64,000 bases of DNA from an uncultured virus (IMG/VR IMGVR_UViG_3300028591_000162) (Duplodnaviria > Heunggongvirae > Uroviricota > Caudoviricetes), in the IMG/VR virus record IMGVR_UViG_3300028591_000162. The stretch is one strand, 5' to 3'. Under the pieces are notes generated by a model. That model did not search any database. It was not told where the DNA came from and was given only the letters and a program-made list of their open reading frames with translations. The translations under genes and the position numbers were made by a program. How positions within the stretch are numbered: the first letter of the stretch is position 1; every line of letters starts with the position of its first letter. Of the stretch, positions 1 through 64,000 are shown piece by piece.

Positions 1-118
1 TGGGTGGTACTTGCATCTACAGACTGAGCCACTAACTTTGTACGTAGAAAATGCTTCCCCCACCAGAGATACAGCAGGTATATAAGGAAAGAATATTTTT
101 TTTATTACAATCATGGCT

Positions 119-278
119 TAATAATTTAACATTCTGATAAGTTATTAAGATGACAACATATTATTATATAATCATAACAGCGTAGTAGATTATTAATGTA
201 TTAACCTAATAACATAATAGTGTAATAGTGTAATAATGTAACAACGTATTAACGTGTTAAGTTGTCAGTCTGTTATAT
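119..278 (+). repeat. Degenerate 8-bp tandem array (consensus ~TAWTAAYG), about 20 units; candidate parS/centromere
   Basis: In-phase units e.g. TATTAATG TATTAACC TAATAACA TAATAGTG TAATAGTG TAATAATG TAACAACG TATTAACG (191-254). Confidence 0.65.
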
Positions 279-690
279 TCTCAATATGACAGTATCTTGT
301 ATTACCATCAACAGCGTAACGAGAGCGTTTCACCGGGAACGGTCTCATTGCCTGTGTCCGAAACCGAGCTTTCTTTGAGAGAAGGGAAAAGAAAGGATTG
401 GCGCAGCCAGTGGGCGGTAGAGCCGTGTGCCGTCTTGTCATTGAATGAACGTCATGGAACTCTTGCCTGTATCGGGAGTGGGCTCGCAGATGTCGATGTC
501 GAAGACAGTCAGCGTCTGATAGCTACAGAGGGAGAGAAAGGCATGTGTTCCGTTCATCCGTCCGAAGCCGTGTTCAAGTGTACGGAGTGAAGTGGAATAT
601 AGGGAACGTAGCACAGTTCTCTTGAACATGAAAAGCGGAGGACTGGCAAGACAGCCACGGTGCAGGATGGCAGGGTGTCAAAGAATGATT

Positions 691-722
691 AAAAGGGAAC
701 ATCGCTTTTGATGTTCCCTTTA
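691..722 (-). terminator. Intrinsic terminator downstream of ssb (possibly bidirectional)
   Basis: Inverted repeat AAAAGGGAACATC/GATGTTCCCTTTT. Confidence 0.8.
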
Positions 723-740
723 TGTGAAAGCAGGTATTAG

Positions 741-1103
741 CTACTTGCTTTCTTCTTTTTCCACTGGCTCGTAAACCTTTGTTGCCGTGAAGACAATCTT
801 GTTGTGCTTCTTGGCTTCGCCTGTTTCAGTCTTCTGTTCCCATTCTTCAGGCTTCATGTAGCCTTCAACGGTAACGAGATTGCCCTTCTTCAGAAGATCA
901 AAGGCGTTGGTGTTGTCATTCTTGCTCCATACCTCGATGTTAAGGAGAGCTGACTTGCGATTTTCTTCCTCGCCGTTTTTCTCCTTGCGAGAAATTGAAA
1001 GAGGGAAACGAGCTACTGAATTGTTCTGGAACTTGCTTACCGTTGCTTCTAATGCGACGAAACCTGTAATTGCGAAAGTGTTTTCAAACTTTTTCATAAT
1101 CAT
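741..1103 (-). CDS. ssb: Single-stranded DNA-binding protein (OB fold)
   Basis: SSB-like motifs (ITGFV..., IEVW, LKKGNLVTVEGYM..EEW), acidic tail. Confidence 0.85.
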   Translation of the reverse strand: MIMKKFENTFAITGFVALEATVSKFQNNSVARFPLSISRKEKNGEEENRKSALLNIEVWSKNDNTNAFDLLKKGNLVTVEGYMKPEEWEQKTETGEAKKHNKIVFTATKVYEPVEKEESK

Positions 1104-1692
1104 TTTGTTTTAGATGTTGAACATTAATTTTTATATGCGTTTAAAACGGTAGATGAAGCGTATCAGGGTCAAGGAATTTAAGGACTTTTTTACATAATTG
1201 AAACGGTGCTGCGTGAAAATTTTTTGTGCAGCGGAAAATTTTTATAAAAAAGTTCGGAAATAGTATTGCGGTACTTGCCAGATAGGTGACTGCCGTAACT
1301 TTGCATGGAAAAATGATGTGGCATCGCCCAAAACAACAATGGAAAAAGTTGCTTTGTCACTGACAACACAATGCAGGTGTATGGTTCGCAGTGCATACGG
1401 TTTGTTCCACAGAATATATATTCAACAGTGTACCTTCTTTTTCCCAGCGAGGGAACGAGGAAAGTCCGCATTAGTCTGTCGTGTGGAGTGTAACAGAAGA
1501 GAGAATGACAGCCGACTTCCAAGCCTTCATCTGATTCAAGGCAGTCATACCCTTGACAGGCGAAGCCTAAATGTGGAAGAATACAGAAGAGACAACAGGC
1601 TGCAATGAAGCCGGTATGTCTGTCAACAAAAGTTGAGACGGCAGGGAAAAGATATGTAGGTGTTACGTTTTTGAACATTATCGAAGAACATT

Positions 1693-1724
1693 AAAAAAGC
1701 AGATGTCCGTATTCGGACACCTGC
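1693..1724 (-). terminator. Intrinsic terminator (minus strand)
   Basis: GCAGATGTCCG-TATT-CGGACACCTGC hairpin preceded by A6 (U6 on minus strand). Confidence 0.75.
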
Positions 1725-1773
1725 AATCGTTTACCCCCGAAATACATTTGCTTTCTCTATGTATTCTTTAATG

Positions 1774-1781
1774 CAAAGATA
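1774..1781 (-). promoter_or_regulatory. Bacteroidota -7 element (TATCTTTG) upstream of a short non-coding unit ending at the 1693 terminator
   Basis: CAAAGATA on + strand matches TAnnTTTG on - strand. Confidence 0.5.
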
Positions 1782-1846
1782 CAAAAAATAAATGAGATAT
1801 GCAAGAAAATGAGGGGAAATTTTAATAATATATTAATAAAATCTCC

Positions 1847-2260
1847 TTATTTTCTTAAATGCTCCCTTAAACTTTCAATTTCCTCAACTCTTGCAGCAAT
1901 GACTTCGTTTTTCGCAATGATGGTTTCGTTCTTCGCTTCCACCATTGCCTCAAGATTTTGTATTTTCTCCTTCAGCATGTCGTTCTCCATCATCAGGTTA
2001 GTGTTGATGTTGACATTACCGACGGTGTTGCCGTTGCCGGAAACGTTGGTACTTGCCATCTTGCTTCCCTGCCGGAAGTAGTCTAATGGCATGTGGAAAA
2101 AGTCTGCTATGATTTCAAGCTTTGACAGACTGATGTCCTTTGTTCTGGCAAAGTAAGCCATTGTCTGCTTGCTTCTCTTGAACAAAAGGGCTATCAGTTG
2201 CTTCTTCTGCTCGTCAGGCAGTCCATTGTAAAGGTTGTTTAATAATTCCAAGTTCAGCAT
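1847..2260 (-). CDS. Putative HTH (XRE-like) phage repressor with C-terminal coiled coil
   Basis: DISLSKLEIIADFFHMPLDYF resembles the XRE helix 4-5 signature; divergent from the lytic/replication genes. Confidence 0.7.
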   Translation of the reverse strand: MLNLELLNNLYNGLPDEQKKQLIALLFKRSKQTMAYFARTKDISLSKLEIIADFFHMPLDYFRQGSKMASTNVSGNGNTVGNVNINTNLMMENDMLKEKIQNLEAMVEAKNETIIAKNEVIAARVEEIESLREHLRK

Positions 2261-2326
2261 ATTATTGTTTCCTTAATAAAATGTGTTAAAACCACGTTAA
2301 AATGTGTTACATTTTGGGGTAAACTA

Positions 2327-2393
2327 TTGTTTATATGAAATGATATTCATAACTTTGCATACAGAAATATTTGTAAAACTGCATACAAAGGTA
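2327..2393. promoter_or_regulatory. Face-to-face promoters of the genetic switch (+ TAACTTTG 2350-2357; - TACCTTTG 2393-2386)
   Basis: Two Bacteroidota -7 elements on opposite strands; direct repeat TGCATACA present twice. Confidence 0.6.
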
Positions 2394-2453
2394 GTTTAAT
2401 ATATTGAGAAACTGATGTTTCTTTTGTATTATTTAACACAAAATTGTGATTGT

Positions 2454-2654
2454 ATGGAAGAAAACAAACTTATCACCACCTACAAGTCCCTGCCTCGGTC
2501 AGAGAAAGGGAGCTTTCTTGTTCATCTGTCGGTGCTGTGCGGCGGCAGTCCGACATCATGGACGAACAAGATGGCAGGAAGAACCAGACTAAACCTTTCT
2601 GTCGTTGAGAGAGCCGCCATCATGGATTTCATTGAAAATAAAAAATGGAAATAA
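2454..2654 (+). CDS. Small Cro-like protein
   Basis: 66 aa, divergent from repressor, first gene before the primase; start chosen at MEENK. Confidence 0.5.
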   Translation: MEENKLITTYKSLPRSEKGSFLVHLSVLCGGSPTSWTNKMAGRTRLNLSVVERAAIMDFIENKKWK

Positions 2655-2698
2655 AATGATGAGATAAACATTATTTTATAATTTTACCCCCCGAAAAC

Positions 2699-5600
2699 AT
2701 GATAAAGCCTATCTACATCGAAGCGGCAGTTGATATTGACTTGTCTAAGGTCGTTTCGGGCTTACACTCTGACAATATTATAAAAAAGGGAATACACCAT
2801 GCTTGCTGCTGCCCTTTTCATAAGGAAAAGACTCCTTCGTTCTACATTAACTCGCTGACCAACCGCTATCATTGCTTCGGTTGCGGCGAGTCCGGCGACA
2901 CCATCGAGTTCGTCATGAAATATACAGGGAAGGATTTTTCCGAAGCTGTCGTATATCTCCTTGAAAACTACAGGAAAGACATAGATATTTCTTCTATATA
3001 TGTTGAGAGGTCTTCCGAAGAGGAAGAGAAATATCGTGAGCGTGAAACCATGTATATCTACAACAAGTATGCTTTTGAGTTTTTCCGTCAGGAGTATCTT
3101 GCCGACAACGACGAAGCGTTACAGTGCCGCAGGTATGCAGAAAACACAAAGCTGTCCGATGACGGCAAGGTAGGCACTTCAGGGCGGTGGGATAAGGAAT
3201 ACTGTGCTTTTTTCGGGCTGGGCTACAGCCCCCGGACAGGAAACAAACTGGTGCAGTATGCCGTCAAGAAGGGACTTCGCCTTGACATCCTTGAAAAAAT
3301 CGGGCTTATAGTTCGGAAAGATGATGGTGCGGATAGCGAAAGCCCATCATCGTACTACGATTTCTTCCGTGGTCGCCTGATGATTCCACAGCGAGACAAG
3401 GCAGGTCGCATAGTCACTTTCACTGCAAGGCTGCTGAATTGCAAGAAAGGTGATGCGAAATATCTGAATACAAAGGACTCTGCCATATACAGCAAGTCAG
3501 AAACGATATTCGGAATAGACGTAGCCCTGAAAGCGGCAAAGGCGGCAGGAAAGATATACCTGTGCGAGGGTGCCCCGGATGTCATGCGCCTACAGTCAAT
3601 AGGAATAGCCAATGCCATTGCTTCGCTCGGCGGCTCCTGGTGCAAGAAACAGTTTGACCAACTGGCATCTTTCAACCCGACACTGTGTTTCATCCCTGAC
3701 TCTGATCCTCCGAAAGAAGGGGAGAGACTGGGACCCGGCTACAAGTTCGTGATGAAGAACGGACGGCTCGCAACGGAACTCGGATTCAAGGTGAATGTCC
3801 GTGAGATTCCGGCAGGGGAAGGTGTGAAAGAAGACGTTGATTCCTTTGTCACCAATGAAAAAAGGTGGTCGGAACTTGTAGAGAAGGACTTCATTCTCTG
3901 GTATGCTGAACATACCTACGACGAGACAGCGACACGAGACGAACAGCTGCAATGTATAGATGACATCTGCGATATTCTCGTTCTTGTCAAGGATGAGAAG
4001 CTTCAGAAGTCCTTGCTTGCCGACCTTAAAGACAGGTACAAGCAGCCTAAGATATGGCAGGCTGGCTTGACAGACTCCGCTCACCGTCTTCAGGACAAGA
4101 AAAGGGAAAAGGCACAGAAGACTTCGGGCGATGACCTGCTGAAATATCGTTTTTACCGTGCAGACAAGCACTATTACGGCATCGACGGACAAGGACACGA
4201 ACAACAATGGACGAATTTCATCCTCAAACCTCTCTTCCTCATCAGCAACAATGAAAAGCCAAGCCGTATCTTCGAGCTTGAAAACGAAGAGGGCGAGAAA
4301 GTCACCGTCGAGCTGCGTCAGGCAGACGTGACGAACCTTAACCAGTTCAAGGAGAAAATAGAAGGGAAGGGAAATTATCGCTTCCGCATGAAAGCAGAGC
4401 AGTACGAGGACTTAAAGGCATACATGTATGACAAGACGGAACTTGCGGTGCGTGTCAATCAAATGGGATGGAACATGATAGCGGAAGACGGATTCTTTGC
4501 ATTCTCCAACGGCATAGTATATAACGGCAAATGGTGCGAGGTTGACGAATACGGCATAGTAAGGCTTAAAAACGTCAACGTATTTCTACCTGCCTTTTCA
4601 AAGATTTACAAGCAGAACCGCCGTTCATTCGCCAACGAAAGACGTTTCATCCACAACCCTCTCAGGCGCATTACCGCCGAAGAGTATTTTGGAAAGCTCA
4701 TAGAGGTGTATGGCAGCAATGCCGTGGTTGGAATAGCGTACTACCTCGCAACAATATTCCGTGACATCATCTTTTCCTCAACACACTCCTTCCCTCTCCT
4801 GTTCGTGTACGGTAAGAAGGGAACAGGTAAGACGGAGCTTTGCATATCCCTGACAAGGCTGTTTCAAGAAGACGATATTTCCTCTCTCGCTTCCACCACC
4901 CTGTATGCAATGGGTGAGAAGCTTGCGCAGGTTTCCAACGGTCTTGTGTATTTCGACGAATACAAGAACTCACTGAGCAAGGAACGTATAGACATCCTGA
5001 AAGGTATCTATAATTCGACAGGACGAAATAAAAGGTCAAACGATGGAGAGTCACGAGAACAGACATCCGTTGACTGCGGCGTGGTCATCACTGGTCAGGA
5101 GATTCCGACAGCGGACATAGCCCTCTTTGAAAGGACGATATTCCTTGAAGCAATGACATCGGAACGTACCAACGAAGATACAGACAGATTCCATGAATTA
5201 CTGGAGCTTCGCCGGAGCGGCGTAACAAGCATCACCGTTGACATGATGAAGTACCGTGAGAGGTTTTCCGCAGTATGGGAAAAATCGTGGCGTAAGGCAT
5301 TGCATGACATCAAGGATAAGATTGAATATAACACCGTGTCAGAGCGTCTGTATAATAACTGGGCTGTCCTGTATGCCACAGTGCTTTGCATGGAGTCCCT
5401 GAATGACAGTCTCTTGCCTTTTACCTCTGAGGAATTTTTTGAATTGAGCATAAAATTACTGGAGTATCAGGCATCGAAGTCCCATTCCACCGACGAACTG
5501 GCATTGTTCTGGTCAACGTTTGCCAAAGCTCGCCTTGCAGGTGAGATCTTTGAGAAACAGGACTACAAGATTGAGACTGTCACCAAGCCGCTGTCCGTCA

Positions 5601-6079
5601 CGGTTGACCGCAAGAACATCAAGATTCCTGTTCCTGCAAGCGGCAAGAGGGTACTCTATATCCGTGCTGACTACTGCATCGGCAAGGTAAACATCCAGTC
5701 GAAAAAGGAAGGCAGGGAAATGATACCGCAGGAAACGCTTCTTTCCTACCTTATGTCTTCCTCTGAATACCTCGGCAAGAAAACGTCACCGCTGAAGTTC
5801 AGCGTGATAGGCAAGGACGGCTTGCCAGTCCGTCAGCCTTTCTTTGAGGATGGTGTCATCAAGAGATATGATATTCTCTATGACCAAGAGCGTCCGTTAG
5901 TCTTCGACTATGATGCCCTTTGCGAGAACAGGGAAATAGACTTCCATCGCAGCACGCAGTCCTTCGATCCTTCAGAAGTGAATGAGGATGCGGATGTCTT
6001 CTCTTCCCAGACCGCAAATGAGAGTGTAACGCAACAGCAGCTTGAATTTGAACCAACCGAAGAAGTAGCACCTTTTTGA
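2699..6079 (+). CDS. DNA primase (CHC2 Zn finger + Toprim) fused to a C-terminal P-loop helicase-like domain
   Basis: CCPFHKEKTPSF..HCFGCG; FRGRLMIP; KYLNT; CEGAPD; DSD; Walker A GKKGTGKT, Walker B VYFDE. Confidence 0.9.
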   Translation: MIKPIYIEAAVDIDLSKVVSGLHSDNIIKKGIHHACCCPFHKEKTPSFYINSLTNRYHCFGCGESGDTIEFVMKYTGKDFSEAVVYLLENYRKDIDISSIYVERSSEEEEKYRERETMYIYNKYAFEFFRQEYLADNDEALQCRRYAENTKLSDDGKVGTSGRWDKEYCAFFGLGYSPRTGNKLVQYAVKKGLRLDILEKIGLIVRKDDGADSESPSSYYDFFRGRLMIPQRDKAGRIVTFTARLLNCKKGDAKYLNTKDSAIYSKSETIFGIDVALKAAKAAGKIYLCEGAPDVMRLQSIGIANAIASLGGSWCKKQFDQLASFNPTLCFIPDSDPPKEGERLGPGYKFVMKNGRLATELGFKVNVREIPAGEGVKEDVDSFVTNEKRWSELVEKDFILWYAEHTYDETATRDEQLQCIDDICDILVLVKDEKLQKSLLADLKDRYKQPKIWQAGLTDSAHRLQDKKREKAQKTSGDDLLKYRFYRADKHYYGIDGQGHEQQWTNFILKPLFLISNNEKPSRIFELENEEGEKVTVELRQADVTNLNQFKEKIEGKGNYRFRMKAEQYEDLKAYMYDKTELAVRVNQMGWNMIAEDGFFAFSNGIVYNGKWCEVDEYGIVRLKNVNVFLPAFSKIYKQNRRSFANERRFIHNPLRRITAEEYFGKLIEVYGSNAVVGIAYYLATIFRDIIFSSTHSFPLLFVYGKKGTGKTELCISLTRLFQEDDISSLASTTLYAMGEKLAQVSNGLVYFDEYKNSLSKERIDILKGIYNSTGRNKRSNDGESREQTSVDCGVVITGQEIPTADIALFERTIFLEAMTSERTNEDTDRFHELLELRRSGVTSITVDMMKYRERFSAVWEKSWRKALHDIKDKIEYNTVSERLYNNWAVLYATVLCMESLNDSLLPFTSEEFFELSIKLLEYQASKSHSTDELALFWSTFAKARLAGEIFEKQDYKIETVTKPLSVTVDRKNIKIPVPASGKRVLYIRADYCIGKVNIQSKKEGREMIPQETLLSYLMSSSEYLGKKTSPLKFSVIGKDGLPVRQPFFEDGVIKRYDILYDQERPLVFDYDALCENREIDFHRSTQSFDPSEVNEDADVFSSQTANESVTQQQLEFEPTEEVAPF

Positions 6080-6105
6080 AATACATGATTCACATCTAAA
6101 ACAAA

Positions 6106-6837
6106 ATGATTATGACAGACAATAGAAGAACACTGATTATCACAAGAGTAAAGAACGGTTTTCTCTATAAGGCACGGCTCCAGGAAGAGCCGGAGATTAT
6201 GATGGATTCAAACGATGCTTCCTTCTATACCGCAATAGGAGAAAAGTTATTCGGCTCTGCCTACAAGAGTATGAAGGTCGGGAATACCTACCAGATGATG
6301 GCAGACTACCAAAACCTTTCTCAGTCAGCAGGAAGGGAGGAAAAAATTGTAAAGGAAAACGAAGAAAAGGTAAGCGAAAGCACGCCGCATGACTTTTACG
6401 AACAGACAGCATCAGCCATGAGAAAGCTGTTTTTCCTCAACAATCCACCAGATTGCTTCCTTATATCCACCGGCAGTACACCCTTGCATCTGGACTATTA
6501 CCTATTCCTCGGTGATGCAGCGGTATATGTCGCAGACATGCTCGAAATGGAATATTCCATTTCCGACAAGTCAAAAGAAAGCCCCTCTCAGAACAGTGTT
6601 TGCTACCTGAAGATTTCGGCAACCAAATATAACAACATGCGACTGTCCTTGCTCGGATGCCGTATCATACGTTTTGATGCCAACACTCTTGCCAATATCG
6701 ACAACCAGTATAACCAGAGACTCACGAAAATCAGGGAAGAGCTGCAATCCATCAACAGAAAGGAGATTGCCATGCAGAAGCAGCGTGAGGAAGAGAAAGA
6801 CAAGTCTTCCTCTTCAAAAGGAAAGAAGGGGAAATAG
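6106..6837 (+). CDS. Hypothetical protein
   Basis: 243-aa ORF directly after the primase. Confidence 0.65.
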   Translation: MIMTDNRRTLIITRVKNGFLYKARLQEEPEIMMDSNDASFYTAIGEKLFGSAYKSMKVGNTYQMMADYQNLSQSAGREEKIVKENEEKVSESTPHDFYEQTASAMRKLFFLNNPPDCFLISTGSTPLHLDYYLFLGDAAVYVADMLEMEYSISDKSKESPSQNSVCYLKISATKYNNMRLSLLGCRIIRFDANTLANIDNQYNQRLTKIREELQSINRKEIAMQKQREEEKDKSSSSKGKKGK

Positions 6838-6951
6838 TATCAAAATATTGTGTAAAAATTATATTATTTTAATATTTCATATTTCTCCTTCCCTCAATGC
6901 TCTGGATAATATTAACGTCCTGAGAGTCATAGCGACGGTAATATTTCAACA

Positions 6952-6991
6952 AGAATATAGTTTAATAAGTTATTATACTATTACATTAATA
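6952..6991 (-). repeat. Short inverted copy of the 8-bp array upstream of the parA promoter (candidate operator)
   Basis: Minus-strand units TATTAATG TAATAGTA TAATAACT TATTAAAC; promoter TAACTTTG at 7075-7082. Confidence 0.55.
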
Positions 6992-7108
6992 AATATAACT
7001 GTAGAATATAGTTAAAATGTATTAAATAGCATCACTTTTCCTCAATATTTTGAGGTAGTTTCGGAGTTTTTTAGTAACTTTGCAATATGAATAAATAAAG
7101 AGAATAAA

Positions 7109-7921
7109 ATGAAAAAAGCGAAGATTATAGCAGTAGCCAACCACAAGGGAGGCGTAGGCAAGACTACTACAGTAGCCTGTATAGGCAGCATCCTTTCTGA
7201 AAGAGGGAAGTCGGTGTTATTGATAGACCTTGACGGTCAGGCGAACTTGACGTATTCATTTATTGAGCAAAGTCCCACATCAACGATAGCGGATGTTCTT
7301 CTCGGTAGCAAGGATATGAAAGTCCCGGTTGTGAACATAGAGAAAAACCTTGATATTATTCCTTCGGATATAGAATTGGCTTATGCGGAAATGCAGCTGA
7401 TAAGCAAAATATCAAGGGAAAGAATACTGGCTAATATTCTCGAAAGGCAGTCCGACGGTATTTCTCTGGTTGAAAAGTATGACTATATTCTTATTGACTG
7501 TCCTCCTTCCCTCGGTATTCTCACTCTCAATGCCCTTACTGCGGCAGACGAGGTAATAATCCCGGTAGTGGCAGAGATACTGCCCATCAAGGGTTTGGAG
7601 AGGATAAAAGAGGCAATAGAAGAGGTAAGGGAATCCATAAATTCCTCTCTGGAAATAAAAGGAATATTACTGACCAGATGGGAACCGACCAAGCACGCAA
7701 AGGAAATAGAGTCCGGGCTACGTGAGGCGATGCCGTCAATGGTATTCCTCCAGAAAATCCGCAAGAACATCCGTATTGCCGAAGCTCCTGCTGAAAGCAA
7801 GAATGTCATCAAGACAGCCCCCAGTTCTCACGGGGCCATAGACTATCAGCTATTTGTAAATGAACTGACACCCGGACTGTTCAATAAGAGGGAAATAGAG
7901 AAACTAAGAAAAATGAGATAA
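7109..7921 (+). CDS. parA: ParA/Soj family partition ATPase
   Basis: Deviant Walker A KGGVGKTT, IDLDGQANLT, DYILIDCPPSLG. Confidence 0.95.
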   Translation: MKKAKIIAVANHKGGVGKTTTVACIGSILSERGKSVLLIDLDGQANLTYSFIEQSPTSTIADVLLGSKDMKVPVVNIEKNLDIIPSDIELAYAEMQLISKISRERILANILERQSDGISLVEKYDYILIDCPPSLGILTLNALTAADEVIIPVVAEILPIKGLERIKEAIEEVRESINSSLEIKGILLTRWEPTKHAKEIESGLREAMPSMVFLQKIRKNIRIAEAPAESKNVIKTAPSSHGAIDYQLFVNELTPGLFNKREIEKLRKMR

Positions 7922-7922
7922 T

Positions 7923-8261
7923 ATGAGCGAAAAGAAGAAAAATAATAAAATGTCTGCCCTGATAGGTTCTCTGACTCAAAAGGTTTCTCCTGAAGCCGAA
8001 GAGTCTGAGGCAAGGGTGATACAGACATCTAAAAATGAAGAAAGGCAAAAGAAGTCTATCCTCAGTGCCAGTATAAGAAAAGATCTTTTTGAGAAAGCGA
8101 AAGCCCTCTCCATCAAATACAGCATTTCGACTTCTGCTATCATAGAAGATGCGTTGACACTGTATCTGGATGAATTTGAACAGGAATATGGGGTTATTGA
8201 GGTTGGAAAAATAAAGAAAAATATTCTACCAAAAATCAAGGGAAAACCCTCTGAAAAATAG
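7923..8261 (+). CDS. Putative ribbon-helix-helix centromere-binding protein (type Ib ParB/ParG-like)
   Basis: Small gene coupled to parA; SILSASIRKDLFEKAKALS..STSAIIEDALTLYL fits a beta-alpha-alpha pattern. Confidence 0.65.
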   Translation: MSEKKKNNKMSALIGSLTQKVSPEAEESEARVIQTSKNEERQKKSILSASIRKDLFEKAKALSIKYSISTSAIIEDALTLYLDEFEQEYGVIEVGKIKKNILPKIKGKPSEK

Positions 8262-8344
8262 GGAAATCCCTTTGCATATCTCGCTAAAAATGAGTACCTT
8301 AGAGGTAGAAATAAAGGATATAAACAACTTTAAATTTTACCATT

Positions 8345-8440
8345 ATGATTATTACGATTTTATTAGTTTATTTCGGCTTTAAGTTCGTAGGAGCTGTTAC
8401 AAAAGCTACATTCTCTGGTTCTTATTACAGGGACAGGTAA
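8345..8440 (+). CDS. Small hydrophobic peptide (31 aa)
   Basis: MIITILLVYFGFKFVGAVTK...; AT-rich leader; below the ORF-track cutoff. Confidence 0.35.
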   Translation: MIITILLVYFGFKFVGAVTKATFSGSYYRDR

Positions 8441-8518
8441 AGGCTTGAATTGTTCAGGCGAGTAATTAACGAAAAAACAAAGAAGACTAATTGTTAAATT
8501 CTTAAAACCATAAAGATT

Positions 8519-9235
8519 ATGAAAAAGATATTTATTGCCCTGCTGTCAGTAATTTGTGTAACCATGTCAGCGCAGAAAAGCACAACGGTTGAAGAACCTG
8601 AGTTCTTCAATACCTACCATATCCTTGTCTCTGATACGACGATGATGCCCCTTCCCAAAGAAAAGGGAGAAATCGGAAAGCACCAGAACAAAGTTTCCAA
8701 ATGGTCATCTATCGTAAGAAAAGCATCCACCGCCGCAGGTGCATTAGGAGCAATAGGTGCAGTTACAGGTAAGATTCCCGGCACAACAGGATTGAAAGCT
8801 ATTCGAGCTGCTTCCTCTGTGGATGCCGCCGCAGGTGTAGCCAACACTCTTGCCGGACAAAAAGGAATGGATGTTATCTTCAAGGGAGCCCATTCGCCGT
8901 ATGTGGTAAAGAAAAATGCCATGAGGGACATTTGTATTATCGCCACTCTTTATAGTAATGACATAAACCCTATGGATTATTATAGGATTGTCAAACTCAA
9001 TACCAGTAAAAAGGAGCGCAGAATCCAAATACGTGAAATAGAGACTTCTCTCTTAGGTTCTTCCAAAGAGCAGGGATATTTGCCATTTGAAGCGCACAGG
9101 GAAAGTAAGACGGCTTGCATGATAACAATACAGGGGGAAGACGTGGAGCCAGGCGAGTATGCAATACTGGCGTTTGGTGGTTCTCTCGGAACAGCAGGAA
9201 TGTTTTCTGTTGCAACATTCAGTGTAGAAAATTAA
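8519..9235 (+). CDS. Exported protein with signal peptide
   Basis: MKKIFIALLSVICVTMSA signal peptide; Gly/Ala-rich segment. Confidence 0.7.
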   Translation: MKKIFIALLSVICVTMSAQKSTTVEEPEFFNTYHILVSDTTMMPLPKEKGEIGKHQNKVSKWSSIVRKASTAAGALGAIGAVTGKIPGTTGLKAIRAASSVDAAAGVANTLAGQKGMDVIFKGAHSPYVVKKNAMRDICIIATLYSNDINPMDYYRIVKLNTSKKERRIQIREIETSLLGSSKEQGYLPFEAHRESKTACMITIQGEDVEPGEYAILAFGGSLGTAGMFSVATFSVEN

Positions 9236-9248
9236 AAACAGAAAGAAT

Positions 9249-9620
9249 ATGACGAGAAAAAAGATGGAAATAATTTCCCTTGTCTCTGCGGTGGTTCTAT
9301 TTGCCACAATACAGGGGTTTCTTATAACGATGGCTATAACGTACTCAACTCGTCCGTTGACATCGACACTATTGTTTCTGGCTTTGTTCTCTCCTATATA
9401 TTACAATCTTGCAAAGACATTCCGTTTCCTTCCTTATCAATGGAGGGTATTCCAAGTGCAGAAATTCAATGAGACAAAGTATGTAGTACAGCAGAAAACT
9501 CTCTTTGGAACATGGAAGGATGTAACTGACAAGAAGACCGGCACAGAGAAACTATTTTCTCACGAAGAAGCACAGAAATACATAAAAGAAAACAAAGAGT
9601 ATTGGTATAAGGAGGTTTAA
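9249..9620 (+). CDS. Membrane protein (2 TM)
   Basis: Two hydrophobic N-terminal segments. Confidence 0.6.
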   Translation: MTRKKMEIISLVSAVVLFATIQGFLITMAITYSTRPLTSTLLFLALFSPIYYNLAKTFRFLPYQWRVFQVQKFNETKYVVQQKTLFGTWKDVTDKKTGTEKLFSHEEAQKYIKENKEYWYKEV

Positions 9621-9621
9621 G

Positions 9622-10116
9622 ATGAACACAGAAAGTATAAATAGCACTATTATATCAAAAAACCTGATGCTCGGTGATTACGTCAACATAAACGATGAAT
9701 TTTGCCCACTCGTTGCAAAAGTGTCAGGCGTGGGAGGATGGACTACTGTAAACAATGAGACAGTACCAGCCATAGAGTATGTTATTCCCTCTTCTTCAAT
9801 AAGCGTAGTATGTGCCATCACCAAGGTAAGTCCAATATCTGTAAATGCTGATATTCTTGAAAAGAACGGCTTCAAGAGAGTGCCACAATCAGGCTGTACC
9901 AACCCTTATCATTGGCTGCTTGAAAAATACGAGGAAGAAGGCGATGGGTTGCTATATCGCATCACGGCGTATAGAACACCGTTTCGTGGAATGTATGTCA
10001 TCATCAACAATCATGCAGATTGTGAGACCATTAATTTTAGAAAACAGATTGAACACTTCCACGAATTGCAACATGCCTTCCGACTGTGCAGCATTCCTGT
10101 GTTAATACGACCGTAA
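9622..10116 (+). CDS. Phage hypothetical protein
   Basis: LMLGDYV...ILEKNGF...HELQHAFRLC pattern recalled from Bacteroidales phage proteins. Confidence 0.65.
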   Translation: MNTESINSTIISKNLMLGDYVNINDEFCPLVAKVSGVGGWTTVNNETVPAIEYVIPSSSISVVCAITKVSPISVNADILEKNGFKRVPQSGCTNPYHWLLEKYEEEGDGLLYRITAYRTPFRGMYVIINNHADCETINFRKQIEHFHELQHAFRLCSIPVLIRP

Positions 10117-10257
10117 GACAACGACATCACGCTAAAAGATAATTCTAAGGATGCTCCTATTGGTAACAAAGGAGGCTGTCAGCAGTTATAAAGTCACGAC
10201 GGTATTGCACATCCATAGGATTCATCCGTTTAACCAACGGAAAAAAACTGAGAAAAC

Positions 10258-10351
10258 AGTCCTTCAGGACTATTGGGTAGGTTGTACTGCCTTAAGCTGA
10301 GGGCATGACCACTCGGCAAGTCACTACCAGCAGGTATGTTAAATCATACCC
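10258..10351 (+). ncRNA. 94-nt tracr-like scaffold RNA, copy 1
   Basis: Near-identical at 12130 and 13587; hairpins GTCC-TTCA-GGAC, TGCC..GGCA, GGTATG..CATACC; directly abuts the first repeat. Confidence 0.75.
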
Positions 10352-10453
10352 GGTGTTAATCTCCGTTAAATGCAAGTGATATACAACAGAGCCAAGCATC
10401 AAGTTCTGACTTGACGAGGTGTTTTTCACCGTAAAATGCAAGTGACATACAAC
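10352..10453 (+). CRISPR. Mini array 1: 2 repeats (36 nt), 1 spacer (30 nt)
   Basis: Repeats 10352-10387 and 10418-10453; consensus GGTGTTnnTCACCGTAAAATGCARGTGACATACAAC. Confidence 0.85.
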
Positions 10454-10498
10454 TCTATGGACAAACTCGTAAAAAAATTAAACTAATGAAAAGAAACT

Positions 10499-10615
10499 AT
10501 GACTGAAATGGAAATCGACATCCTGACAATACTTTCAATAGCAATGCTTGTCATTGTCCTGATAATTATTGCAAGAGAAATATACAATCAGATAAACAAG
10601 CACAACTACGATTAG
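10499..10615 (+). CDS. Small single-TM peptide (38 aa)
   Basis: MTEMEIDILTILSIAMLVIVLIIIAREIYNQ...; between array 1 and the Cas12f-like gene. Confidence 0.4.
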   Translation: MTEMEIDILTILSIAMLVIVLIIIAREIYNQINKHNYD

Positions 10616-10668
10616 ACTTCTTTCATTAGATTTTCGACCAGTATAACACAGAGACAAACAGCAAAACT

Positions 10669-11865
10669 ATGATTATTACAAGGAAAATAGAGATTTATGT
10701 CTGTGAACCAGACAAAAAACTCAAAAACGATTATATGCAGACGCTATGGAAATGGCGTGACCTCGTGCGCAAGGCTGCGAATATCATAGTGTCACATAAA
10801 TTCGTTCAGCAGTCCATCCGGGATTTTGTATATATCAAGGATGACATCAAGGAAAAATTCTATGTTTCCAACATCATAAGAGAAGGGAAAGGTATGAGTG
10901 AGCAGAATACCACCTACAGGCTTCTTTCTGACATGATGAAGGGTGTTGTTCCATCGGACATATATTCATCGCTGAATCAGAATATATGCAAGTCATTCAA
11001 GGAATCCCTGCCGGACGTACTGAGGGGTGAAGCCTCGATAAGGAACTATAAAAACAGTATTCCTATCCCCTTTTCTTCCAAGTCTTTTGCTTCGGCGTTC
11101 CGCAAAGGTCCCGACGGTAAGTTTTACTTCAATCTCTTCGGTATTCCTTTCTGTTGCTATCTGGGACGTGACAGGTCAAACAACGAGGCAATTCTGAACA
11201 GGTGTCTGGCAGAGACATACAAGATTTGCAGCTCTTCAATAGCATTTGAGAAGCGTACAAATCACGACACAGGAAAGAGGGTGCAGAGATTATTCCTTAA
11301 TCTCTGCGTGGATTTACCAAAGGAAGAAATACCTCTTAACAAGAAGAAGTATATATATGCCTATCTTGACGTTCACCACCCAATAAAATGCTCTTACATC
11401 GTGAACGCAAAGCAGGAAGAAGACAGTGGCATAAAGTGGTGCATGATAGGCAATGAAACTGAGTTTCTTTACAGACGCATACAGATACAAGAAGCTGTAA
11501 AGCGTTGTCAGGAAAACAATAAGTACGCTACTGGCGGTCACGGCAGGAGGAAGAAGACGAAAAGAATAAGGTTCTTCCATAAATTAGAAGAAAACTATGT
11601 GACCACAAGGATGCACACCTATTCAAAGATGTTGATAGATTATGCCATCAAGCATAACGCAGCAACGATAATCCTTATGAACCAAAAACCCAGAGAAGAA
11701 AAGGCAAAACTCGAAAATAACAAAGAGAATCCTTTCTTGTTGAGAAACTGGTCATACTTCGGGCTGAAGGAGAAAATTCACTATAAGGCACAGAAGTACG
11801 GAATAAAAATCATTGAAGATGTTCCACCCCAAAATAAAAGCGAAGATGAAAATGAATACGAATAA
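10669..11865 (+). CDS. Cas12f/TnpB-family protein with inactivated RuvC (dCas12f-like)
   Basis: MIITRKIEI N-terminus; SIRNYKNSIPIPF; FLYRRIQIQ; GGHGRRKK; HTYSKMLIDYA; LRNWSYFGLKEKIHYKA..YGI; RuvC-I and RuvC-II acids replaced; no Zn finger or RuvC-III; flanked by CRISPR arrays. Confidence 0.85.
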   Translation: MIITRKIEIYVCEPDKKLKNDYMQTLWKWRDLVRKAANIIVSHKFVQQSIRDFVYIKDDIKEKFYVSNIIREGKGMSEQNTTYRLLSDMMKGVVPSDIYSSLNQNICKSFKESLPDVLRGEASIRNYKNSIPIPFSSKSFASAFRKGPDGKFYFNLFGIPFCCYLGRDRSNNEAILNRCLAETYKICSSSIAFEKRTNHDTGKRVQRLFLNLCVDLPKEEIPLNKKKYIYAYLDVHHPIKCSYIVNAKQEEDSGIKWCMIGNETEFLYRRIQIQEAVKRCQENNKYATGGHGRRKKTKRIRFFHKLEENYVTTRMHTYSKMLIDYAIKHNAATIILMNQKPREEKAKLENNKENPFLLRNWSYFGLKEKIHYKAQKYGIKIIEDVPPQNKSEDENEYE

Positions 11866-12130
11866 AAGAAACAACATCAAAACAAGGATGCGGAAGCTCG
11901 CCATTAAAGGAAAACCTTTAATGGAACTGATTGACCCATTCATATTTTACTTCTGTCCCTCCGTAGCCATCGCAACAATAGCGGTGTTGCTGATGATAGA
12001 GATAGGCACCGATATTCTCCTATTCTTAGTGTTTTGCTTTACAGGATGGATTTTCTACCTGTCATTCCAGTTGTTCTTTGATGGCTTGCTACAGATATAC
12101 GAGATAATAAAGAAGAAAAATAAAAACTAA
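11852..12130 (+). CDS. Membrane protein (2 TM) overlapping the dCas12f stop
   Basis: Hydrophobic segments; its stop codon abuts scaffold copy 2. Confidence 0.55.
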   Translation: MNTNKRNNIKTRMRKLAIKGKPLMELIDPFIFYFCPSVAIATIAVLLMIEIGTDILLFLVFCFTGWIFYLSFQLFFDGLLQIYEIIKKKNKN

Positions 12131-12223
12131 GTCCTTCAGGACTATTGGGTAGGTTGTACTGCCTTATGCTGAGGGCATGACCACTCGGCAAGTCACTACC
12201 AGCAGGTATGTTAAATCATACCC
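12130..12223 (+). ncRNA. 94-nt tracr-like scaffold RNA, copy 2
   Basis: One substitution versus copy 1 (hairpin loop). Confidence 0.75.
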
Positions 12224-12389
12224 GGTGTCCCTCATCGTAAAATGCAGGTGACATACAACCATGGGGTTTCGAGAAGCCTCTGTATCAGGTGTTAATCACC
12301 GTAAAATGCAAGTGACATACAATTAATTTAGAGTAGTTATTAGGTACATAGGTGGTGTTCCTCACCGTAAAATGCAAGTGACATACAAC
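12224..12389 (+). CRISPR. Mini array 2: 3 repeats, 2 spacers (28, 30 nt)
   Basis: Repeats 12224-12259, 12288-12323, 12354-12389. Confidence 0.9.
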
Positions 12390-12419
12390 AATACCAACAG
12401 AGATTTAAAACAAAGAATT

Positions 12420-12680
12420 ATGAAACGCATACCATCAAGTACAACAAGTATTACAACATCTATCTTTTGGGAAGAAAACACCTATCCCAACCGTGATAAA
12501 GCCGTGGCTTTAGTTAAGAAGAATGACCTTCAGGAGAAGGAGAAACTAAAGAACGGTTGGCGGTGGATTCCTGTTCATAAGAACCACAAGATTCTCGTTC
12601 CTTGTGACAAACAAGGTAATCCCACACCAGAGGGAGAGAAAAAAATACAGAAGTTTCAAGAAATGTTTGACACGAAATGA
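12420..12680 (+). CDS. Hypothetical protein
   Basis: Start re-called at MKRIP because the upstream ATG lies inside a CRISPR repeat. Confidence 0.6.
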   Translation: MKRIPSSTTSITTSIFWEENTYPNRDKAVALVKKNDLQEKEKLKNGWRWIPVHKNHKILVPCDKQGNPTPEGEKKIQKFQEMFDTK

Positions 12681-13033
12681 AAAAAAGTATGAAAATACTC
12701 CACCTACCGCTTAAAGCGGAATGGTATCGCATGATAGAAAGCGGAGTCAAAACAGAAGAGTATCGCAGTGATAAGCCATACTGGAGAAAGCGACTCCTGC
12801 GATGCTATAAGAGTATTGATTGGTGTGATGACGGAGTTTCCTGCCGCTCCTGCTCAGTGTATCAAAAGAAACAATTCCGTAACTATACACACGTTTGTTT
12901 TAGATATGGTTATACATCCCGAACCATGACATTCGAGATAAAAGATATAACCATTGGAATAGGAAAATACGAATGGGGAGCCCCGACGGAAAGAAATGTA
13001 TTTATAATCAAACTTGGAAATAGAATTAAATAA
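12677..13033 (+). CDS. ASCH/PUA-like domain protein (Cys-rich insert)
   Basis: LPLKAEWYRMIESGVKTEEYR, GxKxxExR motif. Confidence 0.8.
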   Translation: MKKSMKILHLPLKAEWYRMIESGVKTEEYRSDKPYWRKRLLRCYKSIDWCDDGVSCRSCSVYQKKQFRNYTHVCFRYGYTSRTMTFEIKDITIGIGKYEWGAPTERNVFIIKLGNRIK

Positions 13034-13064
13034 ATCAAATATCAACAATTAAAACTGTAGAACG

Positions 13065-13568
13065 ATGGAAGAAAAGAAAGATTATGAAGAAATGCGTAAT
13101 GGTATATGTGAACGCATGAAGCTTTTGGCAGAAAAAAAGCTTGAAATAGTTCCAGACCTCGAATTGTGGATAGGAGAGTTTAATGATGAGTTTGCGAAGG
13201 CAAGTCAAAAGATGTTAAATAAAATGCCAAAAGCTTATACTGAGGTAGGAACTGTCGAAGCATATTTAGTGGGATTGGCTCAATTTACGTGCAGGGTGCT
13301 GACTCGATGGCAGAACAGGGGAATATTTTCTGATGAAGTGGACGGAATGAAATTTTACACCGAAGTTTTGCTGCCTATATGCAACGATGTAGCAAAGGCA
13401 GATTGGGAAGCAGAGGAAGAAGCTGAGAATATCAGTAAGGATTTGGAAGACGTGGATATTCCTATAGATGATATTCTACAGAAATATTTTGCGGACAAGA
13501 AACAAGATTGGGATGTTTTGCGCAAGGAATTTGAAGAATTGCGTGAAATAGTAAAAAAAGGCGATTAA
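13065..13568 (+). CDS. Hypothetical acidic protein
   Basis: 167-aa ORF with AT-rich leader. Confidence 0.65.
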   Translation: MEEKKDYEEMRNGICERMKLLAEKKLEIVPDLELWIGEFNDEFAKASQKMLNKMPKAYTEVGTVEAYLVGLAQFTCRVLTRWQNRGIFSDEVDGMKFYTEVLLPICNDVAKADWEAEEEAENISKDLEDVDIPIDDILQKYFADKKQDWDVLRKEFEELREIVKKGD

Positions 13569-13586
13569 GAATTAAATAAAAAACTA

Positions 13587-13680
13587 AGTCCTTCAGGACT
13601 ATCGGGCAGGTTGTACTGCCTTAAGCTGAGGGCATGACCACTCGGCAAGTCACTACCAGCAGGTATGTTAAATCATACCC
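13587..13680 (+). ncRNA. 94-nt tracr-like scaffold RNA, copy 3
   Basis: Two substitutions versus copy 1. Confidence 0.75.
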
Positions 13681-13846
13681 GGTGTTTTTCACTGTAAAAT
13701 GCAGGTGACATACAATTCTGGCACTTCTATTTCTTCATTTATCACAGGTGTTCCTCACCGTAAAATGCAGGTGACATACAACAATACAACTATATCGAGT
13801 ACTTCGCTGGGGGTTTTCTCACTGTAAGATGCAGTCGCCATCCTCG
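13681..13846 (+). CRISPR. Mini array 3: 2 repeats + 1 degenerate terminal repeat, 2 spacers (30, 28 nt)
   Basis: Repeats 13681-13716, 13747-13782; degenerate GGGTTTTCTCACTGTAAGATGCAG from 13811. Confidence 0.85.
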
Positions 13847-13947
13847 GAAACGACAATCAGACAGTCATCGAAAGGCTGCAACCTCGAATATTGAGCTGCC
13901 AAGATATACCGACAAAGAGATTTACGAATTTGATAAAATCTGAATAT

Positions 13948-14733
13948 ATGGCAAAGTTAGGAAAAAGAGAAATCGTTGTTGAAAATAAAATCGACCCTAC
14001 TATAAAATTTAGATTTGAGGTCGAAATCAACGTATCAAAAAAAGGAGAGTTCTACTTCACTCTGAATGATAAACAGAAAGAAACCTTGTTGAATAGCGGA
14101 GTAAATCTGAATAATACCATCAATCATAAGACCAAGCAAATCGGAACTTTCTACTCAGATACATTAGAAAAACTTTTATCTGAATTTGGGGAAATTCTAA
14201 AAGAGGCAGTATCAGCAGAGGTAATAGAAGATAAATTCGTCATCCTCTACTATATCAAAACAGAATGCACATATTGCTTGGCGAGTGGCGAGCCTGTTCC
14301 TAATGGCTACTATGTACCAATCGAGGAAAGAATAGATAGGCAATATGTTAATTGGGTAGAAGGAACTACTACTGGAGAGCATGGATTTGGGTTCTCCGCA
14401 TACGCTATGATATATAAAAAGCAAGTTCTTCGATTTAAGAGCGGTCAAGAAAAAACATTCTTCTATGCTATCAGAAATGAGCAGAAAAAAGAATTAGGGG
14501 ATTACGGTAAGAAATTATCAGATTTCATCATCCCTGCTCAGGATATTCGAGATGCTTACAATAATTGGTCTATGGGGGAAAAGAAAGAAATCGCATATAC
14601 AGAAGAAAATGCTAAATTCTTCTACGAAGTCCTGATAGCAGTTTGCAGGATGAACGAGAAGATAAAAGGCTTTATCAATGAGCCTGAAAAATTGCAGATG
14701 CTAATCAATTCACAAGTAAAACTACTAAAATAA
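13948..14733 (+). CDS. Hypothetical protein
   Basis: Long ORF; ATG start MAKLG. Confidence 0.65.
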   Translation: MAKLGKREIVVENKIDPTIKFRFEVEINVSKKGEFYFTLNDKQKETLLNSGVNLNNTINHKTKQIGTFYSDTLEKLLSEFGEILKEAVSAEVIEDKFVILYYIKTECTYCLASGEPVPNGYYVPIEERIDRQYVNWVEGTTTGEHGFGFSAYAMIYKKQVLRFKSGQEKTFFYAIRNEQKKELGDYGKKLSDFIIPAQDIRDAYNNWSMGEKKEIAYTEENAKFFYEVLIAVCRMNEKIKGFINEPEKLQMLINSQVKLLK

Positions 14734-14745
14734 TTTCAACGCAAC

Positions 14746-15129
14746 ATGACGAAGAAAGAGATTATGAACGAGTACGGCGATTGCACCTGCGAACAAATGC
14801 TGGCGTATCTGACGAAGATTCAAAACCTTCAGAAGAAAGCGGCAGGAAAGATGACGGTGGATGTAAAGGTGTTGCATGACAGCGGTGCGATATTCGGCGG
14901 TGTCGTGCGAGAACCAGAGATAAGCATCTGCGTGACGCTCATGGACGTGTACGACCATGAGGACTATCAAAAGAGTTGGGACTTGTACCAATTCTATCCC
15001 ACTAACAAGAACGATGAACTGTTTGCCGACCTCAAGAAGGACATCGAGCAATTCATCAAGGACTTCGACAAGGAATGGAAGCGCAGACGCGCCAACTACA
15101 TTAAACGACACGGAAAGGATTGCGTATGA
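14746..15129 (+). CDS. Hypothetical protein
   Basis: ORF in the early operon. Confidence 0.6.
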   Translation: MTKKEIMNEYGDCTCEQMLAYLTKIQNLQKKAAGKMTVDVKVLHDSGAIFGGVVREPEISICVTLMDVYDHEDYQKSWDLYQFYPTNKNDELFADLKKDIEQFIKDFDKEWKRRRANYIKRHGKDCV

Positions 15130-15347
15130 AAGCAGAAGAAATAGTAAAAGGAAGTCTGGTCATCATCAAACACTCAAAAGAGGGTGGTGAGGTTATTGAA
15201 ACAAACCGTACAGACGGGAGGTTTCTCATAAAAGTTGCAAGGATGAAAGTCAATGCAACTGGGGTTAAGACACAAATAATAAATGTTCTGGTCGATGCCG
15301 ACGATCTGGAACCTATTAAGAAACAGAAAGGTGTTGTTATTATTTAG
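15126..15347 (+). CDS. Hypothetical protein
   Basis: ATGA overlap with the previous ORF. Confidence 0.55.
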   Translation: MKAEEIVKGSLVIIKHSKEGGEVIETNRTDGRFLIKVARMKVNATGVKTQIINVLVDADDLEPIKKQKGVVII

Positions 15348-15421
15348 CGTATGACTGACGAGCAGAAGCGTGAGCAAATAAGTTTTCTCTACAGAACAGA
15401 AAATAAATATAAGAAGGAGGA

Positions 15422-15628
15422 ATGACTATGGCAAAGAGAAATCAGAAATTACAACAACCAGAACTAAACGTAGGGCTTTGCCGGGATTGTGCATTAGTTA
15501 CATACGTCACAAGATGGGAAACACTGAGTTTAAAACGTGAGCCTACATTAGGTACATGCCCTCATCAAGAAGTGAAAGTGCTGCTGTCACAGCGTGGCTG
15601 TCCGCACTGGAAAGAAAAGACAGTGTAA
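15422..15628 (+). CDS. Small Cys-rich protein
   Basis: CRDC...CPH...CPHW. Confidence 0.55.
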   Translation: MTMAKRNQKLQQPELNVGLCRDCALVTYVTRWETLSLKREPTLGTCPHQEVKVLLSQRGCPHWKEKTV

Positions 15629-15698
15629 ATAAAGAATAAAACAGAATGTAATAGTCTTTGTTCTTAACATAAATATTAACCAGAAAAAATAGTAAAAT

Positions 15699-16034
15699 AT
15701 GGATTTTGTAGATATTAAAGCAAAGGTATCTCGATTAGAAGAGATAATTGCGGAGGCAAAGGATATTATTGATTCCATTAATGAATACAAGGAATACTTT
15801 ATATATAATGGATGCTGCAACATTCTTGTTGACTGGATAAGATTAGACTCTCCAAGCCAGAATTTCCATTTTCATAATATCTGTGTGGAATTAGGTATTA
15901 AGAATATCGGGGACCTGATAAAGATTCCTTTTGAAGATTTTTGTGTCAAGGCAAGGAGAATTGGGAAGATGCGCCCAAGTGGAATTGCTGCACTTCGAGC
16001 AACATTAAAAGAAATGGGAATAGAATGGAAATAA
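15699..16034 (+). CDS. RNA polymerase alpha-CTD-like (HhH) protein
   Basis: NICVELGIKNIGDLIKIPFEDF...IGKM...LRATLKEMGI resembles alpha-CTD NCL..AGI..IGDL...L....GK.S..EI...L...G. Confidence 0.55.
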   Translation: MDFVDIKAKVSRLEEIIAEAKDIIDSINEYKEYFIYNGCCNILVDWIRLDSPSQNFHFHNICVELGIKNIGDLIKIPFEDFCVKARRIGKMRPSGIAALRATLKEMGIEWK

Positions 16035-16561
16035 AAGAAGGGAAAAATAAAAGGGAAAATATAATCTCACGCTTACAGAAGGTAGAGAATTTCTATATAA
16101 AAAACGGCAGTCTTGATAAACTGTCAAGGTCATATAGAAATTGGCTTCGTTACACCACCGACGAAATCAACGCCATACCATACTGGCGTAATCGCCTGAA
16201 GGAAATGGGATGGCAGCAAAATATGTCATACAATGACCGTAATATAGAATATCTGAGAATAAAAACACATGAATATGGTCGATTCCCTACCATAGAAGAA
16301 ATACCTCCCCGGATTCTGAAATGGATAAGGAAGGTCATGCTGAACAGACAACAGCACAATTACGCTGTTATTCTTAGGAAGATGGGATGCACTCTGTATG
16401 AAGACGAATACAAAAATCAGAGAAGGAAAGTCCCGAAGAAGAAAATAATCACTGAAGTACACCCTCTGATAACAAAGTCCAGACAGATTGTAGAAAGCGG
16501 TCGCCCACATTCTAAAATAGTAAGACTTGTGTTGAAAAGGCTGAAAAATCATATAAAATAA
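16025..16561 (+). CDS. Basic hypothetical protein
   Basis: ORF overlapping the previous stop. Confidence 0.55.
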   Translation: MEIKEGKNKRENIISRLQKVENFYIKNGSLDKLSRSYRNWLRYTTDEINAIPYWRNRLKEMGWQQNMSYNDRNIEYLRIKTHEYGRFPTIEEIPPRILKWIRKVMLNRQQHNYAVILRKMGCTLYEDEYKNQRRKVPKKKIITEVHPLITKSRQIVESGRPHSKIVRLVLKRLKNHIK

Positions 16562-16644
16562 TATAATGTTCAACATCTAAAACAAAAAACGAAGCACCAA
16601 AGAAAATATATTTACAAGAACCCACAAAAGTTCGTACACAAAAG

Positions 16645-16992
16645 ATGTATGATAATGATGTTAAATATATCCGCAAGGATGCCTTTATTGAGAAGGCTTG
16701 CGAGTGGATTGAAACACAAATGGACGATTATATCCACGTTAAGTATGATACTATGACAGAAAGAGAAAATAATATATATAAAGCGGCAAGAGAACATAGC
16801 GACACTCGCGACAATAGAATGTCATTCTGTTGTGGTGCTCGATGGGCAGACAACCATCCTAATGCTATTGATATGTCCTACTTGCAAAATTGGTATCAAG
16901 ATTCTATTGATGAAACTAAAGAACCTATTTGGACTGACCAACATCTTGAAGAATTATTTAATGATTTCTATTTGATTCCAAAATCCAAATAA
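16645..16992 (+). CDS. Phage hypothetical protein
   Basis: FIEKACEW and GARWADNHP motifs recalled from Bacteroidales phage proteins. Confidence 0.55.
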   Translation: MYDNDVKYIRKDAFIEKACEWIETQMDDYIHVKYDTMTERENNIYKAAREHSDTRDNRMSFCCGARWADNHPNAIDMSYLQNWYQDSIDETKEPIWTDQHLEELFNDFYLIPKSK

Positions 16993-16994
16993 TT

Positions 16995-17747
16995 ATGGCA
17001 ACAAAGATAGAATGGACTTCTACGGTATGGAACCCAGTGACAGGATGCACAAAAATTTCAGCGGCTTGTCAAAACTGCTATGCAGAAGTGATGGCAAATA
17101 GACTGAGTGGTATTCCTGTTACAAAGGAGAAGTACAGAAACAAATTTGAGGTGACTCTTCACCCAGAATGTCTTAATGAACCTTTCAGTCTGAAAAGTCC
17201 TAAAATGATTTTCGTTTGCTCAATGGGAGACCTCTTCCACGAGTATGTACCTTATAAATTTATAGACAGGGTACTGAAAGTTATAGAGGAGAATCCTCAA
17301 CATACTTTTCAACTCCTGACAAAACGAGCTGAACGGATGTTTAACTACTTCCATAACCACAGAAAAGACAAGGCTCCAAAGAACTGCTGGCTTGGGGTGA
17401 CATGTGAAAGTAGTAAGTATAAAGTCCGTATTGATTACCTCACAACGATAGAAGCTCCAGTAAGGTTTATATCTTGTGAGCCTCTGCTTGGAGACATGGG
17501 AGACATAAACCTCAATGGTATTGATTGGGTGATAACTGGAGGCGAAAGTGGTGTAAGGGCGAGACCGACCCCAGCGGAATATTTCTATTCACTCCGTGAT
17601 ACCTGCATAAATCAAAATGTCCCGTTCTTTTTCAAGCAATGGGGAGCCTACGGAGCTGACGGAAAGAAACGTCCGAAGTATGAGAACGGCAGTATTCTTG
17701 ATGGAAGGGAATGGAAAGAATACCCGAAAATCAGAGAACAATATTAG
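16995..17747 (+). CDS. DUF5131 (phage Gp37/Gp68) radical-SAM-like protein
   Basis: IEWT..WNPVTGCTKISAACQNCYA; FVCSMGDLF; LLTKR; WVITGGESG; FFFKQWG. Confidence 0.92.
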   Translation: MATKIEWTSTVWNPVTGCTKISAACQNCYAEVMANRLSGIPVTKEKYRNKFEVTLHPECLNEPFSLKSPKMIFVCSMGDLFHEYVPYKFIDRVLKVIEENPQHTFQLLTKRAERMFNYFHNHRKDKAPKNCWLGVTCESSKYKVRIDYLTTIEAPVRFISCEPLLGDMGDINLNGIDWVITGGESGVRARPTPAEYFYSLRDTCINQNVPFFFKQWGAYGADGKKRPKYENGSILDGREWKEYPKIREQY

Positions 17748-17763
17748 TAACCAACAAAAATTA

Positions 17764-19383
17764 ATGACTGATAATATTAAACTCCTATATATAGACCTGT
17801 TCTGTGGGGCTGGCGGCACCAGTACAGGTGTTGAAAAGGCAACCTTTCACGGTGATAAGTGTGCCAAGGTCATTGCCTGTGTCAATCACGATGCCAATGC
17901 CATTGCATCCCATGCTGCCAACCATCCCGATGCGCTCCACTTCACGGAGGACATTCGTACACTTGAACTATCTCCACTCGTTGCGCACACAGAACGCTTG
18001 CGCCTACTTCATCCCGATGCTTACCTGGTACTATGGGCTTCACTTGAATGTACCAACTTCAGCAAAGCAAAGGGAGGGATGCCACGCGATGCTGACAGCC
18101 GTACACTTGCAGAACATCTGTTCCGATATATCGAGGCTCTGCGTCCCGATTACATTCAGATTGAGAACGTGGAAGAATTTATGTGTTGGGGCGACATGGA
18201 CGAGAACGGACACCCTATCAGCAAGGACAAAGGAAAGTCGTATGTCCGTTGGGTGAACAACGTCTGCAAATATGGATATTACTTCGACTGGCGCATACTC
18301 AATGCAGCGGACTATGGCGCATATACCAGTCGTAAGCGTTTCTTCGGGCAGTTCGCCTTGCATGGTCTGCCTATCGCTTTCCCGAAAGCCACACATGCCA
18401 AATGCCCTGCAAAGTATGAGCATAGCCTGTTCCCTGCCGACAATATGCAGCCTTGGAAGCCTGTGCGCGAAGTTCTCGACCTCAACGATGAGGGGGAAAG
18501 CATCTTCGGACGCAAGAAACCGCTTGTCGAGAAAACACTGGAGCGTATCTATGCAGGGCTAATCAAGTTTGTTGCTGGTGGCAAGGAGGCTTTCATCGTG
18601 AAGTGGAACAGCGTTAACGGAAAGACAGGAAAGTATGTACCGCCAAGTATCGACGAACCTTGCCCTACTGTTGCGACACAGAACCGCCTCGGCGTAGCAA
18701 AGGTGCAGTTCCTAAGCAAGCAATTCGGTGGCGACCCGGCAGGAAAGAACATCAGCGTGGAAGAACCTGCCGGCACAATCACCTGCCGCGACCATCACGC
18801 TTTTGTGTCTGCTCACTATGGTAATGGCTTCAACACTTCCGTTGATGCCCCTGCGCCTACGCTTACCTGTAAAGACCGCCTCGGACTGGTAACAAGCAAC
18901 TTTCTTGTTAATGAGTATAGTGGCGGTGGACAGACATCTGATATAGATAAGCCATGTCCAGCATTACTTACCAACCCCAAACAGAAAGTCGTGTCTGCTC
19001 AATATCTTATGAACCCACAATTTGCCAACAAAGGAGGCAGCATCGACAAACCTTGCTTCACGCTCATTGCTCGCATGGATAAGATGCCACCGTATCTTGT
19101 CAGCACAAAAGAGGGACTTGCCATTGAGGTTTACGAGACTGACAGCCCTGCAACCATACAAATCAAGGAGTTTATGGCTCTCTACGGTATTGCAGACATC
19201 CGTATGCGTATGCTGCGCATACCCGAACTAAAACGTATCATGGGCTTTCCCGAAGATTACACACTCATTGGCACACAGGCAGAGCAAAAGAAGTTCATCG
19301 GCAATGCCGTCGAGGTGAACATGGCGCGTGTTCTTTGCGAGGCTCTTTGCAAAAAACTTAATCAAAAGAAACAAGCAGTATGA
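17764..19383 (+). CDS. DNA (cytosine-5) methyltransferase
   Basis: DLFCGAGG, WASLECTNFS, IENVEEF, TSRKRFF, IGNAV. Confidence 0.92.
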   Translation: MTDNIKLLYIDLFCGAGGTSTGVEKATFHGDKCAKVIACVNHDANAIASHAANHPDALHFTEDIRTLELSPLVAHTERLRLLHPDAYLVLWASLECTNFSKAKGGMPRDADSRTLAEHLFRYIEALRPDYIQIENVEEFMCWGDMDENGHPISKDKGKSYVRWVNNVCKYGYYFDWRILNAADYGAYTSRKRFFGQFALHGLPIAFPKATHAKCPAKYEHSLFPADNMQPWKPVREVLDLNDEGESIFGRKKPLVEKTLERIYAGLIKFVAGGKEAFIVKWNSVNGKTGKYVPPSIDEPCPTVATQNRLGVAKVQFLSKQFGGDPAGKNISVEEPAGTITCRDHHAFVSAHYGNGFNTSVDAPAPTLTCKDRLGLVTSNFLVNEYSGGGQTSDIDKPCPALLTNPKQKVVSAQYLMNPQFANKGGSIDKPCFTLIARMDKMPPYLVSTKEGLAIEVYETDSPATIQIKEFMALYGIADIRMRMLRIPELKRIMGFPEDYTLIGTQAEQKKFIGNAVEVNMARVLCEALCKKLNQKKQAV

Positions 19384-19703
19384 AGATACTTGAACTTCCA
19401 CTTAAAAAGGAATGGTACGACATGATTGAGAGCGGAGAAAAGCGTGAGGAGTACAGAGAGATAAAGCCACACTGGAGCAAAAGATTTGTTGGGGTTGACA
19501 AGCCTCTATTCTCTCACCGTTACGGCTATCAACATGCTAACGTGAAAGGTTATACTCACGTCCGTTTCCGCTACGGCTACACAAAGCGCACTATGCTCTA
19601 CAAGATAGATGAAATAACTATCGGGCGCGGCAACCCAAACTGGGGTGCGCCAACCGACAAAGACGTATTCATAATTAAATTTCACGAATATGAGAACAAT
19701 TAA
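19380..19703 (+). CDS. ASCH/PUA-like domain protein (paralog of 12677)
   Basis: LPLKKEWYDMIESGEKREEYR. Confidence 0.8.
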   Translation: MKILELPLKKEWYDMIESGEKREEYREIKPHWSKRFVGVDKPLFSHRYGYQHANVKGYTHVRFRYGYTKRTMLYKIDEITIGRGNPNWGAPTDKDVFIIKFHEYENN

Positions 19704-20061
19704 ATTCAGAGCGCAAGACATTGCGAGCAACAAATGGTTGTATGGTGACCTGAGACACCATAAGGACGACGTTTGCATCTTCGAGCAGGGAGGCAACAAG
19801 GGCGAACAAGTAAAACGTGACACCATCGGACAATTTACCAGTCTTTACGATAAGAACAAAAAGGAGATTTATGAGGGAGACATTCTTAAGGTACAAGGTA
19901 CACGGGAGAGAATAGAAGTCCGTTTCGTGCGTGGTGTTTTTGCTTTCCTGTGGAATGGAAACCTTGACGACGAAGCACCAATAAACGCTCCAACACATGA
20001 ATGGGCAGAAGTCATTGGAAACATTCATGATAATCCTAAACTATTAAAGCGAAAAAAATAA
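19690..20061 (+). CDS. YopX family protein
   Basis: IKFRA...GQFTSLYDKNKKEIYEGDIL...EVIGNIHDNP. Confidence 0.9.
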   Translation: MRTIKFRAQDIASNKWLYGDLRHHKDDVCIFEQGGNKGEQVKRDTIGQFTSLYDKNKKEIYEGDILKVQGTRERIEVRFVRGVFAFLWNGNLDDEAPINAPTHEWAEVIGNIHDNPKLLKRKK

Positions 20062-20390
20062 TGAAACTCTACATCGCAACACCTATCAACGCTCGGCAAG
20101 AGCCGACAATGCGCGAGAAACTTATCTCGGCAAAACATCGTGTCGAAATGCTGAAAGAAATCCTTGCGGATGATGTTCAGTTCAAAGACTACGAACTGAC
20201 AAGCACTTTCGACTTTAACAACATGTACGACGCAGACGAAGAAAAGGCTATGTCACGGTGCATCTACCATGTCCTTACTTCCGATGCTATCTACCTTGAC
20301 CACGGCTGGACTGCATCCAAGGGCTGCAACCTTGAATACCGTGCAGCCAAAATCTACGGCAAACAGATTTTTGAACATGATAAACTCTAA
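20061..20390 (+). CDS. DUF4406-like (nucleoside deoxyribosyltransferase fold) protein
   Basis: LYIATPI...DAIYLDHGWTASKGCNLEYRAA. Confidence 0.75.
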   Translation: MKLYIATPINARQEPTMREKLISAKHRVEMLKEILADDVQFKDYELTSTFDFNNMYDADEEKAMSRCIYHVLTSDAIYLDHGWTASKGCNLEYRAAKIYGKQIFEHDKL

Positions 20391-20614
20391 TGGGCATGGA
20401 CAATAACGAAGTTACAACAGCACTTCCAAATGTGAAGTGGAAAATCATGGATGCTGACCGGGCAAAGGAACATCGTCTTGAACTGATAAAGATTGATGAT
20501 GATAACGTCCTACTATCAATCAACCTCAGATACATTCCCATTGGAATGACAATCACAGATTTCATAGAGAACATCATTCAAACTGGTATAGTAATCATCG
20601 ACAAAAAGGAATAA
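20390..20614 (+). CDS. Hypothetical protein
   Basis: Translationally coupled ORF. Confidence 0.5.
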   Translation: MGMDNNEVTTALPNVKWKIMDADRAKEHRLELIKIDDDNVLLSINLRYIPIGMTITDFIENIIQTGIVIIDKKE

Positions 20615-20618
20615 TATT

Positions 20619-20948
20619 ATGGCACAAGAAAACATTCCAAACGTAACCTTTGACGAACTGGTCGTTGAAGTAGAGAAGTCCTTAAAGGACATGCACAAAG
20701 AACTGCGCCGTCAGCGCAACAAGTATGGCGCACAGTACAATTACAAGAACAACTATGAGCAGCTTAACAGACGCTTCGGAGAAGACCCTCGCAAACTGAT
20801 TGACGAGTACAATCTTATCCTCGATAAGAAGTCTAACCAGCCTGTTGCAGTCCGCGAACCAATCAAAGCAATAGTTGCCACAGCCATTAACCGCCTCATC
20901 GCTGCCAAGATGAAAGAAGCAGAGGAAGCAGACAAATCCAAAACATAA
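20619..20948 (+). CDS. Hypothetical protein
   Basis: Last ORF of the early block. Confidence 0.6.
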   Translation: MAQENIPNVTFDELVVEVEKSLKDMHKELRRQRNKYGAQYNYKNNYEQLNRRFGEDPRKLIDEYNLILDKKSNQPVAVREPIKAIVATAINRLIAAKMKEAEEADKSKT

Positions 20949-20980
20949 CAGGCGTTCACACTCAAACAACGCTACCTTTG
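20939..20980 (+). promoter_or_regulatory. Putative late promoter CAAAACATAAC-N23-TACCTTTG
   Basis: Same architecture as four minus-strand copies. Confidence 0.65.
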
Positions 20981-21007
20981 CAAGCGTACACATAAGCAAG
21001 TGATGTC

Positions 21008-23770
21008 ATGATTAAAGAACTACAATACAAAGGATATGCCACTGAACCGTCAGACTATGAATGTCCCGACGGTCAGTTGGCTACGTCCTTGAACCTCATC
21101 AATGAGGACGAACAACTCAAACCAGTATTCCAGCCGTCTGAACTTGCAGAACTTCCAAGCGGCTATAAAGTAGTGTATATTCACGACACCAACACGTTCA
21201 CCCATTACATTCTGCTCAACACAAGCACAAACAAATTGTATTGGATTGACGAAAGCATCATCACGGATGCTGCCGTAAAGCCTGTGTCAAGTGCGACGAT
21301 TGAAACGGAACTGGCTCAGACAAGCCCAAGCCGTGAACTCTATTCGTTTGGTTCAACTGAAATCTACAATGTCAATGGCATCGGTAACACGCTGATTGTT
21401 CTTACCGCCAATGGTATGCACTACCTGCTTTGGAAAGGCGACACAGAGGGGTATCTGTATCTTGGTACACATCTACCCGAATTGCCTATCTCGTTTGGGT
21501 TGCAAGGCGAGGTGGTGCGCACTGACGTATTCAGTATTTCTTTTAATGGCATCGGCGAGGGCAGTCTTTGGAATGAGTTTTCCGATGAAAACAAATCACG
21601 CATAACAAGTCAAGTGCTGGCAAAGGTAAACAAGTTCATTGCTGACCAATCAACCAACGCTGGTAAATTCATCTTTCCTTTCCTTGTACGGTATGCTTAC
21701 AGGTTGTATGATGGTTCTCTTACTATGCACTCTGCGCCTATTCTCATGGTATGTTCTTCCGACCTCGCTCCACAGGTATTTTGGGAGCATGTAACAGGAC
21801 ATGGCGAATATACCGATGCGCAGTTGCGTGTTGTTGGTGTAAGGCATACTCTTGACTATGCTGTTGTACTGGCTTCCCGTATTGATATGCTGAGACAGTG
21901 GAAAGATATTGTGCGCTCAGTTGACATCTTTATCTCAAAGCCTATCTACACATACGACCAAAACGGACAATGCACAAGGTTCGCACAATCAAGCGAAATT
22001 AACTCTTTCTGTATCTGTAAGCACATCAATCAAGCTGCTGATACAAACACATACCCTTTGCGATACCAGTACAATACATTTAACAAGTTGTATGCGTTCA
22101 CTTACAACCCGACAACTTTCACATACCCCTCTGGACGCTTGATGATACCGCAGCGTAGCACTGACCAGGTGAAAGCAGATATACGTTCATGTTCCCAGTT
22201 CTATCTACTCAAAAGCATCAAGTTAGACGAACTGACAACTACGCGCACGGCTGTTTCCGTTGAAGAAGATTATTTGCAATCTCTTGTGAATAGAGAGGTT
22301 ATGACAGACGACTTTGACAGTCATGATGTATTGATACCGCAATACTCTTTTGCATATAACTCACGACTGAACATTGCCAATCTAAAAAAGAAACTTTACG
22401 ACACGTTCAATGCCGGAGCAATGTTCTGTTATACCGACGGCTATGTTCAGAACTTTTCTGACGCTTCACCAACTATTATTGACCGTAAAGCCTCATGGGG
22501 TGTCTATTTCTTCATAAAGCAGGACGGACGCGACATCATTGTGCAGGGAGAGGCTTTTGCTATGAGTGTGCAAGCGCGTCTATTATTTTTCTATTATCCA
22601 AACGTCAATGCTTACAAGGCCGTTTTTTATAGATATGATTACTTCTATGATGCCTACGAGGTTCCACTGGAGGCACACGGTTTCCTAAATGGAGCATTTT
22701 ATTTTGGTGGATGGGATAACGCCACAAAAACTACATCATTGCCGTCTGAGTCAAGTGAGGCAATACGCACGATAGATGTTCCAAACAAAATCTACACCTC
22801 CGAAGTCAATAACCCATTCCACTTCCCTGTTTTGGGCATCAACACCGTAGGTACTGGCACCATCCTCGGCATATCTGCTGCGGCAAAAGCAATGTCGCAA
22901 GGTCAGTTCGGACAGTTCCCACTATACGCTTTCACCACTGAGGGCGTTTGGGCGTTGGAGGTGTCTTCCACTGGCTCCTACTCCGCACGTCAGCCTATCA
23001 CGCGAGACGTGTGTATCAATACTGGCAGCATTACGCAGATAGATAGTTCAGTCCTCTTTGCCACAGATAGGGGCATCATGCTTATCAGTGGTTCGCAGAC
23101 ACAGTGTATCACGGATGGCATATTCAGCGAAGCACCGTTCAACGTGCTTGACCTGCCCGGCATAGACCAACTGCACGCCAAACTCGGACACTCTGCAGAT
23201 GCTTGTCTGCCCATGCAGCCGTTCCTCGGTTTCCTTGCAGGGTGTCAGATGGTTTACGACTATGTGCATCAACGTATCTTTGTGTATAACCCAACAAAGG
23301 TGAACGGCTCGCCCAAATACACATACGCCTACGTCTTCTCTCTCAAATCGAAAATGTGGGGCATGGTGTTCACAAACCTTGCATCAACCATCAACGCATA
23401 TCCCGAAGCACTGGCAATGACACTCGATAACAAACTGGTGTCGTTCAGCGAGACTGACGAGGAAGTATGCAAGGGGCTTTACATCACGCGACCGCTCAAA
23501 CTGGAGGCTGCCGATGTTCATAAGACAATCTCCGCACTCATTCAGCGCGGACACTTCCAGCGTGGCGATGTCGGCACGGTGCTGTACGGCTCACGCGACC
23601 TTTTCTCTTGGCACCTCGTTTGGTCTTCAAAAGACCATTACCTGCGTGGGTTCAGAGGTACACCATACAAGTATTTCCGAATAGCAGGACTGGCGACACT
23701 CACCGATGGCAAGTCCATCTTCGGCGCATCAGTCAACTTCGAGCCTCGCCATACAAACCAGTTACGATAA
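21008..23770 (+). CDS. Putative virion tail tube/nozzle (stabilization-type) protein
   Basis: 920 aa, beta-rich, GQFGQFPLYAFT motif, preceded by the late-type promoter; function inferred. Confidence 0.55.
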   Translation: MIKELQYKGYATEPSDYECPDGQLATSLNLINEDEQLKPVFQPSELAELPSGYKVVYIHDTNTFTHYILLNTSTNKLYWIDESIITDAAVKPVSSATIETELAQTSPSRELYSFGSTEIYNVNGIGNTLIVLTANGMHYLLWKGDTEGYLYLGTHLPELPISFGLQGEVVRTDVFSISFNGIGEGSLWNEFSDENKSRITSQVLAKVNKFIADQSTNAGKFIFPFLVRYAYRLYDGSLTMHSAPILMVCSSDLAPQVFWEHVTGHGEYTDAQLRVVGVRHTLDYAVVLASRIDMLRQWKDIVRSVDIFISKPIYTYDQNGQCTRFAQSSEINSFCICKHINQAADTNTYPLRYQYNTFNKLYAFTYNPTTFTYPSGRLMIPQRSTDQVKADIRSCSQFYLLKSIKLDELTTTRTAVSVEEDYLQSLVNREVMTDDFDSHDVLIPQYSFAYNSRLNIANLKKKLYDTFNAGAMFCYTDGYVQNFSDASPTIIDRKASWGVYFFIKQDGRDIIVQGEAFAMSVQARLLFFYYPNVNAYKAVFYRYDYFYDAYEVPLEAHGFLNGAFYFGGWDNATKTTSLPSESSEAIRTIDVPNKIYTSEVNNPFHFPVLGINTVGTGTILGISAAAKAMSQGQFGQFPLYAFTTEGVWALEVSSTGSYSARQPITRDVCINTGSITQIDSSVLFATDRGIMLISGSQTQCITDGIFSEAPFNVLDLPGIDQLHAKLGHSADACLPMQPFLGFLAGCQMVYDYVHQRIFVYNPTKVNGSPKYTYAYVFSLKSKMWGMVFTNLASTINAYPEALAMTLDNKLVSFSETDEEVCKGLYITRPLKLEAADVHKTISALIQRGHFQRGDVGTVLYGSRDLFSWHLVWSSKDHYLRGFRGTPYKYFRIAGLATLTDGKSIFGASVNFEPRHTNQLR

Positions 23771-23830
23771 CTTTGTGTTTTTCATAGTATTGATTTAGGT
23801 TTTAGATTTAGTTTTTTAAGGTAAAAACAA

Positions 23831-23866
23831 GAAACGCACCCGTCTGTGAAGATAGGTGCGTTTTCC
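23831..23866. terminator. Bidirectional terminator between convergent operons
   Basis: AAACGCACC...GGTGCGTTTT hairpin. Confidence 0.75.
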
Positions 23867-23905
23867 TTGTCGGGATAGTTCCTGCCCGGTTTGGCAGGTG
23901 TATTG

Positions 23906-24466
23906 TTACCAAGGGTGTGTTGCCCTTGTGAATGCTTTTCTGCGCAGGTTCTTGACTTCTTCTATTTCCTTTTTGATAGCCTCAGCCTTGGCACTCCAGT
24001 TGGCTGCTGCTTGCGGATTGGTGATGCTCAGCCAGTCAGCCAGCACGCAGTACACCATAAACTCATGTATCAGTTTCGATAAGTGGTGCATCGTGGTACG
24101 CGACATGGTGTTAGGCACATTCAATTCCACGACATACTCTTCGGGAGCGTGTAGGCAGTTGTCTATTTCCTCCTCGATGGGTTCAGCCTTGGTGTAAGGG
24201 AATAGCATTTCTATCACTGCGGTGTGGACTACAGCGAGGATACGGCTCACCCTGTCCACGTTACCCTCCTCGCCAATCTCTACGAGTACATGCTGGGCGT
24301 GTTGTTTCTCCTCACCCATCACGTCACCCTCTACATAGGCATAGTTCTTGATGTCGTAAAGCAACTGGTCACGCAGGAACTTAAGACGCACTACGCGCTT
24401 GTCCTCTGCATCGGCGGCTGTGCCGTTTGCCGTAATGTTATTGCAGCCTGTTCCACAGTAGTCCAT
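23906..24466 (-). CDS. Putative head-tail adaptor/ring protein (paralog 3)
   Basis: Shares IHEF.V...L..W...P pattern with its neighbours. Confidence 0.55.
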   Translation of the reverse strand: MDYCGTGCNNITANGTAADAEDKRVVRLKFLRDQLLYDIKNYAYVEGDVMGEEKQHAQHVLVEIGEEGNVDRVSRILAVVHTAVIEMLFPYTKAEPIEEEIDNCLHAPEEYVVELNVPNTMSRTTMHHLSKLIHEFMVYCVLADWLSITNPQAAANWSAKAEAIKKEIEEVKNLRRKAFTRATHPW

Positions 24467-24503
24467 AACGATTGGATAAAATTGGTTATTATTTGATTAA
24501 CTG

Positions 24504-25022
24504 TTATGGTGTGTAGGTCGGACGCTCGGGACGGCTACGCTTGTAGAGGGCTTTCTTCGCTCTGTCAAGTGCTGCCTCTGCATCAGCCTTGCAAGCCTCC
24601 GCAATCTCCGGGCATGTCTGACGATACCACTCATAGATACTGCGACCCACAACAAACTCATGAATACCACCACCGAGAGCGTCGGCTGCGGCACTGTTGT
24701 AGTTGCTGGGAAGCAGGAAATTCAGAATTACCGCCTCGCCGTTCTCCACCTTGCTGTCGATGAGGTTGTCGGTCGCCGTCGTTGTCTCGTTCAGATACTC
24801 ACCCAACTCCACCTTGGTCTCTGCAATAGCGTTGCTAATGGCGCGGATAAGTTCATACGAGTTCTCCAAGTCTTCGCTCGCCTGCATGTGAGCTGCTGCC
24901 TCATAGTTGAGTTTGCCCGCTGCTTGCAGACTGCGTGCTGTCACGTGCGTCTTATTCATAATCGCAAACTTCAGTTCCTTGGTCTGAATGGTGACATCAA
25001 GATTTTTTTTGTTCTCTGCCAT
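24504..25022 (-). CDS. Putative head-tail adaptor/ring protein (paralog 2)
   Basis: IHEFVVGRSIYEWY...KRSRPERPTY. Confidence 0.55.
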   Translation of the reverse strand: MAENKKNLDVTIQTKELKFAIMNKTHVTARSLQAAGKLNYEAAAHMQASEDLENSYELIRAISNAIAETKVELGEYLNETTTATDNLIDSKVENGEAVILNFLLPSNYNSAAADALGGGIHEFVVGRSIYEWYRQTCPEIAEACKADAEAALDRAKKALYKRSRPERPTYTP

Positions 25023-25060
25023 GATGATGAAAAATTTAATGGGGTTATTTACTCTCTTTA

Positions 25061-25516
25061 TTAGTCGTAGGTCGGGCGCGTAGGCTTCTTCTTGAAGAAT
25101 GCTTTTTCCTTAACATCGTCAAGGATGCTCTTGCCGACGGTGGCGAAATCTCCAGCCTCTTTCTTGTTGGTGAACACATACCACTTGGCGGTGATGCTCT
25201 GAACGAAGTAGGAGAACAAGCCCAACTCCATACCAGGCTGCAAGGCTGTGTCGAAAGCCACTGACACATTCAGTACAAGTTGATAGGTGTCGCCGTCTTC
25301 TGCCATGCCCTCCGACACAAGCATACGGATAAATGCCTGTGCCACCTCTGCACGGCTCTCATCCCAAAAGCGTTGCAACTCCGACTGGTCTTCATCAACG
25401 GTAGTGATACGCTCGTAGGCATTTGCGTCGTCGTCCATCTTTGCGCCGGTGTAACTGGTGGTCTGTGCAACCTCCTTGAACACTGCCGACTTGCTGATTG
25501 ATAAAATGATGTTCAT
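25061..25516 (-). CDS. Putative head-tail adaptor/ring protein (paralog 1)
   Basis: LFSYFVQSITAKWY...KKKPTRPTY. Confidence 0.55.
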   Translation of the reverse strand: MNIILSISKSAVFKEVAQTTSYTGAKMDDDANAYERITTVDEDQSELQRFWDESRAEVAQAFIRMLVSEGMAEDGDTYQLVLNVSVAFDTALQPGMELGLFSYFVQSITAKWYVFTNKKEAGDFATVGKSILDDVKEKAFFKKKPTRPTYD

Positions 25517-25518
25517 AG

Positions 25519-26103
25519 TTAAAAACTGATTATACTGTATGTGATGCCGATGCCGATGTATGGCTCAGCCTGTTTACTCTTAAATCCGTACCCGTAGCCT
25601 CCCGTAATACCGATGTGCCATTTATTAGGAGGCTTGTAACTGCGCTCATGAATGACGGTGGTTTTCGGAAACACAAAGATGCTGTCAAGGTTCGGTTCAT
25701 AGCCACTGACGTAGGCGCGGTAATCCTCATTCTCATAGCGTTTCTGTGTGATGGGGATTGCCACCGCTGCGCTGTCGCTGTCAACTGACGCATACAGCGG
25801 CGGTATATTTTCCCCATTATTTTGCGCATAATTTTCAGCCAAAAATGTGTCGGTCTTGTTGGTCGTGCTGCTATCACGACGCTTGACTGGCAGAGTTCTT
25901 GTCACATACTTAATCACCATGCTGTCTTTCGGCACAGGCTGGTAATATGGTATGGTGTCAATGTAGGTGCTGGTGTCGCGCTCACTCACATAGTCCGTCG
26001 CCTTGCTACGACCGAACACACCATAACCGATGATGCCTCCAAGCACCAGTCCGACAAGCATGAATACCAATGCTGCTTTTACTGCTTCCCTGTTCATAAG
26101 CAT
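25519..26103 (-). CDS. Putative spanin-like lysis protein
   Basis: N-terminal TM, C-terminal beta hairpin (WHIGITGGYGY...PYIGIGITY); follows the endolysin. Confidence 0.55.
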   Translation of the reverse strand: MLMNREAVKAALVFMLVGLVLGGIIGYGVFGRSKATDYVSERDTSTYIDTIPYYQPVPKDSMVIKYVTRTLPVKRRDSSTTNKTDTFLAENYAQNNGENIPPLYASVDSDSAAVAIPITQKRYENEDYRAYVSGYEPNLDSIFVFPKTTVIHERSYKPPNKWHIGITGGYGYGFKSKQAEPYIGIGITYSIISF

Positions 26104-26696
26104 TCAATATATTTAGTGATACCATCTACGTGCAAGTCCACAAGTTCCGTCATACCTGCCTCACTCAAAAGGTAGTCCACATCGCCCTTGTGGTCTTGAA
26201 ACATATTCTCTGTCAATACTGCTGGGCAAGCGGTGTTCTTCAGAATATAGATGTCCTTATTCGTCCAACTCCACGTCCAGTATTTCTGTAAGGGTACGCT
26301 TCTGTTACCCATAAGTTCACGCTTCATTGCCTCAACGGTGAGCATACGCGCCAACTTCTTGCTGTTCTCGCTGGCGTTCTTGCTGACAAATACGCTCCAC
26401 CCACAGGCATCATGCCACTTGCCATCGCCGCCTCCTGCATTGTTGTGGATGCTGACAAGCAGACAATTCCGTGCGCCAACAGCCTTGCAGATGTTATTCA
26501 CACGGCTCACTCGCGTCTGCAACTTCACGTCCCATGCTTCGGGGGTTATCAGTTCGGCATCATAACCTTTCTTTTTCAATGCTGCAACAAGACGCTTTGC
26601 ACAGTCACGAGCCCAAGCGTATTCACGCAGACGCTTGTCGGGGCTGCACTTGCCAGCGGTGTTGCTGCCATGTCCGTTGTCAATCAGTATTTTCAT
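26094..26696 (-). CDS. Endolysin, N-acetylmuramoyl-L-alanine amidase (Amidase_3)
   Basis: ILIDNGHG, LREY, VSIHNNA, PAVLTENMF. Confidence 0.92.
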   Translation of the reverse strand: MKILIDNGHGSNTAGKCSPDKRLREYAWARDCAKRLVAALKKKGYDAELITPEAWDVKLQTRVSRVNNICKAVGARNCLLVSIHNNAGGGDGKWHDACGWSVFVSKNASENSKKLARMLTVEAMKRELMGNRSVPLQKYWTWSWTNKDIYILKNTACPAVLTENMFQDHKGDVDYLLSEAGMTELVDLHVDGITKYIECL

Positions 26697-27252
26697 TGCC
26701 CTGCTGCTTTTTATAATTATCAAACTCGGCAAGCAACTGGCGTGCTGCCTCAACCTGTTCCTCTGTAACACGACCGCCATTCTTCAACTCATCAAGCGAA
26801 ACATCAAAGTGTCTCTCAGTCTTGTCAACCATGATGCGTTGCAACGTCTTCCAAAAACGGCTCTCGTTCTCATCCCGACATGAACTTTCATTTTCGAGGA
26901 TAGACCACGCCTGTTCAAAGCATATCACTCCTGTAACGATGTACGACAAAGGGATGGAGATATGAACGAACACCCAGTGTTCCACCATATAAGCAAGCAG
27001 TATCAGCCATAATCGCTTGGGAATGGTAGAACGTATCACCTTGCCAAAAGCAAAACTGGTGAACTTTGCCGCTTCGCGCTTTGTCTTGTCCGGGTACTTC
27101 ACATGCACACGTTTGTCAAGACTATATGCTGTCCAAGCATCATACACAATAAAAATGATTGCCACAATGATGAGTGGGAATGTAGGCTTGAACTCACCGA
27201 TTATCCAACCGATGCCGCCGCCGATAACAGAGAAAATTACTTTGTAGTTCAT
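26680..27252 (-). CDS. Holin (phage holin 4-like)
   Basis: Multiple TM segments, EQAWSILEN motif, overlaps the endolysin start. Confidence 0.75.
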   Translation of the reverse strand: MNYKVIFSVIGGGIGWIIGEFKPTFPLIIVAIIFIVYDAWTAYSLDKRVHVKYPDKTKREAAKFTSFAFGKVIRSTIPKRLWLILLAYMVEHWVFVHISIPLSYIVTGVICFEQAWSILENESSCRDENESRFWKTLQRIMVDKTERHFDVSLDELKNGGRVTEEQVEAARQLLAEFDNYKKQQGNENTD

Positions 27253-27271
27253 TGCTAAAAGTTTTTTGATG

Positions 27272-27313
27272 CAAATGTAACCACTTTGAAGCCGTGTCAA
27301 CTGTTATCTTTTG
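27272..27313 (-). promoter_or_regulatory. Putative late promoter CAAAAGATAAC-N23-TACATTTG (lysis cassette)
   Basis: Conserved motif and spacing. Confidence 0.7.
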
Positions 27314-27335
27314 AGTTGGTCGCCTATACACAAAG

Positions 27336-27371
27336 AAAGAGCCACAGGCTTATGGCTACCTGCGGCTCTCA
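27336..27371 (-). terminator. Intrinsic terminator
   Basis: GAGCCACAGG...CCTGCGGCTC stem with adjacent A-rich run. Confidence 0.6.
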
Positions 27372-27389
27372 AAAACCATTTATGTAGTA

Positions 27390-27686
27390 TCAACTATGAT
27401 GTGGGGTGTCGTAGTTGAAGTAGTATCTTCCGAATAGGCGCGTGCTGATATAGTAAAGCAGGGCTATCAGCGTGAACCATGTGAGCGCATAGGGGTTACG
27501 GCTCTGACGACTTGATATTTTCTGCATATTGAGAAACAGGTTCGTGTCTGCTTCCTTGCGCTGTTCCTCACCACCACCCTTGTCATACTCGTTGTCATGC
27601 AGCACGCACGCTGCATAATACTTCTTGGCGTATGGGGGCTTGATATATTTCAGCAGACCTTTGGCACAACCGCAACCGTTACTCAT
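27390..27686 (-). CDS. Phospholipase A2-like small protein
   Basis: NGCG...AACVLHDNEY...RKEADTNL (CxxHDxxY motif). Confidence 0.6.
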   Translation of the reverse strand: MSNGCGCAKGLLKYIKPPYAKKYYAACVLHDNEYDKGGGEEQRKEADTNLFLNMQKISSRQSRNPYALTWFTLIALLYYISTRLFGRYYFNYDTPHHS

Positions 27687-28158
27687 AGGGCTTCATGTCT
27701 AAATTGTCCTTTTCCTGCCAGCCCTCATTGAGACACTGGTTAATGTAGGCGACTGCAGACGTGTAGAAGTCCGTGAAGTCCTCCATGTTTTCAAAGGTAT
27801 GGTACACAGCATTGCCCTCTGCGTCTTCACCAAGTTTGAACTTAATAGGCAACATGGCACCACCCATCTGCATATTGAGGTCGAACGCTGCCTTGAAGTT
27901 GTTTTGGTTCTCGCTGCTCAGATATACATGGATGCCGTTCCAAACAAAGCCGTTCAGTATCTTCTCGTCTGTGTTGGCATTGATGGTGTCTATGATAAGT
28001 TGCTTTACCTCGTTGACGGTGGGCTTATAGTCCAACGTCTGACGATAGTTATATCCTGTGTCTCCGTCCTTGCCGAAGCCATAGAATACCTCCCAGCGTT
28101 TACGGCCTATCTGCTGTATGCCGTCTCTGCGTTCTGTTGCGCCATATATCTTTTCCAT
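27679..28158 (-). CDS. DUF4376-like tail-associated protein
   Basis: INANTDEKILNGFVWNG..VYLSSENQNNF...GWQEKD. Confidence 0.65.
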   Translation of the reverse strand: MEKIYGATERRDGIQQIGRKRWEVFYGFGKDGDTGYNYRQTLDYKPTVNEVKQLIIDTINANTDEKILNGFVWNGIHVYLSSENQNNFKAAFDLNMQMGGAMLPIKFKLGEDAEGNAVYHTFENMEDFTDFYTSAVAYINQCLNEGWQEKDNLDMKPYE

Positions 28159-28162
28159 GCCG

Positions 28163-28204
28163 CAAAGATACGACATAAGACGGCAAATAAGATGTTATCT
28201 TTTG
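28163..28204 (-). promoter_or_regulatory. Putative late promoter CAAAAGATAAC-N23-TATCTTTG
   Basis: Conserved motif and spacing. Confidence 0.7.
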
Positions 28205-28208
28205 TGTA

Positions 28209-29552
28209 TCATGAGAACTTATACTTTACCTTGCCACCGTCAAACACCTCACTGACAATCGTGGTCTCAAATGGGAAACCGTCTTCAATGTCGCTGATTT
28301 GGTCGAGGATATTCTTCATTTCCTCAGATGCTGTAAAGAACTTGCCCCAGTCGCCTGTCTGCTTGTCACGGAAACTTACCACATAGCGGTCTTCACCCTG
28401 CGACGTGTTGATGCCAGTCTCGTAGTCATGCACTTCAATAGTTTTGTTCACGATTGCGCCCAAGCGCATTGTCTTACCGGGAAAGCGTTTCTTTCCGTCG
28501 GCTGGGGTGTAACTAACACCCATTTCGCTAAACTTTTTCATTTTCTGATTTGTCAATTTATAAAACAAGTGTTTACAATCAGCATGGCAAGCCATGCCTT
28601 TGAATGAGCCAATAATCTCTTGCCGACGTTTCCGCGACTTCACCTTTGCCAGTTTCCTTGCTGCTTTCTGCTTGATACGCTTGCGCAATAATGAATGGGT
28701 ACCATAATGCACATAGCCAAGAAAGTCCAGTCCAACGTCCAGCGGTCGCACCGCCTCCGATGGCTTAACCTCCAAACCGAGACGTGCCACTGCTGCCACA
28801 TGAATGTTGCGCAACTCCCACAATTCTTTTTTCGTGCTGGCAAGCATCACGGTATCATCGCAATACCTGTAATACAAATAATGCGTCTCACCGTCCTTTT
28901 CATAGTGCTTAACGTATTTCAGCATTTCGTGGTCAACCTCATTCAGATAGAGGTTGGCGAAACACTGCGAGGAACGAAGACCCTTTGACAAGCCTTGTGG
29001 CATGAGCGTAATGAAGCTGTCAAGGATGGGTAACAGTATCGGGTCTGAAACATACTTCCTTATTATCTGCATCATCCGCACTTGGTCGATGCTGTCATAA
29101 TAATGGTGTATGTCGTTCTGATAGAAGTATTGTGATTGTTCGGGAGCATTGGTAAGGTCTTCCTCTACGACGTGGTGCAGCCAGTGCATACCGCGTCCCT
29201 TGATGCTTGCTGCCGTGTTCTTGATGAGCGTAGGGTATGTGTACTTCTCTATCACTACCATGATGGCATGGATGCCAACACGCTTCACTACCGTTGGGGC
29301 TTGCACATCGCGCTCTTTATAGCCCTCAGTTACATGCAGGTCGCGAACATCGCTACGCACAATACGAAAAGAACCTGCACTGATTTCTCTGCGTAGGCTC
29401 TCTATTATCGTCAGACGTTTAGGTCTGTACATTTCCCGTTGTCTTGGGTGTTCAAGGTGACTGATAACGTAGTCGAAACTTTCACCCATGTTCTCCTCGC
29501 TGACAATTTCGGGAATTAGATTGTCGAGAGGAAATCTAATGTCATAGTCCAT
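28209..29552 (-). CDS. DGR reverse transcriptase with ~110-aa C-terminal extension
   Basis: ASIKGRG, DIHHYYDSID, GLSKGLRSSQCFANLYL, YRYCDD, LDFLGY; adjacent to TR. Confidence 0.93.
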   Translation of the reverse strand: MDYDIRFPLDNLIPEIVSEENMGESFDYVISHLEHPRQREMYRPKRLTIIESLRREISAGSFRIVRSDVRDLHVTEGYKERDVQAPTVVKRVGIHAIMVVIEKYTYPTLIKNTAASIKGRGMHWLHHVVEEDLTNAPEQSQYFYQNDIHHYYDSIDQVRMMQIIRKYVSDPILLPILDSFITLMPQGLSKGLRSSQCFANLYLNEVDHEMLKYVKHYEKDGETHYLYYRYCDDTVMLASTKKELWELRNIHVAAVARLGLEVKPSEAVRPLDVGLDFLGYVHYGTHSLLRKRIKQKAARKLAKVKSRKRRQEIIGSFKGMACHADCKHLFYKLTNQKMKKFSEMGVSYTPADGKKRFPGKTMRLGAIVNKTIEVHDYETGINTSQGEDRYVVSFRDKQTGDWGKFFTASEEMKNILDQISDIEDGFPFETTIVSEVFDGGKVKYKFS

Positions 29553-29702
29553 GCCTTCAGGACACTTAGTTATGTTTCGGCTTTCTACATCATGTAGGGT
29601 TGCCGAGGCTCAAACCCTTCGCCCTTGCGGTCAGTGTACACGACACTGGTGTATAGGAACGATATTAAACAGTCTGCCTCCGAAAGACAGATGTATCTTG
29701 CT

Positions 29703-29818
29703 GGTAAGCCGCGAGCCGTTGTTGGTGTTCGAGTTCGAAGCATCGTTATTCGCGTTGCAGTTCACGAAGCCGTTGTTCGAGTTCGTGTTGTTGCCGGAGC
29801 GAAGAACACAACGCCCAC
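29703..29818 (-). repeat. DGR template repeat (TR), 116 nt
   Basis: AAC-rich; aligns without gaps to 30029-30144. Confidence 0.95.
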
Positions 29819-29849
29819 GAGGGTTATCCACCTGCTTAAAAAGCAAGTG

Positions 29850-29857
29850 CAAAGGTA
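29850..29857 (-). promoter_or_regulatory. Bacteroidota -7 element (TACCTTTG) for the TR-RT transcript
   Basis: About 30 nt upstream of TR. Confidence 0.55.
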
Positions 29858-29919
29858 CGAAATATTTGTCATACTTACGCACTTTGCACCACACTATTAG
29901 CATTTTTTCAAAAAAATCG

Positions 29920-29973
29920 AGCCGCTTACGCGGCTTTAGCGGAGAGTGAGCAGCCTTTACAGGCTCTCACTCT
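29920..29973 (-). promoter_or_regulatory. Two hairpins downstream of VR (candidate DGR homing cruciforms)
   Basis: AGCCGC-TTAC-GCGGCT and AGAGTGAG(C)AGCCT-TTAC-AGGCTCTCACTCT; both loops read GTAA on the coding strand. Confidence 0.7.
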
Positions 29974-29998
29974 GTCGCTTTGCCGCTCTGCGCTATTT

Positions 29999-32900
29999 CT
30001 ACTCAACGAACTCGATTGCGCCTCTGAAGGCAAGCCGCGAGCCGTAGTCGGTGAGCGAGTTCGAAGCATCGTTATTCGCGTTGCAGTACACGAAGCCGTA
30101 GACCGAGTACGTGCCGACGCCGGAGCGAAGAACACAACGCCCACCCGATGCAGTGTACCATTGAGCATCACAATAGTATGTGTTCATGCTGGCATTTGTC
30201 ACGCACTTGCTTGGTATCACGTCACAGAAACGTCCGTGTTTCATTCGGGCAATTTCTTGGTTGTCGCCGCTGTTGGTGATACCCTGCACGGTGCGCTCGC
30301 TGCCGTCGGGCATCTTGATATGCCAAACTGCATCGACAGGACTGCCAGTAGGCGCAACGCTCCTGTTCTTGTAGAAAGCATCGTAACTCGGAATGTTCAG
30401 AGCCACGTTGTCCATCCACTCTGACACATTGCCCCACCAGTCTTCAAGTCCCATCGTGCGAGGTCTGCCGCTCGCGGTCTCTCTGAATGGTGATGGCTCG
30501 CTGGTGCTGTCGGTGCCACCTGTGTTCGTACCTGCGTTTACGCCTGTGCCGTTCACACCCTGCGAGTTTCTGCGTCCGTGGATAGCCATCCATAACTGTG
30601 CCATGTCCTTGTGCATTTCGTAGTCCACAACTTGGTAGCCGGCACCACGACACTTCGCAAGGTTTTGGAAGTCCTTGCAGGTGAAGTTCATGCTCGTTCC
30701 TGCCTGTGGCAGTCCTACCGTCAAGTCGCCGTTGGCATCGTATTTCCAGTAACTGGAGGTGGTCGATGTGCCTGTGCCTCGCTTCGGAGCAGCACCACTG
30801 ATGGAACGAAGACGCATGAGGTTGTCAACACTTGCCTTGTAACAGCCTATCAACGTAAAGTCATGCTCTACCCAGTCGGGTTCAATGGCTTCTATCGCGT
30901 CGCTGTCAACGGCAATACACTCCAAATCGTCGTAGCCGTTAGGGGTCGTGAAGACAAATGTAACTGCATTGGCTGGTACTGAAACAAATACGTACTCACC
31001 CTGCACAAAGTCACTCAGTGAATGTGTGATGTAGGTAATGACTGAACTCAGCACCTTGCCGTCCTTATCAAGGAACAGACCGCCTATCAGATTACTGTTG
31101 ATACCTGGCCAGCGCACCTGCTTCATGTTCTCCACATTCATGCTGTACACATTGTTTGCACTACTGTCCGTCAAATTGTCTGCATTGAACACGTCGCCGA
31201 CGTTGAAACCACTCACATACACACTCGACAAACCTTTCAGAAGCAAGTCGCCAAGTGCATGACGGTTGATGTTGCGAGCCGTTGAACGTGGCTCATTCAC
31301 CTCCGTCGAGAAAGCAGTGTACTTCTTGTTGTTCACATAGTCATTGATACCCTTGTACCAATAATGAGGAACACCCAAGAAAAGGTCGTAACCTGCTCCG
31401 TTCGTGTCGGTGATGTCGCAGTCAAGACCGTTGGCAAGTCTGCGCATGTTGTCATCGCTAACCTGCTCCAACTGCATCTTGCTCGTCCGCTCGTTGTAAG
31501 TACCTTTATAGACGTGCATCTGACTTTGCAACTTGGTAATGTGTCCGCTTGGCTCATAGCCGTCACCCTCACCATCAGTAGTATTGTTGTCGAGGTTTCG
31601 GATATTGCCGTCAAACTCCATTGCATCATCAAACTCTATCAACGTATATTGCGCATTGTATAGCGTGAGGTTCGGGAAGTATGCTACAAGATTGGCAAAG
31701 ATGGCATCCTCAACGAGGTTGCTCATAATCCAACTGCCGTTCATGCCGTCGCAAACATTTGTCTGCTCACTTCCTATTCCGCGAGTGCCAAGGCTCTGCA
31801 TGGCTTCAAGGGTTCTGCTGTTGCCTGTCATATCGTAACTGTCTATCTGCACTTCTGCAAGACGTGCGCCAGCATTGATAACATCGGCAAGCAACTGTTG
31901 CGCGTCTATGCTCGGGCAACCACTTAACTGTATGCGAGTGACGTTCGCCAATCCGTCAAATGATACACCGCCATTGGGATAGCCAAGACTGGGCAGGTTC
32001 ACGAATGACAGTTCCGTCATGCTTGATGGCAAAGTCAGCGTCTGCAAGGGTGACGATTGCGCAGGGCTGAAAGAGCGCAACAGACTACCGTGGGCTTTCA
32101 CTGTCTTCAGACGTGGGCAACCTGTGGCGTTCAATGTCAGTATCTTGGTGTTCCTAATGTCTATCTCCTCCAAGAATGGCATTTGACCAAGGCTCAACGC
32201 TGACAGAATATCGTCTGTGTACGATGGTGTATAACTCTCTCCACCGATGATGAGTTTCCGCAATAGCGTACAGTCGGCTATAACCCAGTTGCTGTTTTTC
32301 GGTGTACAGCCGCTTAAATCAAGTTCGCTCAGTTTATCAGCACCGAAGATATAGATAAGTTTACCACCGACACCTGCAGCAGCCTCAGTAAAGGTGTGGC
32401 TCTCACCTGCGCGCAGATAACATGAGTATTTCGCGCTGCTGGTGCTGTCAACGCCCATGCCAAAGTAGCCGTCCTGTGCTGCGGTAATCTTCACCGTGAT
32501 GGCTCCCATCACACGTGCTTGGAAGAAATGCTTGAACAGGTCGCCTGTCTGATAGTAGCCGTCGCGGTAGGCGAAACGCTTGCGCTGGAATGCTGGCAGA
32601 CTTTCAAGACGCAAACCGTGCAGTGCCGGATAGTGGTTGTCCGCTGCCGTCGCGGTCTCGATATACTTGCGCTGGCCGTCGAAGCTGCTCACTACCTTTG
32701 GCCACTTCAAGATGCGGTTTGTCATCCAGTAACGGTAGCTGCCTGCTGCACTGAATATCTCCAGTCCTGCGCCTGTCTTGGCAGAACGCATGGCGGCGGC
32801 GGTATCATGCAAGGTCAGCTGTGTGCCGTTATCATCAATCCAAACGCCCTCGCCTCTTTCAAACAGGGCAAACGACTGGCGGAACATCACACCGTCCCAA

Positions 32901-35900
32901 CCTTGGTACAGGTGGCTGTTCGCTCCGTCCATATCCCAAGGGATAGTCAGATAACAGTCGTTGTCGGCCTCGTCAACACTATCACCATCATACCAGTGGT
33001 TGAAGTAGTAGCGCATGTTGCCGTCAGTCTCTTTATAGACTGCTATCATCATGTTCTTGGCTCGCTGGTCAACGGTAGCCTTATAATCCGATGCCACAAT
33101 ATAGTGGTTCGTGCTGTAAGGGTTGAAGTAGTGGTGCATCTCATGCTGCCACTTCAACAGACGGTTGGCCTTGGTTCCTGCTACGGTATTGCCGTCAAGG
33201 GTGATGGTGAGCGATGCACCGTCGCCGTTGAAAATCTTTTCGCTGCCGTCGGGGTTCAGTGCGGCGTTCTCTTCGTGGTCGTCCGTGAGGTTCTGATTAC
33301 ACTGCTGACAGAACAACAGTTCACGGAACAACTGATAAGGTACCTTTCTACCCTGTGCGTACAGGTCGTTCAAATCATCATCGTCGGGGTAACGGCTCTC
33401 GTAGTATGTTGACCAGATAGGCACGTCGCCATCATCGGTGTGCAGCGTTTCAAGCATATCATCGACGCTGTTCACACCCTGCTGCCAACAGAACTCTTGA
33501 TACTGGCGATACTCGTAACACTCAACAGGGTTAAGCACTCTGCCTACAATCACCCACTTGCCAGTGCTGCTATCGTAGGTCATGCTGCCTGTGGTGTCGC
33601 GCCATACGCCACCAGTGTACTTGTAGTACTTGCCGTCGGTGCTGCGATAGACAGTTGACCAGTCGTAATCGCTGACATCATCTGCAGCAATCTCTGCGCC
33701 TGTTTTGTCAACATCAACGAACTCGGCTACGGCATCGGTCTCTGTCATGGCTCCTGTGCCGTCGTTCTCGATGAAGCGCGTCTCGGGGCCACAGAACTCA
33801 CTAATCATATAGAGCGTTCCGGGGATAAGCGATGCTGAACCAGCAAGCACCGTTGCCTTGTAAGTGTCAATGTTGGTGCCTCGCGGTGTAACAATCTCCT
33901 TGAAATCGCCATAGTTCACACAGCCCTTGTTGTAGCCAGGCACATCTTCGAAGCCGAAGAAATGGGGGTTGCCCTTGTCGGCATTGAAGTTAGCCTTGCT
34001 GTGGAAGTAGGCGTTTTCGGGAAGCGTAGCGGCCTCGGAACCTTTCTCCTGTCCGATGCGGTAGTCCGTGCGGAACAATGCACAGGTAACACCATCAATG
34101 GAGGTGTGCAGCTCCTCGCTGCTGTCAGTGTTGAATATCTGTGCAGGGGTCATGTAGTTTCTTCCCAAAGCCAACTGCACGTCGTTCATCTGCTCCATCA
34201 GTGCACAGTTATTCGCACCGGCACTGTCCGAATAGTCCACCTTGATAGTGATGGTGCTGATAGGGGTGCTGCCGTCCTTGATGCGTATCTTCTTCTTTGC
34301 AGCGAGTTTCACTGCCTCGTCGTACTTGGCAAGAATGGTTTCGTCGCCGTTATACATCTTGCTGACCTCTTCGCGCGTATGCAGCATGACAATGCGCTTG
34401 GCTTTCTTTGCCTTGCCTTTCTTGTTCTTGATTGCGTAGGCAAGTGTAGATGTACCTTGGTTCGTGACGGGGATAGCCTCAATCATACAGTCTGCCCAAG
34501 GACGGTCGGGGAAGTACAGATACCAGTCCATAAGCACCTGTGTCTTCTTGTCCTTGATATTCTCGATATAGTCGGGATAGTATATCTCGCTATCCGTCAC
34601 GGCTGCACCGTCCTTGCTCAGATTGGCATCAGAAGTGCGGGTCTCAACGCATACCATCACACCACGGTCAATCAACTTCTGCATATCGGGGCGAGGTTTC
34701 GTCACACCCTCTGCCGTAACGTCTGCCATCACTTGGTTCTGCTCATACTCGGTAAGCATAGCCTGCGTGTCGGTAAGGTTCACAATGTAGTTGTTGAATG
34801 CCTGTATGAAATCGTAGTAGGTATTCCACCTTACAATCTCATACAGATACAGGTCTGCATCCGTACCGTCGAAGTGGATGGTGTCGTTGAAAATCGGGAA
34901 TGCGCTGCTGGTGTCGATAGGCACACACGCTGCCATGTCACCGTTTTGGAACACTTTACACAACATCACACCACTGTAAGGAGCGCGTGCTTGCGGCTCT
35001 ATCACGATGTCAAATCGGTACACCACATCGTCAAGATATGAGGTCGCGGCTGTTGTATGTACGTTGGCGAGTGCCTCATCGCTATCACCGTTTGTAGTGA
35101 CGATGAACTTCTCACCAGTAAGCACGAAGCCGAGACGCTCACCAAGACACTTGATGATATGAGCGTTTCGCTTAGCGATGTTCTTCACCTTGAACGTCAT
35201 TGAAAGAGCAAGTCCATTGGTAGGGATAGAGGTGCTGGCAAAAGGCTGGTCGGTACACTCAGCCTTGACGTTCTCTGCAATACGAAGCGACATGCGACCA
35301 CCGCTCTGCTCTGTCCCGAATGTGTCAAGCACAAAGCCGTTTGTGGAATAGTTAGAGCCTGTAACGACAATCTCTTTCTCCGTTCCATCAGTGGCTTGTG
35401 TCTTAATAGTCTTGTCGGTGTCGGTATTGCTCCTGCCAGCAAGACTAATCTTGTACAGTGCGCCCTCTGTCTCTGCGATGTCTAGCAGTGAACCGTCAAT
35501 AAGCACCTCGCGCTTCTCTGACAAGGACACATTGCCACATGTTGCATCAAACACAAGGGTGTCGCCTTGTGAGTAGCCAACAATACGTTTCTCTATTGTG
35601 TAGTATCTGTTACGATACATCGAACTTTCGGAAAGGGTCTCAATCGCTCCTGTGGACTGATTGGCGACTGTAACCTCGACAACGGCAGGGTTTTTACTGC
35701 GCTGGTAACAGGCAAGGTCAATCTTCAGCGTCTCAAAGAGTTTCACTTCGCCGTCGCTATCGTCACTCCATCGTGCCACAACAATAGGCTTGTCGTAGTC
35801 GGCAACTTCCTCACGCTGCTCTATCACCATCACTGCTGTATGCAGCACGTTACCTCGCGTGCCGCTGGCTACGTCGGTACCCTGTATGCGGATGGGGTAT

Positions 35901-38425
35901 GCACCATGTCCTAACCCTGTCGGGTCGATGCTCACATTGTGGGGATAGGTGTCGTTGACAACAACGTCCTGCAGTGTTTCCCAGTCGCCGTTCTTGTATA
36001 TCTCCACAACGGTTCTGATACCTCTGTCACTGGCATTGTTCGGGAAGCGATACATCGGGATAGATGTTTTCTGTCCTCCCACCTGTAACGAGGTCTCACG
36101 TGTATAGTTGAGGGTCTGCACACTCTCGCACGTTACATCAACGGCAATAATGCTGATGTTCTTTGTGGCGGTGTTGCCTCCATCGTCAGTGATAACAGCT
36201 TGCAGGGGCAATTCTCCTGCGTTCTGACACAGGCTACTCAAATCGAACTCAAAGGAGTAGTCGGCAAGGGTGGCACTCGATGCCTTTCTCGGATTGAAGA
36301 AAGCAACAGTATTCTTCGTTGTGCGGTTCACGAAGTTTACACTCATGATACTGTTCGATGTCTCTTGGCTACCTGCCTTGGTAACAGACATGATGGCAGC
36401 TTTCACAATGAATGAGCCACCTGCCTTGCCGTAGAAAGGATTATCCTTGAACGCTACGGCAATGGTAGTACCTGTGCCACCACCGCTGCCGGTGCCGACA
36501 TTAAACTGTATCTCGTCGCCTACATCGTCGCCCTCGGCATTAACAAGTTTCAGCTTCACTACACCCTCGGTCTCGGTGTCAACGTCCAGTCCAGCAGGGA
36601 TATGGGTGTATGCACCACCAGTAGAGAGTGCATCTTTACCGTCTTTCTCCGGCTCGTCGCTGGTCTCTACCTCGCTTCCACCTCCGAAGTCTTTCCACAA
36701 ACCTATCTCACCGAAGCCTGTCACCTCGCCTTGGAACTGTTTTGTTTCCATCACATTCTCGGCGGTGCGGTAACTGATGATAAGTCCTTTCTTGGCATAG
36801 CTCACACCTGTCTCACGCTGATATTCTATCAGTCGCGTAACGGCTGTTGCCAGCGTGTAGAACTCACCTGCCACTGGTGCGCCTATCATATCGTCGATGA
36901 TGATGTAGGTCTCGCTGCCTGCGGCAAGACTTCCAAAGTCTTTCCAATTCTCGGAGTTATACCAGTTGACTTCGTTCACGGTCTTACCAATGAACTGATA
37001 GGTTTTCCATATTCCCGAACCTACCTCAAAGCTGATGATAAGTCCGCTTGTCGCTTTCTTAGCGTTCCATGCAGCATGAACGGCTGATATGCCTGTGTTC
37101 TCGGTGTCGCACAGTACATAGTAACCACTGATGGGAACTTGGTTGGTAACATTGAAGATGCCGCTGGAACTGGAGCCACCAATCTGCTTCAAGTCTGCAT
37201 CGTCGGCATCGTACATATAGATGTCGCTGCCAAGGATATATTGCTTCTCGGTGTATGGAGTAGTGGTATTTGGCTGCATCCACTTGTCTTGCGTATTCCA
37301 GGCATTGTAGTATTTACCACCGCGCTTCACGACGAACTGCCCAAGGCTTTCTGAAAAGTAAACTTCGGACGGAAGTACATTCATAATTCCTGTCTGCTGT
37401 ATGGTGATTGCGCCTGTCACGATGCCACCAATCTTAATAGCGTGATGAGCCATGTTGTCGGCTTGAAGTGCCTCGTCTGCCTCGCCTAATTCGGTAAGAC
37501 GCTCGTTAATCTCATTTTTTATTTTTTCAATTCTCTCGGCAAAAGAATAACCGTACAATTCCTGCACCCACTGCGGAATGTTATCTTCGGCATCGTAATA
37601 ATGTCCGACGAAATAGAATGGGTCGTTAGCAGCGTTTGTTGAATACAAGATACACTCCGTAACTCGTTCGCCAAACTCACTGCCAGCATAATCACCTCTG
37701 CTGATACAGAAAGCAAGCCAAGCAGTATCACCGTCTGACAAGGTGCAAAGACGGCACTCTACGGGATTGCCGTTATATACATACGCACCAGCCTTTGGCA
37801 ACTCGGAGTTTTCTTCCATGTAGTTGGAAAGTTCTACGATGTAGGCTTTCTTCTGCTCGTCTGTTGAGAGTGATTGTAAGGCAGCGGCGGCAGTTGACAT
37901 TTGCTGTGCAAGTGCCGTGATATTGGCCTCGTTCGTGTCTGCCTTGCTCTTGGCTGCATTAGCGGTATTCTGTACGTTGTTCAGTTGGTTGCCAAGTGTG
38001 GTAAGTTGCTGCGTATGGCTGTTGATATTGGTCTCGGCTGTCCGAACTCTTGCGGCAACTTCGTCGATGTCCTCTTGCAACTGGGCTACGCCCTCGGTGT
38101 ACTGGCTCATATCAACGGTAACCTCAATGGTGCCACCTGTGGCTACCCAGTCACCGCCTTTGCCAACATACGCAGTGAAAGGCGTTGAGGCACCAACACC
38201 TGCCATCCAACCGTCATGAGGGACGGGGTATGCCTCGCGCAACTCCTGTACGGTGAGGAATATGCCTTTATTAGCACCCTTGATGTTAGGTGCTTCAAGC
38301 CACCCATCTACTTTGAGATTGTGACCGATGGAAACACTTCCGGCTATATTTGCTTTGCCACCTATCGCGACATTACGACCTACGGAAACATCACCATCTA
38401 TCTGTGTTGTCTTGATTGAACTCAT
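29999..38425 (-). CDS. Large tail fibre/adhesin protein; DGR target with C-terminal C-type-lectin(FGE)-like domain and LRR region
   Basis: N-terminal coiled coil; LRR-like repeats ~31850-32350; GLEDWWGNVSEW and GSRLAF C-terminal motifs; contains VR. Confidence 0.85.
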   Translation of the reverse strand: MSSIKTTQIDGDVSVGRNVAIGGKANIAGSVSIGHNLKVDGWLEAPNIKGANKGIFLTVQELREAYPVPHDGWMAGVGASTPFTAYVGKGGDWVATGGTIEVTVDMSQYTEGVAQLQEDIDEVAARVRTAETNINSHTQQLTTLGNQLNNVQNTANAAKSKADTNEANITALAQQMSTAAAALQSLSTDEQKKAYIVELSNYMEENSELPKAGAYVYNGNPVECRLCTLSDGDTAWLAFCISRGDYAGSEFGERVTECILYSTNAANDPFYFVGHYYDAEDNIPQWVQELYGYSFAERIEKIKNEINERLTELGEADEALQADNMAHHAIKIGGIVTGAITIQQTGIMNVLPSEVYFSESLGQFVVKRGGKYYNAWNTQDKWMQPNTTTPYTEKQYILGSDIYMYDADDADLKQIGGSSSSGIFNVTNQVPISGYYVLCDTENTGISAVHAAWNAKKATSGLIISFEVGSGIWKTYQFIGKTVNEVNWYNSENWKDFGSLAAGSETYIIIDDMIGAPVAGEFYTLATAVTRLIEYQRETGVSYAKKGLIISYRTAENVMETKQFQGEVTGFGEIGLWKDFGGGSEVETSDEPEKDGKDALSTGGAYTHIPAGLDVDTETEGVVKLKLVNAEGDDVGDEIQFNVGTGSGGGTGTTIAVAFKDNPFYGKAGGSFIVKAAIMSVTKAGSQETSNSIMSVNFVNRTTKNTVAFFNPRKASSATLADYSFEFDLSSLCQNAGELPLQAVITDDGGNTATKNISIIAVDVTCESVQTLNYTRETSLQVGGQKTSIPMYRFPNNASDRGIRTVVEIYKNGDWETLQDVVVNDTYPHNVSIDPTGLGHGAYPIRIQGTDVASGTRGNVLHTAVMVIEQREEVADYDKPIVVARWSDDSDGEVKLFETLKIDLACYQRSKNPAVVEVTVANQSTGAIETLSESSMYRNRYYTIEKRIVGYSQGDTLVFDATCGNVSLSEKREVLIDGSLLDIAETEGALYKISLAGRSNTDTDKTIKTQATDGTEKEIVVTGSNYSTNGFVLDTFGTEQSGGRMSLRIAENVKAECTDQPFASTSIPTNGLALSMTFKVKNIAKRNAHIIKCLGERLGFVLTGEKFIVTTNGDSDEALANVHTTAATSYLDDVVYRFDIVIEPQARAPYSGVMLCKVFQNGDMAACVPIDTSSAFPIFNDTIHFDGTDADLYLYEIVRWNTYYDFIQAFNNYIVNLTDTQAMLTEYEQNQVMADVTAEGVTKPRPDMQKLIDRGVMVCVETRTSDANLSKDGAAVTDSEIYYPDYIENIKDKKTQVLMDWYLYFPDRPWADCMIEAIPVTNQGTSTLAYAIKNKKGKAKKAKRIVMLHTREEVSKMYNGDETILAKYDEAVKLAAKKKIRIKDGSTPISTITIKVDYSDSAGANNCALMEQMNDVQLALGRNYMTPAQIFNTDSSEELHTSIDGVTCALFRTDYRIGQEKGSEAATLPENAYFHSKANFNADKGNPHFFGFEDVPGYNKGCVNYGDFKEIVTPRGTNIDTYKATVLAGSASLIPGTLYMISEFCGPETRFIENDGTGAMTETDAVAEFVDVDKTGAEIAADDVSDYDWSTVYRSTDGKYYKYTGGVWRDTTGSMTYDSSTGKWVIVGRVLNPVECYEYRQYQEFCWQQGVNSVDDMLETLHTDDGDVPIWSTYYESRYPDDDDLNDLYAQGRKVPYQLFRELLFCQQCNQNLTDDHEENAALNPDGSEKIFNGDGASLTITLDGNTVAGTKANRLLKWQHEMHHYFNPYSTNHYIVASDYKATVDQRAKNMMIAVYKETDGNMRYYFNHWYDGDSVDEADNDCYLTIPWDMDGANSHLYQGWDGVMFRQSFALFERGEGVWIDDNGTQLTLHDTAAAMRSAKTGAGLEIFSAAGSYRYWMTNRILKWPKVVSSFDGQRKYIETATAADNHYPALHGLRLESLPAFQRKRFAYRDGYYQTGDLFKHFFQARVMGAITVKITAAQDGYFGMGVDSTSSAKYSCYLRAGESHTFTEAAAGVGGKLIYIFGADKLSELDLSGCTPKNSNWVIADCTLLRKLIIGGESYTPSYTDDILSALSLGQMPFLEEIDIRNTKILTLNATGCPRLKTVKAHGSLLRSFSPAQSSPLQTLTLPSSMTELSFVNLPSLGYPNGGVSFDGLANVTRIQLSGCPSIDAQQLLADVINAGARLAEVQIDSYDMTGNSRTLEAMQSLGTRGIGSEQTNVCDGMNGSWIMSNLVEDAIFANLVAYFPNLTLYNAQYTLIEFDDAMEFDGNIRNLDNNTTDGEGDGYEPSGHITKLQSQMHVYKGTYNERTSKMQLEQVSDDNMRRLANGLDCDITDTNGAGYDLFLGVPHYWYKGINDYVNNKKYTAFSTEVNEPRSTARNINRHALGDLLLKGLSSVYVSGFNVGDVFNADNLTDSSANNVYSMNVENMKQVRWPGINSNLIGGLFLDKDGKVLSSVITYITHSLSDFVQGEYVFVSVPANAVTFVFTTPNGYDDLECIAVDSDAIEAIEPDWVEHDFTLIGCYKASVDNLMRLRSISGAAPKRGTGTSTTSSYWKYDANGDLTVGLPQAGTSMNFTCKDFQNLAKCRGAGYQVVDYEMHKDMAQLWMAIHGRRNSQGVNGTGVNAGTNTGGTDSTSEPSPFRETASGRPRTMGLEDWWGNVSEWMDNVALNIPSYDAFYKNRSVAPTGSPVDAVWHIKMPDGSERTVQGITNSGDNQEIARMKHGRFCDVIPSKCVTNASMNTYYCDAQWYTASGGRCVLRSGVGTYSVYGFVYCNANNDASNSLTDYGSRLAFRGAIEFVE
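30029..30144 (-). repeat. DGR variable repeat (VR) at the 3' end of the 2808-aa gene
   Basis: 14 mismatches to TR, all at TR adenines. Confidence 0.95.
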
Positions 38426-38432
38426 ATTGTAA

Positions 38433-39068
38433 TTACGTTAAAAATGTTTGCGCCAACTCGGAGACAGAGTTTCCTTTCTCCGTCTCTCCGCAGGTCAATA
38501 ATGTCAAACCTGCCGCAGTGTAGATTACGGCATTATAGCAACGCTCGCTGATGTCAACACCACCATCTTCGTCTATCTTGGGATAGGGTATGTAGATGGC
38601 ACGGCTGACTTTCGCGTCTGTGCTTTTGCATGAATAGAACTCCAACACCCTGCCCTCGGGACGTATGCCAATGGCACATACTGGACGCTGTGCCGTACCG
38701 CGTATTCCCTTGAAGCGGCTGTGCTGCTTCTCATATTCGGGGTCGTCGGTGCTGATGGCTTGATAGACTGCCTGTTCCCAATCGTCCATTTCAAAAACGA
38801 CAAGGCGCAGGAAGTCCTTTGGCAGCAACACCCAGCCACTTTCCAACTCTCGCCAATACACGGCATCGCCAAAGTTGTGTCCTCCCTCTAACAAGTAGTT
38901 GGGGGCATCACGATGGACACGCTGTATTGCTTCAAGTATCTTGGACTTGATGATTTCGTCAAGCGCAAGGGTGTCGATGTCACCACTCTCTATGAGTGCA
39001 TCGCTCTCCATGTTTTGGTCGAGGCAGATGCGAACATCCTGCATTATCTTGTCGATTTGAAATATCAT
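38433..39068 (-). CDS. Putative virion structural/adaptor protein
   Basis: Lies between the capsid and tail genes; start re-called at MIFQID. Confidence 0.55.
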   Translation of the reverse strand: MIFQIDKIMQDVRICLDQNMESDALIESGDIDTLALDEIIKSKILEAIQRVHRDAPNYLLEGGHNFGDAVYWRELESGWVLLPKDFLRLVVFEMDDWEQAVYQAISTDDPEYEKQHSRFKGIRGTAQRPVCAIGIRPEGRVLEFYSCKSTDAKVSRAIYIPYPKIDEDGGVDISERCYNAVIYTAAGLTLLTCGETEKGNSVSELAQTFLT

Positions 39069-39079
39069 GGCGAATGGGA

Positions 39080-39694
39080 TTAGGCGGTGAACACAAATTC
39101 TACTCCACACTCCTTGCAAGCTGCTTCAAAAGCGGTCTTGGTGCGGAGGCTGGTTGCTGTATAGTTCTTCTCGGCGAAATGCTCTTTGAGGTATTCAATA
39201 GCCTCGTTCTTGTCGGCTACCTTAATCTTGCCTCCGTCTGCATCCTCACCATCACCCTGCAATGTCTCGTCCTGTGTCTCGCCAGTCGGCTGCGCTTCCT
39301 CGGCAGGGGGTTCCTCTGCTGGTGTAGTGGGCGTTACTGTTTCCTCTGCTACATGGGCTGGAGTTTCGGGAACTGGTGTCTCTGTTACAGGTGATTGTTC
39401 ATCCTTTGCAGGCTTCTCGGCGGCTTTTGCTGCCATACGAGCCTTGCGTGCCTTGGTCGCCGCATCATCGGGAACTTCCATCGTTCCGAGTAGTTCAATG
39501 CGTCCACTCTTGAACTGCTTGCTGTTCTCAATCACGCTCTGAAAGAACGGATTGGAGGTTGAATACTTGGCAGGAGTTACACCGTAGGCTGTCAGTGCGC
39601 CACCAGTGAAGTGTACCGACACAGAACCCTTACCTGCCTTGATTTGCGTTGTCCAGTCCATCAGCCCGGACACGCCGTAAGTCTTACGTATCAT
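39080..39694 (-). CDS. Hypothetical protein with Pro/Glu/Thr-rich linker
   Basis: 204-aa ORF downstream of the capsid gene. Confidence 0.6.
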   Translation of the reverse strand: MIRKTYGVSGLMDWTTQIKAGKGSVSVHFTGGALTAYGVTPAKYSTSNPFFQSVIENSKQFKSGRIELLGTMEVPDDAATKARKARMAAKAAEKPAKDEQSPVTETPVPETPAHVAEETVTPTTPAEEPPAEEAQPTGETQDETLQGDGEDADGGKIKVADKNEAIEYLKEHFAEKNYTATSLRTKTAFEAACKECGVEFVFTA

Positions 39695-39732
39695 ATCTGA
39701 AATTCGTTTTATTGTTATACATTGCTAAAATG

Positions 39733-39767
39733 AAAAGTGGCGAATGGCGTTGAGGCCATCCGCCACT
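39733..39767 (-). terminator. Terminator after the major capsid gene
   Basis: AGTGGCG..ATGGC/GCCAT..CGCCACT stem with A-run. Confidence 0.65.
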
Positions 39768-39796
39768 AATGGATTGAATAAAGTTCTGATGTCGGT

Positions 39797-41332
39797 TTAG
39801 TCACCTGCATCAACTGTGCCGGTGAACTCAGTCCACGTCAGCGTGTTGCCGTTAACGGTTGCTTTCCACATCGTACCGTTCTGTGCAGTCTGATTTGCAT
39901 TCAGAACGCAGTCAACGGTGAAGTAGTAAACAGTGCCGTTGGTAACGTCTGCTGCGGTCGGGGTATCGTCGCTATCCCAGATGCTGTAAGTGGTAGCACC
40001 GCTGTTGGCGGTATCACCCTCACCGTCAATCCAAATATGGCAAGAGCCTTTCAGACAGAGGGCATCCCATACTACCATACCCTTGCGAGTTGCCTCCTCA
40101 CCATCAACGCGGTCGGAGAACTCATGCTGCGAAGAATAAGAGTAGTGAACAAGGCGGTCTTCACCAATCAGTGCGCCACTGTTAGACCAACCGAGGGTGT
40201 CAAGAGTTGGCTCACGCTTGATGTCGATGTCGCCGAATACGGTGTGGATACTTGTAACGCTCCAGCCGATGGGGTTCTGCTTCGAAATAATCTGAATTTC
40301 GGGGTGCTTGGAGAAGTCGATGCACTGAATTTCCTCCAACAGGTTCTTACCTGCAAGCAGGAGCGCAGTCTTAGGAACGTCCTCACCAGTGAAGAACAAC
40401 TTGGCAAGGGCAATCAACTTCTCGATAGTCCACTTGCCTGTGTGCTGCAACTCGCGCTTGAACTGCCAGCGGATGCCCTCGGTGAAGTACACGAACTGCT
40501 GTCCGAGTTTAGGAACATTCACGGTCAACTTACCTTTCTGACCTGCCCAAAGGGTGCGGTTTCCTGCACGCTTGAAGTTCAGAATGGCTTGCTCGGCAAT
40601 CATTGCCTGTGTGAAGTGGAGGTGCTTCTTCTGTGCCTCGAAGTAGTCCGACACGATTTGGTTCATGCCGCGCTTCTGCAGGTACACAATAGAGGGCTGC
40701 GGAATGATGAGGTCGGGGTCAACCTCTTTCTGCGTCTCATACAGGGCATTGCCAAGAAGTTTAATCTTGGTGCCAGCAGGGATTGCAGGAGTGCTGCACT
40801 GTGCCGAAGCATTTGCTTTCGGACCATTGACAGCGCGGCAAACAGGATTGCCAGTCGCAGTGTCACGACCTGTAACAAAGAGCATGAGGTCTTTGCCTGG
40901 TGTTGCAGTGCTGCCGTCTGCTTCGTAACCATTCACGCCACACACAAGCAGGGTGTGATAGTCGCGAGGAATTTGCTGGTCGTTGCTCTCCAAGGGGAGA
41001 ATGAACGAGTTTCCGTTTCCTGCGGTAACGGCTGCGTTCACAGTCAGCGTTGCACGCTGTTCGTCAATCATGTAGTGCTCGACTTCGGGCGATGCGACCT
41101 TTACTTTCTTCGCTTTCAACATGAGCGACATCAGGGCGGTGTCCTCACTTTGGAAACGGAACAACTGTTCGTCGATGTCTGTCTCAACGAGGTTTCCGGG
41201 TGCGATGCCACCGCTTGCGTCTGCAAGGCCGCTCACGGTGGAACTCTGACCGGGTACTTGCGTCTGCAAGCCGGCACTTCCGGGTGTGGTGGGGATTGCT
41301 CCTCCAGCACTTACGTTTACATTTTCTGCCAT
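39797..41332 (-). CDS. Putative major capsid protein
   Basis: 511 aa, follows the scaffold-like gene, followed by a terminator; call is from synteny. Confidence 0.7.
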   Translation of the reverse strand: MAENVNVSAGGAIPTTPGSAGLQTQVPGQSSTVSGLADASGGIAPGNLVETDIDEQLFRFQSEDTALMSLMLKAKKVKVASPEVEHYMIDEQRATLTVNAAVTAGNGNSFILPLESNDQQIPRDYHTLLVCGVNGYEADGSTATPGKDLMLFVTGRDTATGNPVCRAVNGPKANASAQCSTPAIPAGTKIKLLGNALYETQKEVDPDLIIPQPSIVYLQKRGMNQIVSDYFEAQKKHLHFTQAMIAEQAILNFKRAGNRTLWAGQKGKLTVNVPKLGQQFVYFTEGIRWQFKRELQHTGKWTIEKLIALAKLFFTGEDVPKTALLLAGKNLLEEIQCIDFSKHPEIQIISKQNPIGWSVTSIHTVFGDIDIKREPTLDTLGWSNSGALIGEDRLVHYSYSSQHEFSDRVDGEEATRKGMVVWDALCLKGSCHIWIDGEGDTANSGATTYSIWDSDDTPTAADVTNGTVYYFTVDCVLNANQTAQNGTMWKATVNGNTLTWTEFTGTVDAGD

Positions 41333-41543
41333 TGCTTAAAAATTTTTAGAGGGTTGAAAAAATATAATAACTTAGAAACTTACTTAGTATCTCGCTCTAC
41401 GAACTTGCCGCGTCCGATACCTCCAGTTGCTGCTGACACGTTGCTGACTGTTGTTGCTTGACCAGCCAACTGCGTCTTCAAACCTGCACTACCTTTCGTC
41501 GGTTGTATCGGTGTGGCATCTACCACTTGTACGTTCTCCTTTA

Positions 41544-42299
41544 TCATCGGGCTTCATCTGCAAGGTCAAACATACTTTGCTTCGTGTTCTTGCGAGTAGG
41601 AGCGTTGTTGCTTCCTGCAAGGTTAGGAGTGCCGTCACCTGTAGTAGGCTTGCGCAACTTCTCGTCAATCTTGGCGTTCCTACCTGCCACCGTTCCCTCG
41701 GTGCGTGCGTTCTGTACGTCTGCATCGTGGTTCACGGCTTTCAGTGCCATGTCGATGTCTTCCTCCGTGAATGTGCCACGGATAGCAGCATCGGCAACGT
41801 GATGAAGATAGTCCCAAGCGGCATCAATCATATCGTCGCTAATGCCACGCTCTTGCTTCATTCGCTCCAGCATCGGGAGGGTGACTTCTTTCATGTTCTT
41901 CTCATACTCCTCCTCCAGCGACTTCTCTTTGGCAAGACGCTCAACATACTTCTTGTTGGCTTCTGCATACGCTTCCTGCTTGCTGGGGTCGTTCATGAGG
42001 TCGGTAATGCCGTCGATGCCAAGACGCTCTATCACGGCAAGCCAAGGGTCATTACCCTTTGCCATGTCTGCAATGAACTGTGCAGCACGGTTGTCTTTTG
42101 ACAGGAGGTCGGTCAGACGGCTCTCACGCTCTTTGTACTGACCAAGTTCGTTGTCGTACTGGTCGTAATCATCGTTGATTTGACCGAACAATGCCTCATC
42201 GTCCGCATAGTCGCGGTCGGGATATTTCTTTTTTAGTCGCTCGCCGAAGAGGTCTCTTTTACTCTTGGCAGGTGCGGTCGGGGTCTGATTTTCAGCCAT
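41544..42299 (-). CDS. Putative scaffolding protein
   Basis: Acidic helical protein directly upstream of the capsid gene. Confidence 0.6.
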   Translation of the reverse strand: MAENQTPTAPAKSKRDLFGERLKKKYPDRDYADDEALFGQINDDYDQYDNELGQYKERESRLTDLLSKDNRAAQFIADMAKGNDPWLAVIERLGIDGITDLMNDPSKQEAYAEANKKYVERLAKEKSLEEEYEKNMKEVTLPMLERMKQERGISDDMIDAAWDYLHHVADAAIRGTFTEEDIDMALKAVNHDADVQNARTEGTVAGRNAKIDEKLRKPTTGDGTPNLAGSNNAPTRKNTKQSMFDLADEAR

Positions 42300-42338
42300 G
42301 ATGTTATTTTTTATATGGTTTTACCTATTTTTCTTCGG

Positions 42339-42380
42339 CAAATTTACAAACATAGTCTCGCTGTTTTTTGTTATCTTTTG
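42339..42380 (-). promoter_or_regulatory. Putative late promoter CAAAAGATAAC-N23-TAAATTTG (scaffold-capsid operon)
   Basis: Conserved motif and spacing; back-to-back with + promoter TACCTTTG at 42405. Confidence 0.7.
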
Positions 42381-42463
42381 TGTCAGTATCTCGGAATTTT
42401 TTTGTACCTTTGTACCGCTATATCAGTGCTTTATAAACTAAAACTGTACGCTAATGGGTTAAG

Positions 42464-42943
42464 ATGAAGTATCATGGTTGTATCCTTGAGTTCACAGATG
42501 AACGAAATGACGAACTGATGAGAGCGTTCCGTGAAGCAATCAACAAACGGACGTTCATAGACATCACGGAAATATCGGAAGAAGTGGTGAACATGCCTTG
42601 CTCTCGCTTTTGGGTTTCTGAGGAGAGGGCTATGGTGGTGGTCGCTGCGCTTATCAAGGGAAAGCCTGTACTCGATGCTATGCGACCGACCAAACGAGAA
42701 ATGTTCCAAGAGATATACAACCGCGTGCTGGCTCTGCAAAAACAATTTCCAAAAGCATCAATGTTTGAACTGGTGCTGAAAGCCGTCAACTCACCGGCAC
42801 CAAAGTTCTACATGACACCTCGCAGTGCTATGGAAACAATATACAAGATAAAAAAGGGTTTCTATGAAAAACAAAACCGACGTTATAGCAGTGCTAACCT
42901 ATTGTCGCTGCCGACACAGGAACTTGAACAAGACCAGCATTGA
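42464..42943 (+). CDS. Hypothetical protein with internal duplication; candidate late-gene regulator
   Basis: Lone + strand gene with its own promoter; repeats VVNMPCSRFWVSEERA / AVNSPAPKFYMTPRSA. Confidence 0.6.
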   Translation: MKYHGCILEFTDERNDELMRAFREAINKRTFIDITEISEEVVNMPCSRFWVSEERAMVVVAALIKGKPVLDAMRPTKREMFQEIYNRVLALQKQFPKASMFELVLKAVNSPAPKFYMTPRSAMETIYKIKKGFYEKQNRRYSSANLLSLPTQELEQDQH

Positions 42944-44996
42944 TATTGTTGATTTTCTTTACTATACGAGGTAACTCCATTTCATGATAACATACTTGCA
43001 TACCTATTGCGCGTGTCATTAGACGGTCGTCGTGATAGCCCTCCATAGCCTCAAAAACATTGTTTTCCGTCTCTACGTATGTTAGGTATTCATCAAGACA
43101 CGCTTCTTCTCTTTCGATATACAAACGCTCTCTGATAACCACTTTGAGGTTATAAATAACGACTTTCTTTGTCAATGGGTTGGTGTGATAGCCGTACTTC
43201 TTTGGCAGACCTTGTCTGATGTCTTCTGCACTCTGCTTGCGTGCATAGAGTTGTTTGCCGTAAACCTCGTGTATGAGCGTCAAGATATATTCTGCCTCAC
43301 CCTTGGTGTTGTTCGTTTCAAGCGTGTTACTCTCTATGACCAGCAAAGCATTGTTATAATATGCTGCTACCTGCGTGGCTTTCCATGCCAGTTTATCCAT
43401 GTCGATGTGTCCGTGCCATTCTGCTGCGACAACAGGAGGCTCGCCGTCCATCATAAACAGGCGGTCTATAACAAGTATGTCTGCAAAGTCGGCGTTCTTG
43501 GTGTGTCCCTTGCATACGTCAACGATTACCAAGTATCTGTCAGTAACTTCTTCGGTGTCGCTCCTCTCAACATCATGCCACATGAACAGCCGTCCGTCTG
43601 CCTCTTTCTTGAAACGCAGTCCCTCAATGGCTTTCTCTCCCTCATCGGCACTTCCGTATATCTCACCTATCCAGCGAGGTGCGCGACAAGCAGGTCTGAA
43701 CTGTTCAACGTCCTCACTGCTGAAAACCTTGCGTCCCGAATAGGTAAATGCCTCGATGTCGTCAGATGGGTACTCCGATGCCATGTCACCATGATTGGTG
43801 TACTTGCTGCGCTCAGAAACATACCAGTGGATGGCTTCAAGCGTTGCACCTTTCTCCCACAACCGCCAAAGGTATGTACCTGGTTCATCGCGGTCTGACT
43901 TAACCTCGTCGTTACGTCTGTTCTCAAATAGTTTCTTGGCAAAAGCGTATTTCTCTGCTTCGTTGGCGAATGGCAGTTCATACTGTTCTATCTCAAACCA
44001 CGCCACAAACATTGCCTCAAATTGCGATAGTCCTTTCTTCGCTGCCAAGTATTCTTTGTGGAAGAAGTTGCCTACACCGTTTGGCGTTGACTCATACACT
44101 ATCATGGTGTATGGACGTAGAAGAATACCAGAGCAAGCACTTCGCACAATGTCCTCCGGCTTCTTGCCGTCTGTCTCTTTCCACAAGGCAACCTCCGACA
44201 GATGCACAAGGTTGTAGTCACCGCCACGACAGGAGTTAGGTCTTTCTGCTGTGCCGATTTTGATTTTGCAGTTGCGTTGCGGTACTCTGAAGATGTTACC
44301 CGACTTGCCGACACCAACCATCTTCGGCTCGTTGGGGGCGTATGCTTCGCCAAGTTCGTGCAGCATTTCAACTGGGTACGACTTAATCATGCGGTCGAAC
44401 ATGTCCTTGATTTCGTCGGAACCAGTACCTTGATGGGCAATGATAAGCGAGTTAAGACCAACCTCATGCACAAGCTGCAACCATGCCATGTATATCTGAA
44501 TGGCGGTTGAACCTCCCCACTGACGTGCTTTCAGAAGTATCAGACGAATAGGCTTGCCAGCCTTACGCATCTTCTCTAACCGCTTGATTAACTTGCGCTG
44601 CGGTCTGTTCAATCTGAAAAGAACGTCTGTTCCTCCACCCTTGCGCTTGATGTATGCAAACATCGCTGCCCAAAATGGGTAGTCATGCTTTTGCCTTATC
44701 CTTATGAACTCCTCTACAACCTTGTCGCGTGCCTCATCGGTGATAGGCAACATCAGAGCATCGCGAATGAAAGCATCAACACTACCAGCATTTGACAAGG
44801 ACTTGACAAATGGCTCATCCATCATTTCCACTGGCAGGTACTGCGTGGGGATAGGATAATCAGAAATGGTAAAGGCAACACGCTGTCCGATGCTGCCCTC
44901 ACCAGTTATAGGATTGAACGGCGCAAATACTATTGCGCGTCTGCGCTCGTTCTCCTGTAGTATCTTACTGATAGTAATGTCGATAGTTTCTTTCAC
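42894..44996 (-). CDS. terL: Terminase large subunit
   Basis: LKARQWGGST Walker A, HLSEVA Walker B, YESTPNG, nuclease domain VDVCKG...HDDRLM. Confidence 0.92.
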   Translation of the reverse strand: MKETIDITISKILQENERRRAIVFAPFNPITGEGSIGQRVAFTISDYPIPTQYLPVEMMDEPFVKSLSNAGSVDAFIRDALMLPITDEARDKVVEEFIRIRQKHDYPFWAAMFAYIKRKGGGTDVLFRLNRPQRKLIKRLEKMRKAGKPIRLILLKARQWGGSTAIQIYMAWLQLVHEVGLNSLIIAHQGTGSDEIKDMFDRMIKSYPVEMLHELGEAYAPNEPKMVGVGKSGNIFRVPQRNCKIKIGTAERPNSCRGGDYNLVHLSEVALWKETDGKKPEDIVRSACSGILLRPYTMIVYESTPNGVGNFFHKEYLAAKKGLSQFEAMFVAWFEIEQYELPFANEAEKYAFAKKLFENRRNDEVKSDRDEPGTYLWRLWEKGATLEAIHWYVSERSKYTNHGDMASEYPSDDIEAFTYSGRKVFSSEDVEQFRPACRAPRWIGEIYGSADEGEKAIEGLRFKKEADGRLFMWHDVERSDTEEVTDRYLVIVDVCKGHTKNADFADILVIDRLFMMDGEPPVVAAEWHGHIDMDKLAWKATQVAAYYNNALLVIESNTLETNNTKGEAEYILTLIHEVYGKQLYARKQSAEDIRQGLPKKYGYHTNPLTKKVVIYNLKVVIRERLYIEREEACLDEYLTYVETENNVFEAMEGYHDDRLMTRAIGMQVCYHEMELPRIVKKINNINAGLVQVPVSAATIG

Positions 44997-45008
44997 AAAA
45001 CAGAATTA

Positions 45009-46982
45009 TTATGCTGCCATACCCATAGTTCTTTGTAACAACTTCATTGTTTCGGGGTTCACGCCTTGCTGTATCTGCTGCATAAGTTCGGGCGACAAGC
45101 CTTCCGGCACCTTTCCCTGCTCCAACTGCTCCTTTTGGCTCTTGATGTTCTGAAGCAATGCGTCGGCAAATGGGAAGTTTCCTGCTTGCAGCATCTGTTC
45201 AAGGCTGATAGCCTGTTTCTCAAACAACTGCATGAGGAAATCATTTGCCATTGCACGATATGCTGGTGTGGCTTGGCTTGGTACTACGCTGATGTCCATT
45301 TCAACGTCGCGTATCTTCATCGGGTCGTAAACCACTTGCATACCTGCACGACCAGCAATATTGAACGTCCGCTTTTGGTCGTAGAACTGCTGAATGTTCT
45401 TCACGTCCTTATATGCAGCGTCACGCACAAACTCTTGGAAACTGTCAAGCAAGTCAAGCAATGAAGTGGTGGCGTTCTGTGTCTGCTGGTTGTAGAGTGC
45501 TGCACTCATGCCAGCGTAACCGGGCTTACCTTGCAATGCGCCGTTGACACCGCTGATGTCCTCAAAGAACTTCAGCATCAAGTTCAACATTTCATGTATG
45601 CCGATGTTTGTAGAGTTGTTAGATACCTGCGTCGGTACTGCGCCTGTCTTGCTCGGCGTATAGACAACAACACCGTTGAACCTTGCCCATGTGTCTGCAA
45701 ATTCTTCGGGCGACATGCCTTTAGGTATGCACTCGTCAGGAATAAGCAACACTCCCTTTGCGCTGGCTCTGATAACCCAGTCGTTAAGTGTGATAAGGCG
45801 GTTGGTGTAACGCTGCTGGTCTATCACGTCAGAGACGAATGAATGTATCTCACCGTCGATGAATGGGTATGCCTTGAACACGTAAGGATGGCTCTTGTGT
45901 TCGTAAGGCGTTTCACCCTCTGCCAAGATGTCACCAAGCGGACTGAGGAAGTAGTAGTACCAGTAACTATCCATGAACCACTCGGCTTTGATGAACGGTA
46001 TTTCATTGTATGGAATTCCATTGCGCTGTGCCTGTTCCATGCGCTTCATGTTCTCGGCTTGTACCATAGTGCTGTAATCCTCAATGTCTATCTTGAAGAT
46101 GTCACCATTGTTGTAGTCATGGCAGCGGTATCTCGGTTTGCTCTCCTTGCGCCACACCTCAATAACACGGCATCGGCTTTCGTCTCGCGGTGTGAGGAAG
46201 TCGGTGTTTATCCAGTCACGGCTATAGCCAAACTCCTCCCATGCGTGTATGCTTGCGCCTTTGTCTCGCGCCTGTCGATAGATTTCTGCCAAACGCGCAT
46301 AATCGTCGGGCGACTTGGCAAACTGCTCGCATACCTGCCCGAAACTGACATCGTGTATCTCACCAACAAAAGAACAGTCCCATGCACGGAAGTCGCGCAT
46401 ATTGTTGTCGATGAAGAAATTGTTTGGCTGCACATAGTCAGTCCAGCACTCCATCTTGTCATTGCGCCAGCCGTACCACTTACGATGTGCCACCATACCG
46501 CTAATCAGATACTCCTCCATACTTCGGGCATAGAGTTCCGTCATGCGGTTCAACTGCATGTTGTATTGCAGTACGGTACTCATTGTTTCTGCCTGTTGCT
46601 GCTCGTCGCGGTCGCGAGCCGTGCAAGTAGGTTCGGTGGCTTGGCTACGGTACACACCAATCACGTTACGCACAAGCCTACGGATGAGGTTGGTCTTCAA
46701 TGGTATATTCCCCTGCGAGAGGATATACTGCTCCTCTGTCATCTTCTTGCCGTCAACACATACCACGTCGCCCCACTGGTCGCCGTAGTTGTAACGCTTG
46801 TTACGCTCCCTGTCCTTGCGGAAGCGGTACATTGCATTGTAGTAGTTCTGCGCCTCGATAAGTATCTCCTGCGCACGCGCACGGTCACCATGACACTGCA
46901 ACCGGCTACGCTTTACGCTGTCGGCTTCATCGTTCTCATTTGGAACGAGTACCTTGCTAAGCCTATGTAGTACGATTTCCAT
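45009..46982 (-). CDS. Portal protein
   Basis: 657 aa upstream of terL; GDQW, NLIRRLV, IDQQRYTN, ISGVNGALQG (P22-like portal pattern). Confidence 0.8.
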   Translation of the reverse strand: MEIVLHRLSKVLVPNENDEADSVKRSRLQCHGDRARAQEILIEAQNYYNAMYRFRKDRERNKRYNYGDQWGDVVCVDGKKMTEEQYILSQGNIPLKTNLIRRLVRNVIGVYRSQATEPTCTARDRDEQQQAETMSTVLQYNMQLNRMTELYARSMEEYLISGMVAHRKWYGWRNDKMECWTDYVQPNNFFIDNNMRDFRAWDCSFVGEIHDVSFGQVCEQFAKSPDDYARLAEIYRQARDKGASIHAWEEFGYSRDWINTDFLTPRDESRCRVIEVWRKESKPRYRCHDYNNGDIFKIDIEDYSTMVQAENMKRMEQAQRNGIPYNEIPFIKAEWFMDSYWYYYFLSPLGDILAEGETPYEHKSHPYVFKAYPFIDGEIHSFVSDVIDQQRYTNRLITLNDWVIRASAKGVLLIPDECIPKGMSPEEFADTWARFNGVVVYTPSKTGAVPTQVSNNSTNIGIHEMLNLMLKFFEDISGVNGALQGKPGYAGMSAALYNQQTQNATTSLLDLLDSFQEFVRDAAYKDVKNIQQFYDQKRTFNIAGRAGMQVVYDPMKIRDVEMDISVVPSQATPAYRAMANDFLMQLFEKQAISLEQMLQAGNFPFADALLQNIKSQKEQLEQGKVPEGLSPELMQQIQQGVNPETMKLLQRTMGMAA

Positions 46983-47007
46983 ATCTGTTACTTTTGTTAT
47001 GTGTCGG

Positions 47008-47049
47008 CAAAGTTAAACCCTGCCGACACTTTTTCTCCGTTATCTATTG
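47008..47049 (-). promoter_or_regulatory. Putative late promoter CAATAGATAAC-N23-TAACTTTG (portal-terminase)
   Basis: Conserved motif and spacing. Confidence 0.7.
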
Positions 47050-50000
47050 GGTTGCTGCATTGGAACATACTTTTGAGTAAACTCCTGCATAACATTTCCA
47101 AGATTACCCATAGCCTCCGCACGTGTGGCAGCATCAGGTGCATCAAGCACTTTCACCATTGCCGATTTGTAGTCGAGGACTGCCTGTCTGCACAATGCAG
47201 CTTCATCGGGTGTCTTGGCTCCAAGATAGAACTTCACTATTTTATTGAAGTTACCGTCCATCTGCTTGAACATCTGATAGGTTGCAAAGGCGTTGGGGTC
47301 ACTCTGTGCATCAGCCATCAGTTGTGCTGCCTCTACATAATCGGTCTTCGCCGTTTTCTTGGCTTCTTTCACCTTGGCATCGACACCCTTATACACTTCC
47401 TCGTATTGCAGGTAGGCTTCATTCACTTTGTCGTCGCCCATCTGCTCGGTGCGCTCCTTGATGGTCTTGTTTGCCTTGTCGGTAAACTTCTTGATACGCT
47501 CCTCGTCACCCCATGACCAAGGAGAGAAGAAACGTCCACGCTTCACCTTGAACTGGGCATAACGCTCTGCAAGTTGTGCAGGGGTGTACTTGCTCACTTC
47601 GTCACCGCTCAAACCAACCTCGTCGAAATACATCTTGTCGATTTGGCTCTGCGGTACTTGCAAGATGCGAGAAATACAGATGGTTGCCTCGTGTGCCAGT
47701 GTTGGGTCGTCACCACAAGCGTCCATGATAGACAGGGCTACGTCGGTAATGCTCTGTGGGTTCACACCGAGACCTGCTTGAACAATGAGGTTTATCATGT
47801 CGTTCAAAGCCTCGGTATGCTGACCGTTGCCCAACTTTTGGAACGCTGCCATGATGTCACTCGTCAATGGCATGTCCTTACTCAGATAGGCAGGATTGCC
47901 CTCACCAGTTAGCATCATCTGTCCTGCCTGGCTCATCAAGTCGCCACCTGTCAGACCCTCGACACTGCCAAATGCGGTGTGCGCCCATACATCATCCCAC
48001 ATCTTCTGCTTCTCGTCTTCATCGTCGCCGAACAGCAGATAGGGCAGGTATGCACCCAAGTTCCATGCAAACTGCATAATGTAGCCGAATGTGGCAACGC
48101 GCAGGGTGTCTTTCAGCAACTGCCGTCTGAACTTACGCTTGGCAACCTGCTCCTCACGTTGCCAATCAGCGTCTGACCAATTACCGTCTTTTTGTGGCTC
48201 AATACCCTTGTCACGCAACAGCTGCTTTGTCATAAACTCGATGCTTCTTGCTCGCCCTCCCGGTGTGAGGTTGTGTTTGAAGTTGCGGAATGCGTCGTGT
48301 AACTGTCGCTGATAAGACATAGAGGCATTGCGGAACACCGTGAACAACACGGACAACCAAGACCTATCAACCTGCATCGTCGAGGTAAATGCGCCCTCGC
48401 TTGACTGCTGGGTCTGATTGTAAAGCACCTCTGCATCCTGCACGGCTTTTTTCTCGGCATCGGCTTCGCTGTAACCATCACGCAGGTACTGGGCGAGGCG
48501 TGTCTGATACATCGAATGTGCGCCGATGCTGACAGTTAGAGCATCAACAAAAGCATTAGGCGACATACCTGCACGGCTTGCAAGTTGCATGAGGCGAGTG
48601 CGCCACATCTTCCAGTCCATATCTGATTTCAACAGACGTGGGTCGCCACTCATACGGCTACGCCAACGTTCGCTGAAAATTGGCAGATGCTCCATGCTCC
48701 ATTTCCATGCTCCTACAGGGTTGGCAATGTTCCTCAACAAGTAGTCTGTTCTTGCTTCGGGAATGTATGCCGGCATGGAAAGGAACTGCTTTAGGGCTGT
48801 GAACATTCTGAACGACACCTTTGCAGCCGTTACACCCTTGGCGAAGTTCACTGCGGCTTCATCCAACTTGGTACGCGGCGGTCTGTAGGTTCCTGCTGCC
48901 ATTTGGCAAACGTCGTTAAATTTCTTCCACAACTCTTTACCACTGCCGTAGATGGTGGTCATGTTCTGCACTTGGTTACGGAAACGCTTGTAGGTGCGTA
49001 GCGTGTTGATGTCACGGTTAAACTCTGCAAAGGCGTTCCAGTGTTCCATCTGTGCCACATGGTCAAGTATCACGCTTAATGCGTCTGCACCTGTAATGTC
49101 AAGGGCAAGGGCATTGCGTCTGCGCTTGATAATGCTGCCAGTAGCGGTGCTGATGCCATCACTCTTGTCGGGGTTGTCAAGGTCTTCGGGCTTATCGGCA
49201 CGGGCATTGGCAAGTATCTTCAATGGAAAGTAATGCTCAATAGCGGCCATGGAAGCACCGAACATTCTCTTGTGCGTCTCGTTGTACTCGTTGCGCGTCT
49301 GCACAAGGAACTCGTCTTGCAGCCAGTCGGCAAGTTCTATCAATCGTGGGTCAAGCACTTCTTCGATGTCTGCCACATTCTCCTCGGTGATACCCATCTT
49401 GCGCAACTTCATACGTCCGTCAAGCATCTTGTTCACCATGTAGATATACATGAGGTTGCCTTGCGTCAGTTCGCGCTCCTGCATTTCACCACCGTTCCAA
49501 AACGACACTGTGCCTTTTGGCAGTTTGCCGACGCGACGGATAAGGTCGCCCCACGTCTTCACCTTGCCACCGAACAACTCTGCGGCTTTGGCATCAAGGA
49601 TGGCGTATTTGTCGCGCACACCGTTTATTTCTTGCTGACGTGCATCAATCCAGCCTCTCATGAAGCGGTTATACAGGTAGCCCTCGCCGTTGGCACTCTT
49701 GCTTCCGAACATTCTCAACATCTGGTCAAAGGTGGCGAGAGGAGCAAACAGGAACGATACAAATGAGTTGTTGACGAACTTGTCAGCAAATGTCGGCTTA
49801 TAATGTTCGTCGCTCGGTCTGCCCTCCATGTCGCTGTTGGCATTGTGCTGTATCTCACGGATGCGCTGTTTCTCGGCTTCCTTGAAGTCCTTGGCGTTGG
49901 CAATGCTCTCGCGGAGGCTGTCAGATAACCTGCCTACAAGGTCGAAGTAACTCTGCGCTCTCTCAATCTTGTTCTGACGGATAGCCTCTTGCAGACTGGC

Positions 50001-53000
50001 AATGTACTGGCGGTAACTGTCGGTGGCACGGTCGCGCTCACTGGCATCGTCATGTGCCTGTTTGATTTCCTCACGCAGTTTGCGCTCCTCTACCTTGCTG
50101 TCCTTGATGTTCTCGGCATACTCCAGTGCAAGTTGCAGTCCTGTGTACTCCAATGCTGCTTCATCGGCTACTGCCACATCGCTGCTGCCCATACGCTGCT
50201 GTGCCTCGCTGATGGCTTCCTCGATGTCGGTCTTCTCCCATCCGCGTGTCTTCTTAAACACTTTCATGGTGTGCGCTCCGGCTGGGTCGAGTTGACCTTG
50301 CACCTCAACACCTCTTGCATCTACTTTGCTGCCTCTGATGGCTTCAAGTTCGTGCAGGGTGTCCTCGGCGTGCTTCAACTGATTGTCCACCATGATGTCC
50401 ATCACCTTTTGCACATCACCCTCGATGTCATTGTGTCCTACGCTGTTCTTTACGGCTGCAAGCAAGCGTTTCACTTCCTGCTGAGTCAGTCCGTTCAGAT
50501 AGCCGTTATTCATCAGCACACGCGCAAGGTCGGCGACACGTTTCACGGTGGTCATGTCAAAGGTACGCTGGAGGCTCATTGCCTTGCGCAAGTCGGAGAG
50601 GTTGCCACCGATGGCACGCATGGCATCATTGCGCAACGTCTTGTTGTCACGGTGATTGTTAGCCAGTCGGGTTGCTGCTGCCGTGATACGCTCCTGCAAA
50701 CCTAAACTTTGGTCGTTCCAAATGTCTTCCGTCTCGTCCGGGTCACGGTACAAATCGGTACTTTCGTCGGCAATTTTGCTCTCATCAAGTATTTTTTTGC
50801 CACCATCATGCTTTTTTTCAAAATCTTTTAGTAACTTTGCAACGTGAACGTAGCCATTGGCGCGTTTGCTACCATTCGGGGTGTTTGGCGTTTCTTCGTC
50901 AAACACCTCGATTTCTGTTACTTGGTATGTTGATGGACGTGCACTAAGATGTGTCTCACGATACTCCTTAATCTTCGAAATTACACGATAAGTTTTTCCA
51001 TCGATACGAACTGCACCGATGAAACGATGTATCAGGACATTGTTGTTTACACCTTTGCTTATGTCACGCACTCCGTTTATTTTGGGAACATCTGGGTCTT
51101 CTTCATACTCGATACTTCCGTTAATAACTTCATGTAATTTGTCCAATACAGCAGCATGAACACCAACATTGTCGCTCTTTGTATGATGCTGCACTAAACT
51201 TTTCAAAGCCTTTGGAGTAATTTCGTAGAAGAAAGAAATGCCATAGTTATTGTAGTATTGCGGTATTGCTTCCCACTTTGGTGTTCCGTCTTCATTTGTT
51301 CCAACTTGTTTGTTGTAACGTTCTATTGCAGCATCACGTGCTTGGTCAAGAATGTTGCGACCTTTATACTGGTGACGTGGCACATCAACCACTTTCACCT
51401 GTGCATCATTAAGACCAGGCATAACCGTTCCCTTATTCTCTGCGGCTCGTCTCTGACGTGCCTTGAATGTTTCGGGAGCATCGCCCATGTTGTAACGTGC
51501 CTCGTCTGTCAGCCCAAGTTCCTCACGCTTCACGATGTCACGCGCAAGGTCTATTGGGTGTTCCTTGCCACGCTCCAAATGCTCCTTGCTGCGCCACAAG
51601 ATGTAACGCAGTTCGTTGTCGCCAAGTTCAAACCACTTCGGCAACTTCAATGAGCCAAGGAACTTGTCAAGCAATCTGCGGACGGTGGCTTTGATTTTCT
51701 GCCATAAGGTACGCTCGCCCTCACTGAACTCCTCAAACGGTTTCTCTGCCATGCGTCCAAACAACTCGTCAACAGCGGTGCGTCTGTGCTGCTCGTAACT
51801 CTTGGCACGCTTTCCGTTCTTGGTGGCATCATCGACAAAGGCACGACCTGCTGCAGCATCAACGCCTTTCTTCAAGTCGTCGCGCAAATGCTGATAGGTC
51901 TCGTCAAGGAACTCGTCATAGTTTTCTTCACCGACAAGTTCACGCAAACCCTTGTGGGCAATGGTCTCATGTCCGACACTGGCTTTCACATCGTCAATGT
52001 TTTTGTTATTGTCAAGAACGATGTTCACCTGTCCTGTGGCTGTGTCATACCAACCTTTGGACTTGCGCCTACGCTCTTGCACCGCTGCATTGGGGTGTGT
52101 GATTTCGTTCACGTCCTCAATGATATTGATGTTCGTGTGCAGTTTTTCACCCATCTGCAGAACGGCACTGCGCATCATGTCGCGGTCTTCCTGCATGGTA
52201 CGCTTCACCTTGGCGTTAAGTGCTTCCACCTGTTCGTCAGTGATGGCACCAGCCTGTCGCTGTTGAGGCTCACGACCTGCGGCTTCTACCATTGCATCAA
52301 CCTCACTCGGTTTAAGAATGCGGTTTACTTTCATGGCACCAGTGATAACCCAAGGGTCTGTGTTCGGGTCGGGATTGGTGCGATACCTGTATGAGCCGTT
52401 TTCGGGCAGTCGTGGCAGACCTGCAAGCGAGTGTTGGAACTTTCCGCTTGCGTTCATGCCGTAACTCATGGCTTCCTCTTGGTAGTCCACATCGTTCGCA
52501 TACTCCACCTCTGCCCACACAAAGTTTGCAGGGAACAACTCACGCTGTCCTGTTTCGGGGTTCATGCGGTTGAACTGGAGTGCATAAGGTATCTCGCCCA
52601 AGTGCCAACCGGGACGGTATGCCAACTTGCCGCTACCTCCCTGTGTTCCCTTGCCACCTGCCTTAACCTGCTGGCGACCTGTCTTTGTAACACCTGCAAC
52701 TGGGGCTGCATCTGCATCAAGCCATACACCTACAGGGGTAGCCTCACCGTTCGGGTTTGCTACCATAGGAGGATAAAGTTTGCCGTCTTTCAACACAAAC
52801 ACCTTATAGCCGATACCTGTCTTTGTAGGTGGCTCGTCCTCGCGGATGCGGTACTTTGCGGTGTCCTCTGTTATATCGTCGCTGTCTTCGTCGGAAAGTT
52901 GTACGCCCTTTGCTGCTTCAACAGAAGCATCCATTTCTGCATACTTGGCTTCTTTCTCTGCCATTTCCGCTTTCATCAGTTCCTCATACTCGGCAAGTTT

Positions 53001-56000
53001 CTCTTTGGCTTGCTTCAACTCGTCGGCATACTCAAACGGTTTGCCGTCACGCGCCTCTACTTGCTGCAACTCACCTTTGTATCTTTCTGCGGCTCTATCG
53101 GCATACTCTGCCTTTTCGCGGAAATCATCACCGCTCAACACGTTTTCAAGAATGTCCTCCAGCGCAGACTTCAAACGCTGACCATCTACTGGCACGTCTT
53201 CAAGTCCGAGTTGCGGGCAGGAATATGTCATTTGAGTTTTAGAGAAGAATGACAATGAGAGTTGTCCTTTCTCCTGCTTCTGCTCTTTGGTGATAACACG
53301 ATGGATATGGAAGTCAAAGCCTCCGACGCTAACAGTGAGGTCGCTCTTGGCTTCGGCTTGATAACCCGATGCTGTGCGTACCTGCTCCTGCTGCTCGCGC
53401 TGCTTACTGTTGTAGTCCTTGATATAGTCGCCCATTGCGTCGAGTGATGGGAATTTCATCTTGCCGATGGTGATACCATCATTCTTTGCAGCCTCAACTT
53501 TGGCAAGGGCTTCCTTGTTGCGCTTTGCTCGTTCCTCACTATCCTTAATGAGTGCTTTCAGACGTGGCTTCTGATTGTGAACGTATGTTTGGTCGGCTTC
53601 CCACTGTTTCTTGCGTGCCTCCAACTTCTTCACTTCTTTCTCCACTTGGTTCTTCAGCAGAGCGTACTGGCTACCCGACAACTGAGCCGTGATGTCGCCG
53701 AACAGGTCTTGTTCCTCCTCCAGCACACGGTTCTCCATCGAGTTGCTCATCATCTTCTTGCCCTCCATGATGCTGTCGGCTATCGCGCCTTTGGTCTTCA
53801 AACGCTGGTAGGCAGTAACGTCGAGGCTGTCTTCAACACCGAAACGGAGTACACGGACAGGTATTCCCCATTCGTTATGCAGGTTGCCTTGGCGCAATAT
53901 GCGACCGTTACGCTGCGTGTAGTCCATTGGACGGTTTGGTGCATCAACATGGATGAGGGTGTGCAGACGCTCTTGAATGTTCACACCAGTACCAAGCGTA
54001 AAGGTGCTGCCCATGATAACACGGACTTCACCACGGTTCACCTTGTCGAAGATTTCAAGTTTCTTCTTGATGCTCATGCCGGACTTCATCACAACAACTT
54101 GGGCTTCGGGTACACCTGCATCAATGAGTTTCTTGCGAATGTCCTCATAAAGGTTAAAGCCTGTCGCTTTGTTCTGATAGTTGTCCGCAAAGATGGCAAC
54201 AGTGCCGTTATATTCCTTGGTGTCTTCAAGACTGCGAAGTGTCTGACGCACGGCTTCATTGGTCTTGCTGTTCGGCTCGTCTGCTGCATCTTCAAGTACA
54301 AGACGTGCATCAACGGCAGCGGCTTTGGCAATACCATACATGACAAGAGGAATGTGACTGTTCTCTTTCTTCTCCTTGCCACTCATCTTCTCGTAATCGT
54401 CGAGTTGGTCTTTCACGAACTTCATCACACCACGCAGGGCTTTTGTCTGTGGCAGATAGATGTCCTGTGCCTTTTCACCGTCCATCTTTGGTATCTTGTC
54501 GCTCACGCCTCCTGCCTCACGGGTCAGCACGGTGTCGGCGACACCTGCCCATATACGCACAAGTTCGGGGAGGTTTACATAACCTGCAAAGCGGTTATTC
54601 TCCTTATACTTGCCGTTGGTGGAAAATTCCAGCATCTGCTGGATATTGCCGAAGTTGCGCACAAAGTCGTCGAAATAATAGATGCCGTACTCGCGCATGG
54701 TGTCGGCTGGCATGAGATAGCGCATGAACGTCCATATCTCGGCTGCGGTGTTGCTGATAGGCGTACCAGTGGCAAACACCACATTCTTGCCGTTTTTGTT
54801 CTCCAGCACGGCTTGCGTCTTCAGATATACACCTTGCGACTTCTTGCTATATGATGGGTCAACACCTTTCACACCGCGCTGCATAGCAGTGGCAAAGCCG
54901 AGGTGCTTATATTCGTGTGCCTCGTCAATGAGCAAGGCATCAATACCCATATCATCGAAGTTGGCAACATCGTCAGTCTCGCGGTCGAGCATTTCCTGTG
55001 CCTTGACCATCGCGTTCTGCCTTGTCTTGGCTTCGCGCTTCTCGTCCTTTTCGGTCTTGCCACCTGCCTTACGCTCCTGCAATGCCAGTTTGAGGTCGTT
55101 CAGTTCGTCGTTGAGTTGGTCTAACTCGCGCTGGGCTTGGCGCAATACTGGGTCGCGGTCGTCATTGGCGGCTTCGCGCATTTTCTCCAGTACCATCATC
55201 TTCTCTTCCACCTTGTCCTCGATAAAGCGGATTTGACGCTCCTCGCTGTCGGGGATGCGCTCAAACACAGACTGAGGCACCACAATCATGTCCCAATCGT
55301 TGTAACGTATCTTGGCATAGAAGTTACGTCTTCCCTCGGCGTTGCGGTCTGCATCTTCAAGGGTCAGTATCTTGGCATTGGGGTAGAGTGCCTTTGCACT
55401 GGCGACAAACTGTCCTACGGTAGCGTTCTGCACAACAATCATTGGCTTGCGTGCTGTACCAAGACGGCGCATTTCCATTGCTGTGCTGATGAGGGTGTAT
55501 GTCTTACCTGTACCGACTTCATGAGCCAGCATCAGCGGTTGTGTCGTTGCACGGATAACGGCTTTTGCCTGGTGCGGACGCAACTTGAATGGTTTACCAT
55601 TAACAACGGTGGCTGCACCTCCGAAATGCTCCGGCACAAACTCGTCGGGAATTTCCTTTGGTACGCTGTTGTTGAACAGTTCATTATAGACACGCTCCAT
55701 GCGTTCCGACATTTCGGGGTCGCCCTGCATCTTGCCACGCGCCCAGTCTTTGAAGTCTTGGCGTATCTCGTCAATCTTGTTGGCACAAGCCATCGTCGCC
55801 TCTTTGTCCACAATCGTCTCGGTGGTCTTACTGCTTCCGTAGCCTGTGGAAATAGTCTTGGTAACGCTGATACTCTTGCAGGTGATAGCAGCTTTGATAA
55901 GTTCATGTCCGTAGATGGTCTTGTCACACTTCTCACTGATAACGCCCATTGCCCTGTTCTGCTCGGTGTTCGTATAGTATGGCTCACTCATTATCCATGT

Positions 56001-59000
56001 GCCACCTGCATTTGTCAACTTCACGTCAAGCCCGGTGCGCTCCTTTACGAAATCTTCATATAGTTTTGGCTCAACCCATGACGAGCCAAGTGTAAACTCT
56101 ATGAGGTGTGCAGGAATGTTCATCGGGATAACACGCTCCAGTGCTTTGATGTTTGCATCATAACGTCCGTCCGTGTTGTTCTCTTGGGCTTGGCGCAACT
56201 TCTCACGAACATTGCCACTGAGATATTCATACGACACTTCCATTTCGGTTGTGGTCGGGTTCTCGAAGCCAAGTCCACTTTCAATAATCTGCTGGCGCAC
56301 ATCGCTGTCGCTCATGTTCAACTGCTCGGCGATATATGGAACATCGACACGTCCGTTAAGATAGATGCTGGCAATGATGCCGTCTTTAATGGTTGTCGGC
56401 TTCGGCTCGCTCTCGGTCTCCACGACACGACGACTGAAAATGTCAGTCTTGCCGTAGGTAACAATACGCTTTCCGCTCTTGTCGCCTGTCTCACTCACAC
56501 TTTCCAATGCGGCAATACTTGGGTAATCCATATCGCTGCGCAGGAAAGAAATGGAAGTATTCTTGTTCAGATGTCCGTAGGTCTTGACAAAACTGTCGTA
56601 TGCCTTGTTCAACTTGGCAAGACGCTGTTGCAAACCGCTATCGTCGCTGTGGGTAGTCTGATACTCCAGCACGTCGGCAAGTGCATCCTTGATAGCCTTG
56701 TATGCGTTGAAACACTCTGCCTTGGTGTGTCCCTTAACCTTGTTGGCATTGACGTTGATAGGCACGGCTTTTCCTCTCTGTGCAAGACACAGATTGCCGT
56801 CGCTGTCAAGTAACATGCTGCCCTCCTTGACATCTTCACCCAAATCTTCATACACTACCTGCTGGCTCTCGCGCTCCTCTGCTTTATCCCAGTCCATATC
56901 CTTGAACTGCTGCGCCCACTCTGACAGACGCTGCTCTTGGTTGATGCTCGGACTTGGATAGAGTGCCTTGCTGGTTGCACGGTAGGTGTCACCTTTCTCA
57001 AATGCGAAAGCCATTTCACCTGCCATGTCTTCGGGATGCTCCACAAAGTGCTTGTTTACGTCAAGCGCAAGGTCTTTGACTATTACCTCACTGCTGCCAC
57101 GCTTTGTTTCACCTGTGTTGTACTTCACGGTGCGGATGGGCAGTGTGCCGCTCACGTCTATGGCGTTTGCACTCTTGCGACCATTCACGCGCTTGCGAAT
57201 GACAATAATATCAGAGGTTGCACCAGTACCACCGAATGTTTGGTTGTGCATACGGAAAGCACCGACAACATCTGCGCCTCCCTCATTTACCAACCATGTA
57301 CGGAGTTTTGCGGAGTTCGGGCTGTCAAGTGTTCCGCTTGACGTGATAAAGATGCCAACGCCTCCCTCTTTGAGTTTGCGCACATTCTTGGCAATACAGA
57401 AGTCGTGAATGTCATGGAACTTACGTGACAAATCCTTGTCGCCAGTCTCGTCCATCACACGCAAGCCTGTAACGAAAGGTACATTGGTGATAGCCAAATC
57501 AACACTTCCATTAGGAACAAATGTTTTCTCAAATCCTTTTACCTCTACATTGGCATCGGGATAGAGTAGTGAGAGAATGTTTCCTGTGGTCTCGTCAATC
57601 TCTACTGCATGAATATTGCTTCGTTCGCTCATGTCAGTAGGCATCAGACCGATAATGTTGCCGATACCGGCACTTCCCTCCAGTACGTTTCCTCCACGGA
57701 AGCCCATTGCTCGCGCAACGTCCCACATGGCATCAATAACTGGTGCTGGAGTATAATACGCACTGTTACGGCTCATGTTGGCGGCTTCGTATGCTTCGGG
57801 CGAAAGCAACTCACGCAGACGTTCGTTGATTGGGTTGGCTGGCTGGTAGTCGTCGCGCAAACGTGGGTTGTAGCCACTGTCACCGCTACTTACTTTCTCT
57901 TTGAAAGCAGCACCCAAGCCACCCCAACCACTGAACTTGCGAAGCACAGACATATCTTCGGGAGTGGCTGGCTCGCCGCTCTCGATAAGACGCTGCATCG
58001 TCTCGATAGCCTTTATGTTGGCTTCGATACGTGCGCTGGTGCCTTTAGGCGCGTAGTCTGTTCCGCGCTCGGCATGATTGTTATGGGTGTTCTTTCGCTC
58101 GCTCTCTGCAAGGGGTGCAGGTTCGGGCTTGGCTGGCTTTACATTTTGCTTGCCATCAGATAGTTCAGATACTCGCGAGCCTCCTGCGGTGTCAGACTTA
58201 GTATCGTTTCCACTACGTCTAACCACTCCTCCTGCGTCAGGTCGCTCATCTTCATTTTGTTTGCTCTCTCCCAACGGCTCATTCTGTTCGCGTTGGTGTC
58301 CTCTTTCTCGCTCGGTAGTGCTGGTGCGAGGTTGTACGTGTACTTCTTGCTCATTGCTCGTTGGTTTTAAGTCTTCACTGAACAAACCACTGAACAAATC
58401 GGGGATGGTTTGCTCCTGCAAAGATACTGATTTTTTCTTAGATTTACGCTCCTTTGACGGCTTTTCTTGCTGATTACCTGCATTTTCTGCTGCAATACGT
58501 TGTGCCATTGCAACGTAGTCCTCTGCCGGTAACCATTCTTGACACACACTTCTGATGCCTTGCAGCATCTGTGGCACGGTAACATCAACAGGGAAGAAGT
58601 TATTTGCACGTAGGTAATCACGTCCTCCGTTAGGTAGGTTCTTCTCTGGACGGAACATGATACCTTTCAGCACAAGGTTGTCGCGATTGTTTTCATAATC
58701 GGGTTCCAGCATGAAGTCGATATACAACTCCACGCCCTTGTCGCGGTTCAACATAAAGCGCATGGTAACATCACCACCTGCAGGTGCGATGTTTGCCGTC
58801 ACGCTCTTTTGCTTCTTGCCCTTGGTATCATACACAACAGGGTCGCTGATGCCGAGTTCCTTTGTCAGCGTCTTAAACAACTCTGTGACATTCTTCACGG
58901 CTTTCTTCTCGGCATTACGCATGTAGCCGTATGCCTCGTTGAAGTCGCTCTCCACTGGCTCTGCCTCATAGTAACCAAGCAATGCCAGTTGGTCGTTCAC

Positions 59001-62000
59001 CTTGTCGATGGCATCGTCAATGCTCTTTGCGAGGTCGTTTACTTCTCGCTCACTTCTTGCAGACGGGAGTTTACTTTCGACTTCGCTTGCAACAGTTGCT
59101 GCTTCGCTTGCAAGAGCCTCTGTATTTGCTGCGACTTCTTGCTCTGTTTCTTTTCTTTGCTCATTGCGTTCTTGTTTTAGTTTGTCGGTTGCCTCCTTTG
59201 CCTCACGCTCGGCTGCTTGCTCGCGCACGATGTGTTCAGCGGTGGCAACAATATCCTTTGCACCCTCTTTGTCGAAGTTCATCACATCGAATGTGCGTAC
59301 CTCGTCGTAAGGGGTCAGTTCTTTTTCATACTCTGCCATTTCGGGCAGGTCACGCGCTCCGTTGTAGAATGATTTGAGATACGGACGCACATTCTCGCCA
59401 AGGGCTTCAATCATCTGCTTGGCAAACTCGGCAAACTTTCGTGCGCCATGTTTCAGCATGAGGTAACTCATTTCAACACCAAGGGCAAACGCTTCGGGGT
59501 CAACTCCCATGTTCAACTGTTCACCAAGTTTCTGACGCAAACGCCTACGAAGTTCCTCAAAGCGTTCTGCATCTGCATCGTCAACCCACTTGCTCTTGGC
59601 TTTCTTCTCCTCCTGCTTGGGCTGCTCGGTGCTTTCTTCCTGCTGCGGTTCCTCTATGTGGTCGCTCAACTTGGCTTCGCCCTTTTCGTTGAGTTCACCC
59701 ATAAGGCTCTCTACATTGACTTTCTTCGGTTCGGGCAAAGCGTCCTGCACCTCGTCTGCATTGGCTTTTGTGCCGTCGGTGAACGTGTATTCCACCGTGC
59801 CGTCCTTGTGGTGCGCCACAAAGATGTCCTTATTAGCATTGTGCTTCACGGAGAAAACGCGGTCACCACCGTGATACTCCTTGACAGGCTTCGGTAGTTC
59901 TACATTCTCCCAATCCGTAACCTCATACAGCACTGGTGCCATACCAGTGTCAAGCGTTACTTGCTTTGTATCTGCATCATGGATGGTTGCTTCCTTGCCT
60001 TTATACATAATCTTGTCACCCAATTTCACGCCATGAGCGGCAAGGGCATCGTCGCGCTCTGTCTCTGCCATCTTCTTGCGGATGTCAACAAGGAACTGCT
60101 CGTATGCCTTTCTGCGTCCGTTGAGGTTGGCAAGTGCGTCAAATGCCTGTGGAATGGTCTCACCTGCTGCGGTAGCCATGCCGTCCTCAATGGTTTTGGC
60201 ACGCTTGCGCAGGTCGCGGATAACATTTTCAATACTCTTGATATTGGGGATTGCTCCACGCTTGCGGTCATTGAGTACGTTGCGAAGTCCTGTCAGTGTC
60301 TTGTCATAGACATCATCCTCGCGGTCATAGTCATATTGTGGAGTGGTCTGTGGCTCTTGCTCTACCTTGATGGTTTCATCAACGGCTTTCATATCTGCCT
60401 GGTCGGTGACTGTTGCCACGTCTTCTACAGACAAAGGCTGTGCATCCTGCACGGCTTCCTCATTGCTCAAAGCCTCTGCAAGTGCTTTTGCGCTGTCCTC
60501 GTCACGCATCATGAAACCGCCTTTCTCTCTATCCCACCAACCACGGCTTTCCTTTGCGAGTTCCTTGCCGGCACGAATTTCATCTTTCGACAACTCTCTG
60601 CCGAAAGTAACAAGGTGCATCGGTGTGGTCTTACCTTTCTTGTTGGTGTAGGTGGTCGGCTCGATGGAGTAACCTGCGGTCGGCTGCTCACCAAGTTGGG
60701 TGTCGCCAAGAGGCTTCACGCTGCTGTACTCCGCAAACGGCTTCGTCTTGCGGTGGCTGCTGTCAATCCACTTCTTGAACTCCTCTTTGCTGACAGGAGT
60801 AATGGCACCAAGTCCCTGCCAACCGTCTTCATAGTTGGAGAGGTATGCCTTTCGTGCGCTCTCGATGTCGGGGAAACCATACATCACCTTGTGCTCGTCA
60901 AAACTGCCGTCCTTGTTCACTTGGTCAACGACAAACACATCACCCTGCGAGGGGTCTTCTGAGAAGAACACGTCGATGTGGTCGCCATCAACGCCCTCTG
61001 TGCCGCGAATGTAGCCGTAGGTGTTCTGCATTTCCTGCTCCCACTGCTTGCCGCTGGCATCTGTACCACGACGTACAGAACCTTTCGGGTTCTCGATGGT
61101 AACGTCGTAGCCATCAATCTTGACGTGTCCTTTCTTGTAGTTACCAGCCTCTTTCTGTGCTTCGGTAGGCTCGGTATTGGTTTCCTGCTCGGCTGCTGCC
61201 AATGCTGTTTGCACGGCATTAGGCTCTGCTTCTACTGGTTCGGTAGCCTCAACAGGTTCTGCCTCTACTGGTGCAGGTTCGGCACTGGGTTCTGCTGTTG
61301 CTTCGCCATCTGTGCTGACTGCTGGAGGAGTGCCATCTTGTTGAACGCTCTCTGCTTTTCTTCGCTCCACGGCTTCTGCCCGGGCTGCTTCGATTTCTTT
61401 TCGTTTGCCATAATTCTCGTTTATAAATGTGATTACGTCTCGCAAGATGTCCTCGCGGCTCTGAATGCCACCTGCGAACAGGTCGGCTTGTCCTACTGCG
61501 CTTTGTCTCGCGTTGTTATTGTATAATTGAAGTGTAGTCTTCAGCAAGGTAACGCGCTTGTCATTCAGCACGTCAGCAAGCATCAGCATGGTAGCATTAT
61601 TGAAGTCTGCTACGGTCTGCAACTCGTCGGGGTCAGCAAACAACACACCTTGACGTGCGTATGTGCTGACTATCTCGCCGTACTTGGCACCGCCTTGTCG
61701 TGCATCAAAACACAACTTCACGGCATCTGCCAACTCTCCCTGCAAAGACCAGTCGCCACCAAGGGCAATGTTATCGACAATCTCACCAAGTGCGGTGATA
61801 ACGGTCTGACGCATGGCTGGCTCTGCCGTGAGCATACGAACTACTTCGGGGTCGCCCTCAAAGGCTTTGCCGATGAGCATATTTTCCAAAAACTCACGAC
61901 CGACGGCACTCAGTTTCTCCTGTCCGCGAACACCGTCAACCATTTCTGCTAACTGCGCCTGTGGAACAACACCTGCATTGTGCAGGTCATAGACTGCGCC

Positions 62001-64000
62001 AAGGCTCGCTTCTGCATCGTTGTAGAAGTCGCCAAGCGTGTCATAGCCGTTGATGGTTCTGACAATACCCTTGAAACTATCGTCGTTCACTGTCTTGCCA
62101 AGTTTCACGGCTTGCTCAGTCTTGTTCTGCGACTTCATTTCCTGTTGGTTGAACTTCGCAAAGGTCTCTGCCGTGTATGGCATTGCCTCATCGGGAACGA
62201 ATGACACACGCGGATGCTGCATCGCTTCAACCTGTTCGGGAGTGAAGCCAAATTTGGGCGCGTACTCTTTCAGATAGTTCACGTATGCGCCATCGGTATT
62301 GTCACGCGCTGCCAGTTCACCGGCCATGGTACGACCGTTGCCCGATAACACAACACCATCGTTGCTGACAACTGGAACACTCTGCAAGGCTCGCTGGTCA
62401 TATTGACGCGCAATGCTCTGTGTATGCTCCTGCGCGTCGTGGTCTCGCTCATAGTCGCGGTCGTTCACGCTGTTGTCGTTGGCATCCATCGGGAAACCGT
62501 CAGTCTTCTGCCATGTTTCGGGGTTGTGGCTTGGGGATGATGCACCACTCTCATGCAGGACGTAATGACCTTTCAGCGGTGTTCCGTCGGGCAGCATGAT
62601 TTCGTCGCGGTGTCCGTCAACCTTTGTGGCATTGTTCCACTTCTCGGTAATGGCTGGCATCGGGTTCTCGTTGCCAACTGCCTTACGCTCTGCCTCGGCT
62701 TGCTTGCGTGCCTCATATTCGGCTTGTGCCTCTGCAACGGCTTCATCATGACGCACGGCATCCTCTGCCGCTCTGCGTTCATTCTCCACACGCTGTATAT
62801 CGTTCTGAATGTTGCGCACTTGCTGCCAGTAGTCCAATACGCGCTGTGCCTCGTCAATCTTCTCTTGACGTTTCGCCTTTGCCTCGTTGTACTTCTTGAT
62901 GCTGGTGCCAACTCTTGGCATCTGTGCCGACTTCGCCTTGACAAGTGCGCTCTGCGCTGCCTGTGTCTGCGCTGCAATAAATTCGTTACCCTCACTGCGT
63001 GATAGTCCTGCCTCGTTGAAAATGTAGGCATGGGCGCGTTCGGGTGTGGTGGCTTGCCAGTCTTCTTCACCATCCTCACCAACAGGCATAGGCTCTGCCG
63101 TTGGCTGCTCAATTGGTTGTGCAGGTGCTTCGGCTGGTTGTGTCGGTTGAGGCTCTACCGTCTGCACTGGCTCCTGTACTGGCTGTGGTGCGACTTCGGC
63201 TTGCTGCTCAACAGGTGGGGGAGTAGTCTCTACCGTTGCAGGTGTTTCAGCGGAGGCTTCTTGTACTGGTGCAGCTTCGGGCTGCTGTGGTGCAACATGG
63301 CTCACAACCTTATCAACGAGTTTGTCTTCATGGTCGTGCTTTACCTCACCGTCCATGAAATACTCGATGATGTTTCCGTTTGCGTCGGGAACAAAACTGC
63401 CGTTCTCATAGCGCACACGTCCCATCACCATTGCAGGTTTCTCGCTGCCGTCCTCGTCGCGTATAGTCAACTCCATGTCGGCTGTATAGTCGGCTGGCGC
63501 ACCTGCCACACGTCCGTCAGTCTGTGGCTGTGCTGGTGCTGAGGCTTCGGGCTGCTGCGCTGCTGGTTCTTCGGTGATACCATGACGCTGACGATAGTCT
63601 GCAGATGCTTTCTCGTCTCTGATGCGCTGCAACTCTGAACGCTGGACGGTTGCTTGTGTGCCGTCGCCAAGTGCTACGGTGATGTTCTCACCGTCTGCAT
63701 CGGTAGCGACAACAACGGCTTCCTCACCAGTAGGCAACACCAACTGCTGACCAGGTACAAAGCGAACAGTGCCTTGTGCCTCGTCAATCTGTGCTTGAAC
63801 GTACTCCTGTCTGCTGCGCTCGATGTCGGCTTCACGCTGTTCTGCGGTTGTCACCTCACCAAGCGAAGAAATGCCGGTATCAGCGGACGGGTCTATCTGC
63901 TTGCGTTCTCCAGTGGCAGGGTTATATATTACGACAATGTTGTCACTCGAAGCCTTGTCAACAACCGAGCCGTCGGGCATCATCTGCACATTGCCATCAA
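47040..64000 (-). CDS. Giant polyvalent DarB-like protein (>5650 aa, 5' end outside window): ParB-like, PPase-like, N6-adenine MTase, SNF2 helicase, metallopeptidase-like domains
   Basis: VLSGNGRTMA; YGYIRGTEGVDGDHIDVF; LEGSAGIG/TNVPF; AHEVGTGKT/DEAH/QRNGRILRQG; HETIAH; frame open to the window edge. Confidence 0.88.
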   Translation of the reverse strand, partial: DGNVQMMPDGSVVDKASSDNIVVIYNPATGERKQIDPSADTGISSLGEVTTAEQREADIERSRQEYVQAQIDEAQGTVRFVPGQQLVLPTGEEAVVVATDADGENITVALGDGTQATVQRSELQRIRDEKASADYRQRHGITEEPAAQQPEASAPAQPQTDGRVAGAPADYTADMELTIRDEDGSEKPAMVMGRVRYENGSFVPDANGNIIEYFMDGEVKHDHEDKLVDKVVSHVAPQQPEAAPVQEASAETPATVETTPPPVEQQAEVAPQPVQEPVQTVEPQPTQPAEAPAQPIEQPTAEPMPVGEDGEEDWQATTPERAHAYIFNEAGLSRSEGNEFIAAQTQAAQSALVKAKSAQMPRVGTSIKKYNEAKAKRQEKIDEAQRVLDYWQQVRNIQNDIQRVENERRAAEDAVRHDEAVAEAQAEYEARKQAEAERKAVGNENPMPAITEKWNNATKVDGHRDEIMLPDGTPLKGHYVLHESGASSPSHNPETWQKTDGFPMDANDNSVNDRDYERDHDAQEHTQSIARQYDQRALQSVPVVSNDGVVLSGNGRTMAGELAARDNTDGAYVNYLKEYAPKFGFTPEQVEAMQHPRVSFVPDEAMPYTAETFAKFNQQEMKSQNKTEQAVKLGKTVNDDSFKGIVRTINGYDTLGDFYNDAEASLGAVYDLHNAGVVPQAQLAEMVDGVRGQEKLSAVGREFLENMLIGKAFEGDPEVVRMLTAEPAMRQTVITALGEIVDNIALGGDWSLQGELADAVKLCFDARQGGAKYGEIVSTYARQGVLFADPDELQTVADFNNATMLMLADVLNDKRVTLLKTTLQLYNNNARQSAVGQADLFAGGIQSREDILRDVITFINENYGKRKEIEAARAEAVERRKAESVQQDGTPPAVSTDGEATAEPSAEPAPVEAEPVEATEPVEAEPNAVQTALAAAEQETNTEPTEAQKEAGNYKKGHVKIDGYDVTIENPKGSVRRGTDASGKQWEQEMQNTYGYIRGTEGVDGDHIDVFFSEDPSQGDVFVVDQVNKDGSFDEHKVMYGFPDIESARKAYLSNYEDGWQGLGAITPVSKEEFKKWIDSSHRKTKPFAEYSSVKPLGDTQLGEQPTAGYSIEPTTYTNKKGKTTPMHLVTFGRELSKDEIRAGKELAKESRGWWDREKGGFMMRDEDSAKALAEALSNEEAVQDAQPLSVEDVATVTDQADMKAVDETIKVEQEPQTTPQYDYDREDDVYDKTLTGLRNVLNDRKRGAIPNIKSIENVIRDLRKRAKTIEDGMATAAGETIPQAFDALANLNGRRKAYEQFLVDIRKKMAETERDDALAAHGVKLGDKIMYKGKEATIHDADTKQVTLDTGMAPVLYEVTDWENVELPKPVKEYHGGDRVFSVKHNANKDIFVAHHKDGTVEYTFTDGTKANADEVQDALPEPKKVNVESLMGELNEKGEAKLSDHIEEPQQEESTEQPKQEEKKAKSKWVDDADAERFEELRRRLRQKLGEQLNMGVDPEAFALGVEMSYLMLKHGARKFAEFAKQMIEALGENVRPYLKSFYNGARDLPEMAEYEKELTPYDEVRTFDVMNFDKEGAKDIVATAEHIVREQAAEREAKEATDKLKQERNEQRKETEQEVAANTEALASEAATVASEVESKLPSARSEREVNDLAKSIDDAIDKVNDQLALLGYYEAEPVESDFNEAYGYMRNAEKKAVKNVTELFKTLTKELGISDPVVYDTKGKKQKSVTANIAPAGGDVTMRFMLNRDKGVELYIDFMLEPDYENNRDNLVLKGIMFRPEKNLPNGGRDYLRANNFFPVDVTVPQMLQGIRSVCQEWLPAEDYVAMAQRIAAENAGNQQEKPSKERKSKKKSVSLQEQTIPDLFSGLFSEDLKPTSNEQEVHVQPRTSTTERERGHQREQNEPLGESKQNEDERPDAGGVVRRSGNDTKSDTAGGSRVSELSDGKQNVKPAKPEPAPLAESERKNTHNNHAERGTDYAPKGTSARIEANIKAIETMQRLIESGEPATPEDMSVLRKFSGWGGLGAAFKEKVSSGDSGYNPRLRDDYQPANPINERLRELLSPEAYEAANMSRNSAYYTPAPVIDAMWDVARAMGFRGGNVLEGSAGIGNIIGLMPTDMSERSNIHAVEIDETTGNILSLLYPDANVEVKGFEKTFVPNGSVDLAITNVPFVTGLRVMDETGDKDLSRKFHDIHDFCIAKNVRKLKEGGVGIFITSSGTLDSPNSAKLRTWLVNEGGADVVGAFRMHNQTFGGTGATSDIIVIRKRVNGRKSANAIDVSGTLPIRTVKYNTGETKRGSSEVIVKDLALDVNKHFVEHPEDMAGEMAFAFEKGDTYRATSKALYPSPSINQEQRLSEWAQQFKDMDWDKAEERESQQVVYEDLGEDVKEGSMLLDSDGNLCLAQRGKAVPINVNANKVKGHTKAECFNAYKAIKDALADVLEYQTTHSDDSGLQQRLAKLNKAYDSFVKTYGHLNKNTSISFLRSDMDYPSIAALESVSETGDKSGKRIVTYGKTDIFSRRVVETESEPKPTTIKDGIIASIYLNGRVDVPYIAEQLNMSDSDVRQQIIESGLGFENPTTTEMEVSYEYLSGNVREKLRQAQENNTDGRYDANIKALERVIPMNIPAHLIEFTLGSSWVEPKLYEDFVKERTGLDVKLTNAGGTWIMSEPYYTNTEQNRAMGVISEKCDKTIYGHELIKAAITCKSISVTKTISTGYGSSKTTETIVDKEATMACANKIDEIRQDFKDWARGKMQGDPEMSERMERVYNELFNNSVPKEIPDEFVPEHFGGAATVVNGKPFKLRPHQAKAVIRATTQPLMLAHEVGTGKTYTLISTAMEMRRLGTARKPMIVVQNATVGQFVASAKALYPNAKILTLEDADRNAEGRRNFYAKIRYNDWDMIVVPQSVFERIPDSEERQIRFIEDKVEEKMMVLEKMREAANDDRDPVLRQAQRELDQLNDELNDLKLALQERKAGGKTEKDEKREAKTRQNAMVKAQEMLDRETDDVANFDDMGIDALLIDEAHEYKHLGFATAMQRGVKGVDPSYSKKSQGVYLKTQAVLENKNGKNVVFATGTPISNTAAEIWTFMRYLMPADTMREYGIYYFDDFVRNFGNIQQMLEFSTNGKYKENNRFAGYVNLPELVRIWAGVADTVLTREAGGVSDKIPKMDGEKAQDIYLPQTKALRGVMKFVKDQLDDYEKMSGKEKKENSHIPLVMYGIAKAAAVDARLVLEDAADEPNSKTNEAVRQTLRSLEDTKEYNGTVAIFADNYQNKATGFNLYEDIRKKLIDAGVPEAQVVVMKSGMSIKKKLEIFDKVNRGEVRVIMGSTFTLGTGVNIQERLHTLIHVDAPNRPMDYTQRNGRILRQGNLHNEWGIPVRVLRFGVEDSLDVTAYQRLKTKGAIADSIMEGKKMMSNSMENRVLEEEQDLFGDITAQLSGSQYALLKNQVEKEVKKLEARKKQWEADQTYVHNQKPRLKALIKDSEERAKRNKEALAKVEAAKNDGITIGKMKFPSLDAMGDYIKDYNSKQREQQEQVRTASGYQAEAKSDLTVSVGGFDFHIHRVITKEQKQEKGQLSLSFFSKTQMTYSCPQLGLEDVPVDGQRLKSALEDILENVLSGDDFREKAEYADRAAERYKGELQQVEARDGKPFEYADELKQAKEKLAEYEELMKAEMAEKEAKYAEMDASVEAAKGVQLSDEDSDDITEDTAKYRIREDEPPTKTGIGYKVFVLKDGKLYPPMVANPNGEATPVGVWLDADAAPVAGVTKTGRQQVKAGGKGTQGGSGKLAYRPGWHLGEIPYALQFNRMNPETGQRELFPANFVWAEVEYANDVDYQEEAMSYGMNASGKFQHSLAGLPRLPENGSYRYRTNPDPNTDPWVITGAMKVNRILKPSEVDAMVEAAGREPQQRQAGAITDEQVEALNAKVKRTMQEDRDMMRSAVLQMGEKLHTNINIIEDVNEITHPNAAVQERRRKSKGWYDTATGQVNIVLDNNKNIDDVKASVGHETIAHKGLRELVGEENYDEFLDETYQHLRDDLKKGVDAAAGRAFVDDATKNGKRAKSYEQHRRTAVDELFGRMAEKPFEEFSEGERTLWQKIKATVRRLLDKFLGSLKLPKWFELGDNELRYILWRSKEHLERGKEHPIDLARDIVKREELGLTDEARYNMGDAPETFKARQRRAAENKGTVMPGLNDAQVKVVDVPRHQYKGRNILDQARDAAIERYNKQVGTNEDGTPKWEAIPQYYNNYGISFFYEITPKALKSLVQHHTKSDNVGVHAAVLDKLHEVINGSIEYEEDPDVPKINGVRDISKGVNNNVLIHRFIGAVRIDGKTYRVISKIKEYRETHLSARPSTYQVTEIEVFDEETPNTPNGSKRANGYVHVAKLLKDFEKKHDGGKKILDESKIADESTDLYRDPDETEDIWNDQSLGLQERITAAATRLANNHRDNKTLRNDAMRAIGGNLSDLRKAMSLQRTFDMTTVKRVADLARVLMNNGYLNGLTQQEVKRLLAAVKNSVGHNDIEGDVQKVMDIMVDNQLKHAEDTLHELEAIRGSKVDARGVEVQGQLDPAGAHTMKVFKKTRGWEKTDIEEAISEAQQRMGSSDVAVADEAALEYTGLQLALEYAENIKDSKVEERKLREEIKQAHDDASERDRATDSYRQYIASLQEAIRQNKIERAQSYFDLVGRLSDSLRESIANAKDFKEAEKQRIREIQHNANSDMEGRPSDEHYKPTFADKFVNNSFVSFLFAPLATFDQMLRMFGSKSANGEGYLYNRFMRGWIDARQQEINGVRDKYAILDAKAAELFGGKVKTWGDLIRRVGKLPKGTVSFWNGGEMQERELTQGNLMYIYMVNKMLDGRMKLRKMGITEENVADIEEVLDPRLIELADWLQDEFLVQTRNEYNETHKRMFGASMAAIEHYFPLKILANARADKPEDLDNPDKSDGISTATGSIIKRRRNALALDITGADALSVILDHVAQMEHWNAFAEFNRDINTLRTYKRFRNQVQNMTTIYGSGKELWKKFNDVCQMAAGTYRPPRTKLDEAAVNFAKGVTAAKVSFRMFTALKQFLSMPAYIPEARTDYLLRNIANPVGAWKWSMEHLPIFSERWRSRMSGDPRLLKSDMDWKMWRTRLMQLASRAGMSPNAFVDALTVSIGAHSMYQTRLAQYLRDGYSEADAEKKAVQDAEVLYNQTQQSSEGAFTSTMQVDRSWLSVLFTVFRNASMSYQRQLHDAFRNFKHNLTPGGRARSIEFMTKQLLRDKGIEPQKDGNWSDADWQREEQVAKRKFRRQLLKDTLRVATFGYIMQFAWNLGAYLPYLLFGDDEDEKQKMWDDVWAHTAFGSVEGLTGGDLMSQAGQMMLTGEGNPAYLSKDMPLTSDIMAAFQKLGNGQHTEALNDMINLIVQAGLGVNPQSITDVALSIMDACGDDPTLAHEATICISRILQVPQSQIDKMYFDEVGLSGDEVSKYTPAQLAERYAQFKVKRGRFFSPWSWGDEERIKKFTDKANKTIKERTEQMGDDKVNEAYLQYEEVYKGVDAKVKEAKKTAKTDYVEAAQLMADAQSDPNAFATYQMFKQMDGNFNKIVKFYLGAKTPDEAALCRQAVLDYKSAMVKVLDAPDAATRAEAMGNLGNVMQEFTQKYVPMQQPNR

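Follow-up and report, generated by a model that had tools for sequence, protein, structure and literature searches.

A probable tracrRNA-like scaffold precedes the CRISPR mini-arrays beside a nuclease-dead Cas12f gene in a rumen phage

Natural single guides for nuclease-dead Cas12f (dCas12f) have been demonstrated by Hoffmann et al. (Nature 2026; PMC13472631), whose article also reports truncated, nuclease-dead Cas12f beside CRISPR arrays, for which a repressor role is proposed, and putative guide RNAs upstream of the arrays in loci without the sigma factor gene (rpoE). In the sections of that article consulted here, the array-associated cluster is a bioinformatic description, exemplified by a chromosomal locus, in a Chitinophagaceae MAG, whose guide targets an efflux promoter; the word "phage" appears once, in the introduction, and neither that text nor its legend describes phage carriage, several scaffold-led cassettes in one genome, polar spacer turnover, or the details of a pseudoknot. 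No paper describing a phage-borne dCas12f turned up in the literature we searched. The DNA analysed here, a stretch of 64,000 nucleotides from an uncultured member of the Caudoviricetes (IMG/VR record IMGVR_UViG_3300028591_000162) that we call the window, belongs to a rumen phage with at least three small arrays, each led by a 94-nt element. We consider it probable, at roughly 70%, that these elements are the tracrRNA-like scaffold of a phage dCas12f guide RNA, a judgment of identity and RNA mechanism drawn from the comparison of sequences.

In dCas12f-sigmaE (PMC13472631; PMC12259091; PDB 9n9c) the protein is homologous to that of the window (E 4e-67) and has the same C-terminal truncation, and the guide there is one natural RNA, encoded on the strand of the gene, that opens with its scaffold at the 5' side and ends in a 3' guide segment, much as we predict here. 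It differs in that a sigma factor is present there, whereas none adjoins the gene in the window or the related phage loci; its guides are fixed RNAs of 85-105 nt with 14-16-nt guide segments, whereas the window has arrays of 36-nt repeats with changing spacers of 28-30 nt; and it activates, whereas the window system would be expected to block. The dCas12f found at CRISPR arrays without rpoE is likewise a truncated protein beside arrays (PMC13472631), the window's system being located in a phage. TnpB omega-RNAs and the TldR proteins likewise rely on one structured RNA with a 3' guide, the dead relatives being described as RNA-guided DNA binders (PMC13472631; PMC13622181). They differ in having a single fixed guide, without a repeat-spacer array or spacer turnover. 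Type IV-A, Cas12m and Cas12c systems silence without cutting, are often carried on plasmids, direct their spacers against competing elements and obtain adaptation in trans; they differ from the window system in protein families and guide RNAs, and we know of none in which a cis-fused tracr scaffold stands before each array.

A sequence-only reading of the window had reported a 94-nt scaffold in three copies, 1-2 nt apart and ending exactly at the first repeat base, and this description is accurate. The copies lie on the + strand at 10258..10351, 12130..12223 and 13587..13680; the second differs from the first at one position in the flank of helix P2 (position 38, A>T), and the third at two (positions 17 and 21, T>C), the change at 13607 turning a G-U pair of helix P1 into G-C. 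All three abut a 36-nt repeat with no gap, the repeats beginning at 10352, 12224 and 13681. The same reading had held the scaffold to be more conserved than the repeats, in agreement with our counts: copies 2 and 3 are identical to copy 1 at 92-93 of 94 positions, and the seven intact repeats are 0-5 of 36 positions off consensus. Mini-array 1 (10352..10453, +) comprises repeats 10352-10387 and 10418-10453 around spacer 10388-10417, and beyond its intact terminal repeat lies the 5' part of a small ORF. Mini-array 2 (12224..12389, +) has repeats 12224-12259, 12288-12323 and 12354-12389, with spacers 12260-12287 and 12324-12353, and mini-array 3 (13681..13846, +) has repeats 13681-13716 and 13747-13782, spacers 13717-13746 and 13783-13810, and a degenerate third repeat at 13811-13846. 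With two or three repeats each, a period of 64-66 and spacers that are all unique, they form a regular CRISPR pattern. When both strands of the 64 kb were searched with a covariance model of the family, the three copies scored 92.8-98.6 bits (E 1e-19 to 5e-21; 94.9 bits for 10271-10387, 92.8 for 12143-12259 and 98.6 for 13600-13716, each span joining the conserved part of the scaffold to its repeat), and there was no other strong match. Three such copies are far beyond chance.

The core of the scaffold would fold as two hairpins, P1 (in copy 1, 10276-10280/10287-10291) and P2 (10296-10303/10309-10317), and a linker hairpin follows at 10333-10338/10345-10350. The loop of P1, GTTGTA (10281-10286, anti-repeat 1), and the segment GTCACT (10320-10325, anti-repeat 2) are predicted to base-pair with the 13 nt at the 3' end of the repeat, (A/G)GTGA(C/T)-A-TACAA(C/T), the P1-loop pairing making a pseudoknot adjoining the guide. 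At the 3' end of the repeat, AGTGAT/AGTGAC (10375-10380) is complementary to GTCACT and TACAAC (10382-10387) to GTTGTA. These complementarities had been pointed out from the sequence alone; the pairing is there, and both anti-repeat helices covary. GTTGTA, which had been read simply as an anti-repeat, does pair with TACAAC, and has to be redescribed as the loop of a covarying hairpin, which makes the contact a pseudoknot. Three hairpins had also been proposed. Covariation supports P1 and P2; the 5' hairpin, AGTCC-TTCA-GGACT (10258-10271), lies outside the conserved family, which starts at 10271, the first 13 nt being specific to the window's phage lineage.

These assignments rest on a structural alignment of 31 scaffold-plus-repeat units from 18 loci and the window, in which 97.0% of cells are paired and 15 of 25 pairs, spread over four helices, show compensatory changes on both sides. 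The covariation score was 0.537, against a mean of 0.189 in 500 shuffles, none of which scored as high, and sliding the partner by 1-3 columns left only 32-45% paired. Helix AR1, 6 bp between the P1 loop and the last 6 nt of the repeat, is a short pseudoknot stem adjoining the guide; it is 97.8% paired, and at pair 12:133 the C-G of 25 units is replaced by U-A in the other 6. Helix AR2, formed by GTCACT with the repeat, shows compensatory changes at all six of its pairs and makes a second stem of 6-7 bp; no longer repeat/anti-repeat duplex is seen among the 31 units. The minimum-free-energy fold of a single sequence recovers P1, P2 and AR2. Type V-F Cas12f1 (PMC11246509) shares this arrangement of a split anti-repeat, with a 5-7 bp pseudoknot stem adjoining the guide and a second stem upstream, as well as repeats of 36 nt. 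It differs from the window system, where the tracr part is fused to repeat 1 before every array, the second stem has 6-7 bp and the protein is predicted to be non-cutting.

Were the element to work mainly as DNA, as a leader or promoter for transcription and spacer integration, its RNA structure would be incidental. CRISPR leaders are conserved and A/T-rich upstream. The roughly 20 nt before each copy are A-rich, and new spacers turn up beside the element; the compensatory changes in four helices, scaffold-repeat pairs included, nevertheless indicate selection for RNA pairing, and sigma-70-type promoters were found 9 times against 11.0 expected, in a scan whose scope leaves Bacteroidota promoters outside. 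As a replacement for the RNA scaffold, a DNA leader seems to us very improbable, although the two roles are compatible and not exclusive.

The covariance model, which the sequence-only reading had suggested as a check, gave 101 matches, 99 of them on the strand of the dCas12f gene, and the structure covaries. Of 52 related dCas12f loci, 48 contain scaffold-plus-repeat units, which sit directly upstream and downstream of the gene, and some of these loci were absent from the seed alignment; the Sphingobacterium loci of dCas12f-sigmaE (L036-L041) match the model more weakly. Scaffold and following mini-array would be read together on the + strand. Since no nucleotide separates the scaffold from repeat 1, the two would together with spacer 1 constitute a natural single guide RNA. 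The earlier suggestion of a cis-fused tracrRNA is well supported by covariation with the adjacent repeat, by the strand bias and by the published dCas12f single guides.

First repeats make on average 11.45 of 12 pairs with the scaffold (n = 31), downstream repeats 11.3 of 12 with theirs (n = 63, of which 62 keep at least 10), and with scaffolds taken from another array of the locus the figure is 11.2 of 12. Because the repeats within one array are all alike, covariation does not separate cis from trans pairing; and since the pairing is kept in downstream repeats, use in trans is possible. This fits the caution, already voiced from the sequence alone, that downstream spacers would need the scaffold in trans or some other pairing. 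An ordinary tracrRNA, cut off repeat 1 or with its own start, might then serve all units in trans, the fusion being a compact layout. Canonical Cas12f1 has a separate tracrRNA (PMC11246509), the scaffolds find equally good partners in downstream repeats and in the other arrays of the locus, and up to seven repeats share one scaffold. The scaffold nevertheless adjoins the first repeat in all three window copies and in 31 of the 31 aligned units; compact relatives have a scaffold that closes straight onto a shortened repeat (L042:5832-5902, L046:3357-3438 and L028:4232-4323); published RIP-seq shows single guides and no tracrRNA for dCas12f (PMC13472631); and a scaffold for every array would be needless if it acted purely in trans. 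We therefore think an ordinary trans-acting tracrRNA unlikely and prefer the single guide in cis, in which case later repeat-spacer units, once transcribed and processed, would depend on long-range or trans pairing for access to a scaffold.

Between the first two arrays lies a gene (10669..11865, +) for a protein of 398 aa that is, judging from homology, a nuclease-dead Cas12f. Residues 4-382 align to residues 9-363 of the 365 in PDB 9n9c_A, "Nuclease-deactivated Cas12f" (E 4.1e-67), and the alignment to active Cas12f 9nzo_B (506 aa) stops at residue 419 of the latter, so that the active enzyme runs about 87 residues beyond the end of the window protein. A C terminus shortened to this extent matches the dCas12f truncation in the published description (PMC13472631). 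The protein has no Pfam match, and 773 relatives were found; used as a single-protein query it retrieved no viral locus, for which alignment A1 was needed as query. The truncation presumably removes part of the RuvC site. The DNA of this region had no match in the phage collection, and the exact scaffold sequence had none in IMG/VR. The sequence-only reading named neither the protein nor the phage context. Neighbouring genes are phage early genes (ERF, RecT, SSB, RusA and an antirepressor). A Pfam search found no Sigma70 domain in 43 window ORFs, which sets the locus apart from the dCas12f-sigmaE subclass, and none in 63 ORFs around 11 related phage-like loci; the positive control, Sphingobacterium locus L036:5158-5970, shows Sigma70_r4_2. 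One neighbour, ORF 15699-16034, was considered as alpha-CTD-like and set aside: it has no Pfam match at E <= 1, and BLASTP against L035:10635-11570, which carries HTH_17 and RNA_pol_A_CTD, gave E 0.16.

Might the guides instead be decoys, taken up by a Cas12f nuclease of the host and redirecting or blocking it, an RNA anti-CRISPR akin to the Cas9 sgRNA mimics of phages? Phage sgRNA-like RNAs that subvert Cas9 are reported in two 2026 preprints, and active Cas12f relatives of the window protein exist (E 7e-46). Here, however, the phage encodes a matching protein between its arrays, the units occur with the gene in nearly all related loci, and a decoy has no use for real, changing spacers; we give the decoy very little credence. 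The scaffold and its dCas12f partner would more plausibly form a ribonucleoprotein that binds matching DNA without cutting it.

Spacer turnover in relatives takes place at the end nearest the scaffold, which puts the newest spacer in the cis guide. Among fifteen sibling contigs whose 127-nt scaffold and repeat are identical, 12 distinct spacers occur, arranged as B, A-B, C-B, D-B, A-D-B, G-B, H-B, I-G, E-F, J, K and L-L-K, and the spacer next to the scaffold is the sole difference between contigs L009 and L010. Four sequencing runs from sheep, goat and bovine gut cover parts of 10100-14000 (RNA runs X3 and X17, DNA runs X1 and X2), all as assembled contigs interrupted at the scaffold copies and therefore silent on transcription and RNA ends; uncovered parts are uninformative, and spacer content in the window's lineage differs between samples. 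Run X2 carries another spacer in place of 12324-12353, in the middle of array 2 and not the first spacer, and turnover in this lineage is therefore not strictly polar. Cas1 (PF01867) was found in none of five related phage records, the control being positive in 7 of 14 genomes; nor was Cas1 found among the scanned window ORFs.

The five window spacers have no target in the 64-kb window (12-30-nt seeds, 0-6 mismatches), and the same holds for the two sequences that follow the intact final repeat in arrays 1 and 2. They have none in G001, the closest phage record, whose 49.6 kb correspond to window 19000-64000 and a further 4.6 kb, only chance-level matches in the cultured phage collection (E up to 10, best E 0.3), and no exact 22-mer match for any of the five in IMG/VR. 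Array 2, compared with 401 genomes of the family of Prevotella MAG G007, matched only in an RBS-like stretch after its last repeat (best E 2.5e-4 per genome). Two protospacers appear in relatives: 27 of 30 positions of spacer L003:3000-3029 agree with an exonuclease-like gene in the sibling phage L005, and all 30 of the newest L018 spacer agree with a stretch of the same contig (L018:12874-12903) inside a small ORF that belongs to a variable module, a self-match that could equally be self-regulation or a chimeric assembly. Their 5' flanks, ...GTTTTG and ...CCCTGC, are too few for a TAM motif. Self-matches of 13-14 nt in L009 and L010 reflect a shared gene-start motif at chance level and were not accepted as targets.

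The L018 match is what a system with the fixed task of regulating genes of the phage itself (timing, lysogeny or an accessory module), rather than a weapon, might produce. ParA and an Arc-like protein, both encoded in the window, suggest a resident, plasmid-like state, and dCas12f-sigmaE and TnpB-derived repressors are described as controlling genes of their owner (PMC13472631; PMC13622181). Such a regulator is hard to reconcile with spacers that vary among near-identical sibling phages, with the lack of self-matches of at least 15 nt in the window and in phage records G002, G004 and G005 (85-93% complete), and with the lack of a nearby sigma factor; we judge it improbable. On the strength of the two protospacers in relatives we favour, tentatively and at somewhat less than even odds, cleavage-free silencing or blocking directed at mobile DNA, whether from related phages or from other elements, and perhaps at the phage's own accessory genes.

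The natural single-guide design of dCas12f is already published in part and is not wholly new. What is added here is its presence in a phage, with at least four scaffold-led cassettes in the lineage, no sigma factor or Cas1 found, and scaffold-proximal spacer turnover in relatives. With slightly less confidence than we attach to the silencing role, we speculate that phages of Bacteroidales, the window's being probably a plasmid-like prophage, run an adaptive, cleavage-free CRISPR system in which every mini-array is a self-contained cassette with the tracr scaffold as its leader: a new spacer inserted after repeat 1 would yield a ready single guide, older spacers would rely on weaker trans pairing, the guides would be aimed at related competing phages and sometimes at the phage's own modules, and the adaptation enzymes would be borrowed from the host.

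If these proposals are true, one uninterrupted design can serve as single-guide RNA and CRISPR array at once, which would bear on the proposed path from omega-RNA through tracrRNA plus crRNA back to single guides that is taken up in the discussion of the published work (PMC13472631). A DNA binder of 398 aa, with a natural guide of 130 nt of scaffold plus repeat and multiplexable mini-arrays, would also be a candidate compact programmable repressor. Phages would join the owners of nuclease-dead Cas12f, with changing spacers and no sigma factor, and a phage dCas12f whose spacers change would point to binding-only interference between phages.

The 94-nt scaffold occurs three times on the + strand, as copy 1 (10258-10351, the reference), copy 2 (12130-12223, 1 difference from copy 1) and copy 3 (13587-13680, 2 differences), and in 3 of 3 copies a 36-nt repeat follows directly 3′ with zero gap, just as the sequence-only reading had described. 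The arrays so headed hold 2, 3 and 2 intact repeats, respectively, with spacers of 28-30 nt and, at the end of array 3, a degenerate repeat. Since repeats deviate from their own consensus at 0-5 of 36 positions, and scaffold copies 2 and 3 from copy 1 at 1 and 2 of 94, conservation is stronger in the scaffolds, as that reading had also held. All of these elements occupy intergenic gaps within a + strand gene block. In arrays 1 and 2 the last repeat is intact and is followed at once by 5′ sequence of the next gene (10454-10483 and 12390-12419), so that either array would end in a self-matching "guide," unless the repeat end (…ACAAC) does not serve as a TAM.

An alignment of homologues of the neighboring nuclease-dead Cas12f (dCas12f) led to 52 loci, 32 viral and 20 genomic; in many of them nhmmer, built on the window's three units, detects similar units, always on the strand of the protein. 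We aligned 31 distinct full-length units of scaffold plus repeat, from 18 loci and the window, and counted pairs for a structure of two hairpins, P1 (columns 6-10 with 17-21) and P2 (columns 26-33 with 42-50), and two anti-repeat helices: AR1, a pseudoknot joining the 6-nt loop of P1 to the final 6 nt of the repeat, and AR2, in which columns 53-58 pair with the repeat segment immediately upstream of the AR1 partner. Pairing is found in 97.0% of the 765 cells and falls to 32-45% when the partner is slid by 1-3 columns, a comparison in which the structure, read off the very same sequences, has an advantage; the compensatory counts are independent of that. Changes on both sides occur in 15 of 25 pairs, and the covariation score is 0.537 versus 0.189 in shuffles, with 0 of 500 shuffles reaching the observed value. 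The proposed pairing of GTTGTA with the repeat end TACAAC is borne out as AR1, whose pair 12:133 occurs as C-G (25 units) or as U-A (6 units), the latter being the form of the window; the proposed second anti-repeat segment corresponds to AR2, where each of the 6 pairs shows compensatory changes. As an independent check, the change in copy 3 at 13607 converts a G-U pair of P1 to G-C. P1, P2, AR2 and a linker hairpin also emerge, independently, from a single-sequence fold of 10258-10417 (z = -2.16).

The covariance model that had been suggested, R1, was built from homologues for the nested part of the structure only. In 654 kb it finds 101 matches at E ≤ 0.01, of which 99 share the strand of the protein, in 48 of the 52 loci (at this threshold L029, L043, L044 and L052 have none); among those outside the seed are 15 sibling contigs and several second units. 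Within the window there are exactly three strong matches (92.8-98.6 bits) and one weak match, inside array 2. By this measure the scaffold appears to represent an RNA family that is conserved along with dCas12f. The match to copy 1 begins at 10271, at the end of a 5′ hairpin, AGTCC-TTCA-GGACT, that opens every copy on the + strand (10258-10271, 12130-12143 and 13587-13600) behind a run of A. This hairpin, the first 13-14 nt or so, is particular to the window lineage and missing from relatives' scaffolds; it resembles an intrinsic terminator on the minus strand and is scored as one in copies 2 and 3. Guide forms in the related loci range from compact guides, with a scaffold that closes directly onto a shortened repeat (L042:5832-5902, L046:3357-3438 and L028:4232-4323), through a solo scaffold with one repeat (L004:4958-5084), to scaffold-led arrays of up to 7 repeats. 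The compact 71-nt guide scaffold of L042, a Muribaculaceae MAG, lies between susD and dcas12f. At that locus (L042:982-7068) dCas12f stands directly 3′ of a susC/susD pair, and none of the four neighbors scanned is a sigma ORF.

The protein itself is a 398-aa ORF between arrays 1 and 2 (10669-11865). A Pfam scan of it gives no match; its product matches the PDB entry 9n9c, "Nuclease-deactivated Cas12f," across the full length of both proteins (E = 4.1e-67). Active Cas12f nucleases match more weakly (E = 7e-46), and the alignment to one of them, 9nzo_B, ends at residue 419 of 506, an early stop that is the C-terminal truncation described for dCas12f by Hoffmann et al. (PMC13472631). In a large protein collection there are 773 relatives at E ≤ 0.001, mostly of 52-61% identity.

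AR1 and AR2 agree with the tracrRNA:crRNA plan of Cas12f, although the second stem is short here. Hoffmann et al. (PMC13472631) report that, in RIP-seq, the RNAs of dCas12f were single guides 85-105 nt long, with guide portions of 14-16 nt and no tracrRNA; they also mention a distinct dCas12f cluster adjoining CRISPR arrays, and in Extended Data Fig. 1a, according to its legend, covariance detected putative gRNAs upstream of CRISPR loci. Given that cluster and that legend, the scaffold-before-array design is already in print, without experiments. Together, covariation and homology to the published system make the prediction that the scaffold is a cis-fused tracrRNA well supported, and the window elements would belong to the dCas12f guide-RNA kind rather than to a new class.

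Each array examined carries a scaffold of its own that is fused to repeat 1, and first repeats form 11.45 of 12 possible pairs with their own scaffold (n = 31). Downstream repeats keep 11.3 of 12 with the scaffold of their own array (n = 63; at least 10 pairs in 62 of 63), and repeats form 11.2 pairs with scaffolds of other arrays at the same locus and 9.9 with those of other loci. Later spacers could therefore use a scaffold through long-range or trans pairing. Of the earlier suggestion that downstream spacers would need the scaffold in trans or an alternative pairing, the pairing capacity stands; because repeats within one array are copies of one another, the counts do not separate cis from trans use.

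Comparison among relatives suggests that the arrays are adaptive. In 15 sibling viral contigs the 127-nt stretch of scaffold and repeat is identical, yet they carry 12 different spacers, in the patterns B, A-B, C-B, D-B, A-D-B, G-B, H-B, I-G, E-F, J, K and L-L-K. In 9 of the 15 the distal spacer is B, and L009 and L010 differ solely in the scaffold-proximal spacer; spacers are thus gained beside the scaffold in these relatives, so that the newest occupies the cis-guide position. In the window lineage, DNA run X2 has a different spacer in place of 12324-12353, loose contig ends carry other spacers after repeats, and the same scaffold is also found behind different upstream sequence. One of these other contexts was recovered as a fourth scaffold-led mini-array, with 2 repeats and 1 spacer, which precedes a Toprim-type gene on the metagenome contig L080 (~1340-1570, reverse); its scaffold has 3 differences from copy 3 and a loop change in the 5′ hairpin. 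Since its upstream and downstream sequences recur as loose ends in runs X1 (DNA) and X3 (RNA), it probably lies in a part of the same phage outside the window. No Cas1 was found in any of five related phage records, of which two are ≥90% complete, and adaptation, if ongoing, would therefore have to proceed via host enzymes or another route.

None of the window's five spacers has a match in any sequence searched, and neither has what follows the intact final repeats of arrays 1 and 2; the collection scans covered exact words. The 85-93% complete relatives G002, G004 and G005 contain no self-match of 15 nt or more. Two spacers of relatives do have matches. One (L003:3000-3029) agrees at 27 of 30 positions with an exonuclease-like ORF of L005, a sibling phage. 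The other, the newest and scaffold-proximal spacer of L018 (7516-7545), matches L018:12874-12903 at 30 of 30, in a 45-codon ORF after a SocA/Panacea-like ORF, within a module missing from siblings L023, L024, L026, L027 and L031; this self-match could instead stem from an assembly that mixed strains. Since both protospacers are on the coding strand, the guide would base-pair with the template. These two cases suggest that the targets belong to the phage's own lineage, be it competitors or the phage itself.

The genome around the arrays and dCas12f is, by its gene content, that of a phage: it encodes a P22-like portal, an SU10-type capsid protein and an amidase, together with YopX, SSB, DnaG primase, DUF5131, a C5 methylase, a diversity-generating reverse transcriptase with an RT-3 RNA, and ParA with an Arc-like protein. 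The partition module, a ParA ATPase (7109-7921, +) followed directly by the small Arc-like/RHH protein (7923-8261, +), suggests a phage able to persist as a plasmid-like prophage. The diversity-generating retroelement (28209-29664, -) lies beside tail-like genes (DUF4376) and comprises the RVT_1 reverse transcriptase ORF (28209-29552, -) and the RT-3 RNA (29546-29664, -; Rfam RF03068, 54.3 bits). Two giant minus-strand ORFs in the structural half, of 2808 aa (29999-38425) and at least 5649 aa (47040-64000, extending past the window end), have no informative Pfam match. The scaffold/array region is found in sequencing runs from sheep, goat and bovine gut. A Pfam scan of 43 window ORFs found no sigma-factor domain. 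The closest genomic relative (dCas12f 55% identity) encodes an HTH_17 protein with an RNA polymerase alpha C-terminal domain (L035:10635-11570) 3.4 kb downstream of dCas12f, and no counterpart of this ORF is demonstrable in the window.

What would distinguish the window system within the dCas12f family is its carriage by a phage, its several autonomous scaffold-led cassettes, the lack of any sigma factor found and the adaptive turnover of spacers beside the scaffold. Our best estimate of its role is a binding-only interference with related phages.

Follow-up and report, generated by a model that had tools for sequence, protein, structure and literature searches.

The window analysed here, a stretch of 64,000 nucleotides, is phage DNA that encodes a P22-type portal, an SU10-like capsid protein and an amidase, together with a DnaG-type primase, an SSB, ParA, a C5 methylase, YopX and a reverse transcriptase accompanied by an RT-3 RNA. 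Its portal is 67–69% identical to the portals of the 64–65-kb Bacteroides phages BS-TP4 and BKO1-TP3, and gut metagenomes of sheep, goats and cattle, from 17 studies, contain the stretch; the host phage is of the Bacteroides type and belongs to the ruminant gut. We focused on an uninterrupted plus-strand reading frame of 398 aa (positions 10669–11865) and on an element of ~150 nt that occurs three times near it, at about 10235, 12107 and 13564, each time on the plus strand. In every copy a near-invariant scaffold of ~94 nt is fused to a 36-nt repeat, after which spacers of 28–30 nt and further repeats follow with a period of 64–66 nt. These guide units lie within the block of early phage genes. 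Neither cas1, cas2 nor cas4 was found among the 44 window ORFs scanned (two giant ORFs were set aside). The coordinates are collected in Table 1.

Table 1 Features of the dCas12f locus, in positions of the 64,000-nt window.
Feature	Position	Strand	Remarks
dCas12f gene, 398 aa	10669..11865	+	REC/WED and truncated, catalytically dead RuvC, then acidic tail predicted to be disordered (residues 383–398)
Unit 1 scaffold, tracr-like, ~94 nt	10258..10351	+	Joined directly to the first repeat; three near-identical copies; covariation in relatives
Unit 1 repeat 1, 36 nt	10352..10387	+
Unit 1 spacer A1S1, 30 nt	10388..10417	+	Matches the HTH_17 gene of int-xis-primase islands
Unit 1 repeat 2	10418..10453	+
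Unit 2 scaffold	12130..12223	+
Unit 2 array	12224..12389	+	Repeats 12224–12259, 12288–12323, 12354–12389
Unit 2 spacers	A2S1 12260–12287; A2S2 12324–12353	+
Unit 3 scaffold	13587..13680	+
Unit 3 array	13681..13845	+	Repeats 13681–13716, 13747–13782; spacer A3S1 13717–13746
Unit 3 array end		+	Spacer-like stretch of ~27 nt, then degenerate terminal repeat at about 13810–13845

The 398-aa protein is an intact, nuclease-dead homolog of Cas12f (dCas12f). In an HMMER alignment with the active Al3Cas12f (9nzo_B), the segment IYAYLDVHHP (residues 229–238) lies opposite VGVDLGINIP, so that the catalytic Asp faces Tyr232, and IILMNQK (334–340) lies opposite IQMERL, with the catalytic Glu facing Asn338. 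The protein ends 16 residues past ...GIKII, at a point where active Cas12f continues into the Zn ribbon and RuvC-III, and these 16 residues form an acidic tail (EDVPPQNKSEDENEYE). The RuvC D-E-D triad and the Zn ribbon of active type V-F Cas12f are therefore absent. The initial annotation had described an intact frame in which all three RuvC catalytic positions are lost and an acidic C-terminal end that takes the place of the Zn ribbon and RuvC-III, and our alignments bear out each of these points; the motifs that it had quoted for active Cas12f (VGVDLG..P and I.MEdL) likewise agree with the 9nzo alignment.

The best sequence match in the PDB was 9n9c_A, the "nuclease-deactivated Cas12f" of Flagellimonas (E 4e-67), in which query residues 4–382 aligned with residues 9–363 of the 365-residue chain; the active Al3Cas12f came next (9nzo/9nzr, E 7e-46), followed by other Cas12f and TnpB structures. 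Pfam gave no match for the protein, and NCBIfam gave matches to TnpB and Cas12f2 that were both below threshold. An AlphaFold model built from the family alignment (mean pLDDT 76, pTM 0.63) had its best superpositions with 9n9c and 9n9m, two cryo-EM structures of dCas12f (TM 0.70–0.79, 35% identity), and its second-best with active Cas12f enzymes, and the acidic tail in the model was predicted to be disordered (pLDDT about 33). Because the best match in both sequence and fold is a solved dCas12f, 9n9c, this kind of protein has already been published.

The search found 773 homologs; one is 96% identical to the window protein, and the others among the matches listed are at most 61% identical. 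We aligned 30 family members, whose mean column identity is 62%, and found the same catalytic losses throughout: the RuvC-I catalytic column holds Y in 22, F in seven and I in one, and the RuvC-II catalytic column holds N in 19, K in six, D in three, R in one and H in one. All 30 share the C-terminal truncation. Net-acidic tails of at least eight residues are present in 22 of the 30 relatives, and the tails of the remaining eight are at most five residues long; the initial annotation had suggested that this tail could contact a partner. The possibility that the Asp of the YLDV segment has become a replacement catalytic residue, which the initial annotation had raised as an objection to its own reading, is unlikely because the column of Asp234 varies among the relatives (G in 19, D in seven and S in four).

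To judge the selection acting on the family, we relied on intact pairs of homologs. Near-identical pairs are uninformative for dN/dS. The ratio was 0.02–0.06 in eight intact pairs (dS 0.28–0.90) and 0.037 in the intact pair L009/L010 at a dS of 1.39. The median over all pairs, 0.52, is driven by pairs that include one of the two frameshifted relatives, L041 and L043, and our reading does not rest on it. The intact pairs strongly indicate that the homologs are under strong purifying selection, and the dN/dS comparison that had been proposed as a check on neutral decay gives no sign of such decay.

The three units have the makings of guide RNAs. Homolog genes elsewhere are flanked by the same architecture, with arrays of 65–66-nt period, and all 25 scaffold instances that we collected from the window and the homolog loci lie on the same strand as the dCas12f gene. 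For a covariation analysis, 18 of the 25 were aligned, and two stems comprising 15 base pairs were evaluated. The stems were 96.3% paired in the alignment as against 76.9% in column shuffles, none of 500 shuffles reached the observed value, and pairing dropped to 38–47% when the partners were slid against each other; compensatory double changes occurred in eight of the 15 pairs. The scaffold is thus conserved as a structure, and it is predicted to pair with the repeat through an anti-repeat. Rfam holds no family for the scaffold RNA, and the exact window repeat was not found in IMG/VR. The combination of an array with a tracr-like partner RNA, which characterizes type V-F CRISPR-Cas, is present in the window, the anti-repeat pairing being a prediction; in place of a single chimeric gRNA of 85–105 nt with a 14–16-nt guide, the window has three units of scaffold plus mini-array.

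Contigs from two RNA libraries cover the dCas12f gene and its neighbours. Such libraries may contain DNA, and the contigs are compatible with expression without being proof of it. The bins that hold the scaffolds and repeats were not covered, which is uninformative either way because repeats break assemblies.

The spacers turn over while the repeats around them are kept. Window spacers differ between samples: in run X2, A2S2 is replaced by another spacer between conserved repeats, and at the loose ends in X1, X2 and X3 other sequences follow the same repeats. G017 and G023 likewise have a common repeat and different spacers.

As for the distribution of the gene, the nearest named phages by portal (BS-TP4 and BKO1-TP3, among GenBank phages) gave no dCas12f match, and GenBank phages as a whole gave only TnpBs of about 25% identity. 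The nearest viral record, G001, has no dCas12f homolog. A scan of IMG/VR with the single protein found no homolog, and an alignment-based scan of the same collection found homologs in 32 viral records, seven of them at least 90% complete.

We also looked for a sigma factor near the window protein and its relatives. No sigma domain was found in 44 window ORFs, nor in 20 neighbours at E≤1, and the operonic rpoE gene that marks the dCas12f-sigmaE system has no counterpart in the window. Sigma70_r2 was found in none of the 32 IMG/VR records with homologs, including the seven that are at least 90% complete; r4-type sigma matches occurred in 11 of the 32 and were weak except for one over the cut-off, about 68 kb from the homolog. 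At the bacterial loci, 83 of the 96 neighbour ORFs within 3.5 kb of 15 loci were scanned, L007, L013 and L014 being left out because their layouts duplicate L006 and L012, and none of the 83 (13 loci) encodes a sigma factor. The approach does recover the known arrangement: 401 Bacteroidota genomes searched as a control yielded seven with dCas12f homologs, and a sigma-70-family gene lay directly upstream in all four classical loci (L098, L099, L100 and L103), two of which also have the divergent HTH gene described by Hoffmann et al. A quick maximum-likelihood analysis placed the sigmaE-linked proteins in a single clade (SH-aLRT 99) and joined the window protein to a viral contig and a Prevotellaceae MAG (SH-aLRT 96). 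This group sits inside a mostly virus-borne Bacteroidales assemblage, in a tree whose backbone is without resolution.

We then asked what the guides match, using IMG/VR and 401 Bacteroidaceae genomes (the family around a Bacteroides genome). Spacer A1S1 matches 28–29 of 30 positions in five of the 401 genomes, inside a gene for a 131-aa excisionase-family (AlpA-like) HTH_17 protein that lies directly upstream of, and co-oriented with, a gene for a 1074-aa DnaG primase. Around it is a small syntenic island, which may be a satellite, an integrative element or a defective prophage; it contains a second HTH_17/excisionase protein and a tyrosine integrase, followed by variable cargo, and in which no structural genes were detected; the annotated copy (L088) adjoins dnaK. 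The primase of the island shares 33% identity with that of the phage itself. Neither the targeted HTH gene nor the island integrase has a homolog in the window, and the five island genomes have no dCas12f homolog.

A second guide points to the same gene. A sister phage, represented by an 80-kb metagenome contig, has three copies of the same scaffold and repeat, with other spacers, and one of its guides matches a second site in the 131-aa gene at 27–29 of 30 positions in all five genomes. The 5' flank of the two protospacers is TTTG at nine of ten sites and TTAG at one, so that the G at position −1 found in the dCas12f-sigmaE system lies here within TTTG, and the one known target of the window is in the coding region of a mobile island. 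Both protospacers are on the antisense strand, and both guides pair with the coding strand. For dCas12a, pairing with the coding strand is the weaker roadblock orientation. In most genomes, the single mismatch of A1S1 falls at guide position 8 and could lie in a seed.

The other spacers were less informative. A2S1, A2S2 and A3S1, which are three of the window's four clear spacers, had no credible target in IMG/VR or the 401 genomes, A2S1 had no match in JGI metagenomes, and the other two units of the sister phage had no matches in the 401 genomes. Matches of an A1S1 18-mer in five IMG/VR contigs, and of an A3S1 20-mer at nine loci representing four distinct sequences, stop at 18–21 nt within unrelated flanks and were dismissed as chance; matches of 22–25 nt that A3S1 and the trailer sequences gave in the 401 genomes are weak and at the noise level.

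Self-targeting was examined as well. The seven guide-position sequences of the window have no match elsewhere in the 64 kb, beyond which the phage genome may extend. Two more distant relatives carry perfect self-targets: in L033 the target (30/30) is intergenic and sense and ends 11 nt before a start codon, and in G012 it lies inside a 396-aa ORF (29/29). The L033 site is kept in L030 and L032, both of which are without the spacer. Three of the four targets identified in all are inside coding regions. Perfect self-targets should be viable only with an effector that does not cut, and these tolerated self-targets together with the missing active site indirectly support interference by binding only.

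Since the cutting site is lost and a guide matches a regulator of a rival element, the phage probably silences its competitors: we favour the interpretation that dCas12f and its guides act, under RNA guidance and without cutting, to silence genes that belong to rival mobile elements. The effector, probably a dimer like the Fta dCas12f, would load scaffold-repeat-spacer RNAs from the three nearby units, and the complex would recognise matching double-stranded DNA beside 5'-TTTG, form a stable R-loop and, because the RuvC active site is missing, remain bound without cutting. The R-loop would then block expression of the island's HTH-primase operon, to the benefit of the phage. A more specific version, which we put forward only tentatively, is a natural miniature CRISPRi in which the 398-aa dead Cas12f and its sgRNA-like units silence the AlpA/excisionase-type HTH master regulator of a satellite-like island that exploits or competes with the phage; the guides would be renewed without adaptation genes of the phage, and silencing would serve as an anti-satellite or anti-rival system. 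Several observations fit the silencer less well, namely that one in four of the clear window spacers has a target, that the A1S1 mismatch may fall in the seed, that the guides on the HTH gene take the orientation expected to be the weaker roadblock, that the L033 target is placed just upstream of a gene on the sense strand, as for an activator, and that adaptation genes were not seen in the 44 scanned ORFs.

The protein may instead be an RNA-guided activator like dCas12f-sigmaE, which the placement of the L033 target would suit and which would borrow a host sigma factor in trans and recruit RNA polymerase to start transcription about 46 bp from the TAM. The window protein is 35–46% identical to sigmaE-linked dCas12f and shares with it the truncated RuvC to which the sigmaE C-terminal domain binds in a structural preprint (10.1101/2025.06.10.658880), and TAM-side transcription at the HTH gene would run antisense and could also silence. 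We regard the activator as rather unlikely, as no rpoE was found in the window, the 32 viral records or the 13 bacterial loci by a scan that works on the classical loci, the protein falls outside the sigmaE-linked clade, and three of four targets are within coding regions. At the L033 site, transcription beginning 46 bp from the TAM would set in about 4 nt inside the ORF, and spacers of 28–30 nt that turn over are unlike the fixed 14–16-nt guides of the activators. The perfect self-targets of L033 and G012, and the position of the units in the early gene block, could also mean that self-directed guides regulate the phage's own genes, as in temporal or lysis-lysogeny control. This seems improbable in view of the seven guide-position sequences that match nothing else in the 64-kb window (part of the genome may lie outside it), the absence of the self-targeting L033 spacer from close relatives that keep its site, and the lack of spacer conservation.

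A role as an anti-CRISPR decoy, sequestering crRNA or tracrRNA that belongs to a type V-F system of the host, has a precedent in a proposal for phage-borne inactivated Cas9 (as described in PMC11656645), but the arrays here are the phage's own, their protospacers share a consistent TAM, and no array with the window repeat or scaffold was found in the 401 sampled Bacteroidaceae genomes, which makes a decoy very improbable. The missing Pfam match, the sub-threshold NCBIfam match to TnpB and the frameshifts in L041 and L043 are what would be expected of a decaying TnpB/Cas12f relic without function. Decay is nevertheless effectively refuted by the evidence of selection (the low dN/dS and the 62% mean column identity over 30 relatives) and of guides and targets (a conserved RNA partner and matching protospacers). 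The silencer thus stands as our preferred reading, and the earlier interpretation holds in part: exaptation as a DNA-binding factor rather than decay is well supported by the full-length homology to an experimentally characterised dCas12f (PMC13472631), by the 773 homologs, by the low dN/dS of the informative intact pairs and by guide RNAs with real protospacers. The features that decide the function (three units of scaffold plus CRISPR array, a phage context and the lack of a sigma factor) had no place in it.

Exaptation also agrees with published biology, as Hoffmann et al. (Nature 2026, PMC13472631) describe RNA-guided, nuclease-dead homologs of Cas12f in which RuvC is mutated and the C terminus truncated. 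In the system characterized there, dCas12f, an operonic ECF sigma factor and a single guide RNA of 85–105 nt start transcription 46 bp from a 5'-G TAM, and according to the structure preprint (10.1101/2025.06.10.658880) the sigmaE C-terminal domain docks on the truncated RuvC. As far as that paper and the structures 9n9c and 9n9m describe dCas12f-sigmaE, the window system resembles it in protein family, fold, RuvC inactivation and C-terminal truncation, in a structured RNA that is encoded next to the gene and carries the guide at its 3' end, and in the G next to the target. It differs in that it is phage-borne, belongs to a separate clade and has no rpoE/hth partner; it has CRISPR repeats with 28–30-nt spacers that turn over, whereas dCas12f-sigmaE has one chimeric gRNA with a 14–16-nt guide; its TTTG flank is longer; and its target is in the coding region of a mobile element, whereas dCas12f-sigmaE targets sites upstream of susCD-type operons.

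The same paper (PMC13472631) mentions a "distinct cluster" of CRISPR-linked dCas12f without rpoE, for which it proposes repression. Judged by its description there, the cluster is also nuclease-dead, with adjoining arrays and a putative covarying gRNA upstream of them; its example comes from the chromosome of a Chitinophagaceae MAG and has a guide on an efflux-pump promoter, whereas ours is phage-borne. The paper also lists a tested homolog, Bba, without sigmaE and HTH, for which it gives no identified gRNA, and in its full text the word "phage" is found in the reference list only.

Other nuclease-dead effectors offer functional parallels. Cas12m of type V-M, as presented in PMC11656645, likewise has an inactive RuvC, blocks essential genes of rival elements without cutting, and is borne by mobile elements (plasmids and prophages) without an adaptation module; unlike the window protein, it belongs to another Cas12 lineage, is much larger, has no tracr-like scaffold and is mainly plasmid-borne. 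Phage-encoded TldR (10.1101/2023.11.30.569447, PMC13418256) is, in the accounts given there, also a phage-carried, nuclease-dead guide-RNA repressor of the TnpB family, but it was domesticated independently from TnpB and uses one fixed guide on host flagellin, with no CRISPR array and no spacer turnover. The "Cas12 hacker" (10.1101/2025.01.20.633832) was considered as a match and set aside, since by its description it is a different, active nuclease of 500–700 aa. Full-text literature searching, which covers neither supplementary figures nor the tree of Hoffmann et al., found no description of a phage-borne dCas12f with arrays against mobile elements.

Vibrio phage ICP1 carries a complete, cutting type I-F CRISPR-Cas system with adaptation genes and directs it against the PLE satellite. 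The window system would be alike as a phage-borne CRISPR system against a chromosomal island that interferes with the phage, if the island targeted here is, as we hypothesise, a satellite.

Published dCas12f proteins are activators that are encoded on the chromosome and paired with a dedicated sigma factor, whereas the branch to which the window protein belongs is phage-borne and sigma-less and keeps turning-over CRISPR spacers aimed at another mobile element. Should its action as a repressor be confirmed, this branch would add a mechanism to the conflict between phages and mobile elements in gut Bacteroidales and would document a step in evolution between the Cas12f that cuts and the form that recruits sigma. 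Work in Bacteroides and Prevotella would then also gain a natural DNA-binding effector that is very small (398 aa), has a simple TTTG motif and comes with its own single-guide-like RNA.

The most distant dCas12f homologs (L004, L012, L013 and L014; 32–39% identity) have susC/susD genes directly upstream; the published dCas12f-sigmaE system typically targets susCD operons (PMC13472631). No sigma factor was found within 3.5 kb of the homolog in L004 and L012, the two of these loci whose neighbours were considered. A close homolog (55% identity) occurs in a Prevotellaceae MAG (L003); ~3.4 kb downstream of it, 11635–12573 encodes a 312-aa protein that carries both HTH_17 and an RNA polymerase alpha C-terminal domain. 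In Dysgonomonas (L006/L007), a coupling protein, a relaxase and MobC are encoded beside the homolog, which places it in a mobilisable or conjugative element rather than a phage. The dCas12f homolog (7001–8118) is frameshifted in two IMG/VR records (L041 in G027, L043 in G029), which may reflect decay or sequencing error; the two records are related to each other, and one is classed as a provirus.

Within the window, GC content is ~39–41% in the early-gene block containing dCas12f (6000–18000), compared with 47–55% in the structural half. A 44-nt direct repeat (80% identity) lies immediately 5′ of two gene blocks and may be a regulatory element common to both. In one DNA contig of sequencing run X2, position 12389 was fused to 13602 with 1212 bases missing, and the junction runs from the last unit 2 repeat into the scaffold of guide unit 3; this is either a natural deletion by recombination between the units or an assembly artefact.

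Table. Positions of features in the window and in two copies of the target island (L088, L091)
Feature	Sequence	Position	Strand	Remark
ParA ATPase, then small protein	window	7109–8261	+	
44-nt direct repeat, copy 1	window	13866–13909		
44-nt direct repeat, copy 2	window	20314–20357		
Reverse transcriptase (RVT_1)	window	28209–29664	−	447 aa; RT-3 RNA adjoining
Giant ORF	window	29999–38425	−	2808 aa
Giant ORF	window	47040–63983	−	5647 aa; extends to end of window
Schlafen/AlbA_2 + HATPase_c_4 protein	L088	17943–19379	−	island cargo end
Schlafen/AlbA_2 + HATPase_c_4 protein	L091	17926–19350	−	island cargo end

The reverse transcriptase, together with the RT-3 RNA beside it (Rfam RF03068, 54 bits), resembles a tail-region diversity-generating retroelement; a DUF4376 protein neighbours the pair. 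The Schlafen/AlbA_2 protein of the target island gave weak PADLOC matches to Argonaute-associated proteins and may be defence cargo.

Scanning of 44 window ORFs revealed no integrase. The small protein after ParA has a weak ribbon-helix-helix match, and the two genes form a partition-like pair, which suggests episomal maintenance.
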